A stretch of DNA of 64,000 bases, taken from NCBI GenBank assembly GCA_037440005.1, contig JBBIUY010000005.1, forward strand, positions 34,179 to 98,178, written 5' to 3'. Below, piece by piece: positions 1 through 64,000 of this stretch. Source of the stretch: Armatimonadota bacterium. GTDB taxonomy: Bacteria; Sysuimicrobiota; Sysuimicrobiia; Sysuimicrobiales; Kaftiobacteriaceae. Numbering within the stretch: the first letter of the stretch is position 1; every line of letters begins with the position of its first letter. Both the position numbers and the translations under genes were made by a program. The notes below the pieces were generated by a model. That model made no database searches. It was given only the letters and a program-made list of their open reading frames with translations, and was not told the origin of the DNA.

Positions 1-68
1 GGCCGCGACCGGGAGAGCGTCCACGCCGAGATCGTGCAGGTGGTGGAGGCCTTTCTCGCGGCGCGGGG

Positions 69-407
69 GTGGCCCCCATCAAGCTCGTCCTGACCATCGT
101 CCAGGAGAAGGACGCGGGGCGGTTGATCGACGCCCTCACCGACGAGGGGTTCCAGGCCACCGTGCTGGCCAGCACCGGCGGGTTTTTGCGGGAGGGGAAC
201 TCCACCATCCTCATCGGCGTCGAGGACGCCCAGGTGGAATCGGTGCTGGCCATCATCCAGCGCTGCTGCCACCGCCGGGAGCAGTTCGTCAGCCCCATGC
301 CCCCGGCGGTGGAGCCCGTGGACTCCTACGTGACCTACCCGGTGAAGGTGGAGGTGGGCGGGGCCATCGTCTTCGTCCTGCAGGTGGAGCGCATGGCCCG
401 CTTCTAG
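69..407 (+). CDS. darA: PII-like cyclic-di-AMP receptor protein (DarA/YaaQ family)
   Basis: 112-aa ORF. 'LVLTIVQEKDAGRLIDALTDEGFQATVLASTGGFLREGNSTILIGVEDAQVESVLAIIQ' matches the YaaQ/DarA fold. Sits immediately upstream of holB, as in the Bacillus tmk-yaaQ-holB order. Confidence 0.75.
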   Translation: MAPIKLVLTIVQEKDAGRLIDALTDEGFQATVLASTGGFLREGNSTILIGVEDAQVESVLAIIQRCCHRREQFVSPMPPAVEPVDSYVTYPVKVEVGGAIVFVLQVERMARF

Positions 408-480
408 CCCGCCCCGGGCGTCGCGGGCGACGTCCGGGGACCCCCGCCCCGCGGGCGGGGGAGAGGCGAGGGGGAGTGCT

Positions 481-1515
481 GTGCCGTTTGCCGACCTGGT
501 GGACCAGGACCACGCGGTGCTGCTGCTGCGGTCGGCGGCGCGCAGCGGCCGGGTCTCCCACGCCTACCTGTTCGCCGGCCCTGCAGGGGTCGGCCGGCGC
601 TCGGCCGCCCTCGCCTTCGCCCAGCTGCTGAACTGCCACCGTCCCGACATGGACGCCTGCGGCCGCTGCGCCGCCTGCGAGGCCATCACCGCCGGGCGCC
701 ACCCCGACGTGCGGGTGGTGGACGTGGCCCGGGGGATGCTGCTGGACCCCGAGGACACCACCCGGACCGGGATCGGGATCCGGCAAATCCTGGCCCTGCG
801 GCGGGAGGTGGTGTACCCGCCCTACCAGGGGCGGTGGAAGGTCTACGTCCTGGCCGACGCCGAGACCCTGACCCTGGAGGCCGCCAACAGCCTGCTGAAG
901 GTGCTGGAAGAACCCCCGCCTCAGGTGGTGATCATCCTCATCGCCGAGTCCACGGTGCCGCTGCCGCCCACGGTGGTCTCCCGCTGCCAGCTGGTGCGCT
1001 TCACCCTGCTCCCGCTGTCCGCCGTGGAGGAGGCCCTCCTCCGGCGGGGCGTGTCCCCGGACCACGCGCGCGTGGCGGCGGCCCTGTCGGGCGGGCAGCT
1101 GGGCCGGGCCCTGCAGTGGGCCACCTCCGAGGAGGCCCGGCAGCGGCGGGAGAGGATGCTGGACCTGCTGGAGCGGATGGAGCGCGCCGACCCGCTGGAG
1201 GTCCTGGACGCCGCCGACGAGCTCGCCCGGGAGAAGGAGGTCCTGGCGGACCTGCTGGAAATCGCCCTGTTCTGGTACCGGGACCTGCTGGTGTGGCAGC
1301 AGACCCACAGCGACCAGCAGCTGGTGAACCGGGACCGGCGGGAGCGCATCGCCGCCCTGGCCGCCTCCGTCCCCGCCGCCGTCCTGGCCGCCCGGGCCGA
1401 CGCCGTGCGGGACGCCCAGGACGCCCTGCGGCGCAACGTGCACCCCCGGCTGCTGCTGGAGACGTTGTTCATGCGGCTGGCGCGCCCGGCGGAGGAGGTC
1501 CGGCGGGGCACGTAA
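481..1515 (+). CDS. holB: DNA polymerase III delta-prime subunit
   Basis: GTG start after a G-rich SD. AAA+ Walker A 'FAGPAGVGRRS'. Zinc module 'CHRPDMDACGRCAACE'. Sensor motifs. 344 aa. Ends in TAA. Confidence 0.85.
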   Translation: MPFADLVDQDHAVLLLRSAARSGRVSHAYLFAGPAGVGRRSAALAFAQLLNCHRPDMDACGRCAACEAITAGRHPDVRVVDVARGMLLDPEDTTRTGIGIRQILALRREVVYPPYQGRWKVYVLADAETLTLEAANSLLKVLEEPPPQVVIILIAESTVPLPPTVVSRCQLVRFTLLPLSAVEEALLRRGVSPDHARVAAALSGGQLGRALQWATSEEARQRRERMLDLLERMERADPLEVLDAADELAREKEVLADLLEIALFWYRDLLVWQQTHSDQQLVNRDRRERIAALAASVPAAVLAARADAVRDAQDALRRNVHPRLLLETLFMRLARPAEEVRRGT

Positions 1516-1617
1516 GGCCGCCGCCGGAGGAAAACCCCCGCGGCGGCGCGAACCTTCCCTCGACACCGCGTGGAATCGCATCTCCTGCTCGCATCCCGGG
1601 GACGGGGAGGGTCCGCC

Positions 1618-2865
1618 ATGACAGGACACACGCCGGGGAGGGTGAGGGCTGGGTGGGTGTGGGGCGCGGCCGCGGTTGCGCTCCTGCTGGCCGCGGGAGC
1701 GGTCGGGCCGGGCGCGGCGGCCCCGCGGCAGTCGGGGACGCTGGCCATCCTGCACTTCAGCGTCATCAAGGGCACCACCTGGTCGGGCGCCCACCACCGC
1801 GCCGGCCAGCGCATCGCCGAGAAGTACCCCAACATCAAGTACGTCTACCGCGAGGAGGTCGGCCCCGACCTGACCATCCCCTACGCCGAGGAACTCATCC
1901 GCCAGGGGGCCACCATCGTGGTCGGCAACGCCGAGTTCATGGGCCTGCCGCTCAAGGACATCGCCGACAAGCACCCGGACGTCTACTTCGCGTCGGTGGT
2001 GGCCAGCGACGTGACCACCAAGCGCAACTTCATCCGGTTCTTCCCGCGGCAGTACCAGGCCCTGTACCTGGAAGGGCTGATCGCCGGCGCCCTGACCCGC
2101 ACGGGCAACATCGGCATCGTGTCGGCTTTCCCCAACGTGCAGGTGCTGCGCCGCCAGGCGGGGTTCTTCCTGGGCGTGCAGGACGCGGCCCGGGCCCTGA
2201 ACAAGCGGGTCACCGTGTACATCAAGTACGTGGGCGACTGGTACAAACCCGCCGAGGAGCGCGAGGTGGCCACCACCCTGGTGACCCAGCAGCGGGTGGA
2301 CGTCCTCACCCAGCAGACCGACTCGGGCTCGCCCCTGGACGTGGCCCAGGAGCGCAAGATCTGGTTCGTGGGCAAGGACATGGACGTGGTGGGGTTTTAC
2401 GGGTGGTCCAGCACCGACACCGTGGCCGTGTCCTTCGACACCCGGTGGGAGGTCCTGTACGACCGGATGGTGCGCGACTGGCTGGCCGGCAACCGGACGC
2501 CCCGCACCCTGCTGTACCTGGGCCTGAAGGACACCATGACCCTGGCCGACGGGACGGTGGAGCCCGCCGTGGACATCATGAACAACAAGAAGGTGGGGGT
2601 GGACGCCATCAGCCCCAAGGCCCGCCCGCTCATCCCCGCGTCCATCCTGCGGCTGGTGGCCCAGCGCCGGGAGCAGATGATGAAGGGGGAGTGGGACCCG
2701 TTCTTCGAGCATGCCTTTGTGAGCAACGGCACCGGGCTGGCCCTGGCGGGGACGCCGATTCCGCCCAAGGGCACGGTGGTCAAGAAGGCCCGGGAGATGC
2801 CGTCCGACGAATGGCTGCTGGGCAAGTTCAACTTCGACCTGGAGGGGATGGCCATCCTCAAGTGA
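1618..2865 (+). CDS. BMP-family (Med/PnrA-like) ABC transporter substrate-binding lipoprotein
   Basis: ATG at 1618 preceded by GGGGAGGG. Signal peptide 'WVWGAAAVALLLAAGAV'. Mature part has the BMP-family fold. Followed by an ATPase and two permeases. A start at 1570 is not excluded. Confidence 0.75.
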   Translation: MTGHTPGRVRAGWVWGAAAVALLLAAGAVGPGAAAPRQSGTLAILHFSVIKGTTWSGAHHRAGQRIAEKYPNIKYVYREEVGPDLTIPYAEELIRQGATIVVGNAEFMGLPLKDIADKHPDVYFASVVASDVTTKRNFIRFFPRQYQALYLEGLIAGALTRTGNIGIVSAFPNVQVLRRQAGFFLGVQDAARALNKRVTVYIKYVGDWYKPAEEREVATTLVTQQRVDVLTQQTDSGSPLDVAQERKIWFVGKDMDVVGFYGWSSTDTVAVSFDTRWEVLYDRMVRDWLAGNRTPRTLLYLGLKDTMTLADGTVEPAVDIMNNKKVGVDAISPKARPLIPASILRLVAQRREQMMKGEWDPFFEHAFVSNGTGLALAGTPIPPKGTVVKKAREMPSDEWLLGKFNFDLEGMAILK

Positions 2866-3005
2866 CCGGCGGGCCGGCCCGCCCGGCGGCCGGTCCCGGC
2901 GGGAGACCTGGACGGGGAGGCTCCTCTATCCGCCCGGCATCCGGCGGGGAGGAGCCTTCCCGTGTCGGCCGGCGGGTCCCCCGCCCGGTGCGCTGACCCC
3001 GCCCC

Positions 3006-4562
3006 ATGAGCGACGACCGCGCTGTCCCCCTCGCCGACCCGGCGACCCCGCTGCTCCTGGCCCGGGGCATCACCAAGCGGTTTCCCGGCGTGCTGGCCCT
3101 CGACCGCGTGGACCTGGAGGTCCGGGCGGGCGAGGTGCACGCGATCCTGGGCCAGAACGGGGCCGGCAAGACCACCCTGATGAACATCCTGTTCGGCCTG
3201 CTGCGCCCCGACGAGGGTGTGCTGTACCTGCGCGGGCGGCGGGTGCAGTTCCGCTCCCCCCACGACGCCATCGCCGCGGGCATCGGCATGGTCCACCAGA
3301 CCCGCCGGCTGGTGGCCGCCCACACGGTGCTGGAGAACATCATCCTGGGCCATCCCCGGGCGCGGGGCCTGCTGCGGCTGCGCCGGCTGCGGCCGGAGGT
3401 GGAAGCCCTGTGCGCCCGGTACGGGGTCCGGGTGGACCTGGACGCCCGGGTGTGGCAGCTGCCCGAGGGCCAGCGCCAGTGGGTGGAGATCCTCAAAGCG
3501 CTGTACGGCGGCGCCCGGATTTTGATCCTGGACGAGCCCACCTCCGCCCTGACCCCGCCGGAGGTGGCCGGGCTGCTGGCGGGCCTGCGGACCCTGGTGC
3601 AGGAGCAGGGGGTCACCGTCCTGCTGGTCACCCACAAGCTGCCCATCGTCAAGGCCAGCAGCCACCGGGTGACGATCCTGCGCGCGGGCCGCGTGGTGGC
3701 GCGCCTGGTCACCGCCGAGGCCACCGAGGACGTCCTGGTCCGGCACATGGTGGGCCGCGACGTCGCCTTCCGCCCGGCGGAAGACGTGACCGCCGGCCGC
3801 CCGCTGCTGCAGGTGAACGGGCTGTGGGCCTACAACGACAAGGGGCTGCCGTCGGTGCGGGGGATCACGTTCTCCCTGCGGGAGGGAGAGGTCCTGGGCG
3901 TGGCGGGGGTCACCGGAAACGGCCAGGAGGAGCTGGCCCAGGTCCTGGCCGGGCTGCGCCCGCCGGCGGCGGGGACGGTGGTGTTCGACGGCCAGGACAT
4001 CACCCACCTGCCGGTGCTCCAGCGGTGGCAGCGGGGCATCGGCTACGTGCCGGCGGACCGGTCGGAGCTGGCGTCCATCGCCGCCTTCTCGCTGGTGGAG
4101 AACACCGCCCTGACCTATCACTTCGACCCCGCCTTCACCCCCCGCGGCCTGCTGGACGGGGCCGGCCTGGAGGGGCTCACCCAGCGCATCATGGCGGCGT
4201 TCGGCGTGGCCGCCCCCCACCCGTACGTCCGCGCCCGCCACCTGTCGGGGGGGAATCTGCAGAGGCTGGTCCTGGGGCGGGTGCTGTCCCGGGCCCCGCG
4301 GCTGCTGATCGCCCACCTGCCCACCCAGGGGCTGGACGTGGAGGCGACGGCGTTCGTGCGCGGCAAGATCCTGGAAGCACGGGCCCGGGGGGCGGCGGTG
4401 GTGCTGATCTCCGAGGACATGGACGAGATTCTGTCCTGCAGCGACTGGGTGGCGCCCATCTACGAAGGGCGGTTCGTGGCCATCCTGTCCCGCCGGGAGG
4501 CCGATCCGGAGACCGTGGGCGCCATGATGGCCGGCCTGGAGCGGGGGGTGCGGGTCCCGTGA
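3006..4562 (+). CDS. ABC transporter ATP-binding protein with duplicated ATPase domains
   Basis: Two Walker A boxes: 'GQNGAGKTT' and 'GVTGNGQEE'. Signature 'LSGGN'. 518 aa. Stop overlaps the next start (TGATG). Confidence 0.85.
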   Translation: MSDDRAVPLADPATPLLLARGITKRFPGVLALDRVDLEVRAGEVHAILGQNGAGKTTLMNILFGLLRPDEGVLYLRGRRVQFRSPHDAIAAGIGMVHQTRRLVAAHTVLENIILGHPRARGLLRLRRLRPEVEALCARYGVRVDLDARVWQLPEGQRQWVEILKALYGGARILILDEPTSALTPPEVAGLLAGLRTLVQEQGVTVLLVTHKLPIVKASSHRVTILRAGRVVARLVTAEATEDVLVRHMVGRDVAFRPAEDVTAGRPLLQVNGLWAYNDKGLPSVRGITFSLREGEVLGVAGVTGNGQEELAQVLAGLRPPAAGTVVFDGQDITHLPVLQRWQRGIGYVPADRSELASIAAFSLVENTALTYHFDPAFTPRGLLDGAGLEGLTQRIMAAFGVAAPHPYVRARHLSGGNLQRLVLGRVLSRAPRLLIAHLPTQGLDVEATAFVRGKILEARARGAAVVLISEDMDEILSCSDWVAPIYEGRFVAILSRREADPETVGAMMAGLERGVRVP

Positions 4563-5701
4563 TGGTGGGCCGCTACCAGATCACCCTCCAGGCCCGGCAG
4601 GCCCGTTCCGCCTCCTCCGCGGCGCTGGCGGCGCTGCTGGCCATCGTCCTGGCCCTGGCGCTGGCCAGCGTGCTGTTCGTCTCCTCCGGCAGCGGCGTTC
4701 TCGCGGGATACCGGGTGGTGTTTTCCTACGCGTTCTTCAATCCCCACGGGGCCGTGGCCACCCTGCACCGGGCGGTGTACCTGCTGCTGTGCACCTATGC
4801 GTTTTTGCTGCCCCTGCGGGCCGGCCTGTGGAACATCGGCCTGCCCGGGCAGGTGTACGCGGGGGCTCTGGCGGCGTTTGGGGTGCCCGCGGTCCTGGGG
4901 ATGTCCCGGGAGGCCGCCCCGGGGTGGCCGCCGGGCGCGGTGATCGGGCTCATGATCCTGGCGGCGGCCGCCGCCGGCGCGGCGGTGGGAAGCGTGGCCG
5001 GCGTGCTGCGGGCGCGCCTGCAGGTCAACGAGATCCTGGTCACCATGATGTTGAACTCGATCCTGTTCTGGCTGGTGTCGTTCATGATCAAAGAAGGCGG
5101 GCCGCTGATGGGCGCCACCGCCGAAGGGGAGAGCTTCACCCTCCCCCTCCTCCTGCGGGCGCCGCTGGCGGGCGGAATACCGGTCACCGCGGCCCTGGCG
5201 GCGGCGGGGGCGGTCCTGATCGACCCGCTGCTGGCCCGGACCGCCCTGGGCTACCGCATCCGGGCGTTCGGCGAAAATCCCCAGGCCGCCCGCTACGGGG
5301 GCATCAGCCCGCTGGCGCTGTCGCTGCTGGTCTTTGCCGCGGGCGGGGCCACCGCGGGCCTGGCCGGGTACCACACCTTCGCCGCCATCCCCGGCGTCTA
5401 CAAGATCCCCGGCAACTACGGGTTTTACGGCGACCTCAGCTTCTACGGCCTGATCACCGCGCTGATCGCCCGGGGGTCGGCCCTGGCGGCCGTGCCCATC
5501 GCCGTCCTCCTGTCGGGGCTGTCCCTGGGGGCGAGGTTCGCCCAGGGGATGCTGCGCCTGCCCTTCGGCGTCGACTACGCGCTGCTGGGGCTGCTGATGA
5601 TGACGTTCGTGGCCTCCCACATCCTGGACCGGTTCCGGGTGGTCTGGCGGCGGACTCCCGCCGGGGTCCTGCAGCCGGCCCCCGGGGACAGCCGGGGGTG
5701 A
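4562..5701 (+). CDS. ABC transporter permease (BMP system)
   Basis: ATG at 4562 overlaps the upstream stop. Polytopic hydrophobic protein. In frame with the tail of the 3410..5701 track ORF. Confidence 0.75.
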   Translation: MVGRYQITLQARQARSASSAALAALLAIVLALALASVLFVSSGSGVLAGYRVVFSYAFFNPHGAVATLHRAVYLLLCTYAFLLPLRAGLWNIGLPGQVYAGALAAFGVPAVLGMSREAAPGWPPGAVIGLMILAAAAAGAAVGSVAGVLRARLQVNEILVTMMLNSILFWLVSFMIKEGGPLMGATAEGESFTLPLLLRAPLAGGIPVTAALAAAGAVLIDPLLARTALGYRIRAFGENPQAARYGGISPLALSLLVFAAGGATAGLAGYHTFAAIPGVYKIPGNYGFYGDLSFYGLITALIARGSALAAVPIAVLLSGLSLGARFAQGMLRLPFGVDYALLGLLMMTFVASHILDRFRVVWRRTPAGVLQPAPGDSRG

Positions 5702-6582
5702 GCGCCGTGTGGGAACTGCTGGCCCGCAGCCTGGAGGCCAGCACCGTCTTCCTGTTCGCGGCGCTGGGGGAGCTGGTCAGCCAGCGGGCCGGCACCCTCA
5801 ACGTGGGGTTGGAGGGGCTGATGCTGTTCGGGGGGACCGTCGCCTTTATCGCTGCCCGGCTGACCGCCAGCTACCCGGCAGGTCTGGCGGCCGCCCTGGC
5901 GGTGGGGGCGGTGCTGGGGGCCTCGCACGGCTTTTTCTCCATCACCCTGCGGGGCGACCAGGTGGTCAGCGGGATGGGGCTGTGGATCCTCAGCTTCGGG
6001 CTGACCACCTACCTGGGCAGCCCCTACACCGGCCCGCTGGGGCTGCCGCGGATGGCCACCCTGTTCGGCCTGTCGCCGTTCGTGTACGCCGGGGTGGCGC
6101 TGGTGGTGGTGAGCGCGGTGGTCCTGTTCCGGACCGGTGCGGGGCTGGCCATCCGGTCGGTGGGCGAAAACCCGCTGGCGGCCGAAGCGTCGGGGATTCC
6201 CGTGGCCGCCACCCGCTACCTGTGCGTGATCTGGGGCGGGCTGCTGGCCGCCCTGGCGGGCGCCGTCTACACGCTGTCGTACAACCCCGTGTGGACGTAC
6301 AACTTTCTGATGGGGTGGGGGTTTGTCAGCCTGGCGCTGGTGTTCTTCTCCATGTGGAACCCGTGGATCTTGCTGGCCGGCGCCTCGCTGTTTGGCCTCA
6401 TGTGGCAGCTGTCCCTCAGCCCCGAGCTGGTCCTGCCCGGCGTGCTGTCCCGGTACGTGTGGCGGACGGTCCCCTTCGCGGTGACCATCCCGATCCTGGT
6501 GGTCATCTCCACGCCCTGGTTCCGCAGCCGCTGGGGGCTGGCCCGGCCGGAGGCCCTGGGCCGCCCCTACCCGGCCGACTGA
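5698..6582 (+). CDS. ABC transporter permease (BMP system)
   Basis: GTG at 5698 overlaps the upstream stop (GTGA). Multi-TM. Tail of the 4789..6582 track ORF. Confidence 0.75.
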   Translation: MSAVWELLARSLEASTVFLFAALGELVSQRAGTLNVGLEGLMLFGGTVAFIAARLTASYPAGLAAALAVGAVLGASHGFFSITLRGDQVVSGMGLWILSFGLTTYLGSPYTGPLGLPRMATLFGLSPFVYAGVALVVVSAVVLFRTGAGLAIRSVGENPLAAEASGIPVAATRYLCVIWGGLLAALAGAVYTLSYNPVWTYNFLMGWGFVSLALVFFSMWNPWILLAGASLFGLMWQLSLSPELVLPGVLSRYVWRTVPFAVTIPILVVISTPWFRSRWGLARPEALGRPYPAD

Positions 6583-6594
6583 CCCGGGCCGGGC

Positions 6595-7452
6595 CTACCC
6601 GCCCGCTTGGGCGGCGCGCCGTAGGGCCTTCAGCACCTGCAGGTTGCGCCGGTCGGGTCCCCGGCGGTCGAACCCCGGCGTCTCGATGATGCCGGCCAGC
6701 CGCTGCAGGCGCGGGTGGGCGACAAGCGCCGCGAACCCCCGCCGGCCGATGCGGCCCTGGCCGATGTTCTCGTGGCGGTCCAGGTGCGATCCCAGGCCGC
6801 CCCGGGAGTCGTTGAGGTGCAGCAGCTGCAGGTGGCGCAGCCCCACCGTGCGGTCGAACGCCCGCAGGGCGGCCTGCACCCCCTGCGGGGTGCGCAGATC
6901 CCACCCGGCGGCGAACAGGTGGCAGGTGTCCAGGCAGACGCCCACCCGCGGGTGGTGGTCTAAAGCCTCCAGGATGTCCGCCAGCTCCTCGAACGTCCCG
7001 CCCACCTGGCCGCCGGCGCCAGCGCTGTGCTCCAGCAGCACCCGGGCGGTCGCCGTCGCCTCCAGCGCCACCCCGATCGCCGCCACCACCCGGTCCCGGG
7101 CGTCCGCCCAGGGCCGGCTGCCCCGGCTGCCCAAGTGGGTGACCACTCCCATTCCCTGCAGGCGGTCCATCAGGTGCAGCGACGAGATCAGGCTGGCGGT
7201 GGACCGCCGGTAGATTTCCGGATCGGCGGACGCCAGGTTGACCAGGTAGGCGGCGTGGGCCACCAGCGGGTCCAGTCCCGCCCGGCGCCGCTTGACCACG
7301 AACAGGTCCAGGTCCCGGTCGGAGTAGCGCACCTCCCGCCACTGGCGCGGGCTGCCGGTGAAGATCTGCAGGCACTCGCAGCCGATGGCGACGGCGCGGT
7401 CCACCGCCAGGTGGAGCGCGCCCCGGATGCTGACGTGAGCGCCGAACGTCAC
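6595..7452 (-). CDS. nfo: Endonuclease IV (AP endonuclease, TIM-barrel)
   Basis: GTG start. Motifs 'GAHVSI', 'HAAYLVNLAS', 'LEHSAGAGGQVG', 'VCLDTCHLFAAG', 'HLNDS'. 285 aa. Confidence 0.85.
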   Translation of the reverse strand: MTFGAHVSIRGALHLAVDRAVAIGCECLQIFTGSPRQWREVRYSDRDLDLFVVKRRRAGLDPLVAHAAYLVNLASADPEIYRRSTASLISSLHLMDRLQGMGVVTHLGSRGSRPWADARDRVVAAIGVALEATATARVLLEHSAGAGGQVGGTFEELADILEALDHHPRVGVCLDTCHLFAAGWDLRTPQGVQAALRAFDRTVGLRHLQLLHLNDSRGGLGSHLDRHENIGQGRIGRRGFAALVAHPRLQRLAGIIETPGFDRRGPDRRNLQVLKALRRAAQAGG

Positions 7453-7567
7453 GCGGAGGGTGTGGATTCGCCCCTGGGCCTCCGGGCCCCTGGCCGGGCC
7501 GGCGGCATGAGTTCGCCCCGGGGGCTGCGAATCACCCTCTCACACCACTGCGGCGAGGGAGGCCTGT

Positions 7568-8743
7568 ATGGGTACCGAGTGGGGCTTTACGACCCGCGCC
7601 ATCCACGGCGGGGCCATCCCCGACACCCACCGGGCGGTGGCGCCGCCCATCTACCAGACCGCCACCTTCTGGTACGAGACGGCCGCCGAGGGCGCCCGAC
7701 TGGGTCAGGAGATCCCTCCGGGATACGTGTACACCCGGTGGGGCAACCCCACCACCCGCGCTCTGGAGGAGAAGGTGGCGCTGCTGGAAGGCGGGGAGGA
7801 CGCCCTGGCCACGGCGTCGGGGATGGGGGCGATCAGCGCCACCCTGCTGGCCGCCCTGCGGCCGGGCGACCACGCGGTGGCGCCGGCAGCCATCTACCAG
7901 GCGTCCTACCAGCTGTTCAGCGAGGTCCTGCCCGCTCTGGGCATCCAGACCACGCTGATCGGCGACACGTCGGTGGAGGCCTACGAGCGCGCCCTGCGGC
8001 CGACCACCCGCCTGATCTACATCGAGACCCCCTCCAACCCGATGCTGGGCATCACCGACATCGCCGCCGTGGCGGCCCTGGGCCGCGCCCGCGGCGCCCT
8101 CACGGTCGCCGACAACACCTGGGCCACCCCGTACAACCAGACGCCGTTGAGCCTGGGGGTGGACGTGGTGGTCCACAGCGCCACCAAGTACCTGGGCGGC
8201 CACCACGACGTCACCGCCGGGGTCATCGTGGGCAGCCGGGAGTTCATCGGCCGCGCCAAGCGGTGGGTCCGGCTGCTGGGAGCCACCCCGGACCCGTTCG
8301 GCTCGTGGCTGGTGATCCGGGGCCTGGCGACCCTGGCCCTGCGGGTGGAACGGCAGAACCGCACCGCCCAGGCGCTGGCCGAATTCCTGGCCGCCCACCC
8401 GGCCGTGGACCGGGTCTACTATCCCGGCCTGCCGGACCACCCGGGGCATGAGGTCGCCCGGCGCCAGATGCGGGGTTTTGGGGGCATGCTCAGCGTCGAG
8501 GTCGCCGGCGGGTACGAGGCCAGCGTGCGGGTCTTCGAGGCGCTGCGGGTGTGCACCCGGGCGACCAGCCTGGGCGGGGTGAGCACCCTGGTGTCCCATC
8601 CGGCCGCCATCAGCAGCGTCCACATGCCGGCCCACGTCCGGGAGGCCGCCGGCATCGCCCCGGGGTTGATCCGGATCAGCGTGGGCATCGAAGACCCCGA
8701 CGACCTGCTGGAGGACTTCCGCCAGGCGCTGGGGCGGATCTGA
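7568..8743 (+). CDS. PLP-dependent Cys/Met-metabolism enzyme (cystathionine gamma-synthase / O-acetylhomoserine sulfhydrylase / methionine gamma-lyase family)
   Basis: PLP-lysine context 'VVHSATKYLGGHHD'. Family N-terminus 'TRAIHGG...YQTATF'. 391 aa. Confidence 0.8.
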   Translation: MGTEWGFTTRAIHGGAIPDTHRAVAPPIYQTATFWYETAAEGARLGQEIPPGYVYTRWGNPTTRALEEKVALLEGGEDALATASGMGAISATLLAALRPGDHAVAPAAIYQASYQLFSEVLPALGIQTTLIGDTSVEAYERALRPTTRLIYIETPSNPMLGITDIAAVAALGRARGALTVADNTWATPYNQTPLSLGVDVVVHSATKYLGGHHDVTAGVIVGSREFIGRAKRWVRLLGATPDPFGSWLVIRGLATLALRVERQNRTAQALAEFLAAHPAVDRVYYPGLPDHPGHEVARRQMRGFGGMLSVEVAGGYEASVRVFEALRVCTRATSLGGVSTLVSHPAAISSVHMPAHVREAAGIAPGLIRISVGIEDPDDLLEDFRQALGRI

Positions 8744-9141
8744 TGCGGGTCTCCCTCCACCCGGAGAGGTTCGTGCAGGTCCGGGTGGCCGCCCGCCTCC
8801 GGCCCAGCCTGCAGCGCGCCCTGGCCGGCGTCCACGGGCCGTTTGTCACCACCCGGGAGGGCGAGGAGTTCGTGGTGACGCTGCAGGAGGCGGAGTGGGC
8901 CCGCCTGGCCCCCCGGTTCGCCTCGGCCCGGGTGGAAAGAGGTCTGCGGGTGATCTCCGTCGAGGCGTCCGGCGGCGACCCGGCCCTGGCCCGCCGGCTG
9001 GCGGAGGTCGCCGCCCGGGCCGGCATCGCCGCCCGCCCGCTGCCGGCGTTCCACCGGGACTACCTGGTGGTCTCCGACCAGGACGCGGCGCGCTGCCTGG
9101 AGGTGCTCCGGCGGGCGCTGGAGGAGGCGGCGGGGAGCTGA
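8743..9141 (+). CDS. ACT-domain-like small protein, translationally coupled to the PLP enzyme
   Basis: ATGA overlap with the upstream stop. 132 aa with beta-alpha-beta ACT-like segments. Confidence 0.45.
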   Translation: MRVSLHPERFVQVRVAARLRPSLQRALAGVHGPFVTTREGEEFVVTLQEAEWARLAPRFASARVERGLRVISVEASGGDPALARRLAEVAARAGIAARPLPAFHRDYLVVSDQDAARCLEVLRRALEEAAGS

Positions 9142-9153
9142 CGGTCCGCCCGG

Positions 9154-9888
9154 TCAGCCGTCCTGCGACCAGGAGTCCACCAGGGAGGCCACCTCCGCCA
9201 GGCTGCCGGCCACGGCGTCGGGAGCCGGAACGGGCGGTTCCGCCGCCGGGGCGGTCCGCAGCAGGATGGCGCGCATGCCCAGCCCCCGGGCTCCGGCCAC
9301 GTCGGCGTCGGGCGTGTCTCCCACCATCACCACCTTTCGGGCCGGGAGCCCCCACGCTCTCAGGACCGCCTCAAACGGCCGCGGGTCGGGTTTGGCCCAC
9401 CCCACCTGGGCGGAGGAGACGATGGGATCCAGGTAGCGGGCCAGATGCAGCCGCCGGCAGCACTCCACCACGAACAGGTGGGAGGAGGCGTTGGAGACCA
9501 GGCCCACCCGCAGGCCCCGCCGGCGCAGCCGGTCCAGGACCTCCACCGCCCCGGGCATGGGCGTCATCCGCGCCAGCTCGGGCTCAAAGAACGCCGCCTC
9601 CGCCCGGGCCACGTGAGCGGGATCGGCCGGCAGGCCGTACCGGGCCAGCACCTCCGCCAGGACCTCGGCGGCGGTGACCTCCTGAGTCCCCCGGCGGGAC
9701 GCGAAGGCGGCCTGGCGCGCGGCCACCAGGGCGTCCACGAAGTCGGCGGGCACGGTGTGGCCCTGGCCCACCAGCCACGCCCGCAGCGCGGCGGCGTTGG
9801 CGCGGTCCAGCTGGTCGGCCGGCATCGCCTCGCCGACCGCCAGGGTCCCGCCCAGGTCGAAGATCACCCCGCAGACCACCTCCCCCAT
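9154..9888 (-). CDS. HAD-superfamily hydrolase
   Basis: Motif I 'VIFDLGGTL'. Motif II 'LVSNAS'. Motif III/IV 'KPDPRPF...VMVGDTPD.D'. 244 aa. Confidence 0.7.
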   Translation of the reverse strand: MGEVVCGVIFDLGGTLAVGEAMPADQLDRANAAALRAWLVGQGHTVPADFVDALVAARQAAFASRRGTQEVTAAEVLAEVLARYGLPADPAHVARAEAAFFEPELARMTPMPGAVEVLDRLRRRGLRVGLVSNASSHLFVVECCRRLHLARYLDPIVSSAQVGWAKPDPRPFEAVLRAWGLPARKVVMVGDTPDADVAGARGLGMRAILLRTAPAAEPPVPAPDAVAGSLAEVASLVDSWSQDG

Positions 9889-9972
9889 CTATAGCCCGCG
9901 CCGGCCCCTCCGTCCACCGCGGCGGCACCCGTCTTGACGGGCCCGGGTCCGGGGCATAGGATTGTCACAGTG

Positions 9973-9993
9973 TGTCCTACTATTGGTAGGACA
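9973..9993. promoter_or_regulatory. Candidate GntR operator: perfect inverted repeat TGTCCTAC-N5-GTAGGACA
   Basis: Seen directly at 9973-9993 in the divergent intergenic region between the HAD gene (-) and the GntR gene (+). GT...AC half-sites are typical of GntR-family operators. Confidence 0.45.
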
Positions 9994-10014
9994 ATTCAGC
10001 CCCCGCCCCTGCAG

Positions 10015-10944
10015 GTGCGCCGGGACGGCCCGCTGCCCATCGCCGCGCAGCTGGCCGAGCAGCTGGTGGCCCAGATCCGCTCGGGCCGGCTGGCCGCCGG
10101 CCAGCGGCTGCCGCCGGTCCGGGTCCTGGCGGGCTTTCTGCGGGTGAACCGCAACACCGTCGCCAAGGTGTACGGGGCCCTGGAGCGGGCCGGCTACTTG
10201 GTCACCGCGCCGGGGCGGGGGACGTTCGTCACCGCGGCGGCGGCGCCCGACGCCGCGCCCCTGGCTTCCCTGGTGGACCGGTTGCTGGACGAGGCGGCCG
10301 TCCGGGGGATGGACGAGACGGCCCTGGGGGCTGTGATCGCCGAGCGGGCGGCGCTGCGCCGCCACGCCCCGCGCCCGCGGATCGCCTTCGTGGAGTGCAA
10401 CCCCACCGACCTCGCCTACTTCGGCCGCCAGCTGGCCGAGCGGTTGCGCCGGCCCCTGGCCCTGCTGACCCTGGCCGACCTGCCGGCGGCGGCGGCGTCG
10501 GCGGACCTGGTGGCCACCACCATGTTCCACGTGGAGGACGTCCGTCGCCTGCTGCCCCGCCACGAGGTGGTGGGGCTGCTGGCGATGCCGGAGATGGCCG
10601 CCCTGGAGGCGGTGGCCGCGATTCCCGCCGGGGCCGCGGTGGCCCTGGTCTGCGCCACCGAGGAGGGGGTGCGCAGCAAGGAGCGATCCATCCGCGCGGT
10701 GGGGATCCACCGGATGCGGCTGCGGACGGCCACCTTGCAGCAGCCGGGACGCCTGGACCGGGTCCTGCGGGGGGCCGACGTGGTGGTGGCGTCGCCCAAG
10801 GTGCTGGAGAGGCTGCACGGCCGCATCCCGACCCGCGCCCGAGTGATCCCGTTCGGCAGCGTGCTCAGCGACGGCGCCCTGGCGCTGCTGGAGGAGCGCA
10901 TCCGCGCCTGGCGGCCGCGGCGGGTGCGGGAGGCGCGGTCGTGA
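10015..10944 (+). CDS. GntR-family transcriptional regulator
   Basis: GTG at 10015 in frame, just downstream of the palindrome. wHTH 'PPVRVLAGFLRVNRNTVAKVYGALERAGYLVTAPGRGTFV'. Long C-terminal effector domain. Confidence 0.75.
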   Translation: MRRDGPLPIAAQLAEQLVAQIRSGRLAAGQRLPPVRVLAGFLRVNRNTVAKVYGALERAGYLVTAPGRGTFVTAAAAPDAAPLASLVDRLLDEAAVRGMDETALGAVIAERAALRRHAPRPRIAFVECNPTDLAYFGRQLAERLRRPLALLTLADLPAAAASADLVATTMFHVEDVRRLLPRHEVVGLLAMPEMAALEAVAAIPAGAAVALVCATEEGVRSKERSIRAVGIHRMRLRTATLQQPGRLDRVLRGADVVVASPKVLERLHGRIPTRARVIPFGSVLSDGALALLEERIRAWRPRRVREARS

Positions 10945-11969
10945 GCCGACTGCGGGTGGCGGTCCTGATGGGCGGCCCGTCGGCTGAGCGGGAGGTCTCC
11001 CTGGCCACCGGGCGGGAGGTGGCGCGGGCTCTGGACTCCGCCCGCTACGACGTCCTGCCCGTGGAGATCGCGGCGGACGGGCGGTGGGTGGTGGGCGTGC
11101 CCGGACACGCAGCCGCCGGCGGCGCCGCGACGGCCGGCCCGCGCGGCGAGCCCGGCATCGAGCGGGTCCTGTTCTCCCACGGGGTGGACGTGGCGTTCAT
11201 CGCCCTGCACGGGCCGTACGGGGAGGATGGCACCGTCCAGGGGCTGCTGGAGCTGCTGGGCATCCCGTACACCGGGTCCGGCGTGCTGGCCAGCGCCCTG
11301 GGGATGGACAAGTGGCGCAGCCGCCAGCTGTTCGAGCGCAACGGCATCCCCGTGCCCCGCTCCCTGGCCGTCCGGCGCGAGGACTGGCAGAACCGCGCCC
11401 GCGTGCGCCGGCTGGTGGACGACAGCCTGGGGTATCCCTGCGTGGTGAAGCCCAACGCCCAGGGCAGCACCATCGGCGTCTCGCTGGTGCGCTCTCCGGC
11501 GGACCTGGACCGGGCGGTGGACCTGGCTTTCACCTACGGCCCGGTGGTCCTGGTCGAGGAGTACGTGGCGGGGGTCGAGATCACCGTGGGCATTCTCGAA
11601 GACCCCGACACCGGCCGGCCGGAGTCGCTGCCGGTCATCGAGATCGTGCCCCACGACGAGTTCTACACCTACGCGGCCAAATACGCCTCCGGAGGCAGCG
11701 ACCACATCATCCCGGCCCGCATCCCCGAGGCGGTGGCCCGCCGGGCCCAGGACCTGGCGGTGCGGGCCCACGACGCGCTCGGGTGCGAGGGGATGTCGCG
11801 GGTGGACATGATCGCCCGGGGGCGGGACGTGGTGGTCCTGGAGGTCAACACCATCCCCGGCATGACGCCCACCAGCCTGCTGCCCGACGCGGCCCGGGCC
11901 GCCGGGATCGACTTCCCCTCCCTGGTGGACCGGATCGTCCGCTGCGCCCTGCGCCGGCGCGGACGGTAG
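10941..11969 (+). CDS. ddl: D-alanine--D-alanine ligase
   Basis: GTG start overlaps the GntR stop (GTGA). 'VAVLMGGPSAEREVSL', ATP-grasp 'GYPCVVKPNAQGSTIGVS', 'VEEYVAGVEITVGIL', 'LEVNTIPGMT'. Confidence 0.85.
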   Translation: MSRLRVAVLMGGPSAEREVSLATGREVARALDSARYDVLPVEIAADGRWVVGVPGHAAAGGAATAGPRGEPGIERVLFSHGVDVAFIALHGPYGEDGTVQGLLELLGIPYTGSGVLASALGMDKWRSRQLFERNGIPVPRSLAVRREDWQNRARVRRLVDDSLGYPCVVKPNAQGSTIGVSLVRSPADLDRAVDLAFTYGPVVLVEEYVAGVEITVGILEDPDTGRPESLPVIEIVPHDEFYTYAAKYASGGSDHIIPARIPEAVARRAQDLAVRAHDALGCEGMSRVDMIARGRDVVVLEVNTIPGMTPTSLLPDAARAAGIDFPSLVDRIVRCALRRRGR

Positions 11970-12036
11970 GCGGGGCCGGGACCCGGCCACCGGCCGCAGG
12001 GGGCGCCCGGCCGGCCACCGAAGATCGTCCCGGCCG

Positions 12037-12909
12037 ATGGAGCGCGACCGGTTCATTAAGTCCCACGCCCTGGGCAACGACTACCTCATCGTGGACCCCC
12101 GGGCGCTGTCCTTTCCGCTGACCGAGGACGCGGTCCGGCTGCTCTGCGACCGCCACCGGGGGGTGGGTTCGGACGGGATCCTCGCCCTGGTGCCCTCGCA
12201 GCGGGCGGACTTCGGCGTGCGCATCTTCAACCCGGACGGCAGCGAGGCGGAAAAGAGCGGCAACGGCCTGCGCATCCTGGCCCGCTACCTGTACGACCGC
12301 GGCCTCACCCGGCAGACCCGGTTCACCGTGGAGACGGCCGGCGGGGTGGTGGGGGTGGAGGTGCACCTGCGGGACGGGGCGGTGGAGCAGATCACCGTGG
12401 AGATGGGCCGGGCGGCGTTCCGCAGCGACCTGATCCCCGCCGCGGGCCCCCTCCGGGACGTGGTGGACGAGCCGGTGGCGGTGGACGGAGAGCGCCTGGT
12501 CGTCACGGCGGTCTCGGTGGGCAACCCCCACTGCGTGGTGTTCACCGACGAGCTGCGCCCGGCGGACCTGCGCCGGCTGGGCCCGCTGCTGGAGCGCCAC
12601 CCGCTGTTCCCCCGGCGGACCAACGTCCAGTTCGCCCGGGTGCTCTCCCCCGACCGCGTCGCCATCCTGATCTGGGAGCGGGGGGCGGGCGAGACCCTGG
12701 CCTCGGGCAGCAGCGCCTGCGCCGTGGCCGCCGCGGCCGTGCGCAGGGGGCTGGCGGGCCGGCAGGTCACGGTGGTCATGCCCGGGGGGGAACTGCAGGT
12801 GGCGGTCTCGGAGGAGTGGGACCTGCGGCTGACCGGCCCGGCCGAGGAGATCTGCGCCGGCGTCCTGTCCCCCGCCCTGGTGGCCCGCCTGGGAGGACTG
12901 CGCCCGTGA
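12037..12909 (+). CDS. dapF: Diaminopimelate epimerase
   Basis: 'FIKSHALGNDYLIVD'. Catalytic 'SVGNPHCVVF' and 'SGSSACAVA'. 290 aa. Confidence 0.85.
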   Translation: MERDRFIKSHALGNDYLIVDPRALSFPLTEDAVRLLCDRHRGVGSDGILALVPSQRADFGVRIFNPDGSEAEKSGNGLRILARYLYDRGLTRQTRFTVETAGGVVGVEVHLRDGAVEQITVEMGRAAFRSDLIPAAGPLRDVVDEPVAVDGERLVVTAVSVGNPHCVVFTDELRPADLRRLGPLLERHPLFPRRTNVQFARVLSPDRVAILIWERGAGETLASGSSACAVAAAAVRRGLAGRQVTVVMPGGELQVAVSEEWDLRLTGPAEEICAGVLSPALVARLGGLRP

Positions 12910-14183
12910 AGCGCCTACTCTACGTGGTCCTGGACGGGCTGGCCGACCGGCCGGTGGGGGAGTTACAGGACCGCACGCCCCTGGAGGCGGCGGCCACCCC
13001 CCACCTGGACGACCTGGCGGTCCGGGGAGCTCTGGGGACGGTGCTGACGGTAGGGGAAGGGATCGCCCCGGAGTCGGACGTGGCGGTGATGGCCATCCTG
13101 GGCTACGACCCGCTGCGCTACCACACCGGCCGGGGACCTCTGGAAGCGGTGGGGGCGGGGCTGCGGTTCCGCGACGGCGACGTGGCCCTGCGGGGCAACT
13201 TCGCCACCGTGGACGCGGGGTGGACCATCGTGGACCGCCGCGCCGGCCGCTCCCTGCAGACCACGGACGCCGCCGCGCTGGCCGAGGCCGTGACCCGGGA
13301 GGTCCGCCTGACGGCGGCGCCCGCCGAGGTGGAGGTGGTGGCCACGGTGGCCTACCGCTGCGCCGTGGTCCTGCGCCCCAGAGACGGCCGGCTGTCGGCG
13401 AAGATCTCCAACACCGACCCCGCCTACGGCCGGGTGGAGGGGCTGGGGGTGGCCCGGGTGGTGGCGGGCACGACGGTGGAGGAGTGCCGGCCTCTGGACG
13501 ACAGCCCCGAGGCGTGGACCACCGCGGAGCTGGTCAACGAGTTCACCCGCAAGTCCCGGGAAATCCTGGACGCCCACCCGGTCAACGAGCGCCGCCGGCG
13601 CGCCGGCCAGCCGCCGGCCAACGTGATCCTGCTGCGGGACGCCGGCGACCACCTGCCCGACGTCCCGCCCCTGGCCGAACGCTTCGGCATCACGCTGGGC
13701 TGTTTTGTGGAGATGCCCGTGGAGCGCGGCATCGCCCGCCTGCTGGGCATGGCGGTGGTGGAGGTCCCTCCCGGCGCTGCGGACCGGGAACGGGTCTACC
13801 GCCAGTGGGCCCGGCGGGCGGCGGACGAGCTGCCGCGCCACGGCGGGCTGTACCTGCACCTGAAGGGTCCCGACGAACCCGGCCACGACGGCGACTGCGC
13901 CGCCAAGCGGGACGTGATCGCGCTGATCGACCGGGCGTTCTTCGGCGAACTGCTGCCCCGGCTGGACCGGGAGCAGACCGTGGTGGCGGTGACCGCCGAC
14001 CACGCCACGCCCTGCGGCCTGCGCGCGCATTCGGCCGACCCGGTTCCGCTGCTGGTCTGCGGCGGCGGCCTGGCACCCGACGACACCCGCGCCTTCTCCG
14101 AACGGGAAGCCGCGCGGGGATCGCTGGGGCGCCGCCGGGGCGTGGACATTCTGCCCCTGCTGGTGGACCTGCTGCGGACCTGA
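12906..14183 (+). CDS. apgM: Cofactor-independent phosphoglycerate mutase, archaeal type (ApgM family)
   Basis: GTG at 12906 overlaps the dapF stop. 'LYVVLDGLADRP', 'LHLKGPDEPGHDGD', 'VTADHATPC'. Confidence 0.75.
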   Translation: MKRLLYVVLDGLADRPVGELQDRTPLEAAATPHLDDLAVRGALGTVLTVGEGIAPESDVAVMAILGYDPLRYHTGRGPLEAVGAGLRFRDGDVALRGNFATVDAGWTIVDRRAGRSLQTTDAAALAEAVTREVRLTAAPAEVEVVATVAYRCAVVLRPRDGRLSAKISNTDPAYGRVEGLGVARVVAGTTVEECRPLDDSPEAWTTAELVNEFTRKSREILDAHPVNERRRRAGQPPANVILLRDAGDHLPDVPPLAERFGITLGCFVEMPVERGIARLLGMAVVEVPPGAADRERVYRQWARRAADELPRHGGLYLHLKGPDEPGHDGDCAAKRDVIALIDRAFFGELLPRLDREQTVVAVTADHATPCGLRAHSADPVPLLVCGGGLAPDDTRAFSEREAARGSLGRRRGVDILPLLVDLLRT

Positions 14184-14252
14184 TCCGGTCGGTCCGGCCT
14201 GCAGGCGCGGACGGCCCGGACTACGCCCGCGGTCCTGCGGGCAGAATCGCCG

Positions 14253-15569
14253 GTGATGCGTCGCGCGCCGGCGGCGGTGCTCGCGGTGGGGCTGCTGGGG
14301 GCGGTGGCGGCCGGGACCGTCCCGGCGGACGCCCGCGGGGCCGCGGTGCGGCCGGGCTCCGAGGGCCTGCGGTCCGTGGCGGGGCTGCTGGCCGGCCGGC
14401 GCGTCGGCCTGGTGACCCACCACGCCGCCGTCACCTCCGACGGGCGCCACACGGCGGAGGTGCTGGCGGCCCTGCCCGGGGTGCGGATCGCGGCCCTGTT
14501 CACCCCCGAGCACGGTTTTGACGGTTCGGGGACGGGGCCAGCGTCCCTGCCCTCCCGCGCGCCCGTCTACGCGCTGTTCGGACGCCGCTACGAGCCCACG
14601 CCGGCGATGCTGTCCCGGGTGGACGTGGTGGTGGTGGACCTGCAGGACGTGGGGGTGCGGCCGTACACCTACGCGTCCACCATGGCGCTGGTCATGCAGG
14701 CCGCCCGGCGGGCGGGCAAGCCGGTGGTGGTCCTGGACCGTCCCAACCCTCTGGGCGGCGTGGTGGTGGACGGGCCGGTTCTGGACCCGGCGTTCCGGTC
14801 GTTCATCGGGCTGTATCCGGTCCCCTACGTGCACGGGATGACCCTCGGCGAGCTGGCGCGCCTGTACAACACCGCGTTCGGCATCGGCGCCGACCTGCAT
14901 GTGGTCCCCCTGCAGGGGTGGAGCCGCCGGATGCGGTGGGCGGAGACGGGTCTGCCCTGGGTCAACCCCTCCCCGGGCCTGCTGACCCCCGACAGCCCCC
15001 TGTACTACGCCGCCACCGGCGCGGTGGACGGGACCAACCTGTGGAACGGGGTGAGCACCGACTACCGCTTCCGGGTCATTCTGGCGCCGTGGCTGGACGG
15101 CCCCGCGCTGGCCGGCCGGCTGAACCGCCTGCATCTGCCCGGGGTGCGCTTCTCCCCGGTGACCGTCCCCCACCCGCGCACCCGCCGCCTGTGGTCGGGC
15201 GTGCAGCTCCACGTCACCGACGCGGCCGCATTCCGGCCGCTGCAGACCACCGTGCACGTGCTGGTGGAGATCCGCCGGTTGCACGGCGGCCAGCTGGTCT
15301 TCCGCCGGCCCCGGCGGGGGCAGTACCTGTTCGACCGGGTGTGGGGCACCTCCCAGGTGCGGCGGGACATCGTCGCCGGCCGCAGCGCCGCCGACATCAT
15401 CGCCCGCTGGCAGCCGGGCCTGCGCAGGTTCGCGGTCCTGCGGGAGCGCGCGCTGCTGTACCCCGACACGCCGGTCGCCGAGGAGGCCGTCACCACCGCG
15501 GCCCCGCCCCCGCCGCCGGCAGGCCCGCCCGCCGTGCCGGCGTTTGGCCACCGGGGCCTGGACGAGTAG
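14253..15569 (+). CDS. DUF1343-family protein (exo-beta-N-acetylmuramidase NamZ-like), secreted
   Basis: Signal peptide 'AAVLAVGLLGAVAAG'. 'VGLVTHHAAVTSDGRH', 'VDVVVVDLQDVGVRPYTY', 'VVVLDRPNP', 'LYYAATGAVDGTN'. Confidence 0.65.
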   Translation: MMRRAPAAVLAVGLLGAVAAGTVPADARGAAVRPGSEGLRSVAGLLAGRRVGLVTHHAAVTSDGRHTAEVLAALPGVRIAALFTPEHGFDGSGTGPASLPSRAPVYALFGRRYEPTPAMLSRVDVVVVDLQDVGVRPYTYASTMALVMQAARRAGKPVVVLDRPNPLGGVVVDGPVLDPAFRSFIGLYPVPYVHGMTLGELARLYNTAFGIGADLHVVPLQGWSRRMRWAETGLPWVNPSPGLLTPDSPLYYAATGAVDGTNLWNGVSTDYRFRVILAPWLDGPALAGRLNRLHLPGVRFSPVTVPHPRTRRLWSGVQLHVTDAAAFRPLQTTVHVLVEIRRLHGGQLVFRRPRRGQYLFDRVWGTSQVRRDIVAGRSAADIIARWQPGLRRFAVLRERALLYPDTPVAEEAVTTAAPPPPPAGPPAVPAFGHRGLDE

Positions 15570-15572
15570 GGC

Positions 15573-17345
15573 TTACGGTCGCACGGCCAGCAGACGCCAC
15601 CGGCCCGGCACGCCCCGCAGTTCGTGCTCGCCGCGGTGCAGCCGCAGGGCGATCTGGTAGGTCTGCTCCTGGGCCCGCATGGTGGGGGCGTGAGCCGCCA
15701 GGTACCTGGCGGCGGCCAGCAGGAAGGTGCCGGCCTCCCCGTCCGGGGCCAGGGCGGCCTGGCGGACCGCCGCCTCCACCATCTGGATCGCGTGGACGTT
15801 GCGGTCTTCCCGGAGCAGGAGGTGGCCCAGGGTGGCGGCCAGCCGTCCAGGGTCGCCCCCGCTGTGCAGATATCGGGTCACCACCGCCGCCGCCTCGTGC
15901 ACCTGCTGCTGGCGGTCCAGCAGGGACGCCAGGTCCGCCAGCAGGAGGGTGGGGTCGGCCACCGGTTCGCCGGGCTCGGGCAGGGGCGCCGCAGGCACGT
16001 TGAGGAAGCGGTCCAGGTAGACGCTCATGGCCGCGTCGAACACCCCGCGCAGGAGCTCGACGGTGGGCGCCCGCTGGAGCATCCGGCAAACGGCGTGGGC
16101 GAAGCTGAACGTGTGCAGGGCGGTGTCCCAGTCGGAGAACTCGTTGCTGGTGTGGAAGCGGGCGATCCGGACCGCCGCGGCGTGAGCGACAGCCCGCGCC
16201 AGGGTCGCCTCGTCGCACCCCTCCCGCAGGGCCTGCAGCAGCGCGCCGGCGATCGCCCGGGGGTCGTCCGCCAGCAGGACCGGCAGCAGGTCCGCCGTCC
16301 CGGGGTAAGTCGTGCGCCGGGAGCGCCCCTCCTCCACCGCCGCCGGCAGGGCCTCGCACGCGTCCTCGACGATCTCCACCAGGTCCACCGGGTGCCGCCA
16401 GGCACCCGACTCCTCCATGCGGTCGCCGCCGGCCAGAAGTCCGGCCAGGGTGCCCAGCACCAGGTCCGCCAGGTGCCAGCCGGCCAGGTCCAGAGCCTCC
16501 AGGGCCTTGTTGGTGAAGTCCAGGACGCGCCCCTGGGACAGGTACCGGTGCTCGGTGGCCGCCGCGCCCAGGATGGCGGCCATCGTGCGGCTGTCGGCGC
16601 CCGCCCGCACGGCCGAGACGATGCAGCGCTCGACGCCTTCCTCATCGCGCACCTCCGCGAACCGGCGCAGCATCCGACCCAGGCTGTCCGGGTCCGTCGC
16701 CGGCGACGGCAGGGGGCGTAGCGGAAACCGCGGCGGGGAGTCGGCGCAGTCGGCGGCCACCGCGGCCAGACCGTGGTACAGCGCCCGGGGCCGGTCGTCG
16801 GGGTCCAGGGACGGCAGCAGGTTCATCAGGCAGGTGAGGATGGTCAGTCCCTGGCCCCACCCGGCCTGGCGGTAGTGGACTCCGAACTCCAGCCCGGCCC
16901 GGAAGGCCTCCACCGGATCGTCGCCCGCGGCCAGCAGCGCGATCGAGGACTTGGCGATCACCAGGGGGATGGCCCGCTCCAGCCCGTCCCGCAGCCTCCG
17001 GCGGTGGTGCTCCCGGGGGTCCTCCCGCGGAGCCAGGTCCACCCACACCTCGCCGTCGCGGATCTCCACCGGAAACACGCGCACGTCGTCGGCCCAGGGG
17101 TCGAAGGTCCCCCCGCTGGCCAGGTCGAAGCGGGCGTGGTGCCAGTGGCAGGTGAGGATGCCCTGGTCCAGCGTTCCCCGGTGCAGGGGAAAGCCCATGT
17201 GCGGACAGCGGTTGTCCACGGCGTAGATCCGCCCCTGGTGGGAGAACAGGACGATGGCGTGGCCGTCGGCCTGGACCACCAGGCGGTCGGCCGCTTCGAC
17301 CTCCTCCACCGAGGCCACGCGCACCAGATGCGGGGAGACGACCAT
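15573..17345 (-). CDS. Rieske [2Fe-2S] domain protein fused to a ~480-aa uncharacterised alpha-helical domain
   Basis: N-terminal ~100 aa carry the Rieske ligand boxes 'CPHMGFPLH' and 'CHWHHARFD'. The remaining ~480 aa have no recognisable motif. 590 aa. Confidence 0.6.
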   Translation of the reverse strand: MVVSPHLVRVASVEEVEAADRLVVQADGHAIVLFSHQGRIYAVDNRCPHMGFPLHRGTLDQGILTCHWHHARFDLASGGTFDPWADDVRVFPVEIRDGEVWVDLAPREDPREHHRRRLRDGLERAIPLVIAKSSIALLAAGDDPVEAFRAGLEFGVHYRQAGWGQGLTILTCLMNLLPSLDPDDRPRALYHGLAAVAADCADSPPRFPLRPLPSPATDPDSLGRMLRRFAEVRDEEGVERCIVSAVRAGADSRTMAAILGAAATEHRYLSQGRVLDFTNKALEALDLAGWHLADLVLGTLAGLLAGGDRMEESGAWRHPVDLVEIVEDACEALPAAVEEGRSRRTTYPGTADLLPVLLADDPRAIAGALLQALREGCDEATLARAVAHAAAVRIARFHTSNEFSDWDTALHTFSFAHAVCRMLQRAPTVELLRGVFDAAMSVYLDRFLNVPAAPLPEPGEPVADPTLLLADLASLLDRQQQVHEAAAVVTRYLHSGGDPGRLAATLGHLLLREDRNVHAIQMVEAAVRQAALAPDGEAGTFLLAAARYLAAHAPTMRAQEQTYQIALRLHRGEHELRGVPGRWRLLAVRP

Positions 17346-17503
17346 CCGGGTGCTCCTGTTCGTCGCGGCGCGCTATGGCTCCCTGCCGGGCCCGGCTGAG
17401 GCCCTTCCGGCGGTGAGCATATCCGTCGGACACCCGCAGCGGCTGTGACGGAGGGCACAGAGAGAAGAGGGAAAAAGGAAAAGGGAAAAGGGGAAAGGGG
17501 GGG

Positions 17504-18025
17504 ATGGGGGTGGAGCGGGCGGCGGGCGTCGTGCAGTGGATCGTGCAGAGGTGCGACCAGACCTACCGGGCCGGCAACTGGGCCGGGCGGGGGGTGCAGG
17601 CCGCCCTGGCTGACCTCACCCCGCAGGAAGCCCACTGAAGGCCGCACCCGCACCAGCACACCATCGCCGAGATCGTCCTGTACATGGCCTACTGGAAGGA
17701 CGCCGTCTCCGCGCGCCTGTCCGGCGCCCCCTGGACCTACGACGAAGCCCGGGACTGGCGGGAAGTGGCGCCCACCGCAGAAGGTCTGGCGGCGGCGCTG
17801 GCGGAGCTGGACGCCGCCCACGGGCGCCTGATGGAGCACCTGCGGACGCTGACCGAGCAGCGCCTGTTCACTCCCGTGGGAAAGGCGTGGTGGTCGCCGT
17901 CGGGTCAGGCTCTGCTGCTGGACCTGGCCGTGGACGTGGCCACCCACGACAGCTACCACGCCGCCCAGATCTTCGTGCTGCGCCGGCTGCACGCCGGACG
18001 CCCGCCCGCCTCGGGCGGGTCCTGA
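17504..18025 (+). pseudogene. DinB-family (DinB_2 / four-helix-bundle) protein interrupted by an in-frame TGA at 17636-17638
   Basis: ATG at 17504 runs in the same frame as track ORF 17684..18025. 'QEAH-TGA-RPHPHQHTIAEIVLYMAYW' spans the family's conserved helix, with the stop at a usually aromatic (Trp-like) position. Stop codon verified by codon count. Confidence 0.5.
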
Positions 18026-18147
18026 CTTCCCGCAGGACCCTCCTGCGGCTCTCACACGCTCGGGTCGCCCGGGGTGCCCGCAAGCCCCGGGCCAGGTCCT
18101 CGTTCAGCCCTTGACATACGAACAAAGGTTCGTATATTATCCCACTC

Positions 18148-19140
18148 GTGGGGCACGTCCAGGGAGACCTCTTCCCCGACCAGCCGCCGCCTCCGGCCTC
18201 CGTGCGGCTGTTCCGCGCCATTGGCCTGCGGGTTACCCCTCAGGTGGAGTGGGTGGAAGTGCGTGTCCGCTCCGTCCTCAACCGCGTGCAGGGGATGCCG
18301 TTTCGGTGGTCCATCAACCCGTACCGGGGGTGCCAGCATCAGTGTCCCTTCTGCTACGCCCGCCGCACCCACTGGTTTTTGGACCAGGACGGCGTCGCCG
18401 ACTGGGGACGGCGGGTCTTCGTGAAGGTCAACGCCCCCCAGGTCCTGCGCCGGGAACTGGCCGATCCCCGCTGGGCGCGGGAGGAGGTCCACCTGGGCAC
18501 CGCCACCGACCCCTACCAGCCCGCCGAGGGCATCTACCGGCTGACCCGTCAGATCCTCCAGACGCTGCACGAGTATCGCACCCCGGCTGCGGTCGTCACC
18601 CGGTCCACGATGGTGGTGCGGGACAGGGACGTCCTGCAGGCGATGGCCCGCGGCGCGGGCGCGACGGTCTGCGTCAGCGTCGCCACCATGGACGAGGGTC
18701 TGGCGCGCCAGATCGAGCCCGACGTGCCCCCGCCGCGCGCCCGCCTGCACGCGCTGCGGGTCCTGGCGGACGCCGGGATCCCCACCGGGGTGCTGCTGGC
18801 GCCGGTCCTGCCGGGCCTCACCGACAGCCCCGGGCAGCTGGCGGCGGTGGTGGAGGCCGCCCGCGACCACGGCGCCCGGTGGCTGTGGACCAACACCCTG
18901 CACCTGGGCGACGTCACCCGGCAGGCGTTCTTTCAGTTTCTGCAGCGCTGGCATCCCCACCTGGTTCCCGAGTACGAGCGCCTGTACCGCGGGAAGTACG
19001 CCCCACGCGCGTACCAGCGCCGGGTCCAGGAGGTGGTGGCGGCGCTGCGGGCCCGCTGCGGCTTCGGCCGTCGGGCCGACGGGCCGGCCCATCTCCCGGA
19101 CGGCGAGGCGCCGACAGCGCTCCCCCTGCGTCTGCTCTGA
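18148..19140 (+). CDS. Radical SAM domain protein (COG1533 DNA-repair photolyase / SplB-like)
   Basis: Cx3Cx2C cluster 'GCQHQCPFCYA'. 330 aa. Adjacent to the DinB-like gene. Confidence 0.7.
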   Translation: MGHVQGDLFPDQPPPPASVRLFRAIGLRVTPQVEWVEVRVRSVLNRVQGMPFRWSINPYRGCQHQCPFCYARRTHWFLDQDGVADWGRRVFVKVNAPQVLRRELADPRWAREEVHLGTATDPYQPAEGIYRLTRQILQTLHEYRTPAAVVTRSTMVVRDRDVLQAMARGAGATVCVSVATMDEGLARQIEPDVPPPRARLHALRVLADAGIPTGVLLAPVLPGLTDSPGQLAAVVEAARDHGARWLWTNTLHLGDVTRQAFFQFLQRWHPHLVPEYERLYRGKYAPRAYQRRVQEVVAALRARCGFGRRADGPAHLPDGEAPTALPLRLL

Positions 19141-19176
19141 CGCGCGCGTTGCGCGGTTCCGTCCGGGCAGGCTACA

Positions 19177-20103
19177 ATGGAGCCCGTCATGGATCTCGGG
19201 GCGGTGTTCATCATCCTCCAGCTCATCTACCTGGAGGGGATTCTCTCCATCGACAACGCCGCCGTCCTGGGAGCCATGGTCGCCCACCTGCCCCGCGACG
19301 ACCCCGTCCCCTGGCCCCGGATCCTGCGCTTTCTGCAGGCCCCCGTGCACCGGATCCTGGGCGGCCAGCGCCTGGCGGCCTTGAAGGTGGGCCTGCTGGG
19401 CGCCTACCTGGGCCGGGGCACGATGCTCCTCATCGCCTCGTGGGTCGCGCGCAACCGCTGGCTGTTGCTGGTGGGCGGGCTGTACCTGATCAGGCTCGCG
19501 GTGGAGCACCTGGGGCAGACGCCGGAGCAGGCGCGGGACGAGGCCGCCGCGGCCGCGGGACATCCGGTGCGCCGGTCGGCCCCGGGCTTCTGGAGCGTGG
19601 TGCTGGCGGTGGAACTGGCCGACCTGGCCTTCAGCCTGGACAACGTGGTGGCGGCGGTGGCCCTGTCCCGGAACATCTACATCATCTGGACGGGGGTGTT
19701 CATCGGGATCCTCACCATGCGGTTTGCCGCCGGCATCTTCGTGCGGCTGATCGAGCGGCTGCCCGAGCTGGAGGCCGCCGCCTACCTGCTGGTGCTGAAC
19801 ATCGGCGTGTGGCTGCTGCTGGAGGACTTCTTCGGCATCCACCCGGGCGACGTCCAGAAGTTTGCCATGTCGCTGGGCATCATCGCCGCCACGGTCCTGT
19901 GGGGGCGGGTGCCGGCCCTGCAGCGGGCGGGGCGCGCGCTGCGCTGGCTGAGGCGGGTCCTAGGCGTGGTGTCGGTGATGTTTTCCGCCGTTCTCCGGCC
20001 GGTGGGCTGGGCGGCGGCGGGGGTGCTGGCGGTGGGCCGGGCCGTGGCGGGGTTGTGGCCGGCCCGGCAGGCGGCCCAGCCCCGCAGTCCCGGGGACCGC
20101 TGA
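19177..20103 (+). CDS. Integral membrane protein, TerC/DUF475-like
   Basis: Multi-TM. Duplicated 'LSIDNAAVL' and 'FSLDNVVAAVAL' motifs typical of TerC-family transporters. Confidence 0.5.
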   Translation: MEPVMDLGAVFIILQLIYLEGILSIDNAAVLGAMVAHLPRDDPVPWPRILRFLQAPVHRILGGQRLAALKVGLLGAYLGRGTMLLIASWVARNRWLLLVGGLYLIRLAVEHLGQTPEQARDEAAAAAGHPVRRSAPGFWSVVLAVELADLAFSLDNVVAAVALSRNIYIIWTGVFIGILTMRFAAGIFVRLIERLPELEAAAYLLVLNIGVWLLLEDFFGIHPGDVQKFAMSLGIIAATVLWGRVPALQRAGRALRWLRRVLGVVSVMFSAVLRPVGWAAAGVLAVGRAVAGLWPARQAAQPRSPGDR

Positions 20104-20334
20104 TCGGTCCCCTGTCAGGCCGCCCAGCAGGCTCGCGCCGGGGGAACGGCCACTTCCCGGCAGCGGGTGACAGGGATATCGTGGTGAGCATCCCCACACG
20201 GCACCCTCCCACCGGGTCCCCCGCGCGGTCCGGCAGAGCCCCAGCGTTCCGAAACGTGATCCAACACGGCGCGGTGGTCATCGGGGCGAGACACCAGCCC
20301 GTACCGTCACGAGCATGACAACCCACTGTCCGGG

Positions 20335-20865
20335 GTGGCGGAGGAATTGATCGAGGCGTCCCGCGTGAGGCTCGTGCCTGCAACCGTGGAGCTGGTCCGC
20401 GCGGAGATTGGCGACCGCCGGGAGTTTGGCCGATTGTTGCAGGCGTCTGTGCCGGAGAACTGGCCGCCCGAGCCCGTCCGGGACGCGCTGCCGGGTTTCC
20501 TGACCTCTATGGAGGCTGCTCGTCATCAGGTGGGCTGGTTTGGGTGGTACGCCCTGGCCGTTGTCGGGGTGGAAGGGCTCCCGGTCCTGGTGGGGAGTGG
20601 TGGGTTTAAGGGACCACCACAGGCGGGGACGGTGGAGAGTGGCTACTCGGTGCTCCCTCAGTACCAGGGGAAGGGGTATGCGACGGACATGGTCCGTGGA
20701 TTGGTCCGGTGGGCGCTCACACATGCCGGCGTGGATCGAATTGTGGCCGAGACAGGGGAGTCAAACCCCGCATCGGTGCGCGTCTTGCTGAAGGCCGGGT
20801 TTGTGCCGGATGCCCGGGCGTCCAGGGAGGGGAGCCTTCGGTTTGTGTATTCGCGAACGGCGTGA
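20335..20865 (+). CDS. GNAT-family N-acetyltransferase
   Basis: GTG start. 'GWFGWYALAVVG', 'QYQGKGYATDMVRGLVRWAL' acetyl-CoA binding motif A-like. 176 aa. Confidence 0.65.
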   Translation: MAEELIEASRVRLVPATVELVRAEIGDRREFGRLLQASVPENWPPEPVRDALPGFLTSMEAARHQVGWFGWYALAVVGVEGLPVLVGSGGFKGPPQAGTVESGYSVLPQYQGKGYATDMVRGLVRWALTHAGVDRIVAETGESNPASVRVLLKAGFVPDARASREGSLRFVYSRTA

Positions 20866-21252
20866 CCCGACGGGCACACGACGTGCCTACGGTGTGAATG
20901 GGGGCAGCATCCGCGGCGGCGTGCACGGCCCTTCGCGGTGTGACCGTCGGGGCGCTCGCCCCCATTCGATCACTCCCCAGCGCTCGTCCCGCCGATGGGG
21001 GTCCTTGACAGCGGCGCAGGCCGGCGGGTATCCTTAGCGCCAAGGTCAGGTATCGCCATGGTCATCCGCATCCGCGCCCGAGCGGTGCCGTACACCCCCC
21101 GCCAGTGCATCTGTCCCCGGCGGAGGCAGGCCGCGCCTTCGCCGATCCTTCCGTAGTCCTCAGGGCGCCGCCTGTCTCCGCTTCCGCACCGGCCCTTTCG
21201 GAATCCGGGAGGGCAGGACACGACGTCGGACGTCGGCGGGAGGGAGCACAGG

Positions 21253-21693
21253 ATGTCAACCCGGGTCGATCACAACGCCATCAAGTTCACCCAGGTCAGC
21301 CTGACCGTGGTGGCGGTGGCCGCCTTCCTGGCCAACCTGCGCCACCTGGTGGGGGTGCTGGCGCTGGTCCTGGCCGCGGGCACCGCCTGGCCGACAGCGA
21401 ACCTGTTCCGGCTGCTCTACCAGCGGGTCGTGCTGCCCCGGGGGTGGCTGCGGCCGCACCTGGTGGACGACGACCCCGCCCCGCACCGCTTCGCCCAGGG
21501 CGTGGGCGCCACCCTGCTGGCCGCGGGGTGGGGTGCGCTGGCGGCGGGATGGGCGGCGGTCGGGTGGGCGCTGACCCTGCTGGTGGCCGCCCTGGCCATG
21601 GTGAACGTGGTCGCGAACTTCTGCGCCGGCTGCTTCGTGTACTACCAGCTGCGCCGGCGGGGGATCATCCGCCGCGCCGCCGAGGCCCGGTGA
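21253..21693 (+). CDS. Small polytopic membrane protein (DUF4395-like)
   Basis: 146 aa with 4 TM segments. Coupled by TGATG overlap to a thioredoxin-like gene, the usual DUF4395 context. Confidence 0.5.
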   Translation: MSTRVDHNAIKFTQVSLTVVAVAAFLANLRHLVGVLALVLAAGTAWPTANLFRLLYQRVVLPRGWLRPHLVDDDPAPHRFAQGVGATLLAAGWGALAAGWAAVGWALTLLVAALAMVNVVANFCAGCFVYYQLRRRGIIRRAAEAR

Positions 21694-22127
21694 TGGGGGC
21701 CGACCGCCTGCTGGCGGTGGGGCTGGTGGCGGCCGTCCTGCTGGCCGCGTGGCTGGGGCTGCGCTGGCGCGTCGGGCGCTACCGGCGGCGGCCGGCGACC
21801 GACCTGGTCCGCGACGGCCGCCCGCTGGTCCTGGCCTTCGTGACGGCCGACTGCGTGCCGTGCCGGACGGTCCAGAAGCCGGCCCTGGAGGAGCTGCGGC
21901 GGCGTTTTCCGCACCATCTGGACGTGCGGGAGGTGGACGCCACCGCCGACGTCGCCCTCGCCCGGCGGTTTGGCATCCTCACCGTCCCCAGCACCGTGCT
22001 CATCTCGTCGGGGGGCCGGGTGGTGGCCATCAACCACGGCGCGGTGGGGTGGGAGCGTCTGGCCGCCCAGCTCGGGTTGAACGGCGGGGGACGGCATGCT
22101 AGAATGCCCGTGCGCACCGCGCGATGA
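21693..22127 (+). CDS. Thioredoxin-like protein (membrane-anchored, CxxC)
   Basis: N-terminal TM 'LLAVGLVAAVLLAAWLGL'. 'LVLAFVTADCVPCR' CxxC motif. 144 aa. Confidence 0.65.
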   Translation: MGADRLLAVGLVAAVLLAAWLGLRWRVGRYRRRPATDLVRDGRPLVLAFVTADCVPCRTVQKPALEELRRRFPHHLDVREVDATADVALARRFGILTVPSTVLISSGGRVVAINHGAVGWERLAAQLGLNGGGRHARMPVRTAR

Positions 22128-22134
22128 CGGGACC

Positions 22135-22345
22135 CGCGGGCGCCCGTGCCGGGTGAGCGAGCCGGGAGGGTGGAAGCCGGCGCCGGCGCTGCGCCCGCTC
22201 CCATCCCGGAGCGCCCGGGTCACAAACCGGGCCGGCGCGCCCCGATAGCGGCGCAGGAGGGCCGGACGGCGCACGGAGACGATCCGCCGCCCGGAACCAG
22301 GGTGGTACCGCGGGTGGACATCCCGTCCCTGAGGGGACGGGGTTT
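22135..22345 (+). promoter_or_regulatory. T-box riboswitch leader upstream of proS
   Basis: Conserved T-box sequence AACCAGGGTGGTACCGCGG at 22295-22313. Followed immediately by an intrinsic terminator. Located 5' of an aminoacyl-tRNA synthetase gene. Confidence 0.7.
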
Positions 22346-22351
22346 TTGTTT
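22322..22351 (+). terminator. T-box attenuator terminator: CCCGTCCC-tgag-GGGACGGG followed by TTTTTGTTT
   Basis: Perfect 8-bp GC stem with a 4-nt loop and a U-tract. Seen directly. Confidence 0.75.
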
Positions 22352-22354
22352 GGG

Positions 22355-23806
22355 GTGAGCGCGACCGTGGCAGCCGAACGCGAGGCGGCGACCCGCCTGC
22401 CGTCCAAGGCGGACAACTTCAGCGAGTGGTACACGGCGGTGGCCCTGCGGGCCGAGCTGGCCGACTACGCTCCGGTGCGGGGGTTCATGGCCATCCGCCC
22501 CTACGGCTACGCCATCTGGGAGGGCATCCAGAGCTGGCTGGACCGCCGCTTCAAGGAGACCGGCCACCAGACCGCCTACTTCCCGCTGCTGGTGCCGGAG
22601 AGCTTCCTGCGCCGGGAGGCCGAGCACGTGCAGGGATTTGCCCCCCAGGTGGCGTGGGTGACCCACGGCGGCGACGAGCCGCTGGCCGAGCGGCTGGCGG
22701 TGCGGCCTACCTCCGAGGCCATCATCCTGCCCATGTACGCCCGGTGGATCCAGTCCTACCGCGACCTGCCGGTGCTGCTGCTGCAGTGGAACAGCGTGGT
22801 GCGGTGGGAGAAGTCCACCCGGCTGTTCTTGCGCACCGCCGAGTTTTTGTGGCACGAAGGGCACACCGCCCACCGCACCGCCGAAGACGCCGACCGGGAG
22901 TGCCGGCTGATCCTGGGGATCTACCGGGAACTGCTGGAGGACGTCCTGGCGATCCCGGTCCTGGTGGGCACCAAGCCGCCCAGCGAGCGGTTCGCCGGCG
23001 CCGACATCACCTACACCCTGGAGGCCCTGATGCCCGACGGGCAGGCGATCCAGGCCGGCACGTCCCACTTCCTGGGTCAGAACTTCGCCCGGGCGTTCGG
23101 GGTCAAGTTCCTGGACGCGGACAACCGGGAGAAGTACGTCTGGTCCACGTCCTGGGCGGTCACCACGCGCCTGATCGGGTGCCTGATCATGGCCCACGGG
23201 GACGACCGGGGGCTGGTCCTGCCTCCGCGCATCGCGCCCTACCAGGTGGTGATCGTCCCCATCCTGGGCACAGACGACGAGCGGGTGCTGGCGGCGGCGC
23301 GGTCGCTGGCGGCCGAGCTGGCACCCCGCATGCGGGTGCGCCTGGACGACCGGGACGCCTACACGCCGGGGTGGAAGTTCCACGAGTGGGAGCTGCGGGG
23401 CGTGCCGGTGCGGCTGGAGGTGGGCCCGCGGGACGTGGAGGCCGACCAGGCGGTGCTGGTGCGGCGGACCGGCGGAGGCCGCCAGGCGGTCCCCCGCCGG
23501 CAGGTGGCGGACGCGGTGGACCGGGCCCTGGAGGAGATCCAGCGGGAGCTGTTCGAGCGCGCCCGCGCCTACCGGGACAGCCACACCACCGCCGCCGGCT
23601 CGGTGGACGAGGCGGCCGCCGCCGTGGCGGAGGTGCGCGGGTTCGTGCGGGTCCGCTGGTGCCGGTCCCAGGAGTGCGAGGACGTGCTGCGCGAGCGCAC
23701 CGGCGCCTCCCCGCGCGTGATCCCCCTCGACGAGCAGCCCGACGGCGCCTGCGCGGTGTGCGGGCGGCCCGCCCACGCCTGGGTCTACTACGCCCGGGCG
23801 TACTGA
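22355..23806 (+). CDS. proS: Proline--tRNA ligase, class II archaeal/eukaryotic-like short form
   Basis: 'FSEWYTAV', 'FMAIRPYGYAIWE', motif 2 'RWEKSTRLFLRTAEFLWHEGHTAH', motif 3 'GTSHFLGQNFA', C-terminal zinc-like 'CAVCGRPAHAWVYYARAY'. GTG at 22355 chosen because the TTG at 22346 lies inside the terminator U-tract. Confidence 0.85.
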   Translation: MSATVAAEREAATRLPSKADNFSEWYTAVALRAELADYAPVRGFMAIRPYGYAIWEGIQSWLDRRFKETGHQTAYFPLLVPESFLRREAEHVQGFAPQVAWVTHGGDEPLAERLAVRPTSEAIILPMYARWIQSYRDLPVLLLQWNSVVRWEKSTRLFLRTAEFLWHEGHTAHRTAEDADRECRLILGIYRELLEDVLAIPVLVGTKPPSERFAGADITYTLEALMPDGQAIQAGTSHFLGQNFARAFGVKFLDADNREKYVWSTSWAVTTRLIGCLIMAHGDDRGLVLPPRIAPYQVVIVPILGTDDERVLAAARSLAAELAPRMRVRLDDRDAYTPGWKFHEWELRGVPVRLEVGPRDVEADQAVLVRRTGGGRQAVPRRQVADAVDRALEEIQRELFERARAYRDSHTTAAGSVDEAAAAVAEVRGFVRVRWCRSQECEDVLRERTGASPRVIPLDEQPDGACAVCGRPAHAWVYYARAY

Positions 23807-23874
23807 GCCCGCCCCGTCCGTCGGCGCACGACCTCCCGGATGCAGGCGCGTCGCGTGTCCGCGCGTCCGTCCTC

Positions 23875-25590
23875 TCACACGAAGAGCGGCACCACCTGTC
23901 CCTGCGCCACGTCCACCAGCCCCCGGTCGGTCAGCTTCAGCTCGGGGATCACCGACAGCGCCAGGAACGACAGGGTCATGAACGGGTCGGTCAGTCGGCT
24001 GCCCATGCGGGCGGACAGGGCTAACAGCCGGCGGAACTGGTCGGCCACGGCGGCGACGGGCTGGTCCGACATCAGCCCGGCGATGGGCAGCGGCAGCCGG
24101 GCCACCTCCCGACCGGCCACCGCCACCAGCCCTCCCCGCATCTCCAGGATGACCTCCACCGCCGCCCGCATGGCGTCGTCGCTGCAGCCCACCACGATCA
24201 GGTTGTGGGCGTCGTGGGCCACAGTGGAGGCCAGGGCGCCCAGCCGCAGGCCGAACCCCCGCACCAGGCCCAGGCCCACCCGGCCGCTGCCGGTGTGGCG
24301 CTCGAGCACGGCCAGCTTCAGCAGGTCGCGGGCGGGGTCGGCCACCACCTCCCCGTGCTGCACGGGGGCGTCGTCCACCGCGGCCCGGGTCACGATCTGG
24401 TCGGGGACGATCTCGATGACCCGCACCCGCCGCCCAGCCGCCGGAATCCGGAAGCGCAGGCTGGAGCGGGGAATGCTCAGCGACACCGGCAGCGCCGGCA
24501 GGGCCACCGGGCGCGCGTAGGGCAGCAGGTCCCCGTCCCGGGCCACCAGGCGCCCCGAGCGGAACACCAGCCGCGCCCGGGGGACGCGCAGGTCGTCGAA
24601 GACCACTAGGTCCGCCCGGCGGCCGGGTGCCACGGCCCCGCGGTCCCGCAGGCCGAAGTGCTCGGCGGGGTTGAGGGTGGCCATCTGGATCGCCAGCAGG
24701 GGGTCGGCGCCCAGGGCGATGGCCTGGCGGACCATGGCGTCGATGTGGCCGTCCTCCAGCAGGTGGGTGGGGGTGCGGTCGTCGGTGCAGAACATGAAGC
24801 GCCGGGCGGTCTGGGGCGTCACCAGGGGGAGCAGTTCGGCCAGGTTGCGGGCGCCGGTGGCTTCCCGGATCATGATGGCCATCCCCCGGGACAGCTTGTC
24901 CAGGGCCTCCTCCCGGGTGGTGCACTCGTGGTCGGAGCCGATACCCGCGGCCACGTAGGCGTCCAGGTCCGGTCCCCGCAGGCCCGGGGCGTGGCCGTCC
25001 ACCGGACGCCCGGCGGCCGCCCGGATCTTGGCCAAGACCTCCTCCTCGGCGGCCAGCACCCCGGGATAGTCCATCACCTCCGCGAGCCCCAGGACCCACT
25101 TGTCCTGCAGCAGGCTCTCCAGGTCGTAGGCGGTCAGGCGCGCTCCGGGACTCTCCAGGGGGCCGGCGGGCACGCAGCTGGACGCCATCACGAAGACCGA
25201 CAGGGGGTTGTATTTGGCCGCATCCAGCATGTAGCGGATGCCGGTCATGCCCAGCACGTTGGCGATCTCGTGGGGGTCCGCGATGACCGTGGTGGTCCCC
25301 CGGGGGACCACGGCCCGGGCGAACTCCGGCACGCTCACCATGGAACTCTCGATGTGCACGTGGGCGTCGATCAGCCCCGGCGCCAAGTAGCTGCCGCCCA
25401 GGTCCATCCGCTCCCGGGCCGGGTGGGTGCCGCTGCCGGCGGGCAGCAGGGCGGCGATGCGATCGCCGGCGACGAGCACGTCCGCCGCCACCACCCGGTG
25501 GGCGTACACGTCCACGACCCGGGCGTTGGCCAGCAGCAGGTCCGCCGGCTCCTGGGCCCGGGCCACGCGGATGAGGGTCGCCAGGTCCAC
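23875..25590 (-). CDS. ade: Adenine deaminase
   Basis: 571 aa. 'LAPGLIDAHVHIESS', 'GTTTVIADPHEIANV', 'VDGHAPGLRG', 'GIGSDHE', 'TVAHDAHNLIVVG'. Confidence 0.85.
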   Translation of the reverse strand: MDLATLIRVARAQEPADLLLANARVVDVYAHRVVAADVLVAGDRIAALLPAGSGTHPARERMDLGGSYLAPGLIDAHVHIESSMVSVPEFARAVVPRGTTTVIADPHEIANVLGMTGIRYMLDAAKYNPLSVFVMASSCVPAGPLESPGARLTAYDLESLLQDKWVLGLAEVMDYPGVLAAEEEVLAKIRAAAGRPVDGHAPGLRGPDLDAYVAAGIGSDHECTTREEALDKLSRGMAIMIREATGARNLAELLPLVTPQTARRFMFCTDDRTPTHLLEDGHIDAMVRQAIALGADPLLAIQMATLNPAEHFGLRDRGAVAPGRRADLVVFDDLRVPRARLVFRSGRLVARDGDLLPYARPVALPALPVSLSIPRSSLRFRIPAAGRRVRVIEIVPDQIVTRAAVDDAPVQHGEVVADPARDLLKLAVLERHTGSGRVGLGLVRGFGLRLGALASTVAHDAHNLIVVGCSDDAMRAAVEVILEMRGGLVAVAGREVARLPLPIAGLMSDQPVAAVADQFRRLLALSARMGSRLTDPFMTLSFLALSVIPELKLTDRGLVDVAQGQVVPLFV

Positions 25591-25724
25591 CTTGGGGGCT
25601 CCTTTTCCGCCTCCCCCCCGACGACACCTGCGAAACAGGGACGGACGCCGGCCGCCGTCCGGCCGGCAGGGATTCCCCTCCGTCGGGCCGAAACTGCCGG
25701 TGTCATCCCGGGACGGAGGCGGGC

Positions 25725-26303
25725 ATGCCGCACATTCTTCCCTTCACAGGGCAGGCAGCCTACGAGCTGGAGATCGCCGGGACGGTGCGCACCCTGCCGC
25801 TGATCCAGGTGTCTCCCGACACGTGGATCGCCTACTACTACAGCCTGGGGGACACCGAGGTCATCGATCGGGCGGCGCGGGAGCTGGCCCCCCGCATGCG
25901 CAGCTGCGAGATCTTCGTCACCACCGAGACCAAGGGCATTCCGCTGGCCCACGCCATCGCCACCTACCTGGGGCTGCTGCCCTACGTGGTGTGCCGCAAG
26001 GAGATCCGGCCCTTCATGCTGTCGCCGGTCTCGGTGCGCTACAAGCCCATCACCGCCAAGACCGAGGAGGAGCTGTTCATCGACGGCCGGGACGCCATGA
26101 AGCTGCGGGGCAAGCGGGTGGGGCTGGTGGACGACATTGTGAGCACCGGCGAGACCCTCAAGGCCATGGAGGAGCTGGTGCGGCGGGCCGGGGGGTCCGT
26201 GGTGGCCCGGGCGGCGCTGCTGCTGGAGGGCGTCGAGCGCGACGACGTGCACCATTTGGGCATCCTGCCCATCTTCAAGCGGACCGACGCGGTGTCCCCC
26301 TGA
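25725..26303 (+). CDS. Type-I phosphoribosyltransferase (purine PRTase-like)
   Basis: PRPP-binding motif 'RVGLVDDIVSTGETL'. 192 aa. Divergent from ade. Confidence 0.65.
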   Translation: MPHILPFTGQAAYELEIAGTVRTLPLIQVSPDTWIAYYYSLGDTEVIDRAARELAPRMRSCEIFVTTETKGIPLAHAIATYLGLLPYVVCRKEIRPFMLSPVSVRYKPITAKTEEELFIDGRDAMKLRGKRVGLVDDIVSTGETLKAMEELVRRAGGSVVARAALLLEGVERDDVHHLGILPIFKRTDAVSP

Positions 26304-26316
26304 GGCCCCGCCGGCC

Positions 26317-26622
26317 ATGGCAGCCCCGACCATCTCCACCCACGTGCTGGACGTCGGCCGGGGGGCGCCGGCCCGGGGGGTGCGGGTGGACCTGTACCGG
26401 GACGGCCGCCTGATCGCCTCCCGGACCACCGACGACGACGGGCGCATCCGGGATCTGGTGGGCGGGCCCCTGGAGCCGGGGACCTACCGGATGGTGTTTG
26501 CGGTGCCGTCGGAGTTCTTCACGCGCCTGGAGGTGGAGTTCACCGTCACCGACCCCGGCCGTCACTACCACGTCCCCCTGGTGGTGGCGCCGTACCTGTG
26601 CGCCACCTACCGGGGCAGCTGA
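26317..26622 (+). CDS. uraH: 5-hydroxyisourate hydrolase (transthyretin-like)
   Basis: 'ISTHVLDVGRGAPARGVRV', 'HYHVPLVVAPYLCATYRGS' with the diagnostic C-terminal YRGS. 101 aa. Confidence 0.8.
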   Translation: MAAPTISTHVLDVGRGAPARGVRVDLYRDGRLIASRTTDDDGRIRDLVGGPLEPGTYRMVFAVPSEFFTRLEVEFTVTDPGRHYHVPLVVAPYLCATYRGS

Positions 26623-26632
26623 CCGGCGCCCC

Positions 26633-27103
26633 ATGGCCCGCCTGACGGTGGACGAGCTGGCGGCGCTGTTCGAGGGCCGCACGCGCTTTGTCGAGCGGCT
26701 GGCCGCCCTGGACGACCCCCTGGACAGGGCGGTGGAGGTGCTGCGGTCTCTGCCCGAAGAGGAGGTCGTCGAGGCCCTCAACGCTCACCCCCGCATCGGC
26801 GAGCGGCCGACCTCCCCCGCCGCGGCCGCCGAGCAGGGGACCGAGGACGACCCCGCGGTGCTGGCCGAGCTGGCGGCCCTCAATGCCGCCTACGAGCGCG
26901 CTTTCGGATTTCGCTTCGTGGTCTTCGTCAACCGGCGGTCCCGCTCGCAGATCATCCCGATCCTGCGCCAGCGCCTGCAGCGCACCCGCGCCGAAGAGCT
27001 GGCCACCGCCATCGAGGAGCTGGTGGCCATCGCCCGGGAGCGGCACGCGCAGAGGGAAAAGGGAAAAGGGAAGAAGGAAAAAGTGGAAGGCAAAACCGCA
27101 TAA
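26633..27103 (+). CDS. uraD: OHCU decarboxylase (2-oxo-4-hydroxy-4-carboxy-5-ureidoimidazoline decarboxylase)
   Basis: 'LNAHPRIGE' catalytic His motif. 'FVVFVNRRS'. C-terminal Lys/Gly/Glu-rich tail encoded by a polypurine tract. Ends in TAA. Confidence 0.75.
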   Translation: MARLTVDELAALFEGRTRFVERLAALDDPLDRAVEVLRSLPEEEVVEALNAHPRIGERPTSPAAAAEQGTEDDPAVLAELAALNAAYERAFGFRFVVFVNRRSRSQIIPILRQRLQRTRAEELATAIEELVAIARERHAQREKGKGKKEKVEGKTA

Positions 27104-27107
27104 AGGA

Positions 27108-27152
27108 GGGACCGGGCGGCTGAACCCCGCCCGGTCCCTTTCCCCTTTTTCC
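27108..27152. terminator. Bidirectional intrinsic terminator: GGGACCGGGCGG-ctgaacc-CCGCCCGGTCCC flanked by an A-rich and a T-rich run
   Basis: Perfect 12-bp stem with a 7-nt loop between convergent uraD (+) and the BMP SBP gene (-). A-rich on the upstream side and T/C-rich downstream, so it can serve both strands. Confidence 0.65.
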
Positions 27153-27212
27153 CCGCCCTTTTTCCCTTTCCTTTTTTCCTTTTCCCTTTTCCTTTTTCCC
27201 TTTTCCCTCCCT

Positions 27213-28370
27213 TCACGGCTCGTTCGGCCAGGGGCCGACCACGCCGGGAGCCGCCCACTCCAGGGTGATCAGCTCCTGCACGGTGAGGGTGTGGCCGGGG
27301 GGCACCCGCAGCACGCCCTTGCGGTCGCGGATGGGTCCGGTGAACGGGTCAAACTTCACCGGGTTCACCGACATCTGGGCGTGGCGGCGCAGGACCAGGT
27401 CGTACACCGACAGGGTGCCCAGGTCGGAAGTCCGCACCCGCACGGCCTTCAGCTGGTCGGTAAACAGCGGGTTGATCATCATCCCCGGCTCGGCCCCCAC
27501 CTCCACCGCCTTCTCGGCCAGCAGCCACCAGTAGTCCACGTTCTGCAGGTTGTCGGGGGTGTACTTGCCCGCCAGGACCTTGCGCAGGAAGTCCAGGTAG
27601 ATGGTCTCCCAGTGCACCAGCTGGCCCGAGATCACGTGCCGGGGGGCGAAGCGGTACATGGGCGAGTAGTGGGCGAAGCTCAGCAGGTTCTTCTTGGCCG
27701 CCTCCTGGATCACCGTGGGGGTGTCCTCGGTGAAGGCGAACACGTCCACCCCCTCGGCGATGAGGGCCTGGGTCGCCTCCTTGGCCTTGGCCGGGCTGAA
27801 CCACTCGAAGATCCACCGCACGTGCACCGTGGCCCGCGGGTTGACGGCCCGGACCCCCAGGGCGAAGGCGTTGAGGTGGCGCTTGACCTCGGGAATGGGG
27901 AACGCCCCCACGTAGCCCACCTTGTTGGTCCGGGTCAGGGCGCCGGCCATCAGGCCGTTGAGGTAGTACACCTGGTAGAAGTCGGCCATGTAGGTGGCCA
28001 TGTTGCGGGCCCGCTTGAACCCGCTGGCGTGGGCGAAGATGATGTTCGGGTACCGCTGGGCCGCCGCCAGGGTGCCGTCCATGAAGCCGAAGCTGGTGGT
28101 GAAGATCACCCGGGCGCCCTGGGCGACCAGGCGGTCGATGAACGGCTCCACGCGGCCCTCAGGGACCGACTCCACGTACAGGGTCTGGACGGGGAGCTGC
28201 TGCTCCACGATCCGCCTTCCCACGTCGTGGGCGTGGGTCCACCCGTAGTCCCCGATGGGCCCCACGTAGATGAACCCCACCTTCAGTTTCTGCTGCCCGT
28301 ATCCGGCGGCGGCCGCCGCCAGCAGGACGACGGCCAGCACCGATACCGCGATCCCACGTCTGCCCCTCAT
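27213..28370 (-). CDS. BMP-family ABC transporter substrate-binding protein (second system, embedded in the purine cluster)
   Basis: Start at 'MRGRRGIAVSVLAVVLLAAAAAG' (signal peptide) preceded by GGAGGTGGAGG. Paralog of the 1618..2865 protein. The absolute start coordinate is uncertain by about 1 nt. Confidence 0.75.
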   Translation of the reverse strand: MRGRRGIAVSVLAVVLLAAAAAGYGQQKLKVGFIYVGPIGDYGWTHAHDVGRRIVEQQLPVQTLYVESVPEGRVEPFIDRLVAQGARVIFTTSFGFMDGTLAAAQRYPNIIFAHASGFKRARNMATYMADFYQVYYLNGLMAGALTRTNKVGYVGAFPIPEVKRHLNAFALGVRAVNPRATVHVRWIFEWFSPAKAKEATQALIAEGVDVFAFTEDTPTVIQEAAKKNLLSFAHYSPMYRFAPRHVISGQLVHWETIYLDFLRKVLAGKYTPDNLQNVDYWWLLAEKAVEVGAEPGMMINPLFTDQLKAVRVRTSDLGTLSVYDLVLRRHAQMSVNPVKFDPFTGPIRDRKGVLRVPPGHTLTVQELITLEWAAPGVVGPWPNEP

Positions 28371-28491
28371 GGCTGCCTCCACCTCCGGCCTGATCATGCA
28401 CTGCGGGTTTGCCCGCTCACTTCGCTCTCCCCCCGCCCGGCCCCTTGTCGTTCGGCGGGGAAAGACGGACGTCTCCGCGGGAGCCCCCCGC

Positions 28492-29361
28492 TCACCGTTC
28501 GCCCCGGACGTACGGAACGCCCAGGGCCTCCGGCGCCTGGCCCGTCCGGGCCCCCCGCCGGGAGGTCAGGGCCAGCACCAGGATAGTGAACGCGAAGGGC
28601 ATCATCTGCAGGGGTTCGGGGGGAATCCACGTCTGGAGGCGGAACGACAGGTGGAACAGGGTGCCGAACAGCAGCGCCGCCCCCACCGCCCGCAGGGGGT
28701 CCCAGCCGGCGAAGATGGCCAGGGCCACCACGATCCAGCCCATGCCCCCGGTCATGCCCTCGGTCCACGCCGGCCGGTAGGCCACCGACAGGAAGCCCCC
28801 GGCGACGCCGGCCATCACCCCGCCGAAGACCACGGCCAGATAGCGCACCAGCTCCACCGGCACGGCCTGGGCGTCGGCGGCGGCCGGAGACTCGCCCACG
28901 GTGCGCAGGATCAGGCCCCACCGGGTGTGGTACAGCAGCGCCCACAGCAGCACCGCCGCCAGCACGCCCAGCGGCGGCAGGACCGACAGTTCCGGCAGCG
29001 GGTGGTCCAGGGGAAACCCTTCCCACCCGCGGCCCAGCAGCCCGGCCAGGCCCAGCCCCAGCATGGTCAGCGCCAGCCCCGAGACGTACTGGTTGGCCCG
29101 CAGGGTCACCGAGACGAACGCGTGGAGCAGGGCGGCCGCCCCGCCCACGCCGGCCGCCGCCAGCAGGCCCAGGACCGGGTGGCCGGTGGTCTGGGCGGTG
29201 GCGAAGGCGACGAAGGCGCCCAGGATCATCATCCCCTCCACCCCCAGGTTCACCACCCCCGCCCGCTCGGCGTAGATCTCCCCCAGGGCGCCCCACAGCA
29301 GGGGCGTGCCGAAGGCCATGCCCCGCACCAGCACGCTGGCGACCCACTCCAGCACCGTCAC
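28492..29361 (-). CDS. ABC transporter permease
   Basis: GTG start overlapping the upstream permease stop. Multi-TM. Confidence 0.7.
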   Translation of the reverse strand: MTVLEWVASVLVRGMAFGTPLLWGALGEIYAERAGVVNLGVEGMMILGAFVAFATAQTTGHPVLGLLAAAGVGGAAALLHAFVSVTLRANQYVSGLALTMLGLGLAGLLGRGWEGFPLDHPLPELSVLPPLGVLAAVLLWALLYHTRWGLILRTVGESPAAADAQAVPVELVRYLAVVFGGVMAGVAGGFLSVAYRPAWTEGMTGGMGWIVVALAIFAGWDPLRAVGAALLFGTLFHLSFRLQTWIPPEPLQMMPFAFTILVLALTSRRGARTGQAPEALGVPYVRGER

Positions 29362-30488
29362 TCCTCCCCCGGCGGCGCGCTCGCCCCGGCCGCCGCGGGC
29401 GCCTCCACCGCCACCCGGGCCGGCGCCCACCGGATCCGGTAGGCCAGCAGCCGCTCGCTGCCGATCAGGAAGAACAGGATCAGGCCGTTAAAGACGCTGG
29501 TGACCCGGAAGGGCATCTGCAGCGACACCTGCATCACGTCTCCCGCGCTGTAGATGAGGCCGAACAGCGCCGCGGTGAGCACCGCGGCCAGCGGGCGCCC
29601 CCGGGCCAGCCAGGCGACGATGATGCCGGTGTAGCCGTACCCCAGCGACACCTGGGTCGGGTCCAGCAGCTTGTGGTGCACCCCCGCCACCTCCCCCACC
29701 CCGGCCAGGCCCGCGGCGCCCCCGGACAGGGCCATGACCAGCAGGGTGGTGCGCAGGGCGCTGACGCCCACGTAGCGCGCGGCCTCGGGGTTTTCGCCCT
29801 GCACCCGGATCTCAAAGCCCAGGGTGGTCCGTCCCAGCAGCAGCGCCCCCGCCGCCGCCACCACCACGCCCACCACCAGGGTCGGCCAGTGGATGCGGGT
29901 CCCGGGGATCAGGGCCAGCCAGGCGTCGGCCGGAAACGGGTCGGTGTAGGCGAAGCCCCGGACGCTGGGTCCCTTCCACGGCCCGGTGACCAGCCAGCTC
30001 ACCAGGTACTGGGCCACGTAGTTCATCATCAGGGTGCTGATCACTTCGTTGACCGACAGCCGCAGCCGCAGCACCGCCGGCAGCAGGCCCCACAGCGCGC
30101 CGGCCGCGAACCCGGCCGCGAACATCGCCGGCAGCGTCATCGGTCCCCGCAGGCCGCTGAACAGGGCCACCCAGGTGGCGGCGACCGCCCCGGCCAGCAG
30201 CTGGCCCTCGGCGCCGATGTTGTAGACCTGGGCCCGGAAGGCCAGGACCAGTCCCGCCCCGACCAGCAGCAGCGGGATGGTGGGGCGCAGGACCTCGGGC
30301 AGGGTGCCCGGCGCCAGCAGGCCGTCGCGGACGATGACGGCGTAGGCCCGCACTGGGTCCAGCCCGTAAGCCCAGAAGACGGCCCCGGCGACGAGGAACG
30401 CGGCGACGACGGCGGCCGCCGAGACGGCCACCGTCCACCACCCCGTGGTCTCGGCGCGTTCGATGCGGAACGGGCCCACCTGCGCCAT
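29358..30488 (-). CDS. ABC transporter permease
   Basis: 376 aa polytopic. 'MAQVGPFRIERAETTGWWTVAVSAAAVVAAFLVAG'. Confidence 0.8.
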   Translation of the reverse strand: MAQVGPFRIERAETTGWWTVAVSAAAVVAAFLVAGAVFWAYGLDPVRAYAVIVRDGLLAPGTLPEVLRPTIPLLLVGAGLVLAFRAQVYNIGAEGQLLAGAVAATWVALFSGLRGPMTLPAMFAAGFAAGALWGLLPAVLRLRLSVNEVISTLMMNYVAQYLVSWLVTGPWKGPSVRGFAYTDPFPADAWLALIPGTRIHWPTLVVGVVVAAAGALLLGRTTLGFEIRVQGENPEAARYVGVSALRTTLLVMALSGGAAGLAGVGEVAGVHHKLLDPTQVSLGYGYTGIIVAWLARGRPLAAVLTAALFGLIYSAGDVMQVSLQMPFRVTSVFNGLILFFLIGSERLLAYRIRWAPARVAVEAPAAAGASAPPGEE

Positions 30489-30503
30489 GCCGGTCCGCCC
30501 CGT

Positions 30504-32051
30504 TCAGGACGCCGCCCGGCCCGCCATCCACAGGCCGATCTGCTGGCGGTCGGCGCCGGCGGGCACCACCGCCACCAGGCGTCCGTCGAACATGACCCCG
30601 ATCCGGTCGGACAGGGCCAGGATTTCGTCCAGGTCCTCGGAGACCAGCAGCACGCCGGCGCCCCGGTCCCGGTGCTCCAGCAGGAGCCGGTGGATGCGCT
30701 CGGTGGTGGCCACGTCCAGTCCCGCCGTGGGGTGGGAGGCGACGATCAGGGACGGATCCGCCGACAGCTCCCGGGCCAGGATCAGCTTCTGGATGTTGCC
30801 GCCGGACAGCAGCCGGGCGGGGCGGTGGGGGGACGGCGTCTGGATGTCGTGGGCGGCGATCAGGTCCGCCGCCGCCCGCAGGGCTTCCGCCGGGCGCAGG
30901 AGCAGGCCGCGGGCGAAGGGAGGGTCCGCATAGCGGCGCAGGATGAGGTTGTCGGCCACGGACATGGACGGGACGATGCCGGCGCGGGTCCGCTCCTCGG
31001 GGACGTGGGCCACCCCGGCCCGCGCCAGCTGCCGGGGCGTCCACCCGCGCACCGGGACACCGCGCAGCCGCACCTGTCCCCGGGCCGGCGGCCGCAGGCC
31101 TGTCAGGGCTTCCACCAGCTCCCGCTGCCCGTTGCCGGCCACGCCGGCGATGCCAAAGACTTCGCCCGCGGCCACGGTGAACGACACGCCCCGCACGGCG
31201 GGCCGGCCCCGGTCTCCGGCCACCCACAGGTCGCTCACCTCCAGGACCGGCGGCCCGGGCCGTCCCCGGCGCGGCGGCAGGGCCCGGTCCAGGTCCCGGC
31301 CCACCATCATGCGGGCCAGGGCGGCGGTGTCGGCGCCGGCGGCCGGCACCGTGCCCACCACCCGCCCCCGCCGCAGCACCGTCACCCGGTCGGCCACGGC
31401 CGTGACCTCGTCCAGCTTGTGGGTGATGAAGATGACCGACTTGCCCTCCCCCCGCATCCGCCGCAGGACCTCAAACAGCTGGGCGGCCTCCTGCGGGGTC
31501 AGCACGCTGGTGGGTTCGTCCAGGATGAGGATCTCCGCTCCCCGCAGCAGCGCCTTGAGGATCTCCACCCGCTGCTGCTCGCTGGCCGACAGCTGCCAGA
31601 CGGCGGCGTGAGGGTCCACCGCCAGCCCGTACCGCCGTCCGAACTCCTCCACCCGGGCGGCCACCTGCCGAACCGGCCGCCAGAAGGGGGTGCCGGCCGG
31701 CCCCAGGGCGATGTTTTCTGCCACCGTGTGCCGGCGCACCAGCAGGAAGTGCTGGGGGACCATGCCGATGCCGCAGGCGATGGCGTCCCGGGGAGAGTGG
31801 ATGCGGACCGGGCGGCCGTCCAGCAGGATCTCCCCGGCGTCGGGCTGGTACAGGCCGTACAGGATGTTCATCAGGGTCGTCTTGCCGGCGCCGTTTTCCC
31901 CCAGCAGCGCCAGGACCTCGCCCGCCCGCAGGTCCAGGCTGATCCGGTCGTTGGCGAGGACGCCCGGGAAGGACTTGGTGATGTTCCGGACGGCCAGCCG
32001 CACGGGGGCGGCGGACGACAGGTCGGCGGTCACACCCGCATCGGAGCGCAT
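30504..32051 (-). CDS. ABC transporter ATP-binding protein, tandem ATPase domains
   Basis: 'GENGAGKTT' and 'GVAGNGQRE' Walker A boxes. 'LSGGNIQK'. 515 aa. Confidence 0.85.
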   Translation of the reverse strand: MRSDAGVTADLSSAAPVRLAVRNITKSFPGVLANDRISLDLRAGEVLALLGENGAGKTTLMNILYGLYQPDAGEILLDGRPVRIHSPRDAIACGIGMVPQHFLLVRRHTVAENIALGPAGTPFWRPVRQVAARVEEFGRRYGLAVDPHAAVWQLSASEQQRVEILKALLRGAEILILDEPTSVLTPQEAAQLFEVLRRMRGEGKSVIFITHKLDEVTAVADRVTVLRRGRVVGTVPAAGADTAALARMMVGRDLDRALPPRRGRPGPPVLEVSDLWVAGDRGRPAVRGVSFTVAAGEVFGIAGVAGNGQRELVEALTGLRPPARGQVRLRGVPVRGWTPRQLARAGVAHVPEERTRAGIVPSMSVADNLILRRYADPPFARGLLLRPAEALRAAADLIAAHDIQTPSPHRPARLLSGGNIQKLILARELSADPSLIVASHPTAGLDVATTERIHRLLLEHRDRGAGVLLVSEDLDEILALSDRIGVMFDGRLVAVVPAGADRQQIGLWMAGRAAS

Positions 32052-32176
32052 ACCGGGGAGTTTGGCCGGCCAGCCGCCGCTTCCTTCCGCCGGGCCGGCG
32101 CCGGCGGGAGGACCGGCCCACTTCGGGCCGGCGGCAGGAATGGGACGAAACCCGCGTGGAATCGTGTTGGGTATCC

Positions 32177-33049
32177 GTGGACGTCTACCTGCCCCGCTCC
32201 CTGTCCGAGGCCCTGGAGCTGAAGGCGGCGCATCCGGAGGCGGTGCCCGTCGCCGGGGGCACCGACATCATGGTGGCCGTGAACTTCCACCGCCTGCGGC
32301 CGGACGCGTTCTTGGACCTCAGCCGCCTGGCAGAACTGCAGCAGTGGCGGGAGGAGGACGGGACCGTGTACGTGGGGGCGGGATTGACGTACACCCGCAT
32401 GGTCCGGGAGCTGGACTGGTGCGTGCCGCTGGTCCAGGCCGCCCGCACGGTGGGCTCGCCCCAGATTCGCAACCGGGGCACCCTGGGCGGCAACCTGGGC
32501 ACCGCCAGCCCCGCCGGGGACACCCTCCCGGTGCTGGCGGCCTACGACGCCGAGGTCGTCCTGGGCCGGGCCGGCGGGGCGGTGCGGGTGCTGCCCTGGT
32601 GGCAGTTCCTGCGGGGGCCCAAGAAGACCGCCCTGGCCCCCGACGAGCTCATCCTGGGCGCCCGGTGGCGGCGCCTGCGCGGTCCGGGGTCGTTCTCGAA
32701 GGTGGGCACCCGCAACGCCATGGTGATCGCCGTGGCGAGCCTGTGCCTGGTCTGCGACGAGGACGGGAGGACCGTGCGCGTGGCCCTGGGGTCGGTGGGC
32801 CCCACCATCCTGCGCGCCCCCGACGCCGAGCGGTTCGTCGCGGAGCAGATGCAGCGGGCCGGCGCGTGGGACGACCCCCGGGCGCCGCTGCCTGACCGGG
32901 TGGTGGAGGAGTTCGGCGAACGGGTGGCGGCCGCCGCCCGGCCCATCGACGATGTCCGGGGAACGGCGGCCTACCGGCGGCACGCCTGCGCGGTCCTGGC
33001 GCGCCGCGCCCTGCGGTGGGCGCTGGAGGACCGCAGGCTGGGCGGCTAG
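32177..33049 (+). CDS. Xanthine dehydrogenase FAD-binding subunit (CoxM/XdhB-like)
   Basis: 'AVPVAGGTDIMV', 'GSPQIRNRGTLGGNLGTASPAGD'. GTG at 32177 chosen by family N-terminus alignment. A start at 32156 is possible. Confidence 0.8.
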   Translation: MDVYLPRSLSEALELKAAHPEAVPVAGGTDIMVAVNFHRLRPDAFLDLSRLAELQQWREEDGTVYVGAGLTYTRMVRELDWCVPLVQAARTVGSPQIRNRGTLGGNLGTASPAGDTLPVLAAYDAEVVLGRAGGAVRVLPWWQFLRGPKKTALAPDELILGARWRRLRGPGSFSKVGTRNAMVIAVASLCLVCDEDGRTVRVALGSVGPTILRAPDAERFVAEQMQRAGAWDDPRAPLPDRVVEEFGERVAAAARPIDDVRGTAAYRRHACAVLARRALRWALEDRRLGG

Positions 33050-33062
33050 AGGAGGCGGCGCG

Positions 33063-33536
33063 GTGCTCGTACGGGTGAACGTCAACGGCGTGTGGCGGCA
33101 GGCCGACGTGTGGCCGGGGGCCAGCCTGCTCCTGCTGCTGCGGGACCACCTGGGGCTGGTGGGCAGCAAGAACGCCTGCGAGCAGGGCGAATGCGGCTCG
33201 TGCTCGGTGTGGCTGGACGACGAGCTGGTGTGCTCCTGCCTGGTCCTGGCCGCCCAGGCCGACGGGCGGACGGTGCGGACGGTGGAGTCCCTGGCCCACG
33301 GCGGCCGGCTGCACCCGGTCCAGGAGGCGTTCCTGGACGCCGGAGCGGTGCAGTGCGGGTTCTGCACCCCGGGGCTCGTGGTGGCGGTGGTGGACCTGCT
33401 CCAGCGCGACCCCTCCCCCTCCGAGGAGACGATCCGGGAGGCCCTGGCCGGCAACCTGTGCCGGTGCACGGGCTACCAGAAGATCCTGGACGCGGTGCGG
33501 CTGGCCGCGCAGCGCATGAGGACGGCGGAATCCTGA
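33063..33536 (+). CDS. Xanthine dehydrogenase [2Fe-2S] small subunit (CoxS/XdhC-like)
   Basis: GTG start. 'CEQGECGSCSV' plant-type cluster. 'QCGFCTPG' and 'CRCTGY' second cluster. Confidence 0.85.
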   Translation: MLVRVNVNGVWRQADVWPGASLLLLLRDHLGLVGSKNACEQGECGSCSVWLDDELVCSCLVLAAQADGRTVRTVESLAHGGRLHPVQEAFLDAGAVQCGFCTPGLVVAVVDLLQRDPSPSEETIREALAGNLCRCTGYQKILDAVRLAAQRMRTAES

Positions 33537-33568
33537 TCCCGGACCCCGGAGCCGCCGTCGGGGTAGGC

Positions 33569-34930
33569 ATGGCGTCGCTGCTCATCGACTCCTGTGAGGT
33601 CGTCGTGACCATGGACGACGCCGGCACGGAGATCGCCGGCGGGTCCGTGCTCGTCGAGGACGGCGTCATCACCTGGGTGGGCTCCGGGCCGCCTCCGCGG
33701 CCGGCCGAGGAGGTCGTCGGGGGGCGCGGCCTGGTGGCGGTGCCGGGCCTGGTCAACACCCACCACCACCTGTACCAGAGCCTCACCCGCGTCCGGGCCC
33801 AGGACCGGGGGCTGTTCGGCTGGCTGGAAGCCCTGTACCCGGTGTGGGCGGGGGTGGATGAGGAGTGGGTGGAGGTGGCGTCGGCGGTGGGGCTGGCCGA
33901 GCTGGCCCTGTCCGGCTGCGCCACCACCACCGACCACCACTACATCTTCCCCCGGGGTGCCGCACATCTGCTGGACGTCCAGGTGGACGTGGCCCGCCGG
34001 ATCGGCCTGCGGTTCCACCCCTGCCGGGGCTCGATGGACCTGGGCCGCAGCCGCGGCGGCCTGCCGCCCGATGACGTGGTGGAGGACACCGACGACATCC
34101 TGGCCCGCACCGAGGACGCGGTCCGCCGCCTCCACGACCCGCGGCCCGGGGCGATGGTCCGGGTGGCCGTCGCCCCCTGCTCGCCGTTTTCGGTCACGCC
34201 GCGCCTGATGAAGGAGTCCGCCGCCCTGGCCCGCCGGCTGGGGGTGCGGCTGCACACCCACATCGCCGAGACCCGGGACGAGGAAGCCTACTGCCGTCAG
34301 ACGTTCGGGGTGCGCCCGGTGGAGCTGCTGGACCGCTGGGGCTGGCTGGGACCGGACGTGTGGCTGGCCCACTGCGTGCACCTGAATGAGGCGGACATCG
34401 CCCGCATCGCCCGCGCGGGCACCGGGGTGGCCTGGTGCCCGACGTCCAACCTGCGGCTGGGGTCGGGCATCGCCCCGGCCCGCCGGTTGCTGGATGCCGG
34501 GGTCGCTGTCGGGCTGGCCGTGGACGGGTCGGCGTCCAACGACGGCGGCCACCTGCTGGCCGAGGCCCGCCAGGCGTTGCTCGTGTCCCGGGCCGGGGGC
34601 GACCCGGCGGCCCTCGGCGCCCGGGACGTGCTGCGCCTGGCCACACGAGGGGGCGCCCGGTGCCTGGGGCGGGAGGACATCGGCGCCCTGGCGCCCGGCC
34701 TCCGCGGGGACGTGGCGCTGTTTCCGGTGGACACGCTGGCGATGGCGGGGGCCGAGGCCGACCCGGTGGCGGCGCTGGTCTTCTGCTTCCCGCAGCGGGT
34801 CAGGCACCTGTTCGTGGACGGGCGGGCGGTGGTGCGCGACGGGCGCCTGGCGACCGCCGACGAGGACGCCATCGCCGCCCGGGCGAGGCGGCTGGGCCGG
34901 CGGATCGCACAGGGCGTCCCCGGCGGGTAG
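33569..34930 (+). CDS. TRZ/ATZ-family amidohydrolase (guanine / 8-oxoguanine deaminase-like)
   Basis: ATG at 33569. 'GLVNTHHHLYQS' metal-binding HxH. 'HTHIAE', 'HCVHL', 'GLAVDGSASN'. 453 aa. Inserted between the xdh small and large subunit genes. Confidence 0.7.
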   Translation: MASLLIDSCEVVVTMDDAGTEIAGGSVLVEDGVITWVGSGPPPRPAEEVVGGRGLVAVPGLVNTHHHLYQSLTRVRAQDRGLFGWLEALYPVWAGVDEEWVEVASAVGLAELALSGCATTTDHHYIFPRGAAHLLDVQVDVARRIGLRFHPCRGSMDLGRSRGGLPPDDVVEDTDDILARTEDAVRRLHDPRPGAMVRVAVAPCSPFSVTPRLMKESAALARRLGVRLHTHIAETRDEEAYCRQTFGVRPVELLDRWGWLGPDVWLAHCVHLNEADIARIARAGTGVAWCPTSNLRLGSGIAPARRLLDAGVAVGLAVDGSASNDGGHLLAEARQALLVSRAGGDPAALGARDVLRLATRGGARCLGREDIGALAPGLRGDVALFPVDTLAMAGAEADPVAALVFCFPQRVRHLFVDGRAVVRDGRLATADEDAIAARARRLGRRIAQGVPGG

Positions 34931-35028
34931 GGCCGGACCGAAAAGGGGCGAATGACCACCCACGCGGGCCGCCGCTTCCGGGCCGGCGGCGGTGGCCGGA
35001 ACCCGGTCAGTCAGGGGAGGGGTGACCG

Positions 35029-37389
35029 ATGAAAGTGGTGCCGCGCGTCCCCGGAGGGGTGGGCGAGAGCGTCCGCCGGGTGGACGGGGTCCCCAAGGTC
35101 ACCGGCGAGTTCCTGTTCGGCAGCGACCTCCGCACCGACGACATGCTGTGGGGCTACACCCTGCGCAGCCCCCACCCTCATGCCCGCATCGTCTCCCTGG
35201 ACGTCTCCGGCGCCCTGACCGTCCCCGGCGTCTACGCGGTCCTGGTGGCCGACGACGTGCCCGGGCGCAAGACGTACGGGCTGGAGCTGCCCGACCAGCC
35301 GGTCCTGGCCATGGACTGCGTGCGCTACCAGGGCGAGCCGGTGGCGATCCTGGCCGCCGTGGACCTGGAGGTGGCGCGCCGGGCCGCCGGGCAGATCCGG
35401 GTGGACTACGAGGTCCTGCCGGCGGTGACCGACATGGAGGCGGCCCTGCGCCCCGACGCGCCCCGGGTGCACCCCTGGGGCAACGTGCTGCGGCACATCC
35501 GGATCGTCCACGGCGACCCGTCCACGCCCGCCGACGTGTGGGTGGAGGGCTACTACGAGACCGGCATGCAGGACCAGGCCATGCTGGGCCCGGAGGCGGG
35601 TCTGGCGATCCCCGCCTCCGACGGAGGGGTGGACCTGTACGTGGCCACCCAGTGGCTGCACGTGGACCGGGACCAGATCGCCCCCTGCCTGGGGCTGCCT
35701 CCCGAGAAGGTCCGGCTGCACCTGGCCGGGGTGGGGGGCGCGTTCGGGGCCCGGGAGGACGTCAGCATGCACATCCACGCCTGCCTGCTGGCGCTGCGCA
35801 CCGGCCGGCCGGTGAAGATGGTCTACTCCCGGGAGGAGTCGTTCTACGGCCACGTCCACCGGCATCCGGCCCGGATCTGGATGCGCCACGGCGCCACCCG
35901 GGACGGCCGCCTGGTGAACGTGTACGCCCGGGTGCTCATCGACGGGGGCGCCTACGCGTCGTCGTCCACGGCGGTCATCGCCAACGCCAGCACCTTCGCC
36001 ACGGGCCCCTACGAGGTGCCCCACGCGCTGATCGAGGGCACCGCCGTCTACACCCACAACCCGCCCTGCGGCGCCATGCGGGGGTTCGGGGCGGTGCAGG
36101 CCTGCTTCGCCCACGAGGCGCAGATGGACAAGCTGGCCCGCGCCCTGGGACTGGACCCGGTGGAGCTGCGGCTGCGCAACGCGGTGCAGACCGGCTCGGT
36201 CCTGCCCACCGGGCAGGTCATCCGGGGCACCGCGCCGGTGCGGGAACTGATCCGCCGGTGCGCCGCCATCCCGCTGCCTGCCGAGCCGGCGGAGCGCCCC
36301 CCGCTGTCGTACCCCGGCGGGGCCGGCAACGTCAGCCGGGGCGAGCGGCTGCGGCGGGGCGTGGGGTTCGCCGTGGGCTACAAGAACGTCGCCTACAGCG
36401 AAGGGTTTGACGACTCGGCCGAGGCGCGGGTGCGCCTGTTCGCCGGGCCGGACGGCCCGGTGGCGGAGGTGCACAGCGCGGCGGCGGAGGTGGGCCAGGG
36501 GGTCCACACGGTCCTGGTGCAGATCGCCCGGGAGGAGCTGGGCATCCCGCAGGTGGTCCTGCGCACGCCCGACACCGCCGTGGGGTCCGCCGGCAGCAGC
36601 TCGGCGTCCCGCCAGACCATGATGTCCGGCGGAGCCGTCCAGCTGGCCTGCCGGGCCGTCCTGGAGGAGGTGTGGGACCGGGTGCGGCGGAGGGCCCGCG
36701 AGCGGAGGGAGCCTGTCCCCGGCGGCCTGGCCGTCCGGGACGGGGTGGTGTGGGCGGGCGAGCGGCCGGTGGGGCGTCTGGAGGAGTACCTGGACCCGCC
36801 CATCGAGGCGACCCGGACCTACCGCCACCGGCGTACCACGCCGCTGGACCGCCAGGGCCAGGGCGATCCGCACGTGACGTTCGCCTTCGCCGCCCAGCGG
36901 GCGGTGGTGGAGGTGGACGAGGAGCTGGGCCTGGTGCGGGTGGTGCAGATCGCCGCGGCCCAGGACGTCGGGCGCGCCCTGCACCCGCAGAACGTCTACG
37001 GCCAGATCGAGGGCGGCACGGCCCAGGGGCTGGGGCTCGCGCTGATGGAGGAGATCGTCCTGGACGAAGGCCGCCTGCGCAACCCGTCGTTCACCGACTA
37101 CCTGATCCCCACGATCCTGGACATGCCCCCGGTGGTGTCGGTCCTGATAGAGGAGCCCGAGCCGGGAGTTCCCTTCGGCGCCAAGGGGGTGGGCGAGCCG
37201 TCCACGGTGGTGTCCACCGCCGCCATCGTGGCGGCGGTGCGGGACGCCACCGGCCGGGAACTGAACCGGGTGCCCCTGAGGCCGGACGACATCGTCGGCC
37301 TGCGCCCGCCGGCCCGGTCGGCGGGGCCGCCGCCGGCTCCCGACGTGCCGTACCCCCAGCCGGTGCCCGTGGCCCTGGGATTCCTGTGA
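35029..37389 (+). CDS. Xanthine dehydrogenase molybdopterin-binding large subunit (CoxL/XdhA-like)
   Basis: 786 aa. 'VDGVPKVTGEFLFGSD', 'GGAFGARED', 'MRGFGAVQ', 'GVGEPST'. Confidence 0.85.
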   Translation: MKVVPRVPGGVGESVRRVDGVPKVTGEFLFGSDLRTDDMLWGYTLRSPHPHARIVSLDVSGALTVPGVYAVLVADDVPGRKTYGLELPDQPVLAMDCVRYQGEPVAILAAVDLEVARRAAGQIRVDYEVLPAVTDMEAALRPDAPRVHPWGNVLRHIRIVHGDPSTPADVWVEGYYETGMQDQAMLGPEAGLAIPASDGGVDLYVATQWLHVDRDQIAPCLGLPPEKVRLHLAGVGGAFGAREDVSMHIHACLLALRTGRPVKMVYSREESFYGHVHRHPARIWMRHGATRDGRLVNVYARVLIDGGAYASSSTAVIANASTFATGPYEVPHALIEGTAVYTHNPPCGAMRGFGAVQACFAHEAQMDKLARALGLDPVELRLRNAVQTGSVLPTGQVIRGTAPVRELIRRCAAIPLPAEPAERPPLSYPGGAGNVSRGERLRRGVGFAVGYKNVAYSEGFDDSAEARVRLFAGPDGPVAEVHSAAAEVGQGVHTVLVQIAREELGIPQVVLRTPDTAVGSAGSSSASRQTMMSGGAVQLACRAVLEEVWDRVRRRARERREPVPGGLAVRDGVVWAGERPVGRLEEYLDPPIEATRTYRHRRTTPLDRQGQGDPHVTFAFAAQRAVVEVDEELGLVRVVQIAAAQDVGRALHPQNVYGQIEGGTAQGLGLALMEEIVLDEGRLRNPSFTDYLIPTILDMPPVVSVLIEEPEPGVPFGAKGVGEPSTVVSTAAIVAAVRDATGRELNRVPLRPDDIVGLRPPARSAGPPPAPDVPYPQPVPVALGFL

Positions 37390-38762
37390 GGTACGACCGG
37401 GTGGTGGCCGGCGGGCGGGTGGTGACGCCCGCGGGGGTGGTGGAGGCCTCCGTCGGCATCCGCGCCGGCCGCATCGCCGCCCTGGCGGAGGGGCCCCTGG
37501 ACGGCGAGGACGTCGTGGACGCCCGCGGCCGGGTGGTCCTGCCGGGGGCGGTGGACCTGCACGTGCACGTCAACGAGCCCGGCCGCACCCACTGGGAGGG
37601 GTGGGGTCCGGGCAGCCGGGCCGCCGCCGCCGGCGGTGTGACCACGGTGGTGGAGATGCCGCTGAACGCCTCTCCACCCACCACCACCGCTCAGGCCCTG
37701 CGGGCGAAGGTGGAGGCGGCGCAGGCGGCGTCGGTGGTGGACTTCGCCCTGTGGGGCGGGCTCGTGCCCGACAACCTGGACCAGCTGGACGCCCTGGCCG
37801 GCGGCGGCGTGGTCGGGTTCAAGGCGTTTTTGTGCCCCAGCGGCACCCCCGACTTCGGCTGGGTGGACGACGGCGCGCTGTACGACGGCATGCGCCGGAT
37901 CGCCCGCACGGGACTGGTCCTGGCGGTCCACGCCGAAAGCGCCTCGATCACCGGATACCTGACGGCCGCGCTGCAGGCCCGGGGACGCCGGGACCGCCGG
38001 GCGTGGGCCGAGTCCCGCCCCCCGGTCGCCGAGCTGGAAGCCGTCCGCCGGGCGGTCTTCCTGGCGGGCCAGGCCGGCTGCCGGCTGCACGTCGTCCACC
38101 TGAGCGTGCCGGAGGGAGCGGACGTGGTGGCGCAGGCGCGGGCGTCCGGGCAGGAGGTGACGGTGGAGACCTGCCCTCACTACCTGACCCTGACCGACGA
38201 CGACCTCCTGCGGATGGGCCCGGTGGCCAAGTGCGCGCCGCCCCTGCGCGACCGGCCGACGGCGGACCGGCTGTGGCGGCAGGTGCTGGCAGGCCGCGTG
38301 CACTGCCTGGCCTCGGACCACTCGCCGTGTCCCACCGACGACAAGACCCGCGGGGAGGAGGACATCTGGGCCGCGTGGGGCGGGATCACCGGGGTGCAGA
38401 CGCTGGTGGCCCTCCTGCTGACCGAAGGCGTGCACCGCCGCGGCATGAGCCTGGAGCAGGTGGCCGAACTGCTGGCCGCCCGCCCGGCCCGGATCGCCGG
38501 CCTGTGGCCCCGCAAGGGGGCCATCACGGTGGGCGCCGACGCCGACCTGGTGGTGGTGGACATGGAGCGGCGCTGGACGGTGGACCGCGGGTGGCTGCAG
38601 TCCCGCCACCCCCACTCGCCGTTCGTGGGCTGGCCGATGCAGGGATGGATCACCCACGTGCTGCGCCGCGGGCAGACCGTCGCCCAGGACGGCGAGGTGG
38701 TGGCCCGGGGGGGCGGCCGGTGGGTCAGGCCGTCCCTGTCCGGCCCGAGTCAGCCCGGCTGA
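37386..38762 (+). CDS. allB: Allantoinase (cyclic amidohydrolase)
   Basis: GTG overlapping the xdh stop. 'VDLHVHVNEPGRTHWEG', carbamylated-Lys context 'VGFKAFL', 'VHAE', 'SDHSPC'. Confidence 0.8.
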   Translation: MRYDRVVAGGRVVTPAGVVEASVGIRAGRIAALAEGPLDGEDVVDARGRVVLPGAVDLHVHVNEPGRTHWEGWGPGSRAAAAGGVTTVVEMPLNASPPTTTAQALRAKVEAAQAASVVDFALWGGLVPDNLDQLDALAGGGVVGFKAFLCPSGTPDFGWVDDGALYDGMRRIARTGLVLAVHAESASITGYLTAALQARGRRDRRAWAESRPPVAELEAVRRAVFLAGQAGCRLHVVHLSVPEGADVVAQARASGQEVTVETCPHYLTLTDDDLLRMGPVAKCAPPLRDRPTADRLWRQVLAGRVHCLASDHSPCPTDDKTRGEEDIWAAWGGITGVQTLVALLLTEGVHRRGMSLEQVAELLAARPARIAGLWPRKGAITVGADADLVVVDMERRWTVDRGWLQSRHPHSPFVGWPMQGWITHVLRRGQTVAQDGEVVARGGGRWVRPSLSGPSQPG

Positions 38763-39997
38763 CCGTCCCCGCGTCGTGACGGAGACCGGGGGTCGGCGTC
38801 TTGGGCCAGCCTCCGGCGCGCCTCTTCCACCCCCGCCGCCGGGGGGACCCGCACGCCGAACGCCCGCAGCACGTGCTCCAGGCTGGACAGCACCGTCAGG
38901 ACCACCGACGGCCGCGCGTTGTACCCCATGGTGCCGATGCGCCAGATGCGGCCGCGCAGGGGGCCGAAGGACGTGGCCACCTCCACCCCAAACTCCTCCA
39001 GCAGCCGCAGGCGGGCCGCCTCCTCGGGCACGCCGTCGGGCACGTACACCGCGGTGATCATGGGCAGCCGGTGGCGGGGGTCGCCGAACAGGCGCAGCCC
39101 CATGGCCTCCAGCCCGGCCTTGAGCGCCTCCCCCACCCGCCGGTGGCGCGCCCAGCGGGACGGCAGCCCCTCTTCCACCACCAGCCGCAGCGCCTCCCGC
39201 AGCCCGTAGGTCATGGTGGTGGGCAGGGTGTGGTGGTTGAGACGCTCGGGGCTCCAGTAGCGCTGCAGCTGGGCTAGGTCCAGGTAGTTGCTGATGACGG
39301 GCGTCCGCCGCCGGGCGATGGCGTCCTCGGCGCGCCCGTTGTAGGTGACCGGCGCCATGCCCGACGGACAGCCCAGGCACTTCTGGGTGCCCGACGTGCA
39401 CACGTCGATCTGCCAGCCGTCCACGTCCACCTCCACCCCGCCCAGGGTCACCACCGCGTCCACCACCAGCAGCGCGCCGTGCCGCCGGCAGATCCGGCCG
39501 ATCTCCTCCATGTGAGGCTGCAGCATGCCCGTGGACGTCTCGCCGTGGACGACGGCCACCACCTTGGCGGGCCGGGCCCGCAGGGCGTCGTCCACCTGCT
39601 GCGGGTCGATCACCCGGCCCCACTCGGCGGCGACCTGGTCCACCCGGGCGCCGTAGCGGACGGCCAGGTCGGCGAACAGGTCCCCAAAGCGCCCGCAGTT
39701 GGCCACCAGGACCGGGTCGCCCGGCTCGACGAGGGAGGCGATGGCCGCCTCCATGCCGGCGCGGCCCGTGCCGGAGACGGCGTAGGTCCGGAGGTTGGCC
39801 GTCTGGAACACCTGCCGGGCCAGGGCCATGACGTCCTCCATGATCGCGGTGAACGCCGGGTCGAACTGGCCCAGGATCGGGGAGGCCATCGCCCGCAGGA
39901 CCCGCGGGTCGGGGTTGGTGGGTCCGGTGCCGCACAGCAGCCGGACGGGGGGAGTCAGGTCGCCGACGGTGCTCACGGTCGTTCCTCCTCCGATCAC
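38750..39997 (-). CDS. Class-V aminotransferase (ureidoglycine--glyoxylate / serine--pyruvate aminotransferase, PucG-like)
   Basis: PLP-lysine 'SGTQKCLGCPSG'. 'GETSTGMLQP'. 415 aa. Its 3' end overlaps the convergent allantoinase by 13 nt. Confidence 0.8.
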   Translation of the reverse strand: MIGGGTTVSTVGDLTPPVRLLCGTGPTNPDPRVLRAMASPILGQFDPAFTAIMEDVMALARQVFQTANLRTYAVSGTGRAGMEAAIASLVEPGDPVLVANCGRFGDLFADLAVRYGARVDQVAAEWGRVIDPQQVDDALRARPAKVVAVVHGETSTGMLQPHMEEIGRICRRHGALLVVDAVVTLGGVEVDVDGWQIDVCTSGTQKCLGCPSGMAPVTYNGRAEDAIARRRTPVISNYLDLAQLQRYWSPERLNHHTLPTTMTYGLREALRLVVEEGLPSRWARHRRVGEALKAGLEAMGLRLFGDPRHRLPMITAVYVPDGVPEEAARLRLLEEFGVEVATSFGPLRGRIWRIGTMGYNARPSVVLTVLSSLEHVLRAFGVRVPPAAGVEEARRRLAQDADPRSPSRRGDGQPG

Positions 39998-41243
39998 GCT
40001 CCGTACCGGGCGGCGAACGCCTCCAGTGCCCGCTCAAAGGCCGCCAGCGGCGCCCGCACCACCCCGGCGCCGATCTGCCCGACGCCGGCGCGCCGGTGGG
40101 CGATGCCGGTGTTGATCACCGGCGCGACCTGCAGCGCCACCACCTTCCGGATGTCGATCCCGGCGGGCACGCCGTCAAAGTCCAGCGCCGGGATGCGCCA
40201 GTGGGGGCTGCGACCGGCGGTGATCTCGCCCATGGCCCGGGTGACGGCCTCGGCCTCCCGCGCCGACGGCAGGCCCACGAAGCCCGTCACGGCGGGGGCG
40301 GCGGCCATGGCGAATCCCCCCAACCCCACCGTCTCCACGATGGCGCTGTCGCCCAGGTCCGGGCTGGCGTCGTCCGGGCCGTAGCCGGGGAAGTACAGCC
40401 CCTGAGGGAAAGGCGCGGGGGCGGTGAACCAGGTCTCCCCCAGCCCGCTGACCCGCAGGCCGAACTCCACGCCGTTGCGGCTCATGGCGGTGACCAGGGT
40501 GCAGCAGGGGATGCCCTCGATGCGGGAGGTCATGCACTTGCACGCCGCCATGGCCACGTTGAGGAAGAACTGGTCGGTGGCGGCCAGAAACGCCAGCACC
40601 TCCCTCGCCGCGGCGGCCGGGACGGCGCCGACCAGCGCCGGCGCCAGTTCCCGGACCAGCAGGGCGGTGGCGGCGGCGTTGCGCTGGTGCATCTCGTCTC
40701 CCATGGCGAGCGCCCGCCCCATCAGCGGGACCAGGGGCAGGCCTCCGGCCTCGCGCAGGGCGGCGTCCAGGGTGGGGGCGCAGACGTCCCGCAGCCAGGC
40801 CAGACGCTCCAGCACCGGCGGGCCGTAGGCCCCAAAGCGCAGGACCGCCCCCACGCCCTCGTTGAGCGGACAGCAGGCCCGGATCCCGTCCCGGTCCTCC
40901 ACCACCAGGACCGGCATGGAGGGGGAGATGATGCCGGCCATGGGCCCCACCGCCCCGTGGTCGTGGGTGCAGGCCAGCTCCACGGCTCCCGCCTCCAGCA
41001 GGGCCGCCGCGTCCTCTTCGTCCTCCGCCCACCCCTCCAGCAGGATGGCGCCCACAGCCGCCCCGCGCATCGGCCCGCACATCCGCGCGGCGGACAGCGG
41101 AGGTCCGGCGTGCAGGAGCCTGCGGCCCAGCAGGGCCGGGATGACCTCGTGCGCCGGCCGCACGCCGGTCAGCACCGGAGACGCGCCCCACAGGCGGTCC
41201 AGGGCCCGGGCGTTGGCGGCGGCGATGCGGTCCGCCAGGTCGC

Positions 41244-41247
<4 letters not shown>
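39994..41247 (-). CDS. DUF1116-family protein (YlbE/AllG-like)
   Basis: Start at 'MSDLADRIAAANARALDRL'. The 124 codons upstream in the track ORF are Arg/Gly-rich artefact. Coupled by overlap to allC. Confidence 0.55.
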
Positions 41248-42512
<1,265 letters not shown>

Positions 42513-42627
42513 ACGATGGGCAGTTCAGTTCCCCGGCCGATCCGTCCCTCCCTGCCGGCGCAGCGACCGCGGCGCCGGCCGGGAGGGCGCGGAATCGGCC
42601 CCGGGGTCGCCGTCGTTGGTGGAGGTG

Positions 42628-43329
42628 ATGGAGTCCCGGCGGATGGACAAGGTCTGGTACCTGCGTCAGGTGGACCTGTTTGCGGGGATCGACGACGAGG
42701 AGATGGGCCGGCTGGTGGAGCGCACCACCATGCACGAGTTCGGCCGCGGCAGCGTCATCCTCCACCCCGACGAGCCCCAGGAGCGGGTGTACCTGATCAA
42801 GGAGGGACGGGTGAAGATCTCCCGGTACTCCGCCGACGGCCGCGAGCAGATCCTGGCGCTGCTGGAGCCCGGAGACCTGTTCGGCGAGCTGGCGCTGGTG
42901 GGGGAAGCCGAGCCCGTGCACGTGGAGGCCTTCGAGGACACCCTCATCTGCGCCCTCTCCCGGGACGACATGGTCGCCCTGCTGCGGCGGCGTCCGGAAC
43001 TGATGCTGCAGGTCCTCCGGACCCTGGCCGACCGCCTGCGGGCGGCCGAGGAGGAGATCGCCGACCTGGTGTTCCGGACCGTCCCCGCGCGGCTGGCGGC
43101 CCTGCTGCTGCGCCTGGCGGAGGCCTACGGCCAGCGCAACGGCACCGGGCTGCGGCTGGCCCTGCGCCTGACCCACCAGGACATCGCCAGCATGATCGGC
43201 GCCACCCGGGAGACGGTGACGGCGACCCTGGGCCGCCTGCGGGCGGCCGGACTGATCGCCACCGAGGGACGGCAGATCGTCATCCGGGACCCCGAGGGGC
43301 TGCGGCGCCTGTCGGCGAACAGGGAGTAG
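42628..43329 (+). CDS. CRP/FNR-family transcriptional regulator
   Basis: cNMP-binding 'GDLFGELAL'. C-terminal HTH 'LTHQDIASMIGATRETVTATLGRLRAAGLI'. Strong SD GGAGGTG. Confidence 0.75.
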   Translation: MESRRMDKVWYLRQVDLFAGIDDEEMGRLVERTTMHEFGRGSVILHPDEPQERVYLIKEGRVKISRYSADGREQILALLEPGDLFGELALVGEAEPVHVEAFEDTLICALSRDDMVALLRRRPELMLQVLRTLADRLRAAEEEIADLVFRTVPARLAALLLRLAEAYGQRNGTGLRLALRLTHQDIASMIGATRETVTATLGRLRAAGLIATEGRQIVIRDPEGLRRLSANRE

Positions 43330-43332
43330 GAG

Positions 43333-43698
43333 ATGCAGGTGGTCCTCGGGCTGGCGGGGGCCGTCATCAGCGCCTACGTGTGGTACAAGCAGGTGACCCC
43401 GGGGCCGGTCCTGTGCCTGGGCTCCGGGTGCGCGGCGGTCATCCGCAGCCGCTACGGCAGGGTGCTGGGCATCCCCAACGGGGCGCTGGGCGTCGTGTAC
43501 TTCCTGGCGATGGCCGCCGTGCCGCTGGCCGCACCCTGGGGGCCGGTCCTGCGTCCGCTGGCCCTGGCGGCGACCACCGCAGCCCTGATCCTGTACGCGT
43601 ACCTGACCTACCTGCAGCTGTTCGTGCTGCGCGCCCTGTGCAGCTGGTGCCTGGCATCCGCCGCGCTGGCGGCGGCGATCTTCGCCACGCTGGCCTGA
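43333..43698 (+). CDS. VKOR (vitamin K epoxide reductase) family membrane protein
   Basis: 4 TM. Loop Cys pair 'CLGSGC'. TM4 'CSWC' redox motif. 121 aa. Confidence 0.5.
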   Translation: MQVVLGLAGAVISAYVWYKQVTPGPVLCLGSGCAAVIRSRYGRVLGIPNGALGVVYFLAMAAVPLAAPWGPVLRPLALAATTAALILYAYLTYLQLFVLRALCSWCLASAALAAAIFATLA

Positions 43699-43760
43699 CG
43701 GCGCCCGGCCGCGCGGACAGCGGGGCGCCGGACACGACGCAGACGGAGGGGACGGACGCC

Positions 43761-44669
43761 ATGGACCTGGGAATGATCGGCCTGGGGCGCATGGGCGCCA
43801 ACATGGCCGAGCGGCTGGTGCGGGCCGGCCACCGGGTGGTCGGGTACGCCCGGTCGGAGGCGTCCCGGCAGCGGGCCCGGCAGGCGGGCGCCGAGGCGGC
43901 GGCGTCCCTGGCCGAGCTGGCCGAGCGGCTGGCGCCGCCGCGGGTGGTGTGGCTGATGCTGCCGGCCGGCCGGACGGTGGACGAGACCCTGCAGGCGCTG
44001 GTGCCCCTGCTGGCCCGGGGCGACGTGGTGGTGGACGGCGGCAACTCCTACTACCGGGACACCCTGCGGCGGGCCGAGTGGCTGACCGCGCGCGGGCTGG
44101 AGTTCGTGGACGTGGGCACCAGCGGCGGCATCTGGGGACGGACCGAGGGCTACAGCCTGATGGTCGGCGGCCGGCCGGAAGGGGTGGAGCGCCTGCGGCC
44201 CATCCTCCAGGCGCTGGCCCCCGCGCCGGACCGCGGGTGGGGACACGTGGGACCGCACGGGGCCGGCCACTTCGTCAAGATGGTGCACAACGGCATCGAG
44301 TACGGCATGATGCAGGCGCTGGCCGAGGGGTTCGCCCTGATGCGCCGCAAGCGGGACTTCGGCCTGGACCTCCACCAGGTGGCGGAGATCTGGCGGTACG
44401 GCAGCGTGGTGCGCTCGTGGCTGCTGGACCTGCTGGCCGCCGCGCTGGCCGAAGACCAGGACCTCCGGGACGTCGCCCCGCGCGTGGCGGACTCGGGCGA
44501 AGGGCGGTGGACGGTGCAGGAGGCCATCGACCTGGACAGCCCCGCCCCGGTCATCACCCTGGCCCTGATCCAGCGGCTGCGATCCCGGGACGACTACTCC
44601 TACGCCGACCGGCTGCTGGCGGTGCTGCGGCGGCAGTTCGGCGGCCACGAGGTCGGGAAGGCGACGTGA
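43761..44669 (+). CDS. gnd: 6-phosphogluconate dehydrogenase, decarboxylating (short YqeC-like form)
   Basis: 'MDLGMIGLGRMGANMAERL' NAD(P) Rossmann. 'GGNSYY', 'GTSGGIWG', 'HFVKMVHNGIEYG'. Confidence 0.8.
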   Translation: MDLGMIGLGRMGANMAERLVRAGHRVVGYARSEASRQRARQAGAEAAASLAELAERLAPPRVVWLMLPAGRTVDETLQALVPLLARGDVVVDGGNSYYRDTLRRAEWLTARGLEFVDVGTSGGIWGRTEGYSLMVGGRPEGVERLRPILQALAPAPDRGWGHVGPHGAGHFVKMVHNGIEYGMMQALAEGFALMRRKRDFGLDLHQVAEIWRYGSVVRSWLLDLLAAALAEDQDLRDVAPRVADSGEGRWTVQEAIDLDSPAPVITLALIQRLRSRDDYSYADRLLAVLRRQFGGHEVGKAT

Positions 44670-45442
44670 AGACGCCCGCGCCGGTCCGGCCGGCGGTGTA
44701 CGTCTACCCGGACGTGGACGGCCTGGTGCGCGCGGCGGCCCGGGCCGTGGTGAGCTGCGTCCGGGCCGCCGTGGAGGCCGAGGGCCGCTGCGCGGTGGCG
44801 CTGTCGGGAGGCACCACGCCCCGGCCCCTGTACCGGCTGCTGGCCACCGAGTTCCGGGACCAGGTGCCCTGGGGTCAGGTGGACCTGTTCTGGGGGGACG
44901 AGCGCTACGTGCCCCCCGATGACCCCCGCAGCAACTTCCGGATGGTGCGCGAGACCCTGCTGGACCTGGTGCCCGTTCCCCCCCACAACGTCCACCCGAT
45001 GCCCACCCACCACCCCGATCCCGAGGACGCGGCCCGGGCCTACGACGCCCTGCTGGCATCCCGCTTTCCCGGCCCCTGGCCCCGCTTCGACGTGCTGCTG
45101 CTGGGCCTGTCCGCCGACGGCCACATCGCCTCGCTGTTTCCGGCCTCCGCGGCCCTGCGGGTGACCGACCGGCGGGTGGTGGCCGTGCGGGTGCCCGCCG
45201 ACCCTCCCCAGCGCCTGACCGTGACCCTGCCGGTGATCAACCACGCCTCCTCTGTCTACTTCCTGGTGGCCGGCAGGGGCAAGGCGGGCGCGGTGCACCG
45301 CGCCCTGGTGGACCCCCGGGACCCGGCCACCTCTCCCGCGGCGGCGGTCTGGCCGGTGCACGGGGAGGTGATCTGGTGGCTGGACGAGGCCGCGGCCACG
45401 TTTCTGGGGCCGGAGATCCGCACGCCCTCGCCCCCGGCGTGA
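44666..45442 (+). CDS. pgl: 6-phosphogluconolactonase
   Basis: GTG overlapping the gnd stop. 'VALSGGTTP', 'FWGDERYV', 'LLGLSADGHIASLFP'. Confidence 0.75.
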   Translation: MKTPAPVRPAVYVYPDVDGLVRAAARAVVSCVRAAVEAEGRCAVALSGGTTPRPLYRLLATEFRDQVPWGQVDLFWGDERYVPPDDPRSNFRMVRETLLDLVPVPPHNVHPMPTHHPDPEDAARAYDALLASRFPGPWPRFDVLLLGLSADGHIASLFPASAALRVTDRRVVAVRVPADPPQRLTVTLPVINHASSVYFLVAGRGKAGAVHRALVDPRDPATSPAAAVWPVHGEVIWWLDEAAATFLGPEIRTPSPPA

Positions 45443-46626
45443 CCGGCCCGGACGCCGACGTCCTGGCCCGGGCCTACCGCATCGCGGTCCGCGACCTGCG
45501 GGCCTGCTACAACCCCGACGGGATCGTCGCCGGCCGCCTCCACTTCAACGCCTACTGGGCCCGCGACGGGTTCTGGGCGTGTCTGGGAGCCCTGGCTCTG
45601 GGCGACGCCGACCAGGTCCGCGCCCACCTGGACACCTTCGTCCGCTTCCAGCGCCCGTCGGGCGAGGTTCCCGTCCGCATCGAATTCCTGGGGCACACCT
45701 TCGGCCACTACCACACCCGGCGCGTGCACCCCCGCGCCCTGTTCCGGGCGGGTACCCTGTTCGCCGACCCGCTGGATCCGACGGCCCTGTTCATCATCGC
45801 CGCCCGCGCGTATGCCGCGGCGACGGGGGACCTGGCCTTCTGCGGGCGCTTCCAGACGCCCATGGACCGGGCCGTGGCGTGGCTGGCGGCCCGGGACCGC
45901 GACGGCGACGGGCTGGTGGAAAGCGGCTACCTGGCCGGGTGGATGGACTCGGTGCTCAAGAAGGACAAGATCTTCTACCTCAACGTGGTGTACCTGGAAG
46001 GCCTGCGCGCCTGCGCCGAGGTGAACGACTGGCTCGGCCGCGTCCCGCAGGCCACACAGATGCGCCGGCGGGCGGAGCGGGTGGCCCGCCGGCTCCGGGA
46101 GGTCTTCTGGACGGGGGAGTACTTCGCCGACTGGGTCCACGCCGGCCGGCGGGGAGGGTTCAGCTCCGACGGCCACGTGCTGGCCATCCTCTGGGGGATC
46201 GCCGACGCCGGCGAGACCGCTCGCATCCTCGACGTGATCCGGCGCCGCGGTCTGGAGGCGGACACCCCGCTGAGGACCTGCGATCCTCCGTACCGCCCCT
46301 GGCAGATCTTCCCCTTCTACTACCTGGCGGGGATCCCCGACTACCACTCCACCCTGGTGTGGCCGTGGCTGGGGATCCTGCACGCCGTCAACAAGGCGCG
46401 CCTGGGCCTGCGGGAGCAGGCCGTGGCGGACCTGGCGCGGATCGGCGGGTGGTTCGTGACGGGCGGGGCCGTGGCCGAAGTCTACGAGCCGGACGGACGG
46501 CCCGTCGCCCGCCGATTCTTCCAGGCGGAGGTGCCCTTCGCCTGGCACGCCGGCCTGTACGTCTACGCCCTGCACGCCCTGGGCCTGGCCCCCCTCCCCG
46601 CGGGCGCGTCGGGCGCCGCCCCCTGA
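45439..46626 (+). CDS. Six-hairpin glycoside hydrolase (GH63 / amylo-alpha-1,6-glucosidase-like)
   Basis: 'NAYWARDGFWA', 'YLNVVYLEGL', 'FWTGEYFADW', 'TLVWPWLG' fit an (alpha/alpha)6-barrel glycosidase. The start (GTG 45439) is uncertain. Confidence 0.5.
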   Translation: MTGPDADVLARAYRIAVRDLRACYNPDGIVAGRLHFNAYWARDGFWACLGALALGDADQVRAHLDTFVRFQRPSGEVPVRIEFLGHTFGHYHTRRVHPRALFRAGTLFADPLDPTALFIIAARAYAAATGDLAFCGRFQTPMDRAVAWLAARDRDGDGLVESGYLAGWMDSVLKKDKIFYLNVVYLEGLRACAEVNDWLGRVPQATQMRRRAERVARRLREVFWTGEYFADWVHAGRRGGFSSDGHVLAILWGIADAGETARILDVIRRRGLEADTPLRTCDPPYRPWQIFPFYYLAGIPDYHSTLVWPWLGILHAVNKARLGLREQAVADLARIGGWFVTGGAVAEVYEPDGRPVARRFFQAEVPFAWHAGLYVYALHALGLAPLPAGASGAAP

Positions 46627-46727
46627 CCTCTCCCGCCGTCGGACCCGCGCTGTCAGGTTCCTTACATCCACGCCGACCCGGGTCCGCCTACCATGAGGGT
46701 GTGCATCACGCCCAGAGGGGGGAGTCC

Positions 46728-46907
46728 ATGACAGAGCTCAGCTGTTGCGGGGTGACGTTTGCGTCGGCGGAGGAGCTGGCCCGGCACGAAGTCAAGGCGC
46801 ACGGCGCGTCCAGGCCCGCGGCCGGAAGCTGCTGCGGCCTGACGTTCTACACCCAGGCCGGGCTGGAGGAGCACCTCCGGACGGCGCACGGAAAGAAGGC
46901 TTCCTAG
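46728..46907 (+). CDS. Small protein with tandem duplicated CC-x11-H-x4-H motif
   Basis: 59 aa after SD 'AGAGGGGGGAG'. 'SCCGVTFASAEELARHEVKAHG' and 'SCCGLTFYTQAGLEEHLRTAHG' are an internal duplication. Confidence 0.4.
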   Translation: MTELSCCGVTFASAEELARHEVKAHGASRPAAGSCCGLTFYTQAGLEEHLRTAHGKKAS

Positions 46908-46952
46908 GCCGGGGCCCCGGGCGTCCCCGGCCGGGCGGAGGCGGGATGGCGC

Positions 46953-48104
46953 ATGAGGCGGGCCGTGGTGGCGGCGGTGGTGGGGGTGCTGGCGGTCCTG
47001 GCGGGCGCAGGCCTGTGGCTGCGGCCGGGCCGGCCCGCCGCTACCGCCCCCTCCGGCGAGCGGGTGCCCTTTGACACCACCGAGTGGAGGACGGACTTCA
47101 GCAAGCACAGCGTGCCCCTCGGCGCGATCATCCCGGGCGGACCGCCCAAGGACGGGATTCCCGCCATCGACCGCCCCCAGTTCGACACCGTGGCCCAGGC
47201 CGACCGGTGGCTGAAGCCCCGGGAGCCGGTCATCCTGTTCGAGCACGCCGGCGACGCGCGCGCCTATCCCCTGCAGGTCCTCATCTGGCACGAGATCGTC
47301 AACGATACGGTGGGCGGGCGGCCGGCGGTGATCACCTTCTGTCCCCTGTGCAACACGTCCATCGTCTTCGACCGGCGCGTGGCCGGGCGGGTGCTGGACT
47401 TCGGGACCACCGGCCGGCTGCGGTTTTCGGACCTGGTGATGTACGACCGGCAGACCGAGTCCTGGTGGCAGCAGGCCACCGGGGAGGCCGTCGTGGGGGA
47501 ACTGACCGGGCAGCGGCTCACGTTCCTGCCGTCCCTGGTCGTCTCCTGGGAGATGTTCCGAACCTCCCGGCCCCGGGGACGGGTCCTCAACCGCCAGACC
47601 GGCCACACCCGGGCCTACGGGGTCAACCCCTACGCGGGCTACGACGACATCGCGTCGTCGCCCTTCCTGTACCGGGGCCCCACCGACGGCCGCCTGCCGC
47701 CGATGGCGCGCGTGGTCACCGTGTCGCTGGGCGGGGAAGACGTCGCCTACCCGTTCAGCGCGCTGGAGAAGACTCCGGTGGTCAACGACGTCGTCGGCGG
47801 CAGGCCGGTGGCGGTCTTCTACACCCGCGGGGTCGCGTCGGCCCTGGACCGCAGCAGCATCGCCGACTCCCGCGACGTGGGGACGGCGGCGGTGTTCGAA
47901 CGGACCCTGCAGGGCCGCGTGCTGACCTTCCGCCTGGCCGGGGATCGCATTACCGACGTGCAGACGGGCAGCGCGTGGACCGTGCTGGGAGCGGCCACCG
48001 CCGGGCCTCTGGCGGGGCAGCGCCTGACGCCGGTGGTGCACGGCCAGCACTTCTGGTTCTCCTGGGCGGTCTTCAAGCCCCGGACGCGGGTCTACACACC
48101 GTAA
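46953..48104 (+). CDS. DUF3179-family protein, membrane-anchored
   Basis: N-terminal TM. 'ILFEHAGDARAYPLQVLIWHEIVNDTVGG', 'FCPLCNT'. 383 aa. Confidence 0.7.
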   Translation: MRRAVVAAVVGVLAVLAGAGLWLRPGRPAATAPSGERVPFDTTEWRTDFSKHSVPLGAIIPGGPPKDGIPAIDRPQFDTVAQADRWLKPREPVILFEHAGDARAYPLQVLIWHEIVNDTVGGRPAVITFCPLCNTSIVFDRRVAGRVLDFGTTGRLRFSDLVMYDRQTESWWQQATGEAVVGELTGQRLTFLPSLVVSWEMFRTSRPRGRVLNRQTGHTRAYGVNPYAGYDDIASSPFLYRGPTDGRLPPMARVVTVSLGGEDVAYPFSALEKTPVVNDVVGGRPVAVFYTRGVASALDRSSIADSRDVGTAAVFERTLQGRVLTFRLAGDRITDVQTGSAWTVLGAATAGPLAGQRLTPVVHGQHFWFSWAVFKPRTRVYTP

Positions 48105-48120
48105 CGGGGGGGGTGGGAGA

Positions 48121-48576
48121 GTGGACATCCGGCGGGCTGTCGTGGCCGGAGTGGTGGCCAGCGTGGTCATGGGCATGATCGAGATGATCTACGAGGTCGT
48201 CGCCGGCGACGGGTTCTGGGCGCCGGTGGTGTACATCGGCGCCACCGTCCTCCGGCGCCTGCAGGAGACCCGGCCGCCGGTGGTCTTTGACGTGGGAGGG
48301 GTCGTGCTGGGCCTGGCCGGCCACATGATGAACTCGGCCGTCCTGGGCCTGGTGTTCGGAGCGCTGACGGGACGCCGGGACCTCGGCCGCGGCACGGCGG
48401 CCACCTGGGGAGCGGTGTACGGACTGATCGTGTTCGTCGTCATGTGGTACGGCATCGTCCCCCTGGTGGACCCCGTGATGCGCCAGCTGCACGCCGGGGT
48501 CTTCGCCGTCGCCCACGTGGTGTGGGGCGCCGTTCTGAGCCTGCTCCTGACGCCTGCACCCCGGGCGGCCGCCTGA
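48121..48576 (+). CDS. Hypothetical 4-TM membrane protein
   Basis: GTG start. Hydrophobic 151 aa. No recognised motif. Confidence 0.4.
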   Translation: MDIRRAVVAGVVASVVMGMIEMIYEVVAGDGFWAPVVYIGATVLRRLQETRPPVVFDVGGVVLGLAGHMMNSAVLGLVFGALTGRRDLGRGTAATWGAVYGLIVFVVMWYGIVPLVDPVMRQLHAGVFAVAHVVWGAVLSLLLTPAPRAAA

Positions 48577-48673
48577 CGGCCCCGGCGCCGGCGGTGGAAT
48601 CTTCCCGACACCGTCCCCAGCCGGTCCGTCCCCAGGGCGGGGACGAGGGCGACGCCACGCACAGGGGGATGGC

Positions 48674-49744
48674 ATGGAGAGTCGTGTCCTGACCCGACGG
48701 GACTTCTTGCGGTGGTCCGCCGTCGCGGGGGCGGCGCTGGCGGGCGGAACGATCCTTCGGACCGCGGCAGCCCCGCGGGTGCGGCGGCATGTGGCCGACA
48801 TCCTGCGCTTTTCCTTCCGACCCCAGGGGTGGCCGGGGCAGTTCGGCTTCGTCACCCTGCGGATCCACCCGGTCTTCTTCGACGGCGGGCGGGCCTACCA
48901 CATCCGCACCGACACCTCCGACGCGGCCATGGCCCGCACCGTGGGGCTGGTGCACGCTCCCAAGCTGGCCAAGGCCATCGACGCGGATGCCGCCGCCGAC
49001 TACTACGTCTTCACCAACGGCGCGTCGGGCCAGCTGCCGGTGGTGAGCACCGTGCCCGGACAGGAGGACTACACGCCGGCCTACCGGCTGCACCGGGTCA
49101 CCTTCACCGGGTCCCCGCGGGTCCTGACGTCGGCGGCGCAGATCCGGGACGCGGCGGCCGACGGCCGGCTGCGGGTGGAGGCCACCGGCACCGTGGTGAA
49201 CTACCCGGTGGTGAAGTGGCCGGACGGCGAGATGCCCCACGACCGGGTGCGGACCGCCTACCTGGGAGAGGGGCAGCTGCTCACGCCCGTGGACGTGGAC
49301 CGGCGGGAGGTGACCTTCAAGCTGCAGCAGTGCTTCCCCGGCGAGTGGTACATCGTCACCGACACCTCGGCCTCCCCCATGGCGCCCATGATGCGCATCC
49401 CGGCGTCGCCCCGGACGGCGCTGCTGACCAAGGCCGGAGCCACGGCGAAGATCCTCGTGTTCGGCAACGGCATCCGGGGGTCCGGGCCCATGGGGTTCCA
49501 GCCCTCGGTGGTGGACTCGCTGCCCGGCAACCCGGTGTGGAGCCCGTTCTGGGACCACGTCACCTTCACCTGGGTGGAGGGGCGCACGCCGGTGGTGATC
49601 CGGGACCAGAAGCAGCTGCTGGAGCGCGAGCGGGCCGGCGACCTGCGGCGCTGGCCCGGGACGCCGGACACCCGGGGGGAGCTGTTCGTGGTGAACTGCC
49701 CGATTCCGATCACCAGCCCCGTGCTGTGGCGGCCTCCGGCGTAG
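48674..49744 (+). CDS. Tat-secreted protein with two tandem copies of an uncharacterised ~110-aa domain
   Basis: 'RRDFLRWSAVAGAALAGG' twin-arginine signal. Two internal repeats sharing 'VFxNGxxGxGPxGFQPxV..S.PG.P...P......TW'. The same domain recurs at 55616..56152. Confidence 0.6.
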   Translation: MESRVLTRRDFLRWSAVAGAALAGGTILRTAAAPRVRRHVADILRFSFRPQGWPGQFGFVTLRIHPVFFDGGRAYHIRTDTSDAAMARTVGLVHAPKLAKAIDADAAADYYVFTNGASGQLPVVSTVPGQEDYTPAYRLHRVTFTGSPRVLTSAAQIRDAAADGRLRVEATGTVVNYPVVKWPDGEMPHDRVRTAYLGEGQLLTPVDVDRREVTFKLQQCFPGEWYIVTDTSASPMAPMMRIPASPRTALLTKAGATAKILVFGNGIRGSGPMGFQPSVVDSLPGNPVWSPFWDHVTFTWVEGRTPVVIRDQKQLLERERAGDLRRWPGTPDTRGELFVVNCPIPITSPVLWRPPA

Positions 49745-50795
49745 ACGGCACCGGGCGAGGGCGACTCGCCTTCCGGACCGGATCGTCTAGGGGGGCGCGT
49801 AGATCTCCGCGCGGGGGGTAGAAGTCCAGCCAGGCCCACTCGAAGGCCGGCGTGTGCGGGATCACCCGCAGCACCTGCCCCCGCAGCGGGCCCTCGGTGG
49901 CGATGCCGCGGAGGGGATCCCACACCGACCCGGTCTCCCGGTCGGTGAGCCGTCCGTCCCGCAGGGCGAAGGTGAGGGTGCGGTCGGGCAGCTGGCGGAT
50001 CAGGGTCTGCACCCGGCGGGTCAGAGGGTCGGCATAGAGCAGGACCGGATGGGGGCCGACCCGGTGGTTGATGACGCGCAGCCGCGCGGCGTCCCGGTAC
50101 CGGAAGGCGGCGGCGTGCTCGCCCAGGGCCACCCCCACCACGAAGTCGTCCCGGGGGCGCTCCCGCGCCAGGGGGCCCCGCAGCGTCCCCTCCTCGGCCA
50201 GGACCAGCGCGTCGGGATGCTCCCGTCGCCACGTCCCCCAGGGGACCAGGGCGGCGGAAAGCGGGCTCAGTGTGGTCCCCCGCAGCGGGCCGACCAGAGC
50301 CGTCCCCAGGGGCTGCGACCAGATGGACCCGGTGTCGTGGTCCCACCAGGTCATGGCGCGCATGTACAGCCACCCCTGGTTCCCGAACACCGCTGGCCTG
50401 CCCCGGATGCGCCGGTCATGCACGAGACCGGTGTAGCACATAGCACAGCGGTCACCAGGTGACCAGGACGGGTACGCCGCCGACGGTGTCGTTGACCATC
50501 TCCCGGTGGGTGAGGATGCTGATCGGATACGCCCGGGCATCGCCGCCGATCTCGACGGCGAGCACCAGCTCGTCGTCCCGCACCCGGGTTGCGGCCGCGC
50601 TGCTGAAGCGGGGCCGGTAGATGGGGGGATGGCGTCCCGGGGCAGGACGCGGTGCATCCGCGCCAGCGCCTCCTGTTCGTCGTCGGTCAGAGCCACCGGG
50701 GCCGACCCTCCTCCCGGAAGAGATAACCGGGTCCCCAGCCAGGAGGCCACGACACCTGCCAGCACAACCCACATCCACCTCCTCAGGGGTCGCAT
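49710..50795 (-). pseudogene. DUF3179-family paralog disrupted by two single-nucleotide frameshifts
   Basis: Homology to the 46953 protein runs in frame B (N-terminal TM, 'HRVLPRDAIPP'). It jumps to frame A at a G6 homopolymer at 50623-50628 ('PPIYRPRF...ELVLAVEIGGDARAYPISILTHREMVNDTVGG'). It returns to frame B near 50440-50450 ('DRCAMCYTGLVHDRR'). Confidence 0.5.
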
Positions 50796-50904
50796 GCACT
50801 GTGTATCGTGACAGGCGCGGGGCGGCGCCGCTGTAGGGATGCCTACACGCCGGAGCGGCTCCGGGCGGGGCGGTCCCCGGACCCGGCGACACGCCGATGC
50901 CGCG

Positions 50905-51471
50905 TCAGCGGGCTCCGGACAGAGACAGCAGCTCGTCGGTGAACGCCCGCATCTGGGCCAGGGTCAGCAGCCCCGTGTGGTGGCGGACGATCGTCCCGTC
51001 GGTGGCGATGAAGACGGTGGTGGGCATGCCCACCACGCCGAACGCGCGGACGACGTGGCCGTCGAAGGTGGTCCCCGTGGGGTAGGTCACGCCCAGCTGC
51101 CGGCGCAGGGCCTGTCCCTCCTCCCGGGACCCCAGGCCGATGAACGGCCCGACGTCCACGCCGACCAGCAGGTAGCGTCCCGGCCGGTGCGTCTGGTACA
51201 GGCGCTGGAAGTCGGGCATCTCCGCCCGGCAGGGGGGACACAGAGCCGCCCAGAAGTTGAGGACGACCGGCGCGCGCACCCACAGCGCCGACAGGGCGGC
51301 GGGAGGGTCCGGGTCCCTCCCGTCGGCGGCGTAGAAGACGATCTCCATGTCCGGCGCCGGCCGGCGGGCGGGAGCAGGCGCGGAGGGCGCCTCCGGCCGC
51401 GGGCGGATGGCCACCACGCCGACGCCGACCGCCGCGGCCAGGACCAGGGCGAGCACGAGAGCCCGTCGCAT
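50905..51471 (-). CDS. TlpA/ResA-like thiol:disulfide oxidoreductase, membrane-anchored
   Basis: N-terminal TM. 'VLNFWAALCPPCRAEMP' CxxC. 188 aa. Confidence 0.75.
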   Translation of the reverse strand: MRRALVLALVLAAAVGVGVVAIRPRPEAPSAPAPARRPAPDMEIVFYAADGRDPDPPAALSALWVRAPVVLNFWAALCPPCRAEMPDFQRLYQTHRPGRYLLVGVDVGPFIGLGSREEGQALRRQLGVTYPTGTTFDGHVVRAFGVVGMPTTVFIATDGTIVRHHTGLLTLAQMRAFTDELLSLSGAR

Positions 51472-51474
51472 GGA

Positions 51475-51840
51475 TCAGAACGTGATGATGGTGTATCCGT
51501 CCTCCAGCAACCGCCGCAGGCTGGGGTGGCCGTCGTGGTCTGCGAGCAGCGGGATGGTCTGCGCCTGAATCGTTTCCTGCACGCCGTAGGCGGCGGCGCA
51601 GTAGCGGCAGGCGCCGTACACCGCGTCCCGCACGGCGGCCAGCAGCGGGCCGTAGCGGTGGCCCGGGGAGGTGAGCTCGCCGAGCCAGCGGGTCCCGGCG
51701 CCGTCGAAGACGATCCGCACGTCGTCGCCGGCCTCGTGGAACTCCCTGGCCGCCTCCAGGGCGTTCACCACGCGCCCCAGGTCGCCGCGGGCGTCGGTGC
51801 CCGCCAGGATGATCAGTGCCACACGGTGCATCGGGTCCAC
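51475..51840 (-). CDS. DsrE/DsrF-like family protein
   Basis: 121 aa. 'VALIILAGTD', 'GACRYCAAAYG'. Confidence 0.6.
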   Translation of the reverse strand: MDPMHRVALIILAGTDARGDLGRVVNALEAAREFHEAGDDVRIVFDGAGTRWLGELTSPGHRYGPLLAAVRDAVYGACRYCAAAYGVQETIQAQTIPLLADHDGHPSLRRLLEDGYTIITF

Positions 51841-52005
51841 TCCTCCGTCGGAGTCGTCCGCCCGGGAGGGCGTGCGTCTTGAGTGTCGCCGGCCGTCCCG
51901 CCGGCGATCTGTGAGCGCGCTTACACCGGTCCCCGACCGGCGGCGCGGGGCCGCGGGAATAGGGATCGGGACGCCCGTCGTCAGACGGAAAGGGGGGAGA
52001 CGTCT

Positions 52006-52245
52006 GTGGCCAGGACGGTGGTGGTGTACACCCAGCCGGGCTGACTGTTCTGCGGCAAGGTGAAGGAGTTCCTTCGCCAGAAGGGCGTGCCGTTCGTGGA
52101 AAAGGACATCAGCCGGGATCCGGCGGCCCTGGACGAGCTGATGGAGAAGGGGTTTGCCGCCACGCCCGTCACCGTCATCGACGGTGAGGCGGTGGTGGGG
52201 TTCAACCGGTCCCGGCTGGAGCAGCTCCTGGGAGGGTCGTCATGA
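52006..52245 (+). CDS. Glutaredoxin-like protein with in-frame TGA at the first active-site Cys position (candidate U-x-x-C selenoprotein, or pseudogene)
   Basis: GTG 52006 after SD AAAGGGGGGAGA. 'VARTVVVYTQPG-TGA(52042)-LFCGKVKEFLRQKGVPFVEKDISRDP...TPVTVIDGEAVVGFN' is a complete Grx fold if the TGA is decoded. A 20-nt hairpin GGTGAAGG-AGUU-CCUUCGCC lies 15 nt downstream of the UGA. Confidence 0.45.
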
Positions 52246-52655
52246 GGTCCCACAGCCTGCAGGACCTGGGCCGGATCCTGGAGTCGGCGCGAACCATCGC
52301 CGTGGTCGGGCTGTCCAACAAGCCCGACCGGCCCAGCTACGAGGTGGCCTCCTACCTCAAGGAGGCCGGCTACCGGATCATCCCCGTCAACCCCACCATC
52401 GCGGAAGCCCTGGGCGAGACGTCCTACCGCAGCCTGCGGGAGATCCCCGAGCCCGTGGACGTGGTGCAGATCTTCCGCCGGCCCGCCGAGGTGCCGTCGG
52501 TGGTGGACGACGCCATCGCCATCGGGGCGAAGGTGGTGTGGATGCAGCCCGGGGCGGAGAACGAGGAGGCCGCGGCCCGGGCGGAGGCCGCCGGGCTGGT
52601 GGCGGTGGTCGGGGCCTGCATGATGACCGTGCACCGGGCGCTGGCCCGGAGCTGA
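52242..52655 (+). CDS. CoA-binding domain protein (YccU/YneT family)
   Basis: ATGA overlap with the Grx stop. 'TIAVVGLSNKPDRPSYEVASYLKEAGYRIIPVNP'. Confidence 0.75.
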   Translation: MRSHSLQDLGRILESARTIAVVGLSNKPDRPSYEVASYLKEAGYRIIPVNPTIAEALGETSYRSLREIPEPVDVVQIFRRPAEVPSVVDDAIAIGAKVVWMQPGAENEEAAARAEAAGLVAVVGACMMTVHRALARS

Positions 52656-52691
52656 CGCCAGGGCGCCGGAGGGGACCAGGGGGAGGCCCTC

Positions 52692-53111
52692 ATGCGCATC
52701 GGCGAGCTGGCGCGCCGGACAGGGGTGTCGCCGCGCACCATCCGCTTCTACGAGTCGGTGGGCATCCTCTCCCCCCGGGCCCGCACCCCGTCCGGCTACC
52801 GGCTGTTCGACGATGAGGCCGTCCGACGGCTGGCGTTTGTCCGACGCGCCCGGCGGCTGGGGCTGTCGCTGAACGAGATCCGGGAGATCCTGGAGGTCTA
52901 CGACCGGGGGCAGGCTCCCTGTCCCCGCGTGGTCGCGCTGCTGGAGCGGAAGATTGCCGTCCTCAGCCGGCAGATCGCCGGGTTGCAGGCATTGCGCCGT
53001 GAGCTCCTCACCATCCGCCGGTCCGCCCGCCTGGCCGCAGAGGACGGGCCGCAGCCCCGGTGGGTGTGCCGGCTGATCGAGAGGCCTGCCGGGCGTGCAG
53101 GGGTCCGCTGA
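52692..53111 (+). CDS. cueR: MerR-family metal-responsive regulator (CueR-like)
   Basis: 'MRIGELARRTGVSPRTIRFYE' HTH. C-terminal Cys pair 'CPRV...CRL'. Immediately upstream of a CueR-type operator and copA. Confidence 0.8.
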   Translation: MRIGELARRTGVSPRTIRFYESVGILSPRARTPSGYRLFDDEAVRRLAFVRRARRLGLSLNEIREILEVYDRGQAPCPRVVALLERKIAVLSRQIAGLQALRRELLTIRRSARLAAEDGPQPRWVCRLIERPAGRAGVR

Positions 53112-53117
53112 CGCCCC

Positions 53118-53149
53118 TTGACCTTCCAGCCGTCTGGAAGGTACATCCT
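53118..53149 (+). promoter_or_regulatory. CueR-type promoter/operator: TTGACC -35, then dyad ACCTTCCAG-ccgt-CTGGAAGGT in a ~19-bp spacer
   Basis: Near-identical in architecture to E. coli PcopA (TTGACCTTCC...GGAAGGT). Seen directly at 53118-53149. Confidence 0.65.
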
Positions 53150-53198
53150 GACAGGTGACTTCCCGGCCGGATCCGCCCGCCGGGTGCCGGAGGGCGCG

Positions 53199-55601
53199 AT
53201 GGCCACGGTTCACCTCGGCATCGGAGGCATGTCCTGCTCCTTCTGCGCGGACACCCTGCGCCAGGCCGTCCGCCGCCTGCCCGGGGTGGAGGAGGTCAGC
53301 GTCAGCCTGGCCCACGAGGAAGCCCTGGTGCGGTACGACCCCGCCCGGGTGACCGAGGCGCAGATCGCCGACGCCATCCGCAGTGTGGGGTACACGGTCC
53401 GCGATCCCGCCCGGGCGCGCGCGTACGAGGACGAGGAGGCGGACCTGAGGCGGGAACGGGACCGGCTGCTGGTGGCGGCGGCGTTCACGTGGATGACGGG
53501 CGTGCTCATGGTCCTCATGTGGGTCGGCCGCCCGCTGCCGGCCGCGCGCTGGCTGATGCCCGCTCTGGCGGCGGGCACGGTGTTCGGCCCCGGCCTGGCC
53601 ATTCTGAAGATGGCCGGGGCGTCGCTGCGCCGGGGGATCCTCAACCAGCACGTGCTGCTGGAGCTGGCGGCGTTCGCCGGACTGGCCGGCGGGGCGCTGG
53701 GATTCGCCCGGCCGGACTTCCCCTCAGCCGACTTCTTCGCCGTGGCCACCTTCGTCACCACGTATCACATCCTCTCGGGCTACGCCTCCCTGCTGGTCCG
53801 CACCCGCGCCTCCCAGGCCGTGCGCAGGCTGCTGGCCCTGCAGCCGCCCACCGCCCGGGTCGTCCGCGACGGCCGCGAGGAGGAGGTGCCGGTGGAGCAG
53901 GTCCGGCCGGGCGACCTGGTGCGCGTCCGCCCCGGGGAGGCCGTCCCGGTGGACGGGGAGGTGGTCGAAGGGGCGTCGGCGGTGGACGAGAGCCTGGTGA
54001 CCGGCGAGCCCCTCCCCCGGGACACGGGACCGGGGGACGAGGTGATCGGCGGTTCCGTGAACACCTGGGGAACCCTGGTCGTCCGGGTCACCCGGGTCGG
54101 CGACGAGAGCTTCCTCCACCAGGTGGCCCGGTCGGTGGCGGAGGCCCGGGCCCTCAAACCCGGCATCGTCCAGCTGGTGGACCGCGTCCTGCGGTGGTAC
54201 GTCCCGGCGGTGCTGGCCGTGGCGGGCCTGTCGGCCGTCCTCTGGACCGCGGGGGCGTGGCTGGTCACAGGCCAGCCGTCCTGGGCGCGCGGCGTCTTCG
54301 CCGCCCTGGCCGTCCTGGTCATGGGCTATCCGTGCGCGTTGGGGATGGCGACGCCCCTGGCGATGATCCGCGGCGGAGGAGAGGCGGCGCGCAGGGGCAT
54401 CCTGATGCGCAGCGCCCAGGCCTTCCAGGCCCTCCCGGAGGTGACGACGGTGGTCCTGGACAAGACCGGGACGGTCACCGTCGGCCGGCCGCAGGTCACA
54501 GACGTGGTCGCCCTGGGCGCGGACGAGCGGGAGGTCCTCCGCCTGGCGGCCAGCGCCGAAGCGCCCTCCGAGCACCCGCTGGCCCGGGCGATCGTGGAGC
54601 GCGCGCGGTCGGCGGGCGTCGAACCCGCGCCGGTCCGCGACTTTGCCGCCGTGGCCGGACGCGGGGTCCGGGCGGTGGTGGAAGGCGTGCCGGTGCGGGT
54701 GGGCAGCCTGCGGTTCCTGCGGGAGGACGGGGCGGGCGGGCCCCTTCCCGAGGCCCTGCTCCGGTCCTGGGAGGAGGCGGGCAGGACCGTGGTGGGCGTG
54801 GCGGCGGGCGGCCGGATCGTCGGGGTGATCGCGCTGGGCGACCGGATCAAAGACGACGCATCCGACGCCGTCTCCCGGCTGAAGCAGCTGGGGATCCGGC
54901 CGGTGATGGTCACCGGGGACAGCGCGCGGGCCGCCCGGGCGGTGGCGGAGGCGGTGGGGATCGAGGAGGTGCGGGCCCAGGTCCTCCCCCAGGACAAAGC
55001 CGCCCACGTCCGGGCCCTCCAGGCCCGGGGACACCGGGTCGCCATGGTGGGGGACGGCATCAACGACGCCCCGGCGCTGATGCAGGCCGACGTGGGGATC
55101 GCCATCGGGGCCGGCACCGACATCGCCATCGAGTCCAGCGACGTGGTGCTGGTGGGAGACCGCCTGGGGGCGGTGGTGGACGCCTACCACATCGCCCGCA
55201 CCACCTACCGCAAGACCGTCCACAACCTGGCCCTGGCGTTTTCCTTCAACGGGGTCGGCGTGCCGGCCGCCGCCACGGGACTGGTCCACCCGGTGTGGGC
55301 CATGGCGGCCATGGTGGCCAGCGTGAGCGCGGTCCTGCTGAACTCCTTCGGCGGGAGGCTCCTGCCCAGACCCCGTGCAGCGGGTCCGGAGACGAGGGAG
55401 ATCGTCCTGACGGTCCCCTCCATGCACTGCGACCGCTGTGCCGACACCGTCCGGCGGACCCTGAGCGGGCTGGCCGGCGTGCTGGCGGTGCGGTCGGACC
55501 TGCCGACCAGGCGGGTGGCGGTGGTCGTGCGCGGCGGCGTCCGCAGCGAGGACCTCTGCGCCGCCCTCGGCAGGATCGGCCACGTGTGCGGGGACGCGTA
55601 G
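53199..55601 (+). CDS. copA: Copper-translocating P1B-type ATPase with N- and C-terminal HMA domains
   Basis: N-HMA 'GMSCSFCAD'. TM6 'GYPCALGMATP'. 'DKTGTVT', 'GDGINDAPAL'. C-HMA 'SMHCDRCAD'. 801 aa. Confidence 0.85.
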   Translation: MATVHLGIGGMSCSFCADTLRQAVRRLPGVEEVSVSLAHEEALVRYDPARVTEAQIADAIRSVGYTVRDPARARAYEDEEADLRRERDRLLVAAAFTWMTGVLMVLMWVGRPLPAARWLMPALAAGTVFGPGLAILKMAGASLRRGILNQHVLLELAAFAGLAGGALGFARPDFPSADFFAVATFVTTYHILSGYASLLVRTRASQAVRRLLALQPPTARVVRDGREEEVPVEQVRPGDLVRVRPGEAVPVDGEVVEGASAVDESLVTGEPLPRDTGPGDEVIGGSVNTWGTLVVRVTRVGDESFLHQVARSVAEARALKPGIVQLVDRVLRWYVPAVLAVAGLSAVLWTAGAWLVTGQPSWARGVFAALAVLVMGYPCALGMATPLAMIRGGGEAARRGILMRSAQAFQALPEVTTVVLDKTGTVTVGRPQVTDVVALGADEREVLRLAASAEAPSEHPLARAIVERARSAGVEPAPVRDFAAVAGRGVRAVVEGVPVRVGSLRFLREDGAGGPLPEALLRSWEEAGRTVVGVAAGGRIVGVIALGDRIKDDASDAVSRLKQLGIRPVMVTGDSARAARAVAEAVGIEEVRAQVLPQDKAAHVRALQARGHRVAMVGDGINDAPALMQADVGIAIGAGTDIAIESSDVVLVGDRLGAVVDAYHIARTTYRKTVHNLALAFSFNGVGVPAAATGLVHPVWAMAAMVASVSAVLLNSFGGRLLPRPRAAGPETREIVLTVPSMHCDRCADTVRRTLSGLAGVLAVRSDLPTRRVAVVVRGGVRSEDLCAALGRIGHVCGDA

Positions 55602-55615
55602 GGGAGGGTCGCCGG

Positions 55616-56152
55616 GTGCGCTACGCGGCGGTGGGAGCGCTGGCTCTGGCGGCGGTCTTGACCGGGTACGCCATCGTCTACCTGGCCACGGCTCCACCGC
55701 AGAGGGCGGGGATGTCGGCGACATCCGACCTGGCGCCCTCGGTGCGGGGGCTGTACCGGGGGGCGGACGTCCTGTTCGTCCACACGGAAGCCTCCGACCG
55801 GTCCGTGGCGGAGATGCTCACGGCCATGACCGGCCGCCGGGTGCTGGTGGTCCCCTCCCTGGCCCGGGTCCCCGGCGGCCTGCTGGCCGACGTCTACGTG
55901 TTCACCAACGGCGTGTCGGGGACCGGACCGTTCGGCTTTCAGCCCGACGTGTTCAGTTCGGTCCCCGGGGAGCCGGGCTACACCCCGCTGCGGTCGGTGG
56001 TCCTCGTCACCTGGACAGGCAGCGCCACGCCCCGGGTGCTGGGCTCGGTGGAGGAGATCCGCGCCGCCGCCGACAGGGGAGAGCTCTCCCTGAGGCGGAC
56101 CGCCGTGGTGGTCAACATGCCCATCCTGGCGTGGCCGGGCGGACACCGCTAG
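55616..56152 (+). CDS. Exported protein with a single copy of the uncharacterised domain duplicated in 48674..49744
   Basis: GTG 55616 after GGGGAGGG. N-terminal TM/signal. 'YVFTNGVSGTGPFGFQPDVFSSVPGEPGYTPLRSVVLVTWTGSATPRVL'. Confidence 0.55.
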   Translation: MRYAAVGALALAAVLTGYAIVYLATAPPQRAGMSATSDLAPSVRGLYRGADVLFVHTEASDRSVAEMLTAMTGRRVLVVPSLARVPGGLLADVYVFTNGVSGTGPFGFQPDVFSSVPGEPGYTPLRSVVLVTWTGSATPRVLGSVEEIRAAADRGELSLRRTAVVVNMPILAWPGGHR

Positions 56153-56250
56153 AGTCCCGCCCGGTCCCGCCTCCTTGCCGCCGGGGCGCCGCGTCTGGTA
56201 AGGTGGACACCTGAGTACGGCGTGCGGAGCGCATCCCGGAGGAGACACCC

Positions 56251-56661
56251 ATGGCGGTCACCGAACCGATGGCGGCGCCGTTTGTGCTGCCGGATTTCTC
56301 CGACACGGTGGTCACGGCCAAGTTCTTCCGCGCCCTGGGCGACCCCACGCGCCTGCGCATCCTCGAAGCGGTCATGGAGCGCGAGAAGAACGTCTCCCAG
56401 CTGGTGGAGCTGACCGGGGCCCCCCAGGGGCGGGTCTCCAGCCACCTGGCCTGCCTGCGCTGGTGCGGCTACGTGACCACGCGCCGGGAGGGCCGCCGCG
56501 TCTACTACCGGGTGGCCGACCCCCGGGTCCGCAGGCTGGTGACTCTGGCCTCCCAGCTGGTAGCCGACAACATGCAGCGGATCCGCCAGTGCACCATCGT
56601 CGACCGCCGCAGAGGGCGAGCGGTCCGGCGGACACCCCCCCGCTCCCGCAGGACCTCCTGA
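56251..56661 (+). CDS. ArsR/SmtB-family metalloregulator
   Basis: 'FRALGDPTRLRILEAV', 'VSQLVELTGAPQGRVSSHLACLRWCGYV'. 136 aa. Confidence 0.75.
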   Translation: MAVTEPMAAPFVLPDFSDTVVTAKFFRALGDPTRLRILEAVMEREKNVSQLVELTGAPQGRVSSHLACLRWCGYVTTRREGRRVYYRVADPRVRRLVTLASQLVADNMQRIRQCTIVDRRRGRAVRRTPPRSRRTS

Positions 56662-56878
56662 CCCCCGGCATCTGATCCGGCCGATCCTTTCTGCCCGCGC
56701 GGCGTCCACCCGCGCGGTCTGTGTTTCCACCTGTCCGGACCATGCCCTGAACACCGCTGCGCCCGCCCCGATGGCGGGCCACGCCGACCCCGCGCCCCGG
56801 CGCCGACTCCGGGGAATATGCGCGGGAGCACCCCCGGTACGACCTGACGGCAGACCGATCGAGGGAGGATGGGCGCCT

Positions 56879-57682
56879 ATGCGGGATCCGTGGGAGCTGT
56901 GGGAGGAGCGCCGGGAAGGGCGGCGGCGGCGCACCGAGGTCATGGCCCGACGCCGCCAGATCCTGACCACGTTCGAGCGGGAGCGGGGCAGCCGGGCCAT
57001 CACCCTGATCCACCGGCGGGAGCCCTGGGAGGACGAGGCGCCCTACATTACCATCGAGGACTCGGAGTTCGTCCTCACGCAGATCAAGCACACGCCGCCC
57101 CAGGTGCCCATCGACATCATCGTCCACACCCCCGGAGGGCTGGCCCTGGCGGCGGAGATGATCGCCATGGCCCTGCGGCACCATCCGGCCCGGGTCACCG
57201 CCATCGTCCCCTTCTACGCCATGTCGGGGGGAACCCTCATCGCCCTGGCGGCCGACGAGATCCTCATGGAGCGGTTCACCACCCTGGGTCCCGTCGACCC
57301 GCAGGTGATGGGGTACCCGGCGGGCGCCCTGCTCCGGGTGCTGGACCACAAACCCCTGGCCGCGGTCAGCGACGAGATGATCGTGCAGGCCGAGGTGGCC
57401 CGCCTGGCGATCCAGAACGTCCGGGGCTTCGTCCGGTGGTTGCTGGCGGACCGCCTCCCCGCCGAGGCGGCCGCCCGGCTGGCCGACTTCCTGACCGGAG
57501 GCTACCTGGCCCACGACACCCCCATCACCCTGGAGGCGGTGGCGTCGTTCGGCCTGGCGGTCCGTGAGGGAGTCCCGGCGGCCATCTACGACCTGTTCTC
57601 CACCTGCGAGTTCGGGGTGTGCAAGCGGCCCTGCCTGGCCGCCTACGACCACGCGGGCGTCGGCAGCTCCGCCGTGGCCTGA
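56879..57682 (+). CDS. SDH-family (ClpP/crotonase-fold, S49-like) serine peptidase
   Basis: 'IDIIVHTPGGLALAAEMIAMAL', 'FYAMSGGTLIALAADEILME'. ATG 56879 after GAGGGAGGATGGG. Confidence 0.55.
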   Translation: MRDPWELWEERREGRRRRTEVMARRRQILTTFERERGSRAITLIHRREPWEDEAPYITIEDSEFVLTQIKHTPPQVPIDIIVHTPGGLALAAEMIAMALRHHPARVTAIVPFYAMSGGTLIALAADEILMERFTTLGPVDPQVMGYPAGALLRVLDHKPLAAVSDEMIVQAEVARLAIQNVRGFVRWLLADRLPAEAAARLADFLTGGYLAHDTPITLEAVASFGLAVREGVPAAIYDLFSTCEFGVCKRPCLAAYDHAGVGSSAVA

Positions 57683-57721
57683 GGGGCCGGCCTTTTCCCG
57701 GCGTTATGAGGAGGTGGTGAG

Positions 57722-58741
57722 ATGCACTGGGTGTTGTGGGCGGTGGCGTTTGCCGCCGTCCACCTGCCGATCGTCACCCTGCTGGCCGACCGGATCCTGG
57801 ACGTGCCCGCCCCGCGGGTGATCCGGTCCCTGTGGGTCGCCGGCGCGGCGGCGCTGGCCCTGGTCGTCGGCGTCGCCCGGGGACGGGACCCCCTGCTGCT
57901 GGAGGTGCTGCTGTGGGGCGCCGTCGGCGGGCTGGTGGCCACCGCCGCCCTGGACGTGGTGAGGCTGTTCGGCCACCACGTCCTCCGCGCCTTTCCCGTC
58001 GACATGCCCCAGGTGTTCGGCATGCTGGCCCTGGGACTGGGCCCGCGCCTGCAGGAGCAGACCGTCGCCGCTTTGGTGGGCCACCTGGCCGAGGTCGACC
58101 CGCCGACCCGGCGGCAGATGATGCACCACAGGCTGGTGGCGCTGGCCAGGCTGCCGGAACCGGTGCGGGTGGCCGTCGTCCGGGGGATGCGCGCGGGCCT
58201 GGCGGCGCTGCCGGACGACCGACGCGTCGAGGTGGTCCAGACCCAGATGAGCGTGCTGGCCGACCTTCCGGCGGAGGTCCGGCGGCCGGTGATGCGGGCG
58301 ATGGACCTGGCCGCCGCGGACGACACCGCGCCCGTGTACGCCCAGCCCCGGGGGTTGCCCCGCATTCCCATGGACCTCGCCCGCCGGCTGCTCGCCGTCG
58401 CCCTTCCCCGGGCGATGGCCGCGGCCGGGGTGTCCCGGGCCCGGGTCCTGCTGGCGGGGTACGGGTGGCACGTCCTGAACGGCGTGGGGTTTGGCGTCGC
58501 CTACACGCTGCTGTTCGGGGCCGGCGCCTGGTGGCTGGCGCTGGCGTGGGGTCTATTCATCTGGGCCGGCATGATGGTGACCATGCCCGTGATGATGCCG
58601 ACCATCGCCTTCCCCATGCCGAGGTTTCTGGCCGTTCCCTTCGTCGCCCACGTGGTCATGGCTGTGCCCATCGGGTACTACGCCCAGAAGATCACCGCCG
58701 CGGCCACGGCGGCGAGCCTGCTGGGGGCGTGGCTGAGGTAG
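57722..58741 (+). CDS. Hypothetical polytopic membrane protein
   Basis: 339 aa. Hydrophobic N- and C-terminal regions flanking a helical Arg-rich middle. Confidence 0.45.
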   Translation: MHWVLWAVAFAAVHLPIVTLLADRILDVPAPRVIRSLWVAGAAALALVVGVARGRDPLLLEVLLWGAVGGLVATAALDVVRLFGHHVLRAFPVDMPQVFGMLALGLGPRLQEQTVAALVGHLAEVDPPTRRQMMHHRLVALARLPEPVRVAVVRGMRAGLAALPDDRRVEVVQTQMSVLADLPAEVRRPVMRAMDLAAADDTAPVYAQPRGLPRIPMDLARRLLAVALPRAMAAAGVSRARVLLAGYGWHVLNGVGFGVAYTLLFGAGAWWLALAWGLFIWAGMMVTMPVMMPTIAFPMPRFLAVPFVAHVVMAVPIGYYAQKITAAATAASLLGAWLR

Positions 58742-58802
58742 GCGGCGCGCGCGGCCTCGCCGGCCGGTTTGATGTGCTAAAATGATTTATCCAGAATTCC
58801 GT

Positions 58803-59696
58803 ATGCGGGCACGGGGGGGTGGGCGGTCGGTGGGCCCGGCGGACCGTCCGGCACGGCCGGCGGACGACGAGAGTGTGGCGGCGCGCAAGCGCCGGTTTGA
58901 GGAGATGGTGGCCGCCCACCTCGACTCGCTGTACCGGACCGCCTTCACCCTCGCCCGCCGGCGGGAGGACGCCGAGGACCTGGTGCAGGACGCCCTGACC
59001 CGGGCGTGGCGGAGCCTGCATGCCTTCCGGGAAGGGGAATCCCCCCGCAGCTGGTTGACGGCGATCCTCGTCAACGTCTTCCGCGACCGCTACCGCCGGC
59101 TCAAGCTGTCCCCGCCCGTCGTCCCCCTGGAGGCCGACGACGCCTACGTATACGCGGGGGCCGTGGACGCCCAGTCCCTGGGCGGGGCCAATCCCGAGGA
59201 CGCGGTGGGGGCCGAGGAGCTGTCCGACCCGGTGCTGCAGGCCATCCGCGACCTGCCGGTGATCTTCCGGGAGCCCCTCCTGCTGGTGGATCTGGAGGGG
59301 TTCAGCTACCACGAGGCGGCGGAGATTCTGGGCGTGCTCACGGGGACGGTGATGAGCCGGCTGCATCGGGCCCGCCGGCGGCTGGCCCGGGCCCTGGGCG
59401 GGTCGTCGCCCGCGTCCCGGGAGCACCGGACGCCGCGCCGCCGGCGCCCGGGGCCCCACGCCCGCCGGGTCATCACCTGCGGGGAGGCCTGCCGGTACCT
59501 GCACGCGTACGTGGACGGCGTCCTTGACGCCTCCGACAGCCGGCGGGTGGACGAGCACCTGGCCACCTGTCGGGGGTGCTGCGACCGGCTGGAGTTCGTA
59601 CGGCGACAGAGAGCTCTGCTGGTGGCGCACCACCTGGGCACGACGGTGCCCCGGGCGCTGCTGTCCCGGCTGCAGGCGTTGATCGTGGCGTTCTGA
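58803..59696 (+). CDS. ECF sigma factor fused to a C-terminal zf-HC2 (ZAS) anti-sigma domain
   Basis: Sigma region 2 'DLVQDALTRAWRSLHAFREGESPRSWLTAILVNVFRD'. Region 4 'SYHEAAEILGVLTGTVMSRLHRARRRL'. Then 'CGEACRYLHAYVDGVLD...VDEHLATCRGCCDRLEF' (H-x3-C-x2-C). The start is ambiguous (58782/58803/58830). Confidence 0.6.
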   Translation: MRARGGGRSVGPADRPARPADDESVAARKRRFEEMVAAHLDSLYRTAFTLARRREDAEDLVQDALTRAWRSLHAFREGESPRSWLTAILVNVFRDRYRRLKLSPPVVPLEADDAYVYAGAVDAQSLGGANPEDAVGAEELSDPVLQAIRDLPVIFREPLLLVDLEGFSYHEAAEILGVLTGTVMSRLHRARRRLARALGGSSPASREHRTPRRRRPGPHARRVITCGEACRYLHAYVDGVLDASDSRRVDEHLATCRGCCDRLEFVRRQRALLVAHHLGTTVPRALLSRLQALIVAF

Positions 59697-59814
59697 CGCC
59701 GCGGGCTCGCCGCTGGGCCTGTTCCCTCCGACCCGGCCGCGGCCGGGGGCGGCTCGCCGGACGGGAATGAACGGAGGGGACCGGCCCGTAGGTCCGTAAC
59801 GGAGGCCTTCCCCC

Positions 59815-60471
59815 GTGGACGAGCGCGTGCCCGTGGCCCTGGTGTACGCCAGCCGGCTGCTGCGGGAGGGGATGCGGGACCTGCTGGAGCGGCAGCCGGA
59901 CGTGCGGGTGGTGGGGGTCTTCAGCGACCTCCGGGCGGTCCTGGCGCGGCCGGCGGCGGACGAGCACGTCCTCCTGTGCGACCTGGCCACGGTTCAGAAG
60001 GAGCCGGAGCTGACGCGCCGGCTCCGGGAGGCGCTCCCCCTCGCCCGGGTGGTCTTTCTCAACGTTCCCGAAGACGAGGACGCCGTGGTGGAGTGCGTCG
60101 GCGCGGGGGCCTTCGGGTGCATCCTCCAGGACGCGTCCCTGGAGGAGGTCCTGGAGGGCATCCGGGAGGTCTGGCACGGCACCCCGGCCATGTCCCCCCG
60201 CTGCCTGACCTTCCTGTTCCGCTACGTGGCCAAAACCCGGTCGGGAGCCGCCCCGCCGTCGGACGCGGGCCTCACCCGCCGGGAGCGCCAGATCCTGGAG
60301 CTGATCGCCGAGGGGCTGACCAACAAGGAGATCGCCCAGCGCCTGTGCCTGCAGCCCCAGACGGTGAAGAACTACGTCCACCAGGTCCTGCAGAAGCTGG
60401 AGGTGCGCAGCCGGCTGGAGGCCATCCGACGGATGCGGGCATCCGGCCGCCTGTCCTCCCCCACCTCGTAG
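59815..60471 (+). CDS. LuxR/NarL-family response regulator (atypical receiver)
   Basis: GTG after ACGGAGG. C-terminal '[43 protein letters not shown]'. Confidence 0.7.
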
Positions 60472-60663
60472 CGCGGCCGAAGACACAGAGTCCGCTCCGG
60501 TGGTGCGGATCGAGGTACCGGTACTCTTTTCGGTACCCGGGTGTCTGGTCAGCGGCGTGCCCGCCCCGTAGGGTTAGGTTCCGGGCGCCCGGGCCGTGCC
60601 GCGTCACGGACCGGTGCTCTCATCGAGCGGCGCGCGTACGTCGGTCCCACCCGAGCGGCGAGG

Positions 60664-61035
60664 ATGGACAAGGCGAAGGTCCTGCTGGCCCACGTGCCCC
60701 GGATCCTCGGCGACGTCCTCACCCACATCCTGGAGGGCCAGCCCGACATCGCCGTGGTGGGCGAGGTGGACACCCTCGACGACCTGCCCCGGGCCGTGGC
60801 GCGCCTGCGACCCGCGGCCGTGATCCTCACCCCGCTGCCCCGGACCGGGGGCCGGTGGAGTCTCCGGATCCTGTGGGATCGCTGCCCCGAGCTCCTGGTG
60901 GTCGAGATCGACGCCGACCACGACCGGGTAGTGGTGCGGTCCGCCGACGGCCGGTCGCGGCATCTGGAACTGTCGGCAGCCGGCATCGTCCAGGCCGTCA
61001 GGAGCGCAGCGGGCCAGCCGCGGCCGGACCGGTAA
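60664..61035 (+). CDS. Stand-alone receiver-like (pseudo-receiver) domain protein
   Basis: 123 aa. 'KVLLAHVPRILGDVLTHILEGQPDIAVVGEVDTLDDLPRAVARLRPAAVIL'. Confidence 0.4.
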   Translation: MDKAKVLLAHVPRILGDVLTHILEGQPDIAVVGEVDTLDDLPRAVARLRPAAVILTPLPRTGGRWSLRILWDRCPELLVVEIDADHDRVVVRSADGRSRHLELSAAGIVQAVRSAAGQPRPDR

Positions 61036-61275
61036 GGGCCCGCCGGCTGCCCTCCGTACCGGTACTCCCGTACCTCCGGCGGACGCCGTCGTACCGATTC
61101 GTCGATCAGGACCATCTTGAGTACCGCCCGTATCTGGGCGGACCCCGCCCCTGTCCCTCATCGTGGTGGTAACCCTACGGTCGTCTCACGGGAGAGGCGC
61201 AGGAGGTGGGGGAGGGCGGAGCCGACGCCTTCGCAGGGCGCGCTCGATCACGTTGGACGGAGAGGTGATGGCGAC

Positions 61276-62832
61276 ATGGAGTCACCGCAGACGCGATATC
61301 GCAAGACGGGGTGGGGGCTGATCGCGGCCGCCGCCGTGCTGGCGGTGGGGTTGCTCGCGTACCCCTACCTGGGCCGCGCGCCGGTGTCCACCGGCGTGGC
61401 CGAGGCCCAGGCACCGGCCAGCGTGGCCCAGGAGCAGGCGCCGGCCGCTCCGGAGCCGACAGCGCCGGCCGCTCCGGAGCCGACAGCGCCGGCCGCTCCG
61501 GAGCCGACAGCGCCGGCCGCCCCGACGGCCCCGCAGGAACTGGGCATCAGCAAGAGCATCGCTCCCGACCTGACGGTGCGGTCTGCCCAGATCGTCCGGT
61601 TCAACCTCTTTGACAGGGAGGAAGAACTGGTGGAGTTCGTGTTCAGCGGCGAGATCCAGAGCGTGGAGGCCGCCGACGGCTTCATGCTCCTGGGTCCGCG
61701 CGCGACCGACGAGGCCATCTCCACGAGCGCCGCGCTGGTGGAGACGAACCGCCGGGCGGTCCTGGTGGGCTTCAAGGCGGGGACCAACGTCCCGGCCTAT
61801 ACTCTGGCCGCGGTCCGCAGCGGCGCCGTGAGCAACCTGGCGGGCAAGGTCAACCTGCAGGCGGTCATCCCCCTGGGAGCCCGGGGCGCGCTGCTCAAGC
61901 AGGGGCCCACGGCCGCACCCGCCCTGCTGTGGGTGTCCGTGGACCGCACCAAGGAGTGGATCACCTACGTGTTCGACGAGTCCCTGGACCAGACCCTGTC
62001 CCCCGATCCCCGGAAGTTCGGCTACTACACGCGCAACGGACGCCTGCACCTGGGGCAGAGCCTGGTCAGCCTGTACGACCGGGCGGTGACCATTCAGTTT
62101 GACCGCTCGGGCGGCGACACGGTGGAGGATGCGGTGCGGTACTTCGTCCTGGACGACGCGGTGAAGGACCTGCAGGGAGCCGGCAACACGCCCCGGGCGG
62201 TGGGAAACACGACAACCAAACCGGACCTGGTGAGCGTGGCCCGGATCGCCGACACCATGTTTGACTACACCTTCGACGAGGCGGTGACGGAGATCAAGCC
62301 GCAGGAGTTCACCGTGTGGACGATCCAGGGCGCCCGGTACCAGGGGTCCAGCTACGCCCGTCCCGACGCCCGGACCGTGCGGGTGGTGTTCCCCCAGCTG
62401 CGGTACGTGGGCGAGCAGGTGGTCCTGGCGGCGGTCGGGCCCGAGGCGGCCAAGGCGGCGGAGAGCATCACCTCGCCCAACACCGTGGGCGCCATGCGGC
62501 TGTCGCCGGCCGGTCGCGCCAACGGGCGGGTGGCGGCTCCCGAGCTCACCTCCATCGACGTGGACGACGACACGGGCATGGTGTCCTACAACTTCGACCG
62601 CGCCCTGAGCCGGCAGCTGACGCTGGACAAGATCGACCCCAAGAAGTTCACCATCGTCAGCAGCTCGGGCGACATCCAGCAGGGGCTGGCCGTGGCCGCC
62701 ATCGGCACCAACTGGGTGAGGATCCTCTTCAACAAGGACGAGGTCAAAGACGCCGTGGGGGCGGCCGTGGCGTCTGGAGCCGTCACCGACGACGAGGGCA
62801 ACGGCAACTTCCTCGGCTCGGTGCTGCGCTAG
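61276..62832 (+). CDS. Membrane-anchored cell-surface protein with Pro/Ala/Glu-rich linker and four tandem beta-rich (Ig-like) repeats
   Basis: N-terminal TM. Linker of 3.5 copies of 'APAAPEPT'. Four ~100-aa repeats each with an 'F/Y.FD..L' core. 518 aa. Confidence 0.6.
   Translation: MESPQTRYRKTGWGLIAAAAVLAVGLLAYPYLGRAPVSTGVAEAQAPASVAQEQAPAAPEPTAPAAPEPTAPAAPEPTAPAAPTAPQELGISKSIAPDLTVRSAQIVRFNLFDREEELVEFVFSGEIQSVEAADGFMLLGPRATDEAISTSAALVETNRRAVLVGFKAGTNVPAYTLAAVRSGAVSNLAGKVNLQAVIPLGARGALLKQGPTAAPALLWVSVDRTKEWITYVFDESLDQTLSPDPRKFGYYTRNGRLHLGQSLVSLYDRAVTIQFDRSGGDTVEDAVRYFVLDDAVKDLQGAGNTPRAVGNTTTKPDLVSVARIADTMFDYTFDEAVTEIKPQEFTVWTIQGARYQGSSYARPDARTVRVVFPQLRYVGEQVVLAAVGPEAAKAAESITSPNTVGAMRLSPAGRANGRVAAPELTSIDVDDDTGMVSYNFDRALSRQLTLDKIDPKKFTIVSSSGDIQQGLAVAAIGTNWVRILFNKDEVKDAVGAAVASGAVTDDEGNGNFLGSVLR
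61438..61521 (+). repeat. Perfect 24-bp tandem repeat (gcgccggccgctccggagccgaca) x3 plus a partial copy
   Basis: Seen directly. Encodes (APAAPEPT)n inside the surface protein gene. Confidence 0.85.
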
Positions 62833-62976
62833 AGACCGTCGGTGAGGCGGGTCGGCCGGGGCTCCGGGATTCTCCGGGGCCCCGGCCCCCGCCGGGCCCG
62901 CGGGGGCCTCACCCCGCGGAACTCCGCGGTCCGTCTCCCTCCCCGGACGGAGGCGGGCAGCGAGGAGGTGGTGAGG

Positions 62977-63513
62977 ATGGTGCGCGAGATCCGGACCGTC
63001 GAGGTCCGGCCGCCGGACGGCCGGGAGCGGGACGGACACCCGGTGTGGGGCCACCGGTGGTACGACGTCGACCTGGAGCTGCAGGCTCTGGCGGTGTGGG
63101 AGGACGCGGGCAGGACGGCGGCGTCCGACCCGGTCGCCCCCCAGGCCGCCCTGGAGAAGGTCGCATCGCTGATCGAGCAGGACCGGGTGGCGGCGGCCCA
63201 GGCGGTGGTGTATGCGCTCGGGGGCGAGCGGCTGGCCCTGCGGCCCGAGTCCCTCCTGCGCCGGCTGTTCTTCCACCTGTCCCTGAACCGGTACGCGGCG
63301 TGGGGCGGAGACCAGGTCCGGTTTTTCAGCAAGCATCCGCTACACGCGTACCGGGGCCCGGTCCCGCCTCAGGCCCACGCCCTGCTGGCGCAGGTCCGGC
63401 AGGTGGGGGTCCGGGTGGACGAGGCAGCCGTTCTGCGGGACGAGACCTGGCCCGATCCGGTCCTGGCCGTGCGGGTGGCGGACGCGTGGTTTGCCCTGTA
63501 CTCCTGGGAGTGA
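62977..63513 (+). CDS. Hypothetical protein
   Basis: ATG after GGAGGTGGTGAGG. 178 aa. No motif. Confidence 0.4.
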   Translation: MVREIRTVEVRPPDGRERDGHPVWGHRWYDVDLELQALAVWEDAGRTAASDPVAPQAALEKVASLIEQDRVAAAQAVVYALGGERLALRPESLLRRLFFHLSLNRYAAWGGDQVRFFSKHPLHAYRGPVPPQAHALLAQVRQVGVRVDEAAVLRDETWPDPVLAVRVADAWFALYSWE

Positions 63514-63523
63514 GGGGGGAGCG

Positions 63524-64000
63524 GTGTCGTCCCGGTGGGTGGTGGCGGCAGTGGCCGCGGGGGCGTGGGTGACCGGGGTGGCGATCGGGATCGTCCAGGT
63601 CGTCGCCGAGCCGTCCCTGGCCGTTCTCCTGCTCGTGACGGCTGTGGCCGTCACCGTCCTGCTGATCGCGCTGGCCCGCGGGTTGCGAGAGGGGGCCGCG
63701 GCGCCTTCCCCCCCGGCCGTCCGCGGCACCCGAGGGTTGGACGGCGGCCCGCGGGCCCGCACCCAGGGGTGGGCGCGCCTGCCCGGCGATGAGGCGCCGA
63801 GGGCGGTTCAGGAGTGGATGGAAACCGTCCTCACCCTGCCCCCGGCCTGGCAGGAGGACGCCCTCTACCTGGTGGCCCTGGCCACGGCGTCCCTACCCGA
63901 GCCTGACCGCAGCCGCGTCCTGGCCGCCCGGGCGCGGGCGATGGCGTCCGCCCCCGAGGACTGGCGGACGGCGCTGTGGCACCGGCACGCGGGGATGCTG
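63524..64000 (+). CDS. Hypothetical membrane protein (partial, runs off the window end)
   Basis: GTG after GGGGGGAG. Two TM segments, then a soluble region. No stop before the window end. Confidence 0.3.
   Translation, partial: MSSRWVVAAVAAGAWVTGVAIGIVQVVAEPSLAVLLLVTAVAVTVLLIALARGLREGAAAPSPPAVRGTRGLDGGPRARTQGWARLPGDEAPRAVQEWMETVLTLPPAWQEDALYLVALATASLPEPDRSRVLAARARAMASAPEDWRTALWHRHAGML

Follow-up and report, generated by a model that had tools for sequence, protein, structure and literature searches.

DUF7482, a repeated extracytoplasmic domain encoded beside YPC-type P1B ATPases and mercury resistance genes: a candidate soft-metal-binding accessory

Introduction

The P1B-1 ATPase CopA is defined by the motifs CPC in TM4, YN in TM5, and MxxSS in TM6, and the regulator CueR by a Ser at position 77 together with two cysteines in a loop. 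Periplasmic Cu(I) chaperones of the CusF/CopC type are small all-beta proteins. In mercury resistance operons, the extracytoplasmic protein is MerP, which has the HMA fold and a GMxCxxC motif. In Staphylococcus aureus, the surface lipoprotein CopL is encoded after a P1B-3 ATPase, and its clusters of His and Met are the proposed copper ligands (PMC5947656).

The window analyzed here (the whole stretch of 64,000 nucleotides from an Armatimonadota bacterium) contains two genes, named P1 and P2 in this work (Table 1), whose products share the domain DUF7482. Like CopL, which has a tandem domain (DUF1541) and belongs to the copXL/copBL operon, DUF7482 is found in surface-tethered proteins encoded after a P1B ATPase, also occurs in tandem, and has conserved His and Met residues. 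However, the likeness is one of functional analogy only: neither P1 nor P2 matches DUF1541, the predicted alpha/beta fold is different, the partner ATPase of CopL is a CPH-type P1B-3 enzyme whereas that of P2 is of the YPC type, and mer operons contain DUF7482 as well. There, P2-type proteins resemble MerP in being extracytoplasmic and encoded within merR-merA operons (L102, L110, and L124, described below), but the DUF7482 domain of P2 has neither the HMA fold nor GMxCxxC, contains no Cys, and is about twice the size of MerP. With CusF and CopC, DUF7482 would share candidate His and Met ligands with an invariant Trp nearby, and the condition of exported partner of an efflux pump. Neither P1 nor P2 has a Pfam match to these families, though, and DUF7482 is predicted to be alpha/beta with three helices.

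Table 1. Coordinates of the genes and protein regions of the window discussed in the text
Feature	Position	Strand	Evidence or remarks
Cytoplasmic protein of 59 aa, two C2H2-like motifs CCG-x2-F-x8-H-x4-H	46728..46907	+	zf-C2H2, 30.8 bits (cutoff 25.2)
DUF3179 protein, N-terminal anchor, CPLC motif	46953..48104	+	PF11376, E=3.9e-107
Small membrane protein, encoded between the DUF3179 and P1 genes	48121..48576	+	Hydrophobic segments by eye
P1, predicted Tat-exported, two tandem DUF7482 domains, 356 aa	48674..49744	+	PF24298, E=2.5e-72, residues 70-314
Twin-arginine signal peptide of P1 (TRRDFLR, hydrophobic helix)	48674..48772	+	Pfam, TIGR01409, conservation of R8 and R9
DUF7482 repeat 1 of P1 (residues ~58-186), degenerate	48845..49231	+	Alignments, hhalign
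DUF7482 repeat 2 of P1 (residues ~205-350), GPMGFQ retained	49286..49723	+	Alignments
Second DUF3179 gene, frameshifted near 50445	49710..50892	-	Two tblastn segments in different frames
TlpA/ResA-like membrane-anchored thioredoxin (WAALCPPC)	50905..51471	-	AhpC-TSA and Redoxin matches
DsrE-like protein	51475..51840	-	PF02635, 24.9 bits (cutoff 22.7)
Glutaredoxin-like gene, in-frame TGA at 52042-52044	52006..52245	+	Glutaredoxin Pfam match on downstream part
CoA_binding_2 protein between glutaredoxin-like gene and regulator	52242..52655	+	Pfam; order kept in related loci
MerR-family metal-responsive regulator	52692..53111	+	Pfam MerR, MerR_1, MerR-DNA-bind; ends 7 nt before ATPase start
P1B heavy-metal ATPase, YPC type	53118..55601	+	HMA domain at each end; conserved partner upstream of P2-type genes
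P2, membrane-anchored, one DUF7482 domain, 178 aa	55616..56152	+	PF24298, E=8e-26, profile positions 2-117
TM anchor of P2 (residues 2-25)	55619..55690	+	AlphaFold2 helix 2-25, disorder 27-37
DUF7482 domain of P2 (residues 41-178), no Cys	55736..56149	+	Homologue alignments, AlphaFold2
ArsR-family regulator downstream of P2	56251..56661	+	HTH_5, E=3.5e-15

The DUF7482 domain in its tandem and single forms

Both open reading frames lie where a previous sequence-only reading of this DNA had placed them, and both proteins exceed the gathering threshold of Pfam PF24298 (DUF7482), which is 27.5 bits, P1 with 244.1 bits and P2 with 91.7. The Pfam scan assigned DUF7482 and TAT_signal alone to P1 and DUF7482 alone to P2, while the NCBIfam scan recovered the Tat signal of P1 and nothing for P2. 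The two halves of P1 are 32% identical (E=4e-11 by composition-adjusted BLASTP), P2 shares 49% identity with the first (E=5e-18) and 37% with the second (E=3e-15), and the profile of the P2 family matches P1 residues 66 to 186 with a probability of 99.7% (hhalign, E=2.7e-27). These values indicate that the similarity among the copies is not a bias of low complexity, a possibility that the sequence-only reading had raised, and the three copies that it described, a tandem pair in P1 and one in P2, are indeed homologous. The unit is, in turn, larger than the ca. 110 residues first proposed, with about 125 to 145 residues of alpha/beta structure that include an N-terminal beta-hairpin. Neither does the signature given for all three copies hold throughout, since its part GP.GFQP is found only in P1 repeat 2 and P2, with a 6-residue deletion at this point in P1 repeat 1.

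The PF24298 model has 257 positions, equivalent to the tandem pair of P1, which Pfam models as a single domain. The search with P1 gave 449 homologues, every one of them PF24298, and the search with P2 gave 1,382, with the half-unit standing alone in more than 1,300 sequence clusters. DUF7482 is a catalogued Pfam family without annotated function, and the existence of the half-unit on its own goes beyond the Pfam entry. The sequence-only reading could not assign the segments to a named family; a name exists, but the profile search led to DUF7482 only and to no well-characterized family. No paper mentioning DUF7482 was found in a literature search, and the family profile search recovered no PDB relatives at E values up to 10. 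The comparison of both predicted structures with the PDB by Foldseek found no relative either (best E values of 0.49 and 0.43, with TM-scores below 0.2, which we took as no match). The top rows of this comparison were short fragments of CARF or FimA proteins.

The export signals described by the sequence-only reading were found in both proteins. P1 starts with MESRVLTRRDFLRW, which contains the Tat motif TRRDFLR and passes both Pfam TAT_signal (PF10518, 24.5 bits; cutoff, 22.7) and TIGR01409 (19.1 bits; cutoff, 16.7). The arrangement is that of Tat substrates, an N-terminal S/T-R-R-x-F-L-K followed by a hydrophobic region, and R8 and R9 are invariant across 40 homologues (alignment A1). In the AlphaFold2 model of P1, which is confident (pLDDT of 91, pTM of 0.85), residues 8 to 22 form a helix and the pLDDT is low at residues 23 to 30; the cleavage site of the signal peptide is only putative. 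Repeat 1 is degenerate, with neither the GPxGFQ loop nor the conserved Met residues, and reads VVNYP. Repeat 2 keeps C220, M236, M240, M273, Q276, H295, N341, and C342 invariant. The last of these (VVNCP) is aligned with Met168 of P2 (VVNMP), both being invariant in their own families.

P2 begins with a GTG codon (MRYAAVGA...) located 15 nt past the ATPase stop, with GGGGAGGG upstream. The TM helix predicted by AlphaFold2 at residues 2 to 25 is replaced in some homologues by a lipobox (LAAC). The model (pLDDT of 89) is alpha/beta with three helices, and H56, T57, E58, M71, Q109, D111, R126, W133, N167, M168, W173, and R178 are invariant in the family. The single-domain form has no Cys, save that of the lipobox in the lipoprotein versions. 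An Hg(II) carrier would not normally be devoid of Cys, which counts against reading P2 as a metal carrier. The tether between anchor and domain has a Met content of 10.9% across 109 homologues and reaches 28 Met within 139 residues, with MxxM runs, in one of them. This richness in Met is lineage specific: distant homologues have short, Met-poor tethers, and the P2 of the window has Thr at position 72 and a single Met in its tether.

The YPC-type ATPase and its regulator

The ATPase encoded upstream of P2 has HMA domains and DKTGT, like CopA, and passes two subfamily models (TIGR01525 and TIGR01511). It differs in that CPC is replaced by YPC (nt 54327 to 54335), YN by FN, and MxxSS by AMxAMxxSV, and in the second HMA domain at the C terminus. 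Against the CopA equivalog NF007952 it scored 458 bits, far from the cutoff of 1,316, and it is not a CopA by this model. The MerR-family regulator has Cys77 and Cys126 as its only cysteines and is below all the NCBIfam equivalog cutoffs, with 88.9 bits for CueR (TIGR02044; cutoff, 147.4). The labels CueR and CopA that had been given to this pair are thus too specific. An inverted-repeat search for a MerR-type operator in 51840-52005 gave only short GC-rich palindromes, none of them convincing.

In the searchable literature we found only one functional test of a YPC-type ATPase, with a result opposite to that of an exporter. In E. coli lacking copA, the YPC-type CopAL6 lowered copper resistance and gave the highest copper content measured (PMC11082258). 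This effect does not fit a simple picture of an exporter plus a sink.

Genomic context of the two forms

The context of P2-type genes was analyzed in 37 loci from metagenomes, each 4 kb or longer, the window included. A P1B ATPase is present in 22 of them, always on the same strand, upstream in 18 and within 500 bp in 15, and 17 of 21 ATPases at these loci have YPC instead of CPC. MerR-family and MerA-like genes were found in 17 loci each, and at least one of the three (ATPase, MerR-family, or MerA-like) lies within 5 kb in 32. The remaining 5 have no metal or redox neighbors, and the same is true of some further P2 homologues. When the loci were clustered at 70% identity, 10 of the 11 clusters had the ATPase. 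The same-strand adjacency spans phyla, with ATPases that are 36% to 70% identical, and YPC is carried by 116 of the 120 closest homologues of the window ATPase. Reciprocally, a DUF7482 gene was found one or two genes downstream of the YPC ATPase in all four sampled loci, which belong to Acidobacteriota, Binatia, Tectimicrobiota, and a metagenome contig without classification, with a MerR regulator in three and CsoR, of a Cu(I) sensor family, in the other.

P2-type lipoproteins are also encoded inside true mer operons. L110 has the order MerA (with NmerA and a C-terminal SCCAG)-DUF7482-HMA-CcdA-like-MerR-MerB, L124 the order MerR-MerA-CcdA-like-DUF7482, and L102 reads MerA-DUF7482-HMA. At L102 and L110, the P2-type gene is beside merA and there is no ATPase at the locus. 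The Pfam scan, which covered proteins of L110, gave no match to MerT, MerP, or MerC. True MerA is present in P2 clades other than the closest one. For the flavoprotein encoded after P2 in the closest clade, the identification as MerA was rejected, as the L090 protein has no C-terminal Cys pair.

The surroundings of the tandem form are different. In 81 P1 loci, the commonest neighbor is DUF3179 (46 loci), and there are Crp/Fnr regulators in 39, TlpA-like genes in 32, and DsrE-like genes in 10; CcdA-like genes also adjoin tandem homologues. The association with DUF3179 is still seen at 40 to 50% identity, and 21 of the 52 most distant loci retain it. However, a P1B ATPase is present in only 2 of the 81, and a coupling of P1 to the ATPase was rejected for this reason. 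Many P1 homologues have no metal or redox neighbors. The single-domain and tandem forms of DUF7482 are therefore two separable modules and not one system. The co-occurrence with copA and DUF3179 that the sequence-only reading had suggested analyzing holds for the ATPase with P2 and for DUF3179 with P1, but not for the ATPase with P1. The comparative context (P1B ATPase, MerR/CsoR, and MerA on one side; DUF3179, TlpA, and CcdA-like on the other) agrees with the extracytoplasmic role in metal or thiol-redox homeostasis that it proposed, only divided between two modules. Nor do P1 and P2 strictly bracket the island of metal and redox genes as it claimed, because there is a further DUF3179 gene upstream of P1.

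Possible functions of DUF7482

Because it is a near-constant partner of the YPC ATPase and of mercury resistance genes, the single-domain form most likely handles copper or mercury at the cell surface. P2 would be anchored by its one helix to the outside of the membrane, with a lipid anchor instead in other lineages, and would be cotranscribed with the MerR-family regulator and the ATPase. It may bind soft metal ions, namely Cu(I), and Hg(II) where its gene belongs to a mer operon. Conservation points to His56, Met71, and Met168 as candidate ligands, which the Met-rich tether would assist in many homologues. At the surface, P2 could take metal from the membrane transporter or hand metal to it, in the manner of CopL, CusF, and MerP elsewhere, with a direction of transfer that we can only infer. 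P1 would be a Tat-exported paralogue, duplicated internally, in which only the second copy has kept the conserved loops and C342 takes the place of Met168; its partners appear to be DUF3179, an exported protein with CxxC, and reductases of the TlpA type, and not an ATPase. Altogether, we see an even chance that DUF7482 is an extracytoplasmic soft-metal-binding accessory, similar to CopL and MerP in its logic and belonging to a different family.

Part of this evidence could be read in other ways. P2 might serve for uptake, as a receptor equivalent to MerP but with no cysteine, taking Hg(II) or Cu(I) from the outside and passing it inward through a CcdA-like protein with a Cys pair, or through the YPC ATPase, to the HMA protein and then to MerA or another cytoplasmic detoxification. 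The P2-type genes directly after merA, the recurrent CcdA-like and HMA genes, and the lack of a MerT, MerP, or MerC match in L110 would fit, but we consider this improbable: P2 lacks a Cys that could hold Hg(II), there is no CcdA-like gene next to it in the window, and all the well-studied P1B ATPases, to our knowledge, pump out of the cytoplasm. The higher copper accumulation and lower resistance with CopAL6 in E. coli lacking copA (PMC11082258) also speak for uptake, although CopAL6 is only a putative member of the subfamily of the window ATPase, by motif and domain order. It also seems unlikely that P2 is a noncatalytic subunit, structural or regulatory, that contributes to folding, stability, or gating of the ATPase and binds no metal. 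The two genes are very closely coupled, in both directions of the comparison, sharing the strand and separated by little sequence (15 nt in the window), but P2-type genes are found beside merA where there is no ATPase (L102 and L110), the Met-rich tethers point toward metal chemistry, and the TM helix and the lipobox are interchangeable as anchors, so that a specific helix-helix contact with the ATPase is disfavored. Other P-type ATPases have single-pass partners to which such a subunit can be likened.

We would give rather little credit to DUF7482 being an extracytoplasmic enzyme or redox protein, acting on thiols, selenols, or sulfur compounds or oxidizing Cu(I), in which case the metal operons would reflect repair of damage and not metal carriage. 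Its invariant polar residues (His, Glu, Asp, Gln, Arg, and Asn), the invariant pair C220/C342 of P1, and the neighboring DUF3179, TlpA, DsrE, and probable seleno-glutaredoxin are what such a protein might have. However, no cofactor-binding motif came up, neither the PDB profile search nor Foldseek revealed any enzyme-fold similarity, P2 has no Cys, and the first P1 repeat no longer has the conserved loops, for which a binding scaffold fits better than an obligate two-site enzyme. Finally, the unrelated neighborhoods of some homologues would be expected if DUF7482 proteins were general envelope components carried by chance in mobile metal resistance islands; the same-strand pairing with one ATPase subtype across phyla and the four out of four in the reciprocal check make this very hard to believe.

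With DUF7482 read as a soft-metal-binding accessory, a concrete role is now proposed for a Pfam family with thousands of members, and a widespread YPC subtype of P1B ATPases is singled out as its partner. Should the pairing prove functional, copper and mercury resistance would gain a new component outside the cytoplasm, in lineages that include Armatimonadota, Chloroflexota, Acidobacteriota, and Binatia, and mercury uptake by mer operons that have no merT and merP could be explained. A bolder proposal, which we put forward as a long shot, is that the YPC ATPase, the single-domain DUF7482, the small HMA protein, and the CcdA-like protein form an undescribed soft-metal trafficking system. It would be common to cop-like and mer operons, and its obligatory extracytoplasmic partner would be a cysteine-free His/Met surface protein whose fold has no solved relatives. 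Metal may be fed inward to detoxification in the cytoplasm, in which case the YPC pump would work as an importer or else as a transporter coupled in both directions.

Other genes of the window

Just upstream of P1, the pair of CCG-x2-F-x8-H-x4-H motifs is found in 7 of the 81 P1 loci and in none of the 37 P2 loci. The small membrane protein that follows DUF3179 had only weak Pfam matches, below the cutoff, and its related ORFs form two clusters, present in 9 and 8 P1 loci. The TlpA/ResA-like protein matches the ResA and TlpA models below their cutoffs. The glutaredoxin-like gene has its in-frame TGA at the first Cys of CxxC (PG-U-LFC), a situation conserved in 10 distinct homologous loci, and its product is probably a selenoprotein, judging from the sequence; Rfam gave no match to SECIS or other RNA elements in 46000-57000 at E values up to 1. 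The second DUF3179 gene is called as two pieces of 226 and 43 aa, the N-terminal part lying within ORF 50452..50892. Selenoprotein forms of DUF3179 (UxxC/T) have been listed (PMC9312934).

A tandem and a single-domain form of DUF7482

The exported domain of about 110 aa that the sequence-only reading found three times, and could assign to no named family, is real and already catalogued as Pfam PF24298 (DUF7482), a functionally uncharacterised family: no mention of DUF7482 was found in a literature search, and no PDB sequence matched the family profile. In this window of 73% G+C, both ORFs exist where they had been placed. The tandem protein, P1, begins with MESRVLTRRDFLRW and passes the twin-arginine models of both Pfam and TIGRFAM, as had been proposed, with R8 and R9 invariant in 40 aligned homologues. 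The single-domain protein, P2, starts at a GTG located 15 nt 3' of the stop of the upstream ATPase and preceded by a ribosome-binding site (GGGGAGGG), and its N-terminus (MRYAAVGA...) coincides with the start of the family consensus. The three-copy repeat is statistically solid: the halves of P1 match each other with E=4e-11, P2 matches them with E=5e-18 and E=3e-15, and profile-profile comparison of the P2 family with P1 residues 66-186 gave 99.7% probability. The unit is nearer 125-145 aa, because a leading beta-hairpin belongs to it. A six-residue insert, GPxGFQ, is common to P1 repeat 2 and P2 and absent from repeat 1. PF24298 scores 244 bits on P1 (residues 70-314) and 92 bits on P2; the P2 match is confined to profile positions 2-117, from which it follows that the tandem pair is what Pfam has modelled.

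Searches returned 449 homologues of P1, all of ca. 355-400 aa, and 1382 of P2, of ca. 180 aa; relatives with a named source come from Armatimonadota, Chloroflexota, Actinomycetota and Nitrospirota. The nearest genome locus, 85% identical, is that of “Candidatus Calidihabitans tengchongensis” (an Armatimonadota MAG). An independent tandem, built of P2-type domains, occurs in protein P0144. AlphaFold2 gave confident models of P1 (pLDDT 91, pTM 0.85) and P2 (pLDDT 89), with a predicted unit made up of a beta-hairpin, two helices, a strand, long conserved loops, a strand, a helix and a beta-hairpin. In the P2 model, the domain follows a transmembrane helix (residues 2-25) and a disordered tether (27-37); several homologues carry a lipobox (LAAC, FAAC) in place of the helix, which supports an outward-facing, membrane-tethered location.

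Features of the window and of homologous loci (L numbers)
Feature	Coordinates	Strand	Remark
Crp-like gene	42325..43329		sole one in window
59-aa protein	46728..46907	+	two CCG-x2-F-x8-H-x4-H motifs
P1	48674..49744	+	356 aa
Second DUF3179 gene	49710..50892	-	frameshift near 50445; N-terminal part in frame of ORF 50452..50892, rest in frame of 49710..50795
Glutaredoxin-like gene	52006..52245	+	VVVYTQPG-U-LFCGK; TGA 52042-52044
9-bp hairpin	52059-52078		15 nt downstream of TGA
MerR-family regulator	52692..53111	+	ends 7 nt before ATPase start
YPC-type pump	53118..55601	+	motif at 54327-54335
P2	55616..56152	+	178 aa
ArsR regulator	56251..56661		upstream of ECF gene
SDH-type ClpP-like protease	56771..57682		upstream of ECF gene
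Unassigned membrane protein	57722..58741		upstream of ECF gene
ECF-type sigma factor	58782..59696	+	fused C-terminal zf-HC2 (anti-sigma-like) segment
Crp/Fnr gene	L167:8059-8781		overlaps P1-homologue stop codon
CcdA/DsbD_TM-like and small HMA neighbours	L110:5093-10800, L124:3884-7483, L169:5001-9289, L170:4685-8635		

The single-domain form is paired with a YPC-type ATPase

We fetched 80 metagenomic loci of P2 homologues and compared the 37 of at least 4 kb, window included. A P1B ATPase was present in 22, always on the strand of the DUF7482 gene (upstream in 18, within 500 bp in 15), and MerR-family genes and MerA-like flavoproteins in 17 each; at least one of the three lay within 5 kb in 32 of the 37. 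When P2 sequences were clustered at 70% identity, the ATPase was present in all but one of the resulting clusters (10/11). Most of these pumps (17/21) contain GYPCALGMATP, with YPC at the position of the CPC of Cu(I) and Zn(II) pumps, and the group has FN for YN and AMxAMxxSV for MxxSS; an HMA domain lies at the N-terminus, frequently joined by another at the C-terminus. The label CopA, given from sequence alone, needs correcting for the pump of the window: it scores above cutoff with the subfamily models for heavy metals and Cu, misses the CopA equivalog and is devoid of CPC, YN and MxxSS. YPC was found in 116 of its 120 closest homologues (59-100% identity), for which the few named sources were Armatimonadota, Acidobacteriota, Binatia, Deltaproteobacteria, Methylomirabilota, Planctomycetes, Bacteroidota and Tectimicrobiota; this P1B subtype is widespread. 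In the reverse direction, the first or second gene downstream encoded DUF7482 for all four YPC ATPase homologues looked up, with MerR upstream or divergent in three and a CsoR-family regulator in one; two of these modules included an HMA protein and/or a DsbD_TM (CcdA-like) membrane protein. The pairing of the subtype with DUF7482 is conserved.

The regulator beside the pump had been called CueR, yet it falls below every NCBIfam equivalog cutoff (CadR, ZntR, CueR, MerR). It has just two cysteines, Cys77 and Cys126, both kept in the homologue at locus L090. Given the short gap between the regulator and the pump, these two genes and P2 are probably cotranscribed.

Three loci are genuine mer operons holding P2-type lipoproteins: L110 (MerA-DUF7482-HMA-CcdA-like-MerR-MerB), L124 (MerR-MerA-CcdA-like-DUF7482) and L102 (MerA-DUF7482-HMA). 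The MerA of L110 combines an NmerA domain with a C-terminal SCCAG, and no MerT, MerP or MerC match appeared among the L110 proteins scanned against Pfam. The flavoprotein 3' of P2 in the clade nearest the window was considered as a MerA and rejected, since it is without the C-terminal Cys pair. In both ATPase and mer operons, single-domain genes are repeatedly accompanied by genes for CcdA/DsbD_TM-like proteins (SPCxFP and a further Cys) and for small HMA proteins, and the CcdA-like protein may be a metal conduit.

The tandem form has other neighbors

Around P1 we examined 80 genome loci plus the window (81). DUF3179 was present in 46, with a median upstream distance of 206 bp that stays within 1 kb for 32 of them, and the association persists among the most distant homologues (21 of 52 loci, 40-50% identity). 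A Crp/Fnr regulator was found in 39, often directly downstream of the tandem gene; the Crp-like gene of the window, ca. 5 kb upstream, may be unrelated. TlpA-like thioredoxins occurred in 32 loci, and DsrE-like, small thioredoxin-like and CcdA-like genes in about 10 each. Only 2/81 had a P1B ATPase alongside; therefore, P1 and P2 represent two modules, which here happen to share an island. Genes for MerA, ArsR, an HMA ATPase and MerR are found as well in some P1 loci, e.g., L167; others, in Dehalococcoidia, have no informative neighbors. DUF3179 has a conserved CPLC motif, and a UxxC/T selenoprotein form of it is on record (PMC9312934), which suggests extracellular chemistry of thiols or selenols. 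The second, split DUF3179 gene of the window either is a pseudogene or results from an error in the assembly. The 59-aa protein passes the Pfam zf-C2H2 threshold; its double CCG motif was found just upstream of the tandem gene or its DUF3179 neighbor in 7/81 loci and in 0/37 single-domain loci.

Conserved residues and a proposed role in metal handling

The P2 family has invariant H56-T57-E58-A59-S60, M71, G104-P105, G107-F108-Q109, D111, Y122, P124-L125-R126, W133, N167-M168-P169, W173 and R178, near-invariant M67 and M72, and no Cys in the domain; the core motifs are kept in distant homologues from other phyla. P1 repeat 2 retains the loops and has invariant C220, M236, M240, M273, Q276, H295, N341 and C342. 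A single alignment column contains Met168 of P2 (VVNMP, invariant), Cys342 of P1 (VVNCP, invariant) and Tyr177 of the degenerate repeat 1 (VVNYP). We infer that this thioether-to-thiolate swap at a fixed position would fit what is expected of a soft-metal ligand, short of proof. Among 109 homologues, Met makes up 10.9% of the tether between anchor and domain versus 3.4% of the domain, and 73 tethers have at least two. In the lipoprotein P0238, a P2 homologue, a 139-residue tether (residues ca. 25-165) carries 28 Met, with MxxM and MMxMM runs before the domain. Met runs of these two types are typical of exported proteins that bind Cu(I) and Ag(I).

On the most likely reading, DUF7482 proteins would be extracytoplasmic metal-handling accessories, a known type of system, and we give even chances to a metal-binding mechanism. 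P2 would be a surface-tethered soft-metal-binding accessory exchanging Cu(I), and in mer operons Hg(II), with the membrane transporter. P1 would be a pseudo-dimer that shares this fold and leaves the cytoplasm by the Tat route, with one retained, putatively Cys-based site and with DUF3179 and TlpA as candidate partners. With the comparative evidence, a specific hypothesis that can be tested takes the place of an “unknown exported domain”. Functionally, the closest precedent is CopL of Staphylococcus aureus, a lipoprotein with tandem domains and conserved His/Met clusters whose gene follows that of a P1B-3 ATPase (PMC5947656). DUF7482 itself falls outside the CopL family.

Transfer might run in either direction. 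The YPC subtype is unstudied, and the searchable literature yielded no functional test of such a pump besides CopAL6 (PMC11082258), likened to the subfamily of the window by motif and domain order, not by sequence. In E. coli without copA, CopAL6, with HMA at both ends, reduced resistance to Cu and led to the highest accumulation of the metal (PMC11082258). Two explanations may apply: metal release by the pump depends on its DUF7482 partner, or transport by the system is inward, as in the mer case.

Other genes of the window

The label Grx needs correcting too: the true start of this glutaredoxin-like gene lies at 52006, and an in-frame TGA occupies the first Cys of CxxC. The product is probably a selenoprotein (seleno-glutaredoxin), because this TGA is kept in 10 distinct homologous loci (54-93% identity); a hairpin follows it, with no Rfam match to a SECIS. 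Beyond P2, genes for an ArsR regulator, a protease and a membrane protein precede that of an ECF-type sigma factor.

Follow-up and report, generated by a model that had tools for sequence, protein, structure and literature searches.

A glutaredoxin-like gene with a conserved in-frame TGA and a SECIS-type hairpin: a probable U-x-x-C selenoprotein of uncultured CSP1-3/Sysuimicrobiota-type bacteria

Introduction

Does a small glutaredoxin-like gene, whose reading frame is crossed by a TGA codon precisely where the first active-site cysteine is expected, encode a selenoprotein, or is the TGA to be accounted for by mutation, by an altered code or by an error in the sequence? This is the question raised by positions 52006-52245 of a 64-kb window (by which we mean throughout the whole stretch of DNA that was analyzed). 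A family of glutaredoxins that contain selenocysteine (Sec) has been recognized since the mid-2000s. The Sec-containing UxxC oxidoreductases of the PF00462 type constitute an established bacterial selenoprotein family (PMC13188914). A sequence-only reading of the window had proposed that this gene encodes a U-x-x-C selenoprotein with its own SECIS element, with decay into a pseudogene as the alternative. Here we examine the frame, the conservation of the TGA, the RNA hairpin that follows it and the gene neighborhood, and weigh the competing explanations against them.

Results and discussion

A complete glutaredoxin frame extending through the TGA

The forward-strand frame that opens with GTG 52006 and closes with the TGA stop at 52243-52245 translates as VARTVVVYTQPG*LFCGKVKEFLRQKGVPFVEKDISRDPAALDELMEKGFAATPVTVIDGEAVVGFNRSRLEQLLGGSS, where the asterisk is the TGA at 52042-52044; read through this codon, it would specify a glutaredoxin-like selenoprotein of 79 residues with the predicted redox residues Sec13 and Cys16. 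A purine-rich stretch, AAGGGGGGAG (51990-51999, forward strand), read from the sequence as a putative ribosome-binding site, lies 6 nt upstream of the GTG, and the equivalent start codon is ATG in 24 of the 33 close relatives and in 38 of the 39 NC10-type genes. With the TGA read as Cys, residues 5-63 match the Pfam PF00462 Glutaredoxin profile from end to end (positions 1-60 of 60, E = 5e-16, 59 bits against a gathering score of 22.9 bits), and without read-through of the TGA the full profile is not matched. Translation and profile match thus bear out the earlier claim of a complete glutaredoxin frame beginning at GTG 52006 and interrupted by this TGA alone.

The TGA itself (forward strand), the candidate Sec codon for the attacking residue of a U-L-F-C redox motif, forms a Cys/Sec pair with the first Cys of C-L-F-C homologs (P0001, P0002, P0004, P0005 and L033), in agreement with its earlier assignment to the first redox Cys of a CxxC motif. 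The codon for the resolving Cys16 of the UxxC motif (TGC, 52051-52053, forward strand) aligns with Cys16 of the Clostridium oremlandii glutaredoxin structure 7C10, and Cys is invariant here among the 33 close and the 39 NC10-type sequences. Further along the protein, T53 is invariant and P54 is kept in at least 90% of a 32-sequence alignment (A1); by sequence alignment this conserved Pro precedes strand β3, where the thioredoxin fold has its cis-proline. On reading the sequence, V-G-F-N stands in place of the classical GG-x-DD glutathione-binding motif, as it does in the NrdH-like proteins. We conclude that 52006-52245 is a real gene for a small redox protein.

Public records present this gene differently. 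As had been noted before, the ORF track starts at an internal GTG (52060-52062, forward strand, from the mechanical ORF list), giving a 61-aa product that is publicly recorded as P0233; likewise, 114 entries among the 120 top database homologs were called at 58-65 aa, with starts just past the TGA position. That gene callers report exactly this 61-aa ORF is in keeping with a pseudogene, in which a TGC-to-TGA change would have left either nothing functional or a 61-residue fragment from GTG 52060 with no active site. However, such a fragment would lack strand β1 and the whole redox site, and its GTG is not conserved as a start, the equivalent codon being GAG in 39 of 39 NC10-type orthologs.

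Conservation of the TGA and selection on the upstream codons

For comparison we used a set of 79 related loci from uncultured bacteria, obtained by tblastn across the TGA and carrying the NCBI labels Armatimonadota (candidate phylum CSP1-3), NC10/Methylomirabilota, Rokubacteria, Chloroflexota, Dehalococcoidia and Calditrichia. In most of these loci the matches cover query residues 1-75, thereby running through the TGA. Counting the window's own gene, 76 copies carry TGA at this position, 75 of them in the related loci, and none has TAA or TAG; four genes have TGT, TGC or TTA instead. Over the 12 codons upstream of the TGA the amino acids are kept while the synonymous sites vary (0.3-1.8 bits); these codons and the L-F-C-G-K segment are under purifying selection.

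These observations bear directly on the pseudogene. It is true that a genuine nonsense change occurs in the window, a DinB family gene having undergone a TGG-to-TGA change (TGA 17636), but decay of the glutaredoxin gene is at odds with the same TGA recurring in 75 copies across phyla, never as TAA or TAG, and with purifying selection on the 12 upstream codons and on L-F-C-G-K; it would also leave the RNA-level constraint on the hairpin described below unexplained. On TGA conservation, covariation, upstream selection and frozen hairpin codons together we reject this alternative of the sequence-only reading as very unlikely. The DinB family gene was also considered in its own right as a second selenoprotein gene and rejected: its homologs have Trp at that position and no hairpin is present.

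A reassigned code in which TGA is a sense codon, or general read-through, would dispense with a dedicated SECIS altogether, and one database homolog, P0023, does show Trp at the TGA position. There, however, the codon is truly TGG, and the contig is short and heavily mutated. Moreover, TGA terminates 31 of the 46 confident genes in the window, the glutaredoxin gene included, and apart from the codon under discussion the window has a single internal in-frame TGA, the nonsense change of a Trp codon. We accordingly regard reassignment or general read-through as extremely unlikely.

There is also the matter of whether the codon is simply a sequencing or assembly error for TGC, as the genome of this uncultured organism was reconstructed from a metagenome. 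Against this, the reads of run SRR11582147, assembled independently in Logan, reproduce 12.4 kb of the sequence at 100% identity, TGA included; the closest relative (L001), with about 78% DNA identity across the locus, shares the TGA, and its hairpin is identical; and the same TGA is present in dozens of other assemblies. The probability of such an error is negligible.

A SECIS-type hairpin under RNA-level selection

Downstream of the TGA the transcript can form a bacterial SECIS-type hairpin, GGUGAAGG/AGUU/CCUUCGCC (forward strand), with an 8-bp stem made of arms at 52059-52066 and 52071-52078 and a loop at 52067-52070, the whole embedded in the stretch that encodes K-V-K-E-F-L-R-Q. This structure has the minimum free energy, and its stem begins 14 nt past the TGA. 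The bSECISearch consensus (Zhang and Gladyshev, 2005, as summarised in PMC13188914) specifies a loop of 3-9 nt, a stem of 4-16 bp and a G in the first two loop positions, along with a distance of 16-37 nt from the UGA and a minimum free energy of -7.5 kcal/mol or lower. The window hairpin lies within all of these published bounds, with a 4-nt loop whose second position is a G followed by U, 8 bp, a TGA-to-loop gap of 22 nt and -13.3 kcal/mol. Folding and the bSECIS constraints hence uphold the position, 8-bp stem, AGUU loop and SECIS-like spacing previously ascribed to this hairpin. In a 65-nt sequence of 74% G+C, the folding energy of the single sequence is no better than that of its shuffles (z = -0.31); at this G+C content, only the comparison with relatives takes the hairpin beyond chance. 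No Rfam family matches it at the gathering score, and relaxing the search to E values of up to 10 yields only a meaningless mir-648 hit.

Among the relatives, the same hairpin is found in the same place in every TGA gene, with energies of -7.4 to -15.5 kcal/mol apart from L066, the weakest at -5.3 kcal/mol. Three Cys-type genes have no such hairpin and fold into other shapes at -2.3 to -5.8 kcal/mol; by locus, it is missing in L033, L075, L077 and L083 and weakened in L082. In a set of 61 distinct sequences, base pairing is intact in at least 98% of the cells for the seven core pairs, and two stem pairs display compensatory changes, with many double changes each: pair 20-36 occurs as AU (35), UA (16), UG (8) or CG (1), and pair 24-32 as AU (37), GC (22) or GU (2). 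The alignment scores 0.270 for covariation, a value attained by none of 500 shuffles (0.106) and above the 0.01-0.13 obtained with slid partners; this signal comes mainly from a few deep clade splits in an alignment built to fit the structure. The ortholog alignment, put forward beforehand as a check, thus turned out in favor of the proposal, with the TGA conserved in 75 copies, a hairpin with compensatory changes and Cys forms devoid of the hairpin.

A further line of evidence comes from the codons that encode the hairpin. In the 33 close relatives, zero synonymous entropy is seen only at the six hairpin codons, and all 33 retain the rare Leu codon CTT in the hairpin; among 100,000 sets of six codons drawn at random, not one is equally low in synonymous entropy, and the NC10-type set is concordant. 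Taken together, the covariation, the frozen synonymous sites and the loss of the hairpin in Cys forms argue firmly for selection acting on the hairpin at the RNA level. The six frozen codons fix the K-E-F-L motif, which would make this a clear case of a SECIS constraining protein sequence.

Decoding of the UGA and the predicted catalytic cycle

The proposal of a U-x-x-C selenoprotein glutaredoxin with a SECIS is strongly supported because the TGA is conserved, the upstream peptide is under purifying selection, the hairpin is kept in TGA genes and lost in Cys forms, and the protein is homologous to the selenoprotein C. oremlandii Grx1 (7C10). We therefore consider it very probable that the product of 52006-52245 is a glutaredoxin-like thiol/selenol oxidoreductase, 79 residues long, whose active site reads Sec13-Leu-Phe-Cys16.

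By analogy with the way in which bacteria are known to recode UGA, we infer that UGA 52042-52044 is decoded in a SelB-dependent manner. Ribosomes would initiate at GTG 52006 and would not terminate at the UGA, the hairpin at 52059-52078, with the GU-containing apical loop 22 nt downstream of the UGA as a part of it, recruiting SelB with Sec-tRNA(Sec); Sec would be inserted and translation would run on to TGA 52243. A catalytic cycle of Sec13 and Cys16 is suggested by the homology to C. oremlandii Grx1: Sec13, at the N-terminus of helix 1, would attack a disulfide or sulfenate of a substrate protein, Cys16 would resolve the intermediate to give an internal selenenylsulfide, and the oxidised protein would be re-reduced by thioredoxin reductase or a low-molecular-weight thiol.

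With regard to the machinery, ARAGORN predicted no tRNA-Sec in the 64-kb window or the 79 related loci (about 1 Mb of flanks), and tblastn searches with E. coli SelA, SelB and SelD found no selA, selB or selD at E 1e-3 in the window and the approximately 1 Mb of flanks of the related loci; the window has no tRNA of any kind. Indirect support for such machinery is given by selABCD published for Armatimonadota and Methylomirabilota metagenome-assembled genomes (MAGs) (PMC13582414), and by the other genes with TGA at a catalytic Cys in related MAGs, which are described below.

The one alternative that retains both the SECIS and SelB is insertion of Cys by a non-canonical tRNA-Cys (tRNA-ReC, SelC*), either always or only under selenium scarcity, yielding an ordinary C-L-F-C glutaredoxin. 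SECIS- and SelB-dependent recoding of UGA to Cys has been described (Vargas-Rodriguez et al., 2018, cited in PMC13582414), tRNA-ReC-like genes are found beside a canonical tRNA-Sec in five of five Armatimonadota genomes with UXXU hydrogenases (PMC13582414), and the TGA conservation, the hairpin and the covariation would fit Cys insertion equally well. Nevertheless, permanent Cys insertion offers no reason for 75 copies to maintain a TGA together with a constrained hairpin when a single change of TGA to TGC or TGT suffices; indeed, changes of the TGA to a Cys codon do occur, and the hairpin then decays. Further, the closest characterised homolog is a true selenoprotein, the Armatimonadota of PMC13582414, which follows the GTDB taxonomy, may exclude the lineage of the window if CSP1-3 stands there as a phylum of its own, and the tRNA-less 64-kb window offers no tRNA-ReC gene. 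Hence, we judge Cys insertion to be unlikely, and favor Sec as the residue placed at position 13.

Gene neighborhood and a possible link to metal detoxification

The sequence-only reading had placed the gene in a thiol-redox/metal island, and the domain content of the flanking genes confirms this. On the forward strand, the glutaredoxin heads a run of four genes that continues with a CoA-binding protein, a MerR regulator and a P1B ATPase. The first of these neighbors (CoA_binding_2, YccU-like, 52242-52655; PF13380, E = 3e-43) has an ATG overlapping the glutaredoxin stop (ATGA), and the two genes are likely to be translationally coupled; of the 33 closest loci (L001-L033), 25 have CoA_binding_2 directly 3' of the glutaredoxin, as do the Cys-type L082 and L083/L084. 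It is followed after 36 nt by a MerR-family metal-responsive regulator (52692-53111; Pfam MerR-DNA-bind and MerR_1), which scores under the cut-offs of the NCBIfam models CadR-PbrR, ZntR and CueR, and then by a P1B-type heavy-metal-translocating ATPase with N- and C-terminal HMA domains (53118-55601; TIGR01525, 557 bits against a cut-off of 346); the same ATPase gene, with HMA domains listed, occurs in L087. Divergently oriented on the reverse strand are a DsrE-like gene in the Cys form CRYC (51475-51840; PF02635, E = 2e-5), with a homolog at the same place in L001, and, downstream of it, a gene for a membrane-anchored TlpA/ResA-like thiol:disulfide oxidoreductase with a CPPC motif (50905-51471; Pfam AhpC-TSA and Redoxin). 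The latter protein is below the cut-offs of the NCBIfam ResA and TlpA models, and its gene is in the same position in eight of the closest loci.

We scanned all loci for Cys/Sec pairs, with composition filters to obtain usable candidates; the same scan without filters returned thousands of false positives from non-coding frames of the G+C-rich DNA. In the related MAGs that have the glutaredoxin gene, a TGA at a catalytic Cys is also seen in genes for an LMWP-type ArsC, pyridine-nucleotide disulfide oxidoreductases and a MerB-like lyase, and these are likely to be selenoprotein genes as well. The MerB-like and oxidoreductase neighbors in L036 and L049 have hairpins with GGUC loops, as in fdhF, in contrast to the AGUU loop of the window. 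In the NC10-type relatives the glutaredoxin directly follows the MerB-like lyase, with an LMWP-type arsenate reductase and a MerA-like oxidoreductase nearby.

In the window, the run of glutaredoxin, CoA-binding protein, MerR regulator and P1B ATPase suggests a metal-stress operon in which the glutaredoxin may serve as a reductant. A stronger form of this idea, founded on the same-strand metal run and on the MerB, ArsC and MerA neighbors, several with TGA at the catalytic Cys, is that the glutaredoxin clade is the dedicated selenol-based reductant of a metal/metalloid detoxification module as opposed to a protein of general redox housekeeping; we raise this tentatively and consider it rather doubtful. 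It is also conceivable that the glutaredoxin and the coupled CoA_binding_2 protein act together as a CoA-linked (de-CoAlating) redox pair, glutathione being perhaps missing from the organism.

Implications

The immediate consequence is a correction of annotation: the window gene and more than 100 orthologs are recorded as 58-65 aa 'glutaredoxin family proteins' without an active site, where the true products would be UxxC selenoproteins of 75-85 aa. The taxonomic reach of the known Sec-glutaredoxin family is thereby extended, and the presence of the gene would imply that members of CSP1-3 (Sysuimicrobiota) decode UGA as Sec. These bacteria are thermophilic, facultatively anaerobic chemoautotrophs, and selenium goes unmentioned in the paper describing the phylum. 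The understanding of selenoprotein function as such is unchanged, with the repeated siting of the gene beside metal-resistance genes, some of them apparent selenoprotein genes, offering a lead on function.

Comparison with known families

Like the SECIS of the E. coli fdhF type, the window hairpin is a coding-region stem-loop immediately 3' of the UGA; it differs in its loop, AGUU(U/C) rather than GGUC, and in having no evident bulged U or lower stem.

At the protein level, every NCBIfam glutaredoxin-like model scores the protein under its curated cut-off. The two best are TIGR02196 (YruB; 72.0 against 88.55) and TIGR02194 (NrdH; 62.3 against 85.75), and PDB entries of the NrdH/YruB type (1R7H, 1H75, 4HS1) are matched at E values of 1e-10 to 1e-8. 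The similarities with these proteins lie in a small glutaredoxin fold of 75-85 aa, an N-terminal CxxC site and an (S/V)GF(R/N) motif in place of GG-x-DD. Unlike in them, the first Cys is replaced by Sec, and the window provides neither a ribonucleotide-reductase nor a rubredoxin context. The UXX-star selenoproteins likewise share the glutaredoxin-like fold, but the matches to their models NF041212, NF041114 and NF041211 are weak (57.2, 27 and 48 bits) and all below cut-off (66 for NF041212). NF041114 combines a UxxT motif with two Sec residues (PMC13188914), whereas the window protein has a single Sec13 in its N-terminal U-L-F-C; since it ends in GGSS-stop with no other Sec, it is devoid of the C-terminal U-x-x-stop that the family name suggests.

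The closest parallel is Grx1 of C. oremlandii strain OhILAs (cGrx1; PDB 7C10, 7C12 and 7C13), to which the protein is 54% identical over 76 residues in a gap-free alignment with residues 1-76 of 7C10. cGrx1 is a native selenoprotein (Kim et al., 2011, Mol Microbiol; PMC7642778); its site is given as U(or C)PXC, and its catalytic Sec was swapped for Cys for crystallography (PMC7642778). The two proteins belong to the same length class and place Sec and the resolving Cys at residues 13 and 16, respectively; both have a V-K-E-F-L segment, which in the window gene is the part that holds the SECIS hairpin, and a C-terminal V-V-G-F-(N/D)-R motif, as UxxC thiol/selenol oxidoreductases of the PF00462 type. 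They differ in the active site, which is U-P-H-C in cGrx1, U-L-F-C in the window and U-G-A-C in the NC10-type relatives, and the usual active-site proline is thus missing from the window protein. The hosts are also dissimilar, Clostridium in one case and an uncultured CSP1-3/Sysuimicrobiota-type bacterium with 74% G+C in the other, as are the partners: a selenoprotein MsrA has been described for cGrx1, in contrast to the CoA-binding protein and metal-resistance module found here with no MsrA nearby. With these differences, the window gene is a new member of the already known Sec-glutaredoxin family.

A glutaredoxin gene with an in-frame TGA

The gene (window 52006-52245, +; 79 residues) starts at GTG 52006, preceded by the purine-rich AAGGGGGGAG, and reads in a single frame through VARTVVVYTQPG, an internal TGA (52042-52044) and LFCGKVKEFLRQKGVPFVEKDISRD...VVGFNRSRLEQLLGGSS to the terminating TGA at 52243-52245. 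Re-reading the sequence bore out the start, frame, internal TGA and hairpin as first described. If the internal TGA is translated as Cys, residues 5-63 cover the whole 60-position Pfam Glutaredoxin profile (E 5e-16). Since this full-profile match starts at residue 5, the 12 codons preceding the TGA are part of the domain, corresponding to strand β-1. The active-site motif is U-L-F-C, without the usual proline, and the classical glutathione-binding GG-x-DD motif is absent; in this the protein is instead more like the NrdH-like proteins, whose reductant is thioredoxin reductase. In profile comparisons it fell below the curated cut-offs of the NCBIfam YruB, NrdH and Uxx-star models.

We conclude that the gene very probably encodes a selenoprotein glutaredoxin in which TGA 52042-52044 specifies Sec. 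This interpretation, proposed in the sequence-only reading, is supported by the conserved TGA, purifying selection on the upstream peptide, frozen hairpin codons and homology to Clostridium oremlandii glutaredoxin 1 (cGrx1). An alternative code is rejected, as TGA is the ordinary stop of 31 of the 46 confident window genes, this gene included. An artefactual TGA is likewise rejected: over 12.4 kb, this codon among them, the window matches an independent Logan assembly of SRA run SRR11582147 at 100% identity.

Another in-frame TGA (17636-17638) lies in a DinB_2-family gene (17504-18025, +) and is also present in the independent Logan assembly (L086). We rejected this gene as a selenoprotein: all homologs examined have Trp at this position (AHWRPHP) and there is no hairpin downstream. 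Here a TGG-to-TGA nonsense mutation appears to have yielded a pseudogene or a leaky stop.

Conservation of the TGA and the upstream peptide

A protein search recovered 235 homologs. Among the best 120 of these, 114 are gene calls of just 58-65 residues, beginning either at the codon immediately past the TGA position (M/V/L-FCGKVKEFL...) or at the VKEFL codon; the other six are full-length, four of them with C-L-F-C. The present finding is of value mainly for correcting such short-called glutaredoxin genes, for the Sec use that it implies in candidate phylum CSP1-3 and as a lead on metal-linked function. A DNA scan with one genome per species yielded 79 loci, all from uncultured bacteria, mostly labeled Armatimonadota (here the candidate phylum CSP1-3) or NC10/Methylomirabilota/Rokubacteria, with a few Chloroflexota, Dehalococcoidia and Calditrichia. 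The ortholog comparison suggested in the sequence-only reading showed the TGA to be kept in 75 related gene copies (76 including the window's own) and the hairpin to be kept with compensatory changes. As read from the DNA, the remaining genes have TGT (two: L033, L077), TGC (one: L075) or TTA (one: L062), and none has TAA or TAG. The closest relative, L001 (Ca. Calidihabitans tengchongensis; candidate phylum CSP1-3/Sysuimicrobiota, NCBI label Armatimonadota), is syntenic with the window and shares its TGA, along with an identical hairpin; its DNA identity to the window is 84-88% across most of the shared stretch and about 78% at the glutaredoxin locus. The window therefore derives from a related, uncultured bacterium of hot-spring type, and a Sec-glutaredoxin in it implies the use of Sec in CSP1-3.

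All these genes conserve the upstream peptide M-A-(K/R)-x-V-(V/I)-V-Y-(T/S)-Q-P-G, and their start codon is always ATG or GTG. The peptide is kept even though synonymous sites in its codons change freely (0.3-1.8 bits), so the region ahead of the TGA is translated and subject to purifying selection. Neither a TGC-to-TGA pseudogene nor an internal start at GTG 52060 explains this selection, and we accordingly reject both; moreover, all 39 NC10-type genes have GAG at the codon equivalent to GTG 52060.

Two relatives depart from the common pattern. In an Anaerolineae gene (L062 10028) the TGA has been lost without gain of a Cys, being replaced by TTA (Leu), with the hairpin intact. In L085, a short and heavily substituted contig, TGG (the W of SQPSWLFCGK) takes its place and the hairpin is degraded. 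Either case may reflect a recent inactivation or a sequence error.

Selection on the downstream hairpin

The minimum-free-energy fold of 52059-52078 (+) is the SECIS-like hairpin GGUGAAGG-AGUU-CCUUCGCC. It satisfies the published constraints on bacterial SECIS elements (PMC13188914): an apical loop of 4 nt (allowed 3-9), an 8-bp stem (4-16), the required G within the first two loop positions (here second, followed by U), a UGA-to-loop spacing of 22 nt (16-37) and a minimum free energy of -13.3 kcal/mol (≤-7.5). In folding energy it does not surpass shuffled sequence (z = -0.31), as expected at 74% G+C, where a single sequence by itself cannot show that the hairpin matters.

Folding of the related genes revealed a hairpin at the equivalent place in every TGA gene, with energies of -7.4 to -15.5 kcal/mol, excepting L066 (-5.3). 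The CSP1-3-type form is G-GUGAAGG-AGUU-CCUUC(G/A)C-C and the NC10-type form GAGAAAG-AGUU(U/C)-CUUUCUC; L078 has GCGAAAG...CUUUCGC and L071 GCUGAAAG...CUUUCAGC. When the same region was compared in the Cys-type genes L033, L075, L077 and L083, no corresponding hairpin was found, and the closest Cys form, L082, has a weakened remnant with an A-G mismatch. When 61 distinct sequences were aligned by structure, with N inserted into 4-nt loops so that the arms are in register, pairing held in at least 98% of cells for the seven core pairs. Columns 20-36, for instance, have AU 35, UA 16, UG 8 and CG 1, and columns 24-32 AU 37, GC 22 and GU 2. Covariation scores 0.270 versus 0.106 in shuffles (0/500 as high) and 0.01-0.13 with slid partners, in an alignment that we fitted to the structure and in which the double changes mainly split two clades and hence reflect few independent events.

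Synonymous entropy provides an independent test that avoids both these caveats. Across 33 distinct CSP1-3-type genes, only the six hairpin codons (GTG AAG GAG TTC CTT CAC/CGC) have zero synonymous entropy, the mean elsewhere being 1.06 bits; the rare Leu codon CTT is found in 33/33, and none of 100,000 random six-codon sets was as low. The NC10-type set behaves likewise (0.19 bits at hairpin codons versus 1.14 elsewhere). Insertion of Cys at the same SECIS-marked UGA by a tRNA-ReC-like tRNA would rely on identical cis elements, and genes for such tRNAs, able to insert Cys at SECIS-marked UGA codons, are reported in Armatimonadota (PMC13582414); we consider this minor rival improbable.

Selenocysteine machinery and further TGA-bearing genes

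With regard to Sec insertion, tRNA-Sec, selA, selB and selD were not found within the 64-kb window or the flanks of the related loci. Indirect support comes from the literature, in which selABCD have been reported from Armatimonadota and Methylomirabilota MAGs, one Methylomirabilota MAG having 63 predicted selenoprotein genes (PMC13582414; PMC13188914).

As a second line of indirect support, related MAGs with the Sec-glutaredoxin also carry further genes with TGA at a catalytic Cys. In four CSP1-3-type MAGs (L002 16246, L003 13517, L007 9475, L021 9265; minus strand), an LMWP-type (pI258-family) ArsC has TGA for the catalytic P-loop Cys (V-x-F-V-[U]-x-x-N-S-x-R-S-Q-M) and is probably a Sec-type ArsC. 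A pyridine-nucleotide disulfide oxidoreductase encoded 1.6 kb upstream of the Sec-glutaredoxin (L005 4363, L011 5338, L012 8483) has the leading Cys of its redox pair replaced by TGA (GGT[U]INVGCIPTK, U-x4-C); just 12 nt past this codon, nearer than the usual bacterial SECIS spacing, comes a UGUAU-looped hairpin with the stem GUGGGG/CCCCAC. In Rokubacteria/NC10-type MAGs, such genes flank the Sec-glutaredoxin (L036 9832 and 10711; L049 2443 and 3139; L034 3111; L042 9617). All four loci encode a MerB-like lyase with FTSL[U]TTLNFFRSEEHLRAW, which has 10 Cys-type homologs in other loci, and L036 and L049 additionally a MerA-like pyridine-nucleotide disulfide oxidoreductase with GTCLGRG[U]IPKK (C-x4-U). 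In the latter two, both genes have hairpins downstream of the TGA with GGUC loops, like the apical loop of the E. coli fdhF SECIS. Together with the glutaredoxin, this looks like a three-selenoprotein mercury-type cluster.

Gene neighborhood and proposed function

The glutaredoxin stop overlaps, as ATGA, the start of a CoA_binding_2 (YccU-like) gene (52242-52655). Of the 33 closest loci (L001-L033), 25 have this pair, as do the Cys-type loci L082 and L083/L084; the coupling is thus common to the Sec and Cys forms. In the window, genes for a MerR-family regulator and a P1B heavy-metal ATPase come next in the same orientation, with gaps of 36 and 6 nt; those for a DsrE-like protein and a TlpA-like redoxin run divergently. 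NC10-type loci have a MerB-like gene immediately upstream in 14 cases and downstream in one further locus, L034; in 10, an LMWP-type ArsC is nearby. These neighboring metal genes offer a lead on a metal-linked function, and the clients of the glutaredoxin might be metal or metalloid stress proteins. By analogy to cGrx1, Sec13 would attack a disulfide or sulfenate of the substrate and Cys16 would resolve the intermediate, forming a selenenylsulfide.

Upstream of the glutaredoxin gene, the divergent intergenic region (165 bp) contains a perfect palindrome, TCGCCGGC-N6-GCCGGCGA (51886-51907), and another with one mismatch, TGTGAGCGCGCTTACA (51910-51925). Both are candidate operators, perhaps targeted by the MerR-family regulator encoded downstream. 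A consensus scan of this upstream region found no sigma-70-like promoter.

Elsewhere, the window has a purine-catabolism neighborhood (31982-37389 and 23878-30503) with xanthine-dehydrogenase-type FAD and molybdopterin subunits, two amidohydrolases, an adenine deaminase and a Bmp-type nucleoside ABC transporter. Certain xanthine dehydrogenases depend on a selenium cofactor; were this one of them, it would constitute a second selenium link.

Relationship to known selenoproteins

The nearest solved structure is cGrx1 (PDB 7C10), with 54% identity to the window protein over 76 residues without gaps. This protein is natively a selenoprotein, has a U(or C)PXC site and was expressed with cysteine in place of its catalytic selenocysteine (PMC7642778). 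It shares the residue positions of Sec13 and Cys16, and has V-K-E-F-L where the window gene encodes the hairpin. Selenoprotein glutaredoxins were already in comparative lists from 2006 (PMC1794560), and a 2026 review counts glutaredoxin (PF00462, UxxC) as one of the bacterial selenoprotein families with experimental verification (PMC13188914). Given this homology and the prior listing, the window gene would therefore join an already known selenoprotein family.

Follow-up and report, generated by a model that had tools for sequence, protein, structure and literature searches.

A SigH-like ECF sigma factor and an RsrA-like zinc domain encoded in one reading frame of an Armatimonadota genome

Sigma/anti-sigma pairs are normally made up of two proteins. 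In the 64,000-nucleotide stretch of Armatimonadota DNA analyzed here (the window), one open frame appears to encode both partners, which raises three questions: whether the fusion is genuine, whether its C-terminal half inhibits the sigma factor to which it is joined, and what might then release that sigma factor.

A sigma factor and a zinc domain in one chain

The gene, here called sigma-ZAS, and its parts are as follows.

58830..59696, + strand: sigma-ZAS gene with GTG 58830 as probable start, 288 aa (ATG 58782 is the first codon of the mechanical ORF)
58905..59105, + strand: sigma-70 region 2 (PF04542, E 1.9e-16)
59232..59384, + strand: sigma-70 region 4 (PF08281, E 3.8e-14)
59385..59477, + strand: basic, proline-rich linker (family alignment; pLDDT below 50 at residues 193-211)
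59478..59693, + strand: complete class I anti-sigma domain of the ZAS (CHCC) type (PF13490; RsrA 5FRF profile match; AF2 helices)

The ORF listing gives a single frame on the + strand from 58782 to 59696, with 304 codons and a TGA stop at 59694-59696. Pfam places Sigma70_r2 at residues 42-108 and Sigma70_r4_2 at residues 151-201 of the 304-aa ORF and finds no match in it to sigma region 1 or region 3. The original prediction of one uninterrupted ORF carrying sigma-70 regions 2 and 4 and then a ZAS motif is thus borne out. The GC3 is 0.56 in the first 48 nt (58782-58829) versus 0.94 in the remainder, and this head of the ORF is probably noncoding; GTG 58830, the start used in a public gene call (P0001, 100% identical) and in orthologues, is the probable start of the gene. 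Residue numbers below refer to the 288-aa product unless stated otherwise.

With regions 2 and 4 and 87.2 bits on the ECF superfamily model TIGR02937 (cut-off, 42.9), the protein is an ECF (group IV) sigma-70 factor. The closest solved structure to its sigma half is Mycobacterium tuberculosis SigH (E 1.9e-27), a result with which Foldseek agrees, and the sigma half scores 118.2 bits on the SigH model TIGR02947, under the cut-off of 251.55. This half has no cysteine, the first in the protein being residue 217. It is not a PhyR-type mimic: a receiver domain is absent, and PhyR models reach 29 bits versus 52 to 60 for true sigma models.

The predicted C-terminal motif CGEAC...HLATCRGCC (Cys233, Cys237, His259, Cys263, Cys266, and Cys267 in 304-aa numbering) proved real, as zf-HC2 (PF13490) matches residues 233-266 of the 304-aa ORF at E 4.8e-8 and 33.4 bits, above the gathering score of 22.2. 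Candidate zinc ligands, following the ZAS pattern C/H-x(23-26)-H-x3-C-x2-C, are Cys217, His243, Cys247, and Cys250, invariant in 28 of 28 family sequences and aligned with RsrA Cys11, His37, Cys41, and Cys44; the 26-residue spacing from Cys217 to His243 is identical to that from Cys11 to His37. A profile of the C-terminal half has RsrA (5FRF) as its best match, at E 1.2e-5 across RsrA residues 11-78, and the top NCBIfam match is likewise antisig_RsrA (TIGR03988; 31.3 bits, E 1.7e-7, model positions 2-70 of 77). This score is short of the 62.5 bits set as the TIGR03988 equivalog threshold, which the stand-alone relative P0131 passes with 65.7 bits. The AF2 model places helices at 217-229, 234-250, 253-267, and 275-287 (pLDDT, 77 to 93), a predicted four-helix class I anti-sigma fold of helices 1 to 3 plus helix 4. 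Mean column identity in the family alignment is 71% for the C-terminal module versus 64% for the whole protein, which we read as a sign of selection on a putative inhibitor domain.

The nearest relatives of this module are mostly stand-alone ZAS proteins of 70 to 130 aa. The earlier statement that the usual place of a ZAS motif is a membrane anti-sigma factor is only half right; the domain described here is closest to soluble RsrA. The absence of a transmembrane segment was correctly foreseen: the highest 19-residue Kyte-Doolittle mean is 1.18, compared with values of >1.6 in about six segments of the neighboring membrane protein, and the chain ends 38 residues past the zinc-finger motif.

Features tied to redox sensing are mixed. 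A first zinc ligand that is Cys, not His, underlies disulfide-stress sensing by RsrA (PMC4960319), and sigma-ZAS has the CHCC set of redox-sensing ZAS proteins, with the first ligand, Cys217, invariant in 28 of 28 sequences. In RsrA, redox sensitivity is tuned by two acidic residues preceding Cys41 and by Leu-Glu following Cys44; as applied here, this becomes two acidic residues in front of the first Cys of the motif, with Leu and a charged residue behind the second (PMC3177212). These flanks are not kept in the family consensus HLxxCRRCCDR, in which the first Cys is preceded by variable, nonacidic residues and the second is followed by Cys-Asp; the aligned flanks, x-T-C-R-x-C-C-D, are nearer those of redox-insensitive RsiW than those of RsrA (PMC3177212). 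Beyond the canonical ligands, the family alignment contains invariant Cys221 and Cys251 and a nearly invariant His-His pair, and the CC pair is also found in stand-alone RsrA-like relatives.

In the AF2 model of the whole protein the domains are confident (pLDDT, 79), and the pTM of 0.37 leaves their relative docking too uncertain to judge. A Foldseek search with this model returned only sigma chains, with a weak RMSD trend: 10 to 13 Å for sigma factors bound to anti-sigma factors versus ~22 Å for RNAP-bound SigH.

The known systems most like sigma-ZAS are SigR-RsrA of Streptomyces coelicolor and SigH-RshA of M. tuberculosis (ECF12), which share with it a SigH-like sigma half, an RsrA-like C-terminal half, and a soluble CHCC-zinc anti-sigma domain with the same Cys-to-His spacing. 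They are also alike in a probably autoregulated sigma gene with a second, housekeeping-type promoter, and the candidate promoter GGAATA-N16-GGTA (see below) resembles the ECF12 target GGAAT-N18-GTT. ECF12 systems, however, are two cotranscribed genes with the soluble ZAS gene downstream, whereas here there is one polypeptide, followed by a LuxR-like gene. Both halves fall below the NCBIfam equivalog cut-offs, the HCC redox-tuning residues differ from those of RsrA, two extra cysteines are invariant, the host belongs to the Armatimonadota rather than the Actinobacteria, and sigma-ZAS shares its operon with genes for a protease and a membrane protein. The closest ProS proteins are likewise from MAGs that carry the label Armatimonadota. 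A link to ECF270 is possible: Tables 1 and 2 of a 2022 review (PMC8999054) give some members regulatory extensions and the others soluble ZAS partners, which may be the same idea of a soluble ZAS joined to an ECF factor; the review, as far as these tables go, reports no experimental work on the group. Sigma-ZAS is a variant of known sigma/anti-sigma systems, not a new kind, and it would extend SigR/RsrA-like regulation beyond Actinobacteria.

Conservation and origin of the fusion

An assembly or frameshift error joining an adjacent sigH/rshA-like pair could produce such an ORF, and adjacent split pairs are indeed the rule among the nearest genome relatives: in a genome scan dominated by ordinary SigH-like genes, the frame of these relatives closes after region 4 and a separate RshA-like gene comes next. 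The same frame is nevertheless kept, with the linker, five cysteines, and one histidine all retained, in 28 database clusters at 40 to 70% identity drawn from JGI, ENA, NCBI, and Logan assemblies. An identical sigma-ZAS protein was found on two independent contigs, and past its 48-nt head the ORF has a GC3 of 0.94 throughout. By these 28 in-frame clusters, the two contigs, and the uniform GC3, the artifact is effectively refuted.

The original prediction named two things to look for in relatives, a split pair and a stop codon separating region 4 from the ZAS portion. Relatives at 59 to 70% identity have no such stop, and in more distant genome relatives the sigma gene and a downstream RshA-like gene are separate. 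Because distant relatives are split and close relatives are fused without a stop, we infer from these comparisons that sigma-ZAS is a natural gene fusion that arose in evolution and not an assembly error. A metagenome scan with the C-terminal profile recovered eight loci only.

Operon context and a candidate promoter motif

Genes and motifs around sigma-ZAS are listed here.

56813..56839, + strand: ECF-type promoter motif GGAATATGCGCGGGAGCACCCCCGGTA, 40 nt 5' of the SDH-protease start; candidate sigma-dependent (autoregulatory) promoter
56879..57682, + strand: gene for a ClpP-like SDH-type serine protease, 267 aa (PF01972, E 5.9e-70); first gene of the conserved cluster
57722..58741, + strand: gene for a 339-aa membrane protein, directly 5' of the sigma-ZAS gene in 9/9 loci
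58752..58766, + strand: weak terminator-like hairpin after the membrane-protein gene (consensus scan only: five GC pairs and a T-rich tail)
59764..59790, + strand: second ECF-type motif GGAATGAACGGAGGGGACCGGCCCGTA, 25 nt 5' of the LuxR-like gene
59815..60471, + strand: gene for a LuxR/GerE-type regulator with a degenerate receiver domain (GerE E 8.2e-20; Response_reg 26.3 bits, under the 30.2 cut-off)

The protease gene lies upstream of sigma-ZAS in seven of nine orthologous loci. The 339-aa protein has about six hydrophobic segments and a confident AF2 model (pLDDT, 95.5; pTM, 0.89), with no Pfam or NCBIfam match and no PDB fold match at E ≤ 0.001. Downstream, the next gene encodes the LuxR/GerE regulator (present at this position in four of nine loci), in agreement with the earlier claim that no separate anti-sigma gene follows; the regulator is probably a target gene, not an anti-sigma factor. 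Genes for thiol and metal functions recur nearby (MerR, P1B ATPase, ArsR, CopZ, HMA, MerA-like, AhpC/TSA, and DsbD_2), a context that suits the switch favored below. Rfam gave no match in the window.

Side-by-side reading of upstream regions led to recognition of the motif GGAATA-N16-GGTA, which occurs in front of the operon, ~2 kb 5' of the sigma-ZAS gene, and a second time 3' of that gene; the latter arrangement, motif plus LuxR-like gene, recurs in locus L082. Exact matches to GGAAT-N18-SGTA number 2 in the window (0.06 expected), and motif matches number 15 in the 85.6 kb of orthologous loci (0.375 expected). The density per 100 kb is 21.8 in family loci versus 1.1 in 80 control loci. All 19 of 19 motif instances are on the coding strand, 24 to 118 nt 5' of a start codon, and in 7/7 loci having the SDH-protease gene the motif lies 40 to 116 nt upstream of it. 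In orthologous locus L100, GGAAT-N18-GTT stands directly 5' of the sigma gene. A one-mismatch search of the window gave seven matches against 5.2 expected, not above chance, and a loose ECF scan (GGAA[TC]-N16-19-[CG]GT[TC]) yielded scattered matches with no pattern. On the basis of colocalization, GGAATA-N16-GGTA is a candidate target promoter of the sigma-ZAS protein, which comes with a testable motif and a candidate regulon.

Candidate routes of release and basal expression

Sequence comparison leads us to favor, with moderate confidence, a single-chain cytoplasmic sigma/anti-sigma switch in which a SigH/SigR-like ECF factor, joined by a linker of ~25 residues to an RsrA-like zinc domain, would be released reversibly through thiols or metals. 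In reduced cells, the C-terminal domain would hold zinc via Cys217, His243, Cys247, and Cys250 and wrap its own regions 2 and 4, blocking binding to the RNA polymerase core. The zinc would be expelled by oxidation of the thiols or by thiophilic metals such as Cu, Hg, and Cd, a disulfide would then link helix I (Cys217 or Cys221) to helix II/III (Cys247, Cys250, or Cys251), and the domain would collapse as in RsrA, freeing the tethered sigma factor for GGAATA-N16-GGTA promoters. Its targets would be its own operon (positive feedback), the LuxR-type regulator, several membrane proteins, and, in some relatives, another sigma-70-family factor; re-reduction would reset the switch.

A natural soluble single-chain version would fix the stoichiometry at 1:1 and make inhibition independent of concentration, altering the expected dose-response and reset kinetics. 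Synthetic biology could use it as a small transcription switch, encoded by one gene and responsive to thiols or metals. For structural studies of ZAS-sigma complexes it offers a ready single-chain construct, of a sort so far engineered by hand. One such engineered protein, an AlgU-linker-MucA(cyto) fusion with the topology seen here, assembles into the native complex (PMC13251409), which speaks for the favored switch.

Some observations tell against the thiol switch. The RsrA redox-tuning flanks are absent, and the TIGR03988 and TIGR02947 cut-offs are missed. The linker (family consensus R-K/R-R-P-G-P-E-Q-A-x-A-K-R-R) is conserved in sequence, which speaks against a passive tether and counts against the thiol switch because a passive tether needs no sequence conservation. 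A protease gene in the same operon fits a proteolytic route and is likewise counted against it.

Such a proteolytic route, which we consider unlikely, would leave zinc a structural role as in RsiW and have the linker cut, or the C-terminal domain degraded, by the SDH protease (perhaps under the control of the 339-aa membrane protein) or by Clp/Lon. Consistent with it are a linker that is conserved yet predicted to be disordered, HCC flanks like those of RsiW (PMC3177212), and an operon that holds the SDH protease in 7/9 loci and the membrane protein in 9/9; proteolysis has also been proposed for fused IutY, ECF48, ECF52, and ECF53 (PMC8999054). The protease is, however, missing from two of nine loci and from a more distant fused lineage (L088 and L103), the CHCC ligands are all invariant, the redox-critical first Cys included, and a protease under sigma control would more simply be a regulon member. 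The precedents themselves differ in topology. Actinobacterial ECF52 (SCO4117), ECF48, and ECF53 resemble sigma-ZAS in that a ZAS-like zf-HC2 domain is likewise attached behind the sigma domains and no separate anti-sigma gene exists. In these proteins, however, which are thought to be released by proteolysis, a transmembrane helix or helices and extracytoplasmic parts of up to ~400 residues follow (PMC8999054, PMC5826349), whereas sigma-ZAS is fully cytoplasmic. IutY of Pseudomonas putida (ECF243; a FecI-FecR fusion) is another natural single chain of sigma and anti-sigma; unlike sigma-ZAS it spans the membrane, is of the FecR rather than the ZAS type, and depends on regulated intramembrane proteolysis (Prc and RseP) for its activation.

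A more elaborate proposal, to our minds a doubtful one, makes the three-gene operon a new signaling module in which, on top of the thiol/metal switch, the membrane protein would sense an envelope or metal signal and control the SDH protease, which would cut the linker. If true, removal of a tethered cytoplasmic anti-sigma domain by a dedicated partner protease would be a soluble counterpart of regulated intramembrane proteolysis.

The C-terminal domain might instead be a positive or modulatory extension (compare the CorE Cys-rich domain and ECF41 SnoaL), since in several ECF groups deletion of a C-terminal extension inactivates the sigma factor (PMC6851896, PMC7826278). Here, however, the domain is a complete, RsrA-homologous four-helix class I anti-sigma domain whose stand-alone relatives are anti-sigma factors encoded beside SigH-like sigma genes, and we regard an activating role as very improbable. 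CorE and CorE2 of Myxococcus xanthus (ECF44/ECF238) share with sigma-ZAS a one-component cytoplasmic layout, a Cys-rich C terminus, and a metal-related neighborhood. CorE differs in carrying a CxC in the stretch separating region 2 from region 4 and in its short Cys-rich tail, which is no anti-sigma domain and without which the protein is inactive (PMC6851896); in sigma-ZAS, the sigma part lacks cysteine and the tail is a full anti-sigma domain.

Direct metal sensing in the manner of CorE is the remaining alternative: binding of Cu, Hg, Cd, or excess Zn by Cys217, Cys221, Cys247, Cys250, Cys251, His243, His267, and His268 would switch the domain without oxidation. The two extra invariant cysteines and the His-His pair would suit this, as would the recurrence of metal genes (MerR, P1B ATPase, and ArsR in the window itself; CopZ, HMA, and MerA-like in related loci) and a distant homologue of the membrane neighbor in a CsoR/ATPase/MerA island. 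We nevertheless think it improbable: the CC pair is shared with stand-alone RsrA-like proteins, none of the genes that have the promoter motif upstream is a metal gene, and neighborhood evidence is weak in compact genomes.

Under the favored thiol/metal switch, basal transcription of the sigma-ZAS gene would come from a housekeeping sigma factor at the AT-rich island before it, which contains two elements.

58775..58783, + strand: extended -10-like element TGcTAAAAT, inside the AT-rich island 58761-58809
58789..58804, no strand assigned: imperfect palindrome ATCCAGAATTCCGTAT (82% complementary), just 3' of the -10-like hexamer; possible operator

The GC content is 33% at positions 58776-58805, compared with 73.6% for the window. 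Across the 64 kb, only about six such islands, this one included, reach ≤40% GC for 30 nt. The original prediction that the island may carry the autoregulated promoter is not supported. The island is AT rich and promoter-like and, because TGcTAAAAT is conserved in orthologues, is probably the housekeeping-sigma promoter of the gene; that it is autoregulated is unlikely, its -10 element being of the housekeeping type and the ECF-type motif lying elsewhere. No -35 element was found for it, and for want of a -35 a strict sigma-70 scan of 56000-61300 gave zero sites. In different loci the -10 hexamer is followed by short palindromes (GAATTC, TTCGAA, GGATATCC, and TCTAGA), which were rejected as an operator, being too short and too different. 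A TAnnnT hexamer lies ~45 nt 5' of the start codon in seven of the nine orthologous loci.

Domain architecture and conservation of the fusion

As originally predicted, a single uninterrupted frame carries sigma regions 2 and 4 followed by a zf-HC2 domain; Pfam detected neither sigma region 1 nor region 3.

Open frame of sigma-ZAS and its Pfam domains (residues of the 304-aa ORF)
ATG 58782 to TGA 59694-59696, + strand, sigma-ZAS open frame of 304 codons
Residues 42-108, + strand, Sigma70_r2 (E 1.9e-16)
Residues 151-201, + strand, Sigma70_r4_2 (E 3.8e-14)
Residues 233-266, + strand, zf-HC2 (E 4.8e-8; the motif passes the HMM at 33.4 bits versus a gathering score of 22.2)

The protein also passes the NCBIfam ECF superfamily model (87.2 bits versus 42.9). 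Its start required correction. In the public gene call and in every orthologue, the start is GTG 58830 or close to it, yielding 288 aa, and GC3 over the initial 48 nt of the ORF is 0.56 versus 0.94 in the remainder; these 48 nt are probably untranslated. Residue numbers such as Cys217 refer to the 288-aa protein. The predicted lack of a transmembrane segment was confirmed: no hydrophobic segment was found in the chain (highest 19-residue hydropathy mean, 1.18), and the 339-aa membrane protein encoded next door exceeds 1.6 in about six segments by the same measure. Nor is there a separate anti-sigma gene downstream, where the next gene (59815-60471) encodes a LuxR/GerE regulator. The receiver domain of this regulator scores 26.3 bits versus a Pfam cutoff of 30.2, its N-terminal acidic pair is missing, and no neighboring gene encodes a histidine kinase.

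Among 5.8 billion proteins searched, 26 cluster representatives (272 to 319 aa) had 59 to 70% identity to sigma-ZAS, and two further fused relatives, P0029 and P0030, had 40 to 42%. All 28, drawn from JGI, ENA, NCBI, and Logan assemblies, share the uninterrupted architecture, which effectively excludes an assembly frameshift as the origin of the fusion. The C-terminal residues without variation in the family include Cys217, Cys221, His243, Cys247, Cys250, and Cys251. If anything, the C-terminal module is more conserved than the whole protein (mean column identity, 71% versus 64%), and the linker is also kept (consensus R-K/R-R-P-G-P-E-Q-A-x-A-K-R-R). On these comparisons, sigma-ZAS is a genuine fusion maintained by selection.

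A second fused lineage, at ∼40% identity, occurs in two other contigs (L088, 3526-4320; L103, 3737-4603). It has additional linker cysteines (DYCxxTGQCR) and a different genomic setting: downstream, both contigs encode a DUF302 protein and a membrane protein related to the 339-aa protein's C-terminal half, and L088 carries zf_CopZ upstream of the sigma gene.

Origin of the two halves and comparison with known systems

Among proteins of solved structure, Mycobacterium tuberculosis SigH is closest in sequence to the N-terminal half (E 1.9e-27), and a fold search agreed. A profile covering the last 91 residues matched Streptomyces coelicolor RsrA best (5FRF; E 1.2e-5), with RsiW second; the alignment spans RsrA residues 11 to 78 and pairs RsrA Cys11 with Cys217. 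The best NCBIfam model for this module, antisig_RsrA, scored 31.3 bits, under its cutoff of 62.5. Scanned in full with HMMER, 1.84 billion representatives yielded 2,473 matches to the C-terminal profile. The best 150 are mostly stand-alone proteins of 70 to 130 aa, with few other sigma fusions (P0126, P0130, and P0227 and the fragments P0140 and P0240). Also among the best matches are P0125, P0128, and P0132 (300 to 485 aa), which have two to four tandem zf-HC2/RsrA-like modules and no sigma domain.

The closest relatives in the genome collection, most of them actinobacterial, are SigH-like genes that stop after region 4, and several have a separate RshA-like gene directly downstream in another frame (tblastn). 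A split pair is thus the usual arrangement, and sigma-ZAS is an evolutionary gene fusion. The original prediction took a stop codon in relatives as a sign of an artifact. Such stops were found, but only in distant relatives, those at 40 to 70% identity being uninterrupted, and the pattern instead argues for a fusion history. The source organism itself lies outside the actinobacteria; its ProS shares 94% identity with that of a metagenome-assembled genome labeled Armatimonadota.

Fused sigma/anti-sigma proteins are also known in ECF48, ECF52, ECF53, and IutY, but these span the membrane and are thought to be driven by proteolysis (PMC8999054, PMC5826349). SigR-RsrA and SigH-RshA are soluble ZAS switches made of two proteins, whereas sigma-ZAS is one chain; CorE is a cysteine-rich one-component ECF without the anti-sigma domain present here (PMC6851896). 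Sigma-ZAS thus joins a soluble RsrA-type switch to a single-chain format. Some ECF270 members, for which a review lists extensions beside soluble ZAS partners, may embody the same idea.

The C-terminal domain appears to be a CHCC-type ZAS with the ligand spacing of RsrA. In RsrA, Cys as the first ligand permits a trigger disulfide and oxidative sigma release (PMC4960319); in the sigma-ZAS family, this Cys is invariant. The mechanism we consider most likely, by analogy, is zinc-dependent inhibition in cis: the zinc-bound C-terminal domain would inhibit its own sigma part, thiol oxidation or thiophilic metals would relieve the inhibition, and the sigma part, freed yet tethered, would drive GGAATA-N16-GGTA promoters, including that of its own operon. 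An AlgU-linker-MucA fusion engineered with like topology gives the native complex (PMC13251409), and the cis geometry is therefore feasible; the AF2 model of sigma-ZAS (pTM 0.37) is too low in confidence to place the docking of the domains. Three features weigh against a simple copy of RsrA: the residues on either side of the motif that tune redox response (PMC3177212) differ, the linker is conserved, and a protease gene lies in the same operon. Release by proteolysis is therefore a strong competing explanation. Another is direct metal sensing through two extra cysteines and a His-His pair.

Genomic neighborhood and candidate promoters

We compared the window with eight orthologous contigs, nine loci in all. 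The gene for the membrane protein (339 aa, once 304 aa) is directly upstream of sigma-ZAS in all nine. It is preceded in seven by a gene for a ClpP-like SDH-type serine protease (PF01972; E 5.9e-70), and a LuxR-type regulator follows sigma-ZAS in four. Thiol- and metal-related genes lie near sigma-ZAS, both in the window (MerR, P1B ATPase, and ArsR) and elsewhere (CopZ, HMA, MerA-like reductase, AhpC/TSA, and DsbD_2).

This unannotated membrane partner and the promoter motif are the most useful by-products of the analysis. The membrane protein (57722-58741) matches no family in Pfam or NCBIfam; AF2 models it with very high confidence (pLDDT 95.5; pTM 0.89), and Foldseek found no PDB analogue at E≤0.001. 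A more distant homologue, P0312, is encoded in a CsoR/P1B-ATPase/MerA-like island without a sigma gene. Within the loop of the 339-aa protein lies a helical LPxxxRxxxM repeat module (window 58049-58378) that recurs in several neighboring unannotated proteins, some of whose genes have the GGAATA-N16-GGTA motif upstream.

Recurrences of the LPxxxRxxxM module in orthologous contigs (proteins of 464-495 aa, 145 aa, and 268 aa)
L097, 4606-6000
L097, 6132-6569
L101, 3612-4934
L101, 6131-6937

The motif, GGAATA(A)-N16-GGTA, was recognized by reading the upstream regions of neighboring genes side by side and was searched as GGAAT-N18-SGTA. The 64-kb window contains exactly two matches versus 0.06 expected.

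ECF-type motifs in the window
56813-56839, 40 nt upstream of the protease gene
59764-59790, 25 nt upstream of the LuxR-like gene

The eight orthologous loci contain 15 matches in 85.6 kb versus 0.375 expected. All 19 instances, N17 variants included, are on the coding strand, 24 to 118 nt ahead of a start codon; the motif stands ahead of the protease gene wherever that gene occurs (7/7 loci) and of several conserved unannotated genes. Conservation extends beyond the search pattern (A6, 14/17; A7, 13/17; G24, 16/17), and family loci average 21.8 matches per 100 kb versus 1.1 in 80 control loci. The motif was not found in the L088/L103 lineage. In four Streptomyces/Kitasatospora controls (L031, L032, L043, and L046), matches share a relative position ∼3.8 to 4.1 kb downstream of the start of a sigR-like gene and may be a genuine SigR-dependent promoter. 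In two loci, the motif precedes a sigma-70-family gene (regions 1.2, 2, and 4; 295 to 318 aa; L082, 11947-12834, − strand; L099, 4204-5160, − strand), which suggests a sigma cascade.

GGAATA-N16-GGTA is similar to the SigR/SigH consensus GGAAT-N18-GTT, an exact copy of which lies directly upstream of the sigma gene in the orthologous locus L100. Following the reasoning customary in ECF genomics, its colocalization with the gene marks this motif as the candidate target promoter of sigma-ZAS. If so, an autoregulated promoter would head the protease-membrane protein-sigma operon, and the AT-rich island would be a second, basal promoter. The AT-rich patch noted in the original prediction is real, gctaaaatgatttatccagaattccgtatg (58776-58805) having 33% GC versus 73.6% in the window, and belongs to one of about six comparable low-GC islands in the 64 kb; it is unlikely to carry the autoregulated promoter, as was proposed, since the ECF-type motif heads the operon instead.

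Inside the island is a −10-like element:
58775-58783, TGcTAAAAT

In seven of the nine loci, a TAnnnT hexamer lies ∼45 nt ahead of the start codon (in orthologues TATAAT, TAGATT [twice], TAGAGT, TAAACT, and TAAAGT), and we read these as housekeeping-type −10 elements; a promoter scan found no −35 element for TGcTAAAAT. Immediately 3′ of this hexamer is an imperfect 16-bp palindrome, ATCCAGAATTCCGTAT (58789-58804), possibly an operator or a chance occurrence; orthologues have differing short palindromes at the matching position. The sequence also shows canonical housekeeping promoters to be in use in this organism: a perfect TTGACA-N17-TATATT surrounds a LexA (Cheo) box, CGAACAAAGGTTCG (window 18108-18150), ahead of a radical-SAM, SplB-like ORF (18115-19140). 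The few low-GC islands of the window also include purine-rich GGGAAAAG-type tracts (17459-17490, 27053-27107, and 27154-27209) with a pyrimidine-rich complement ∼50 nt away.
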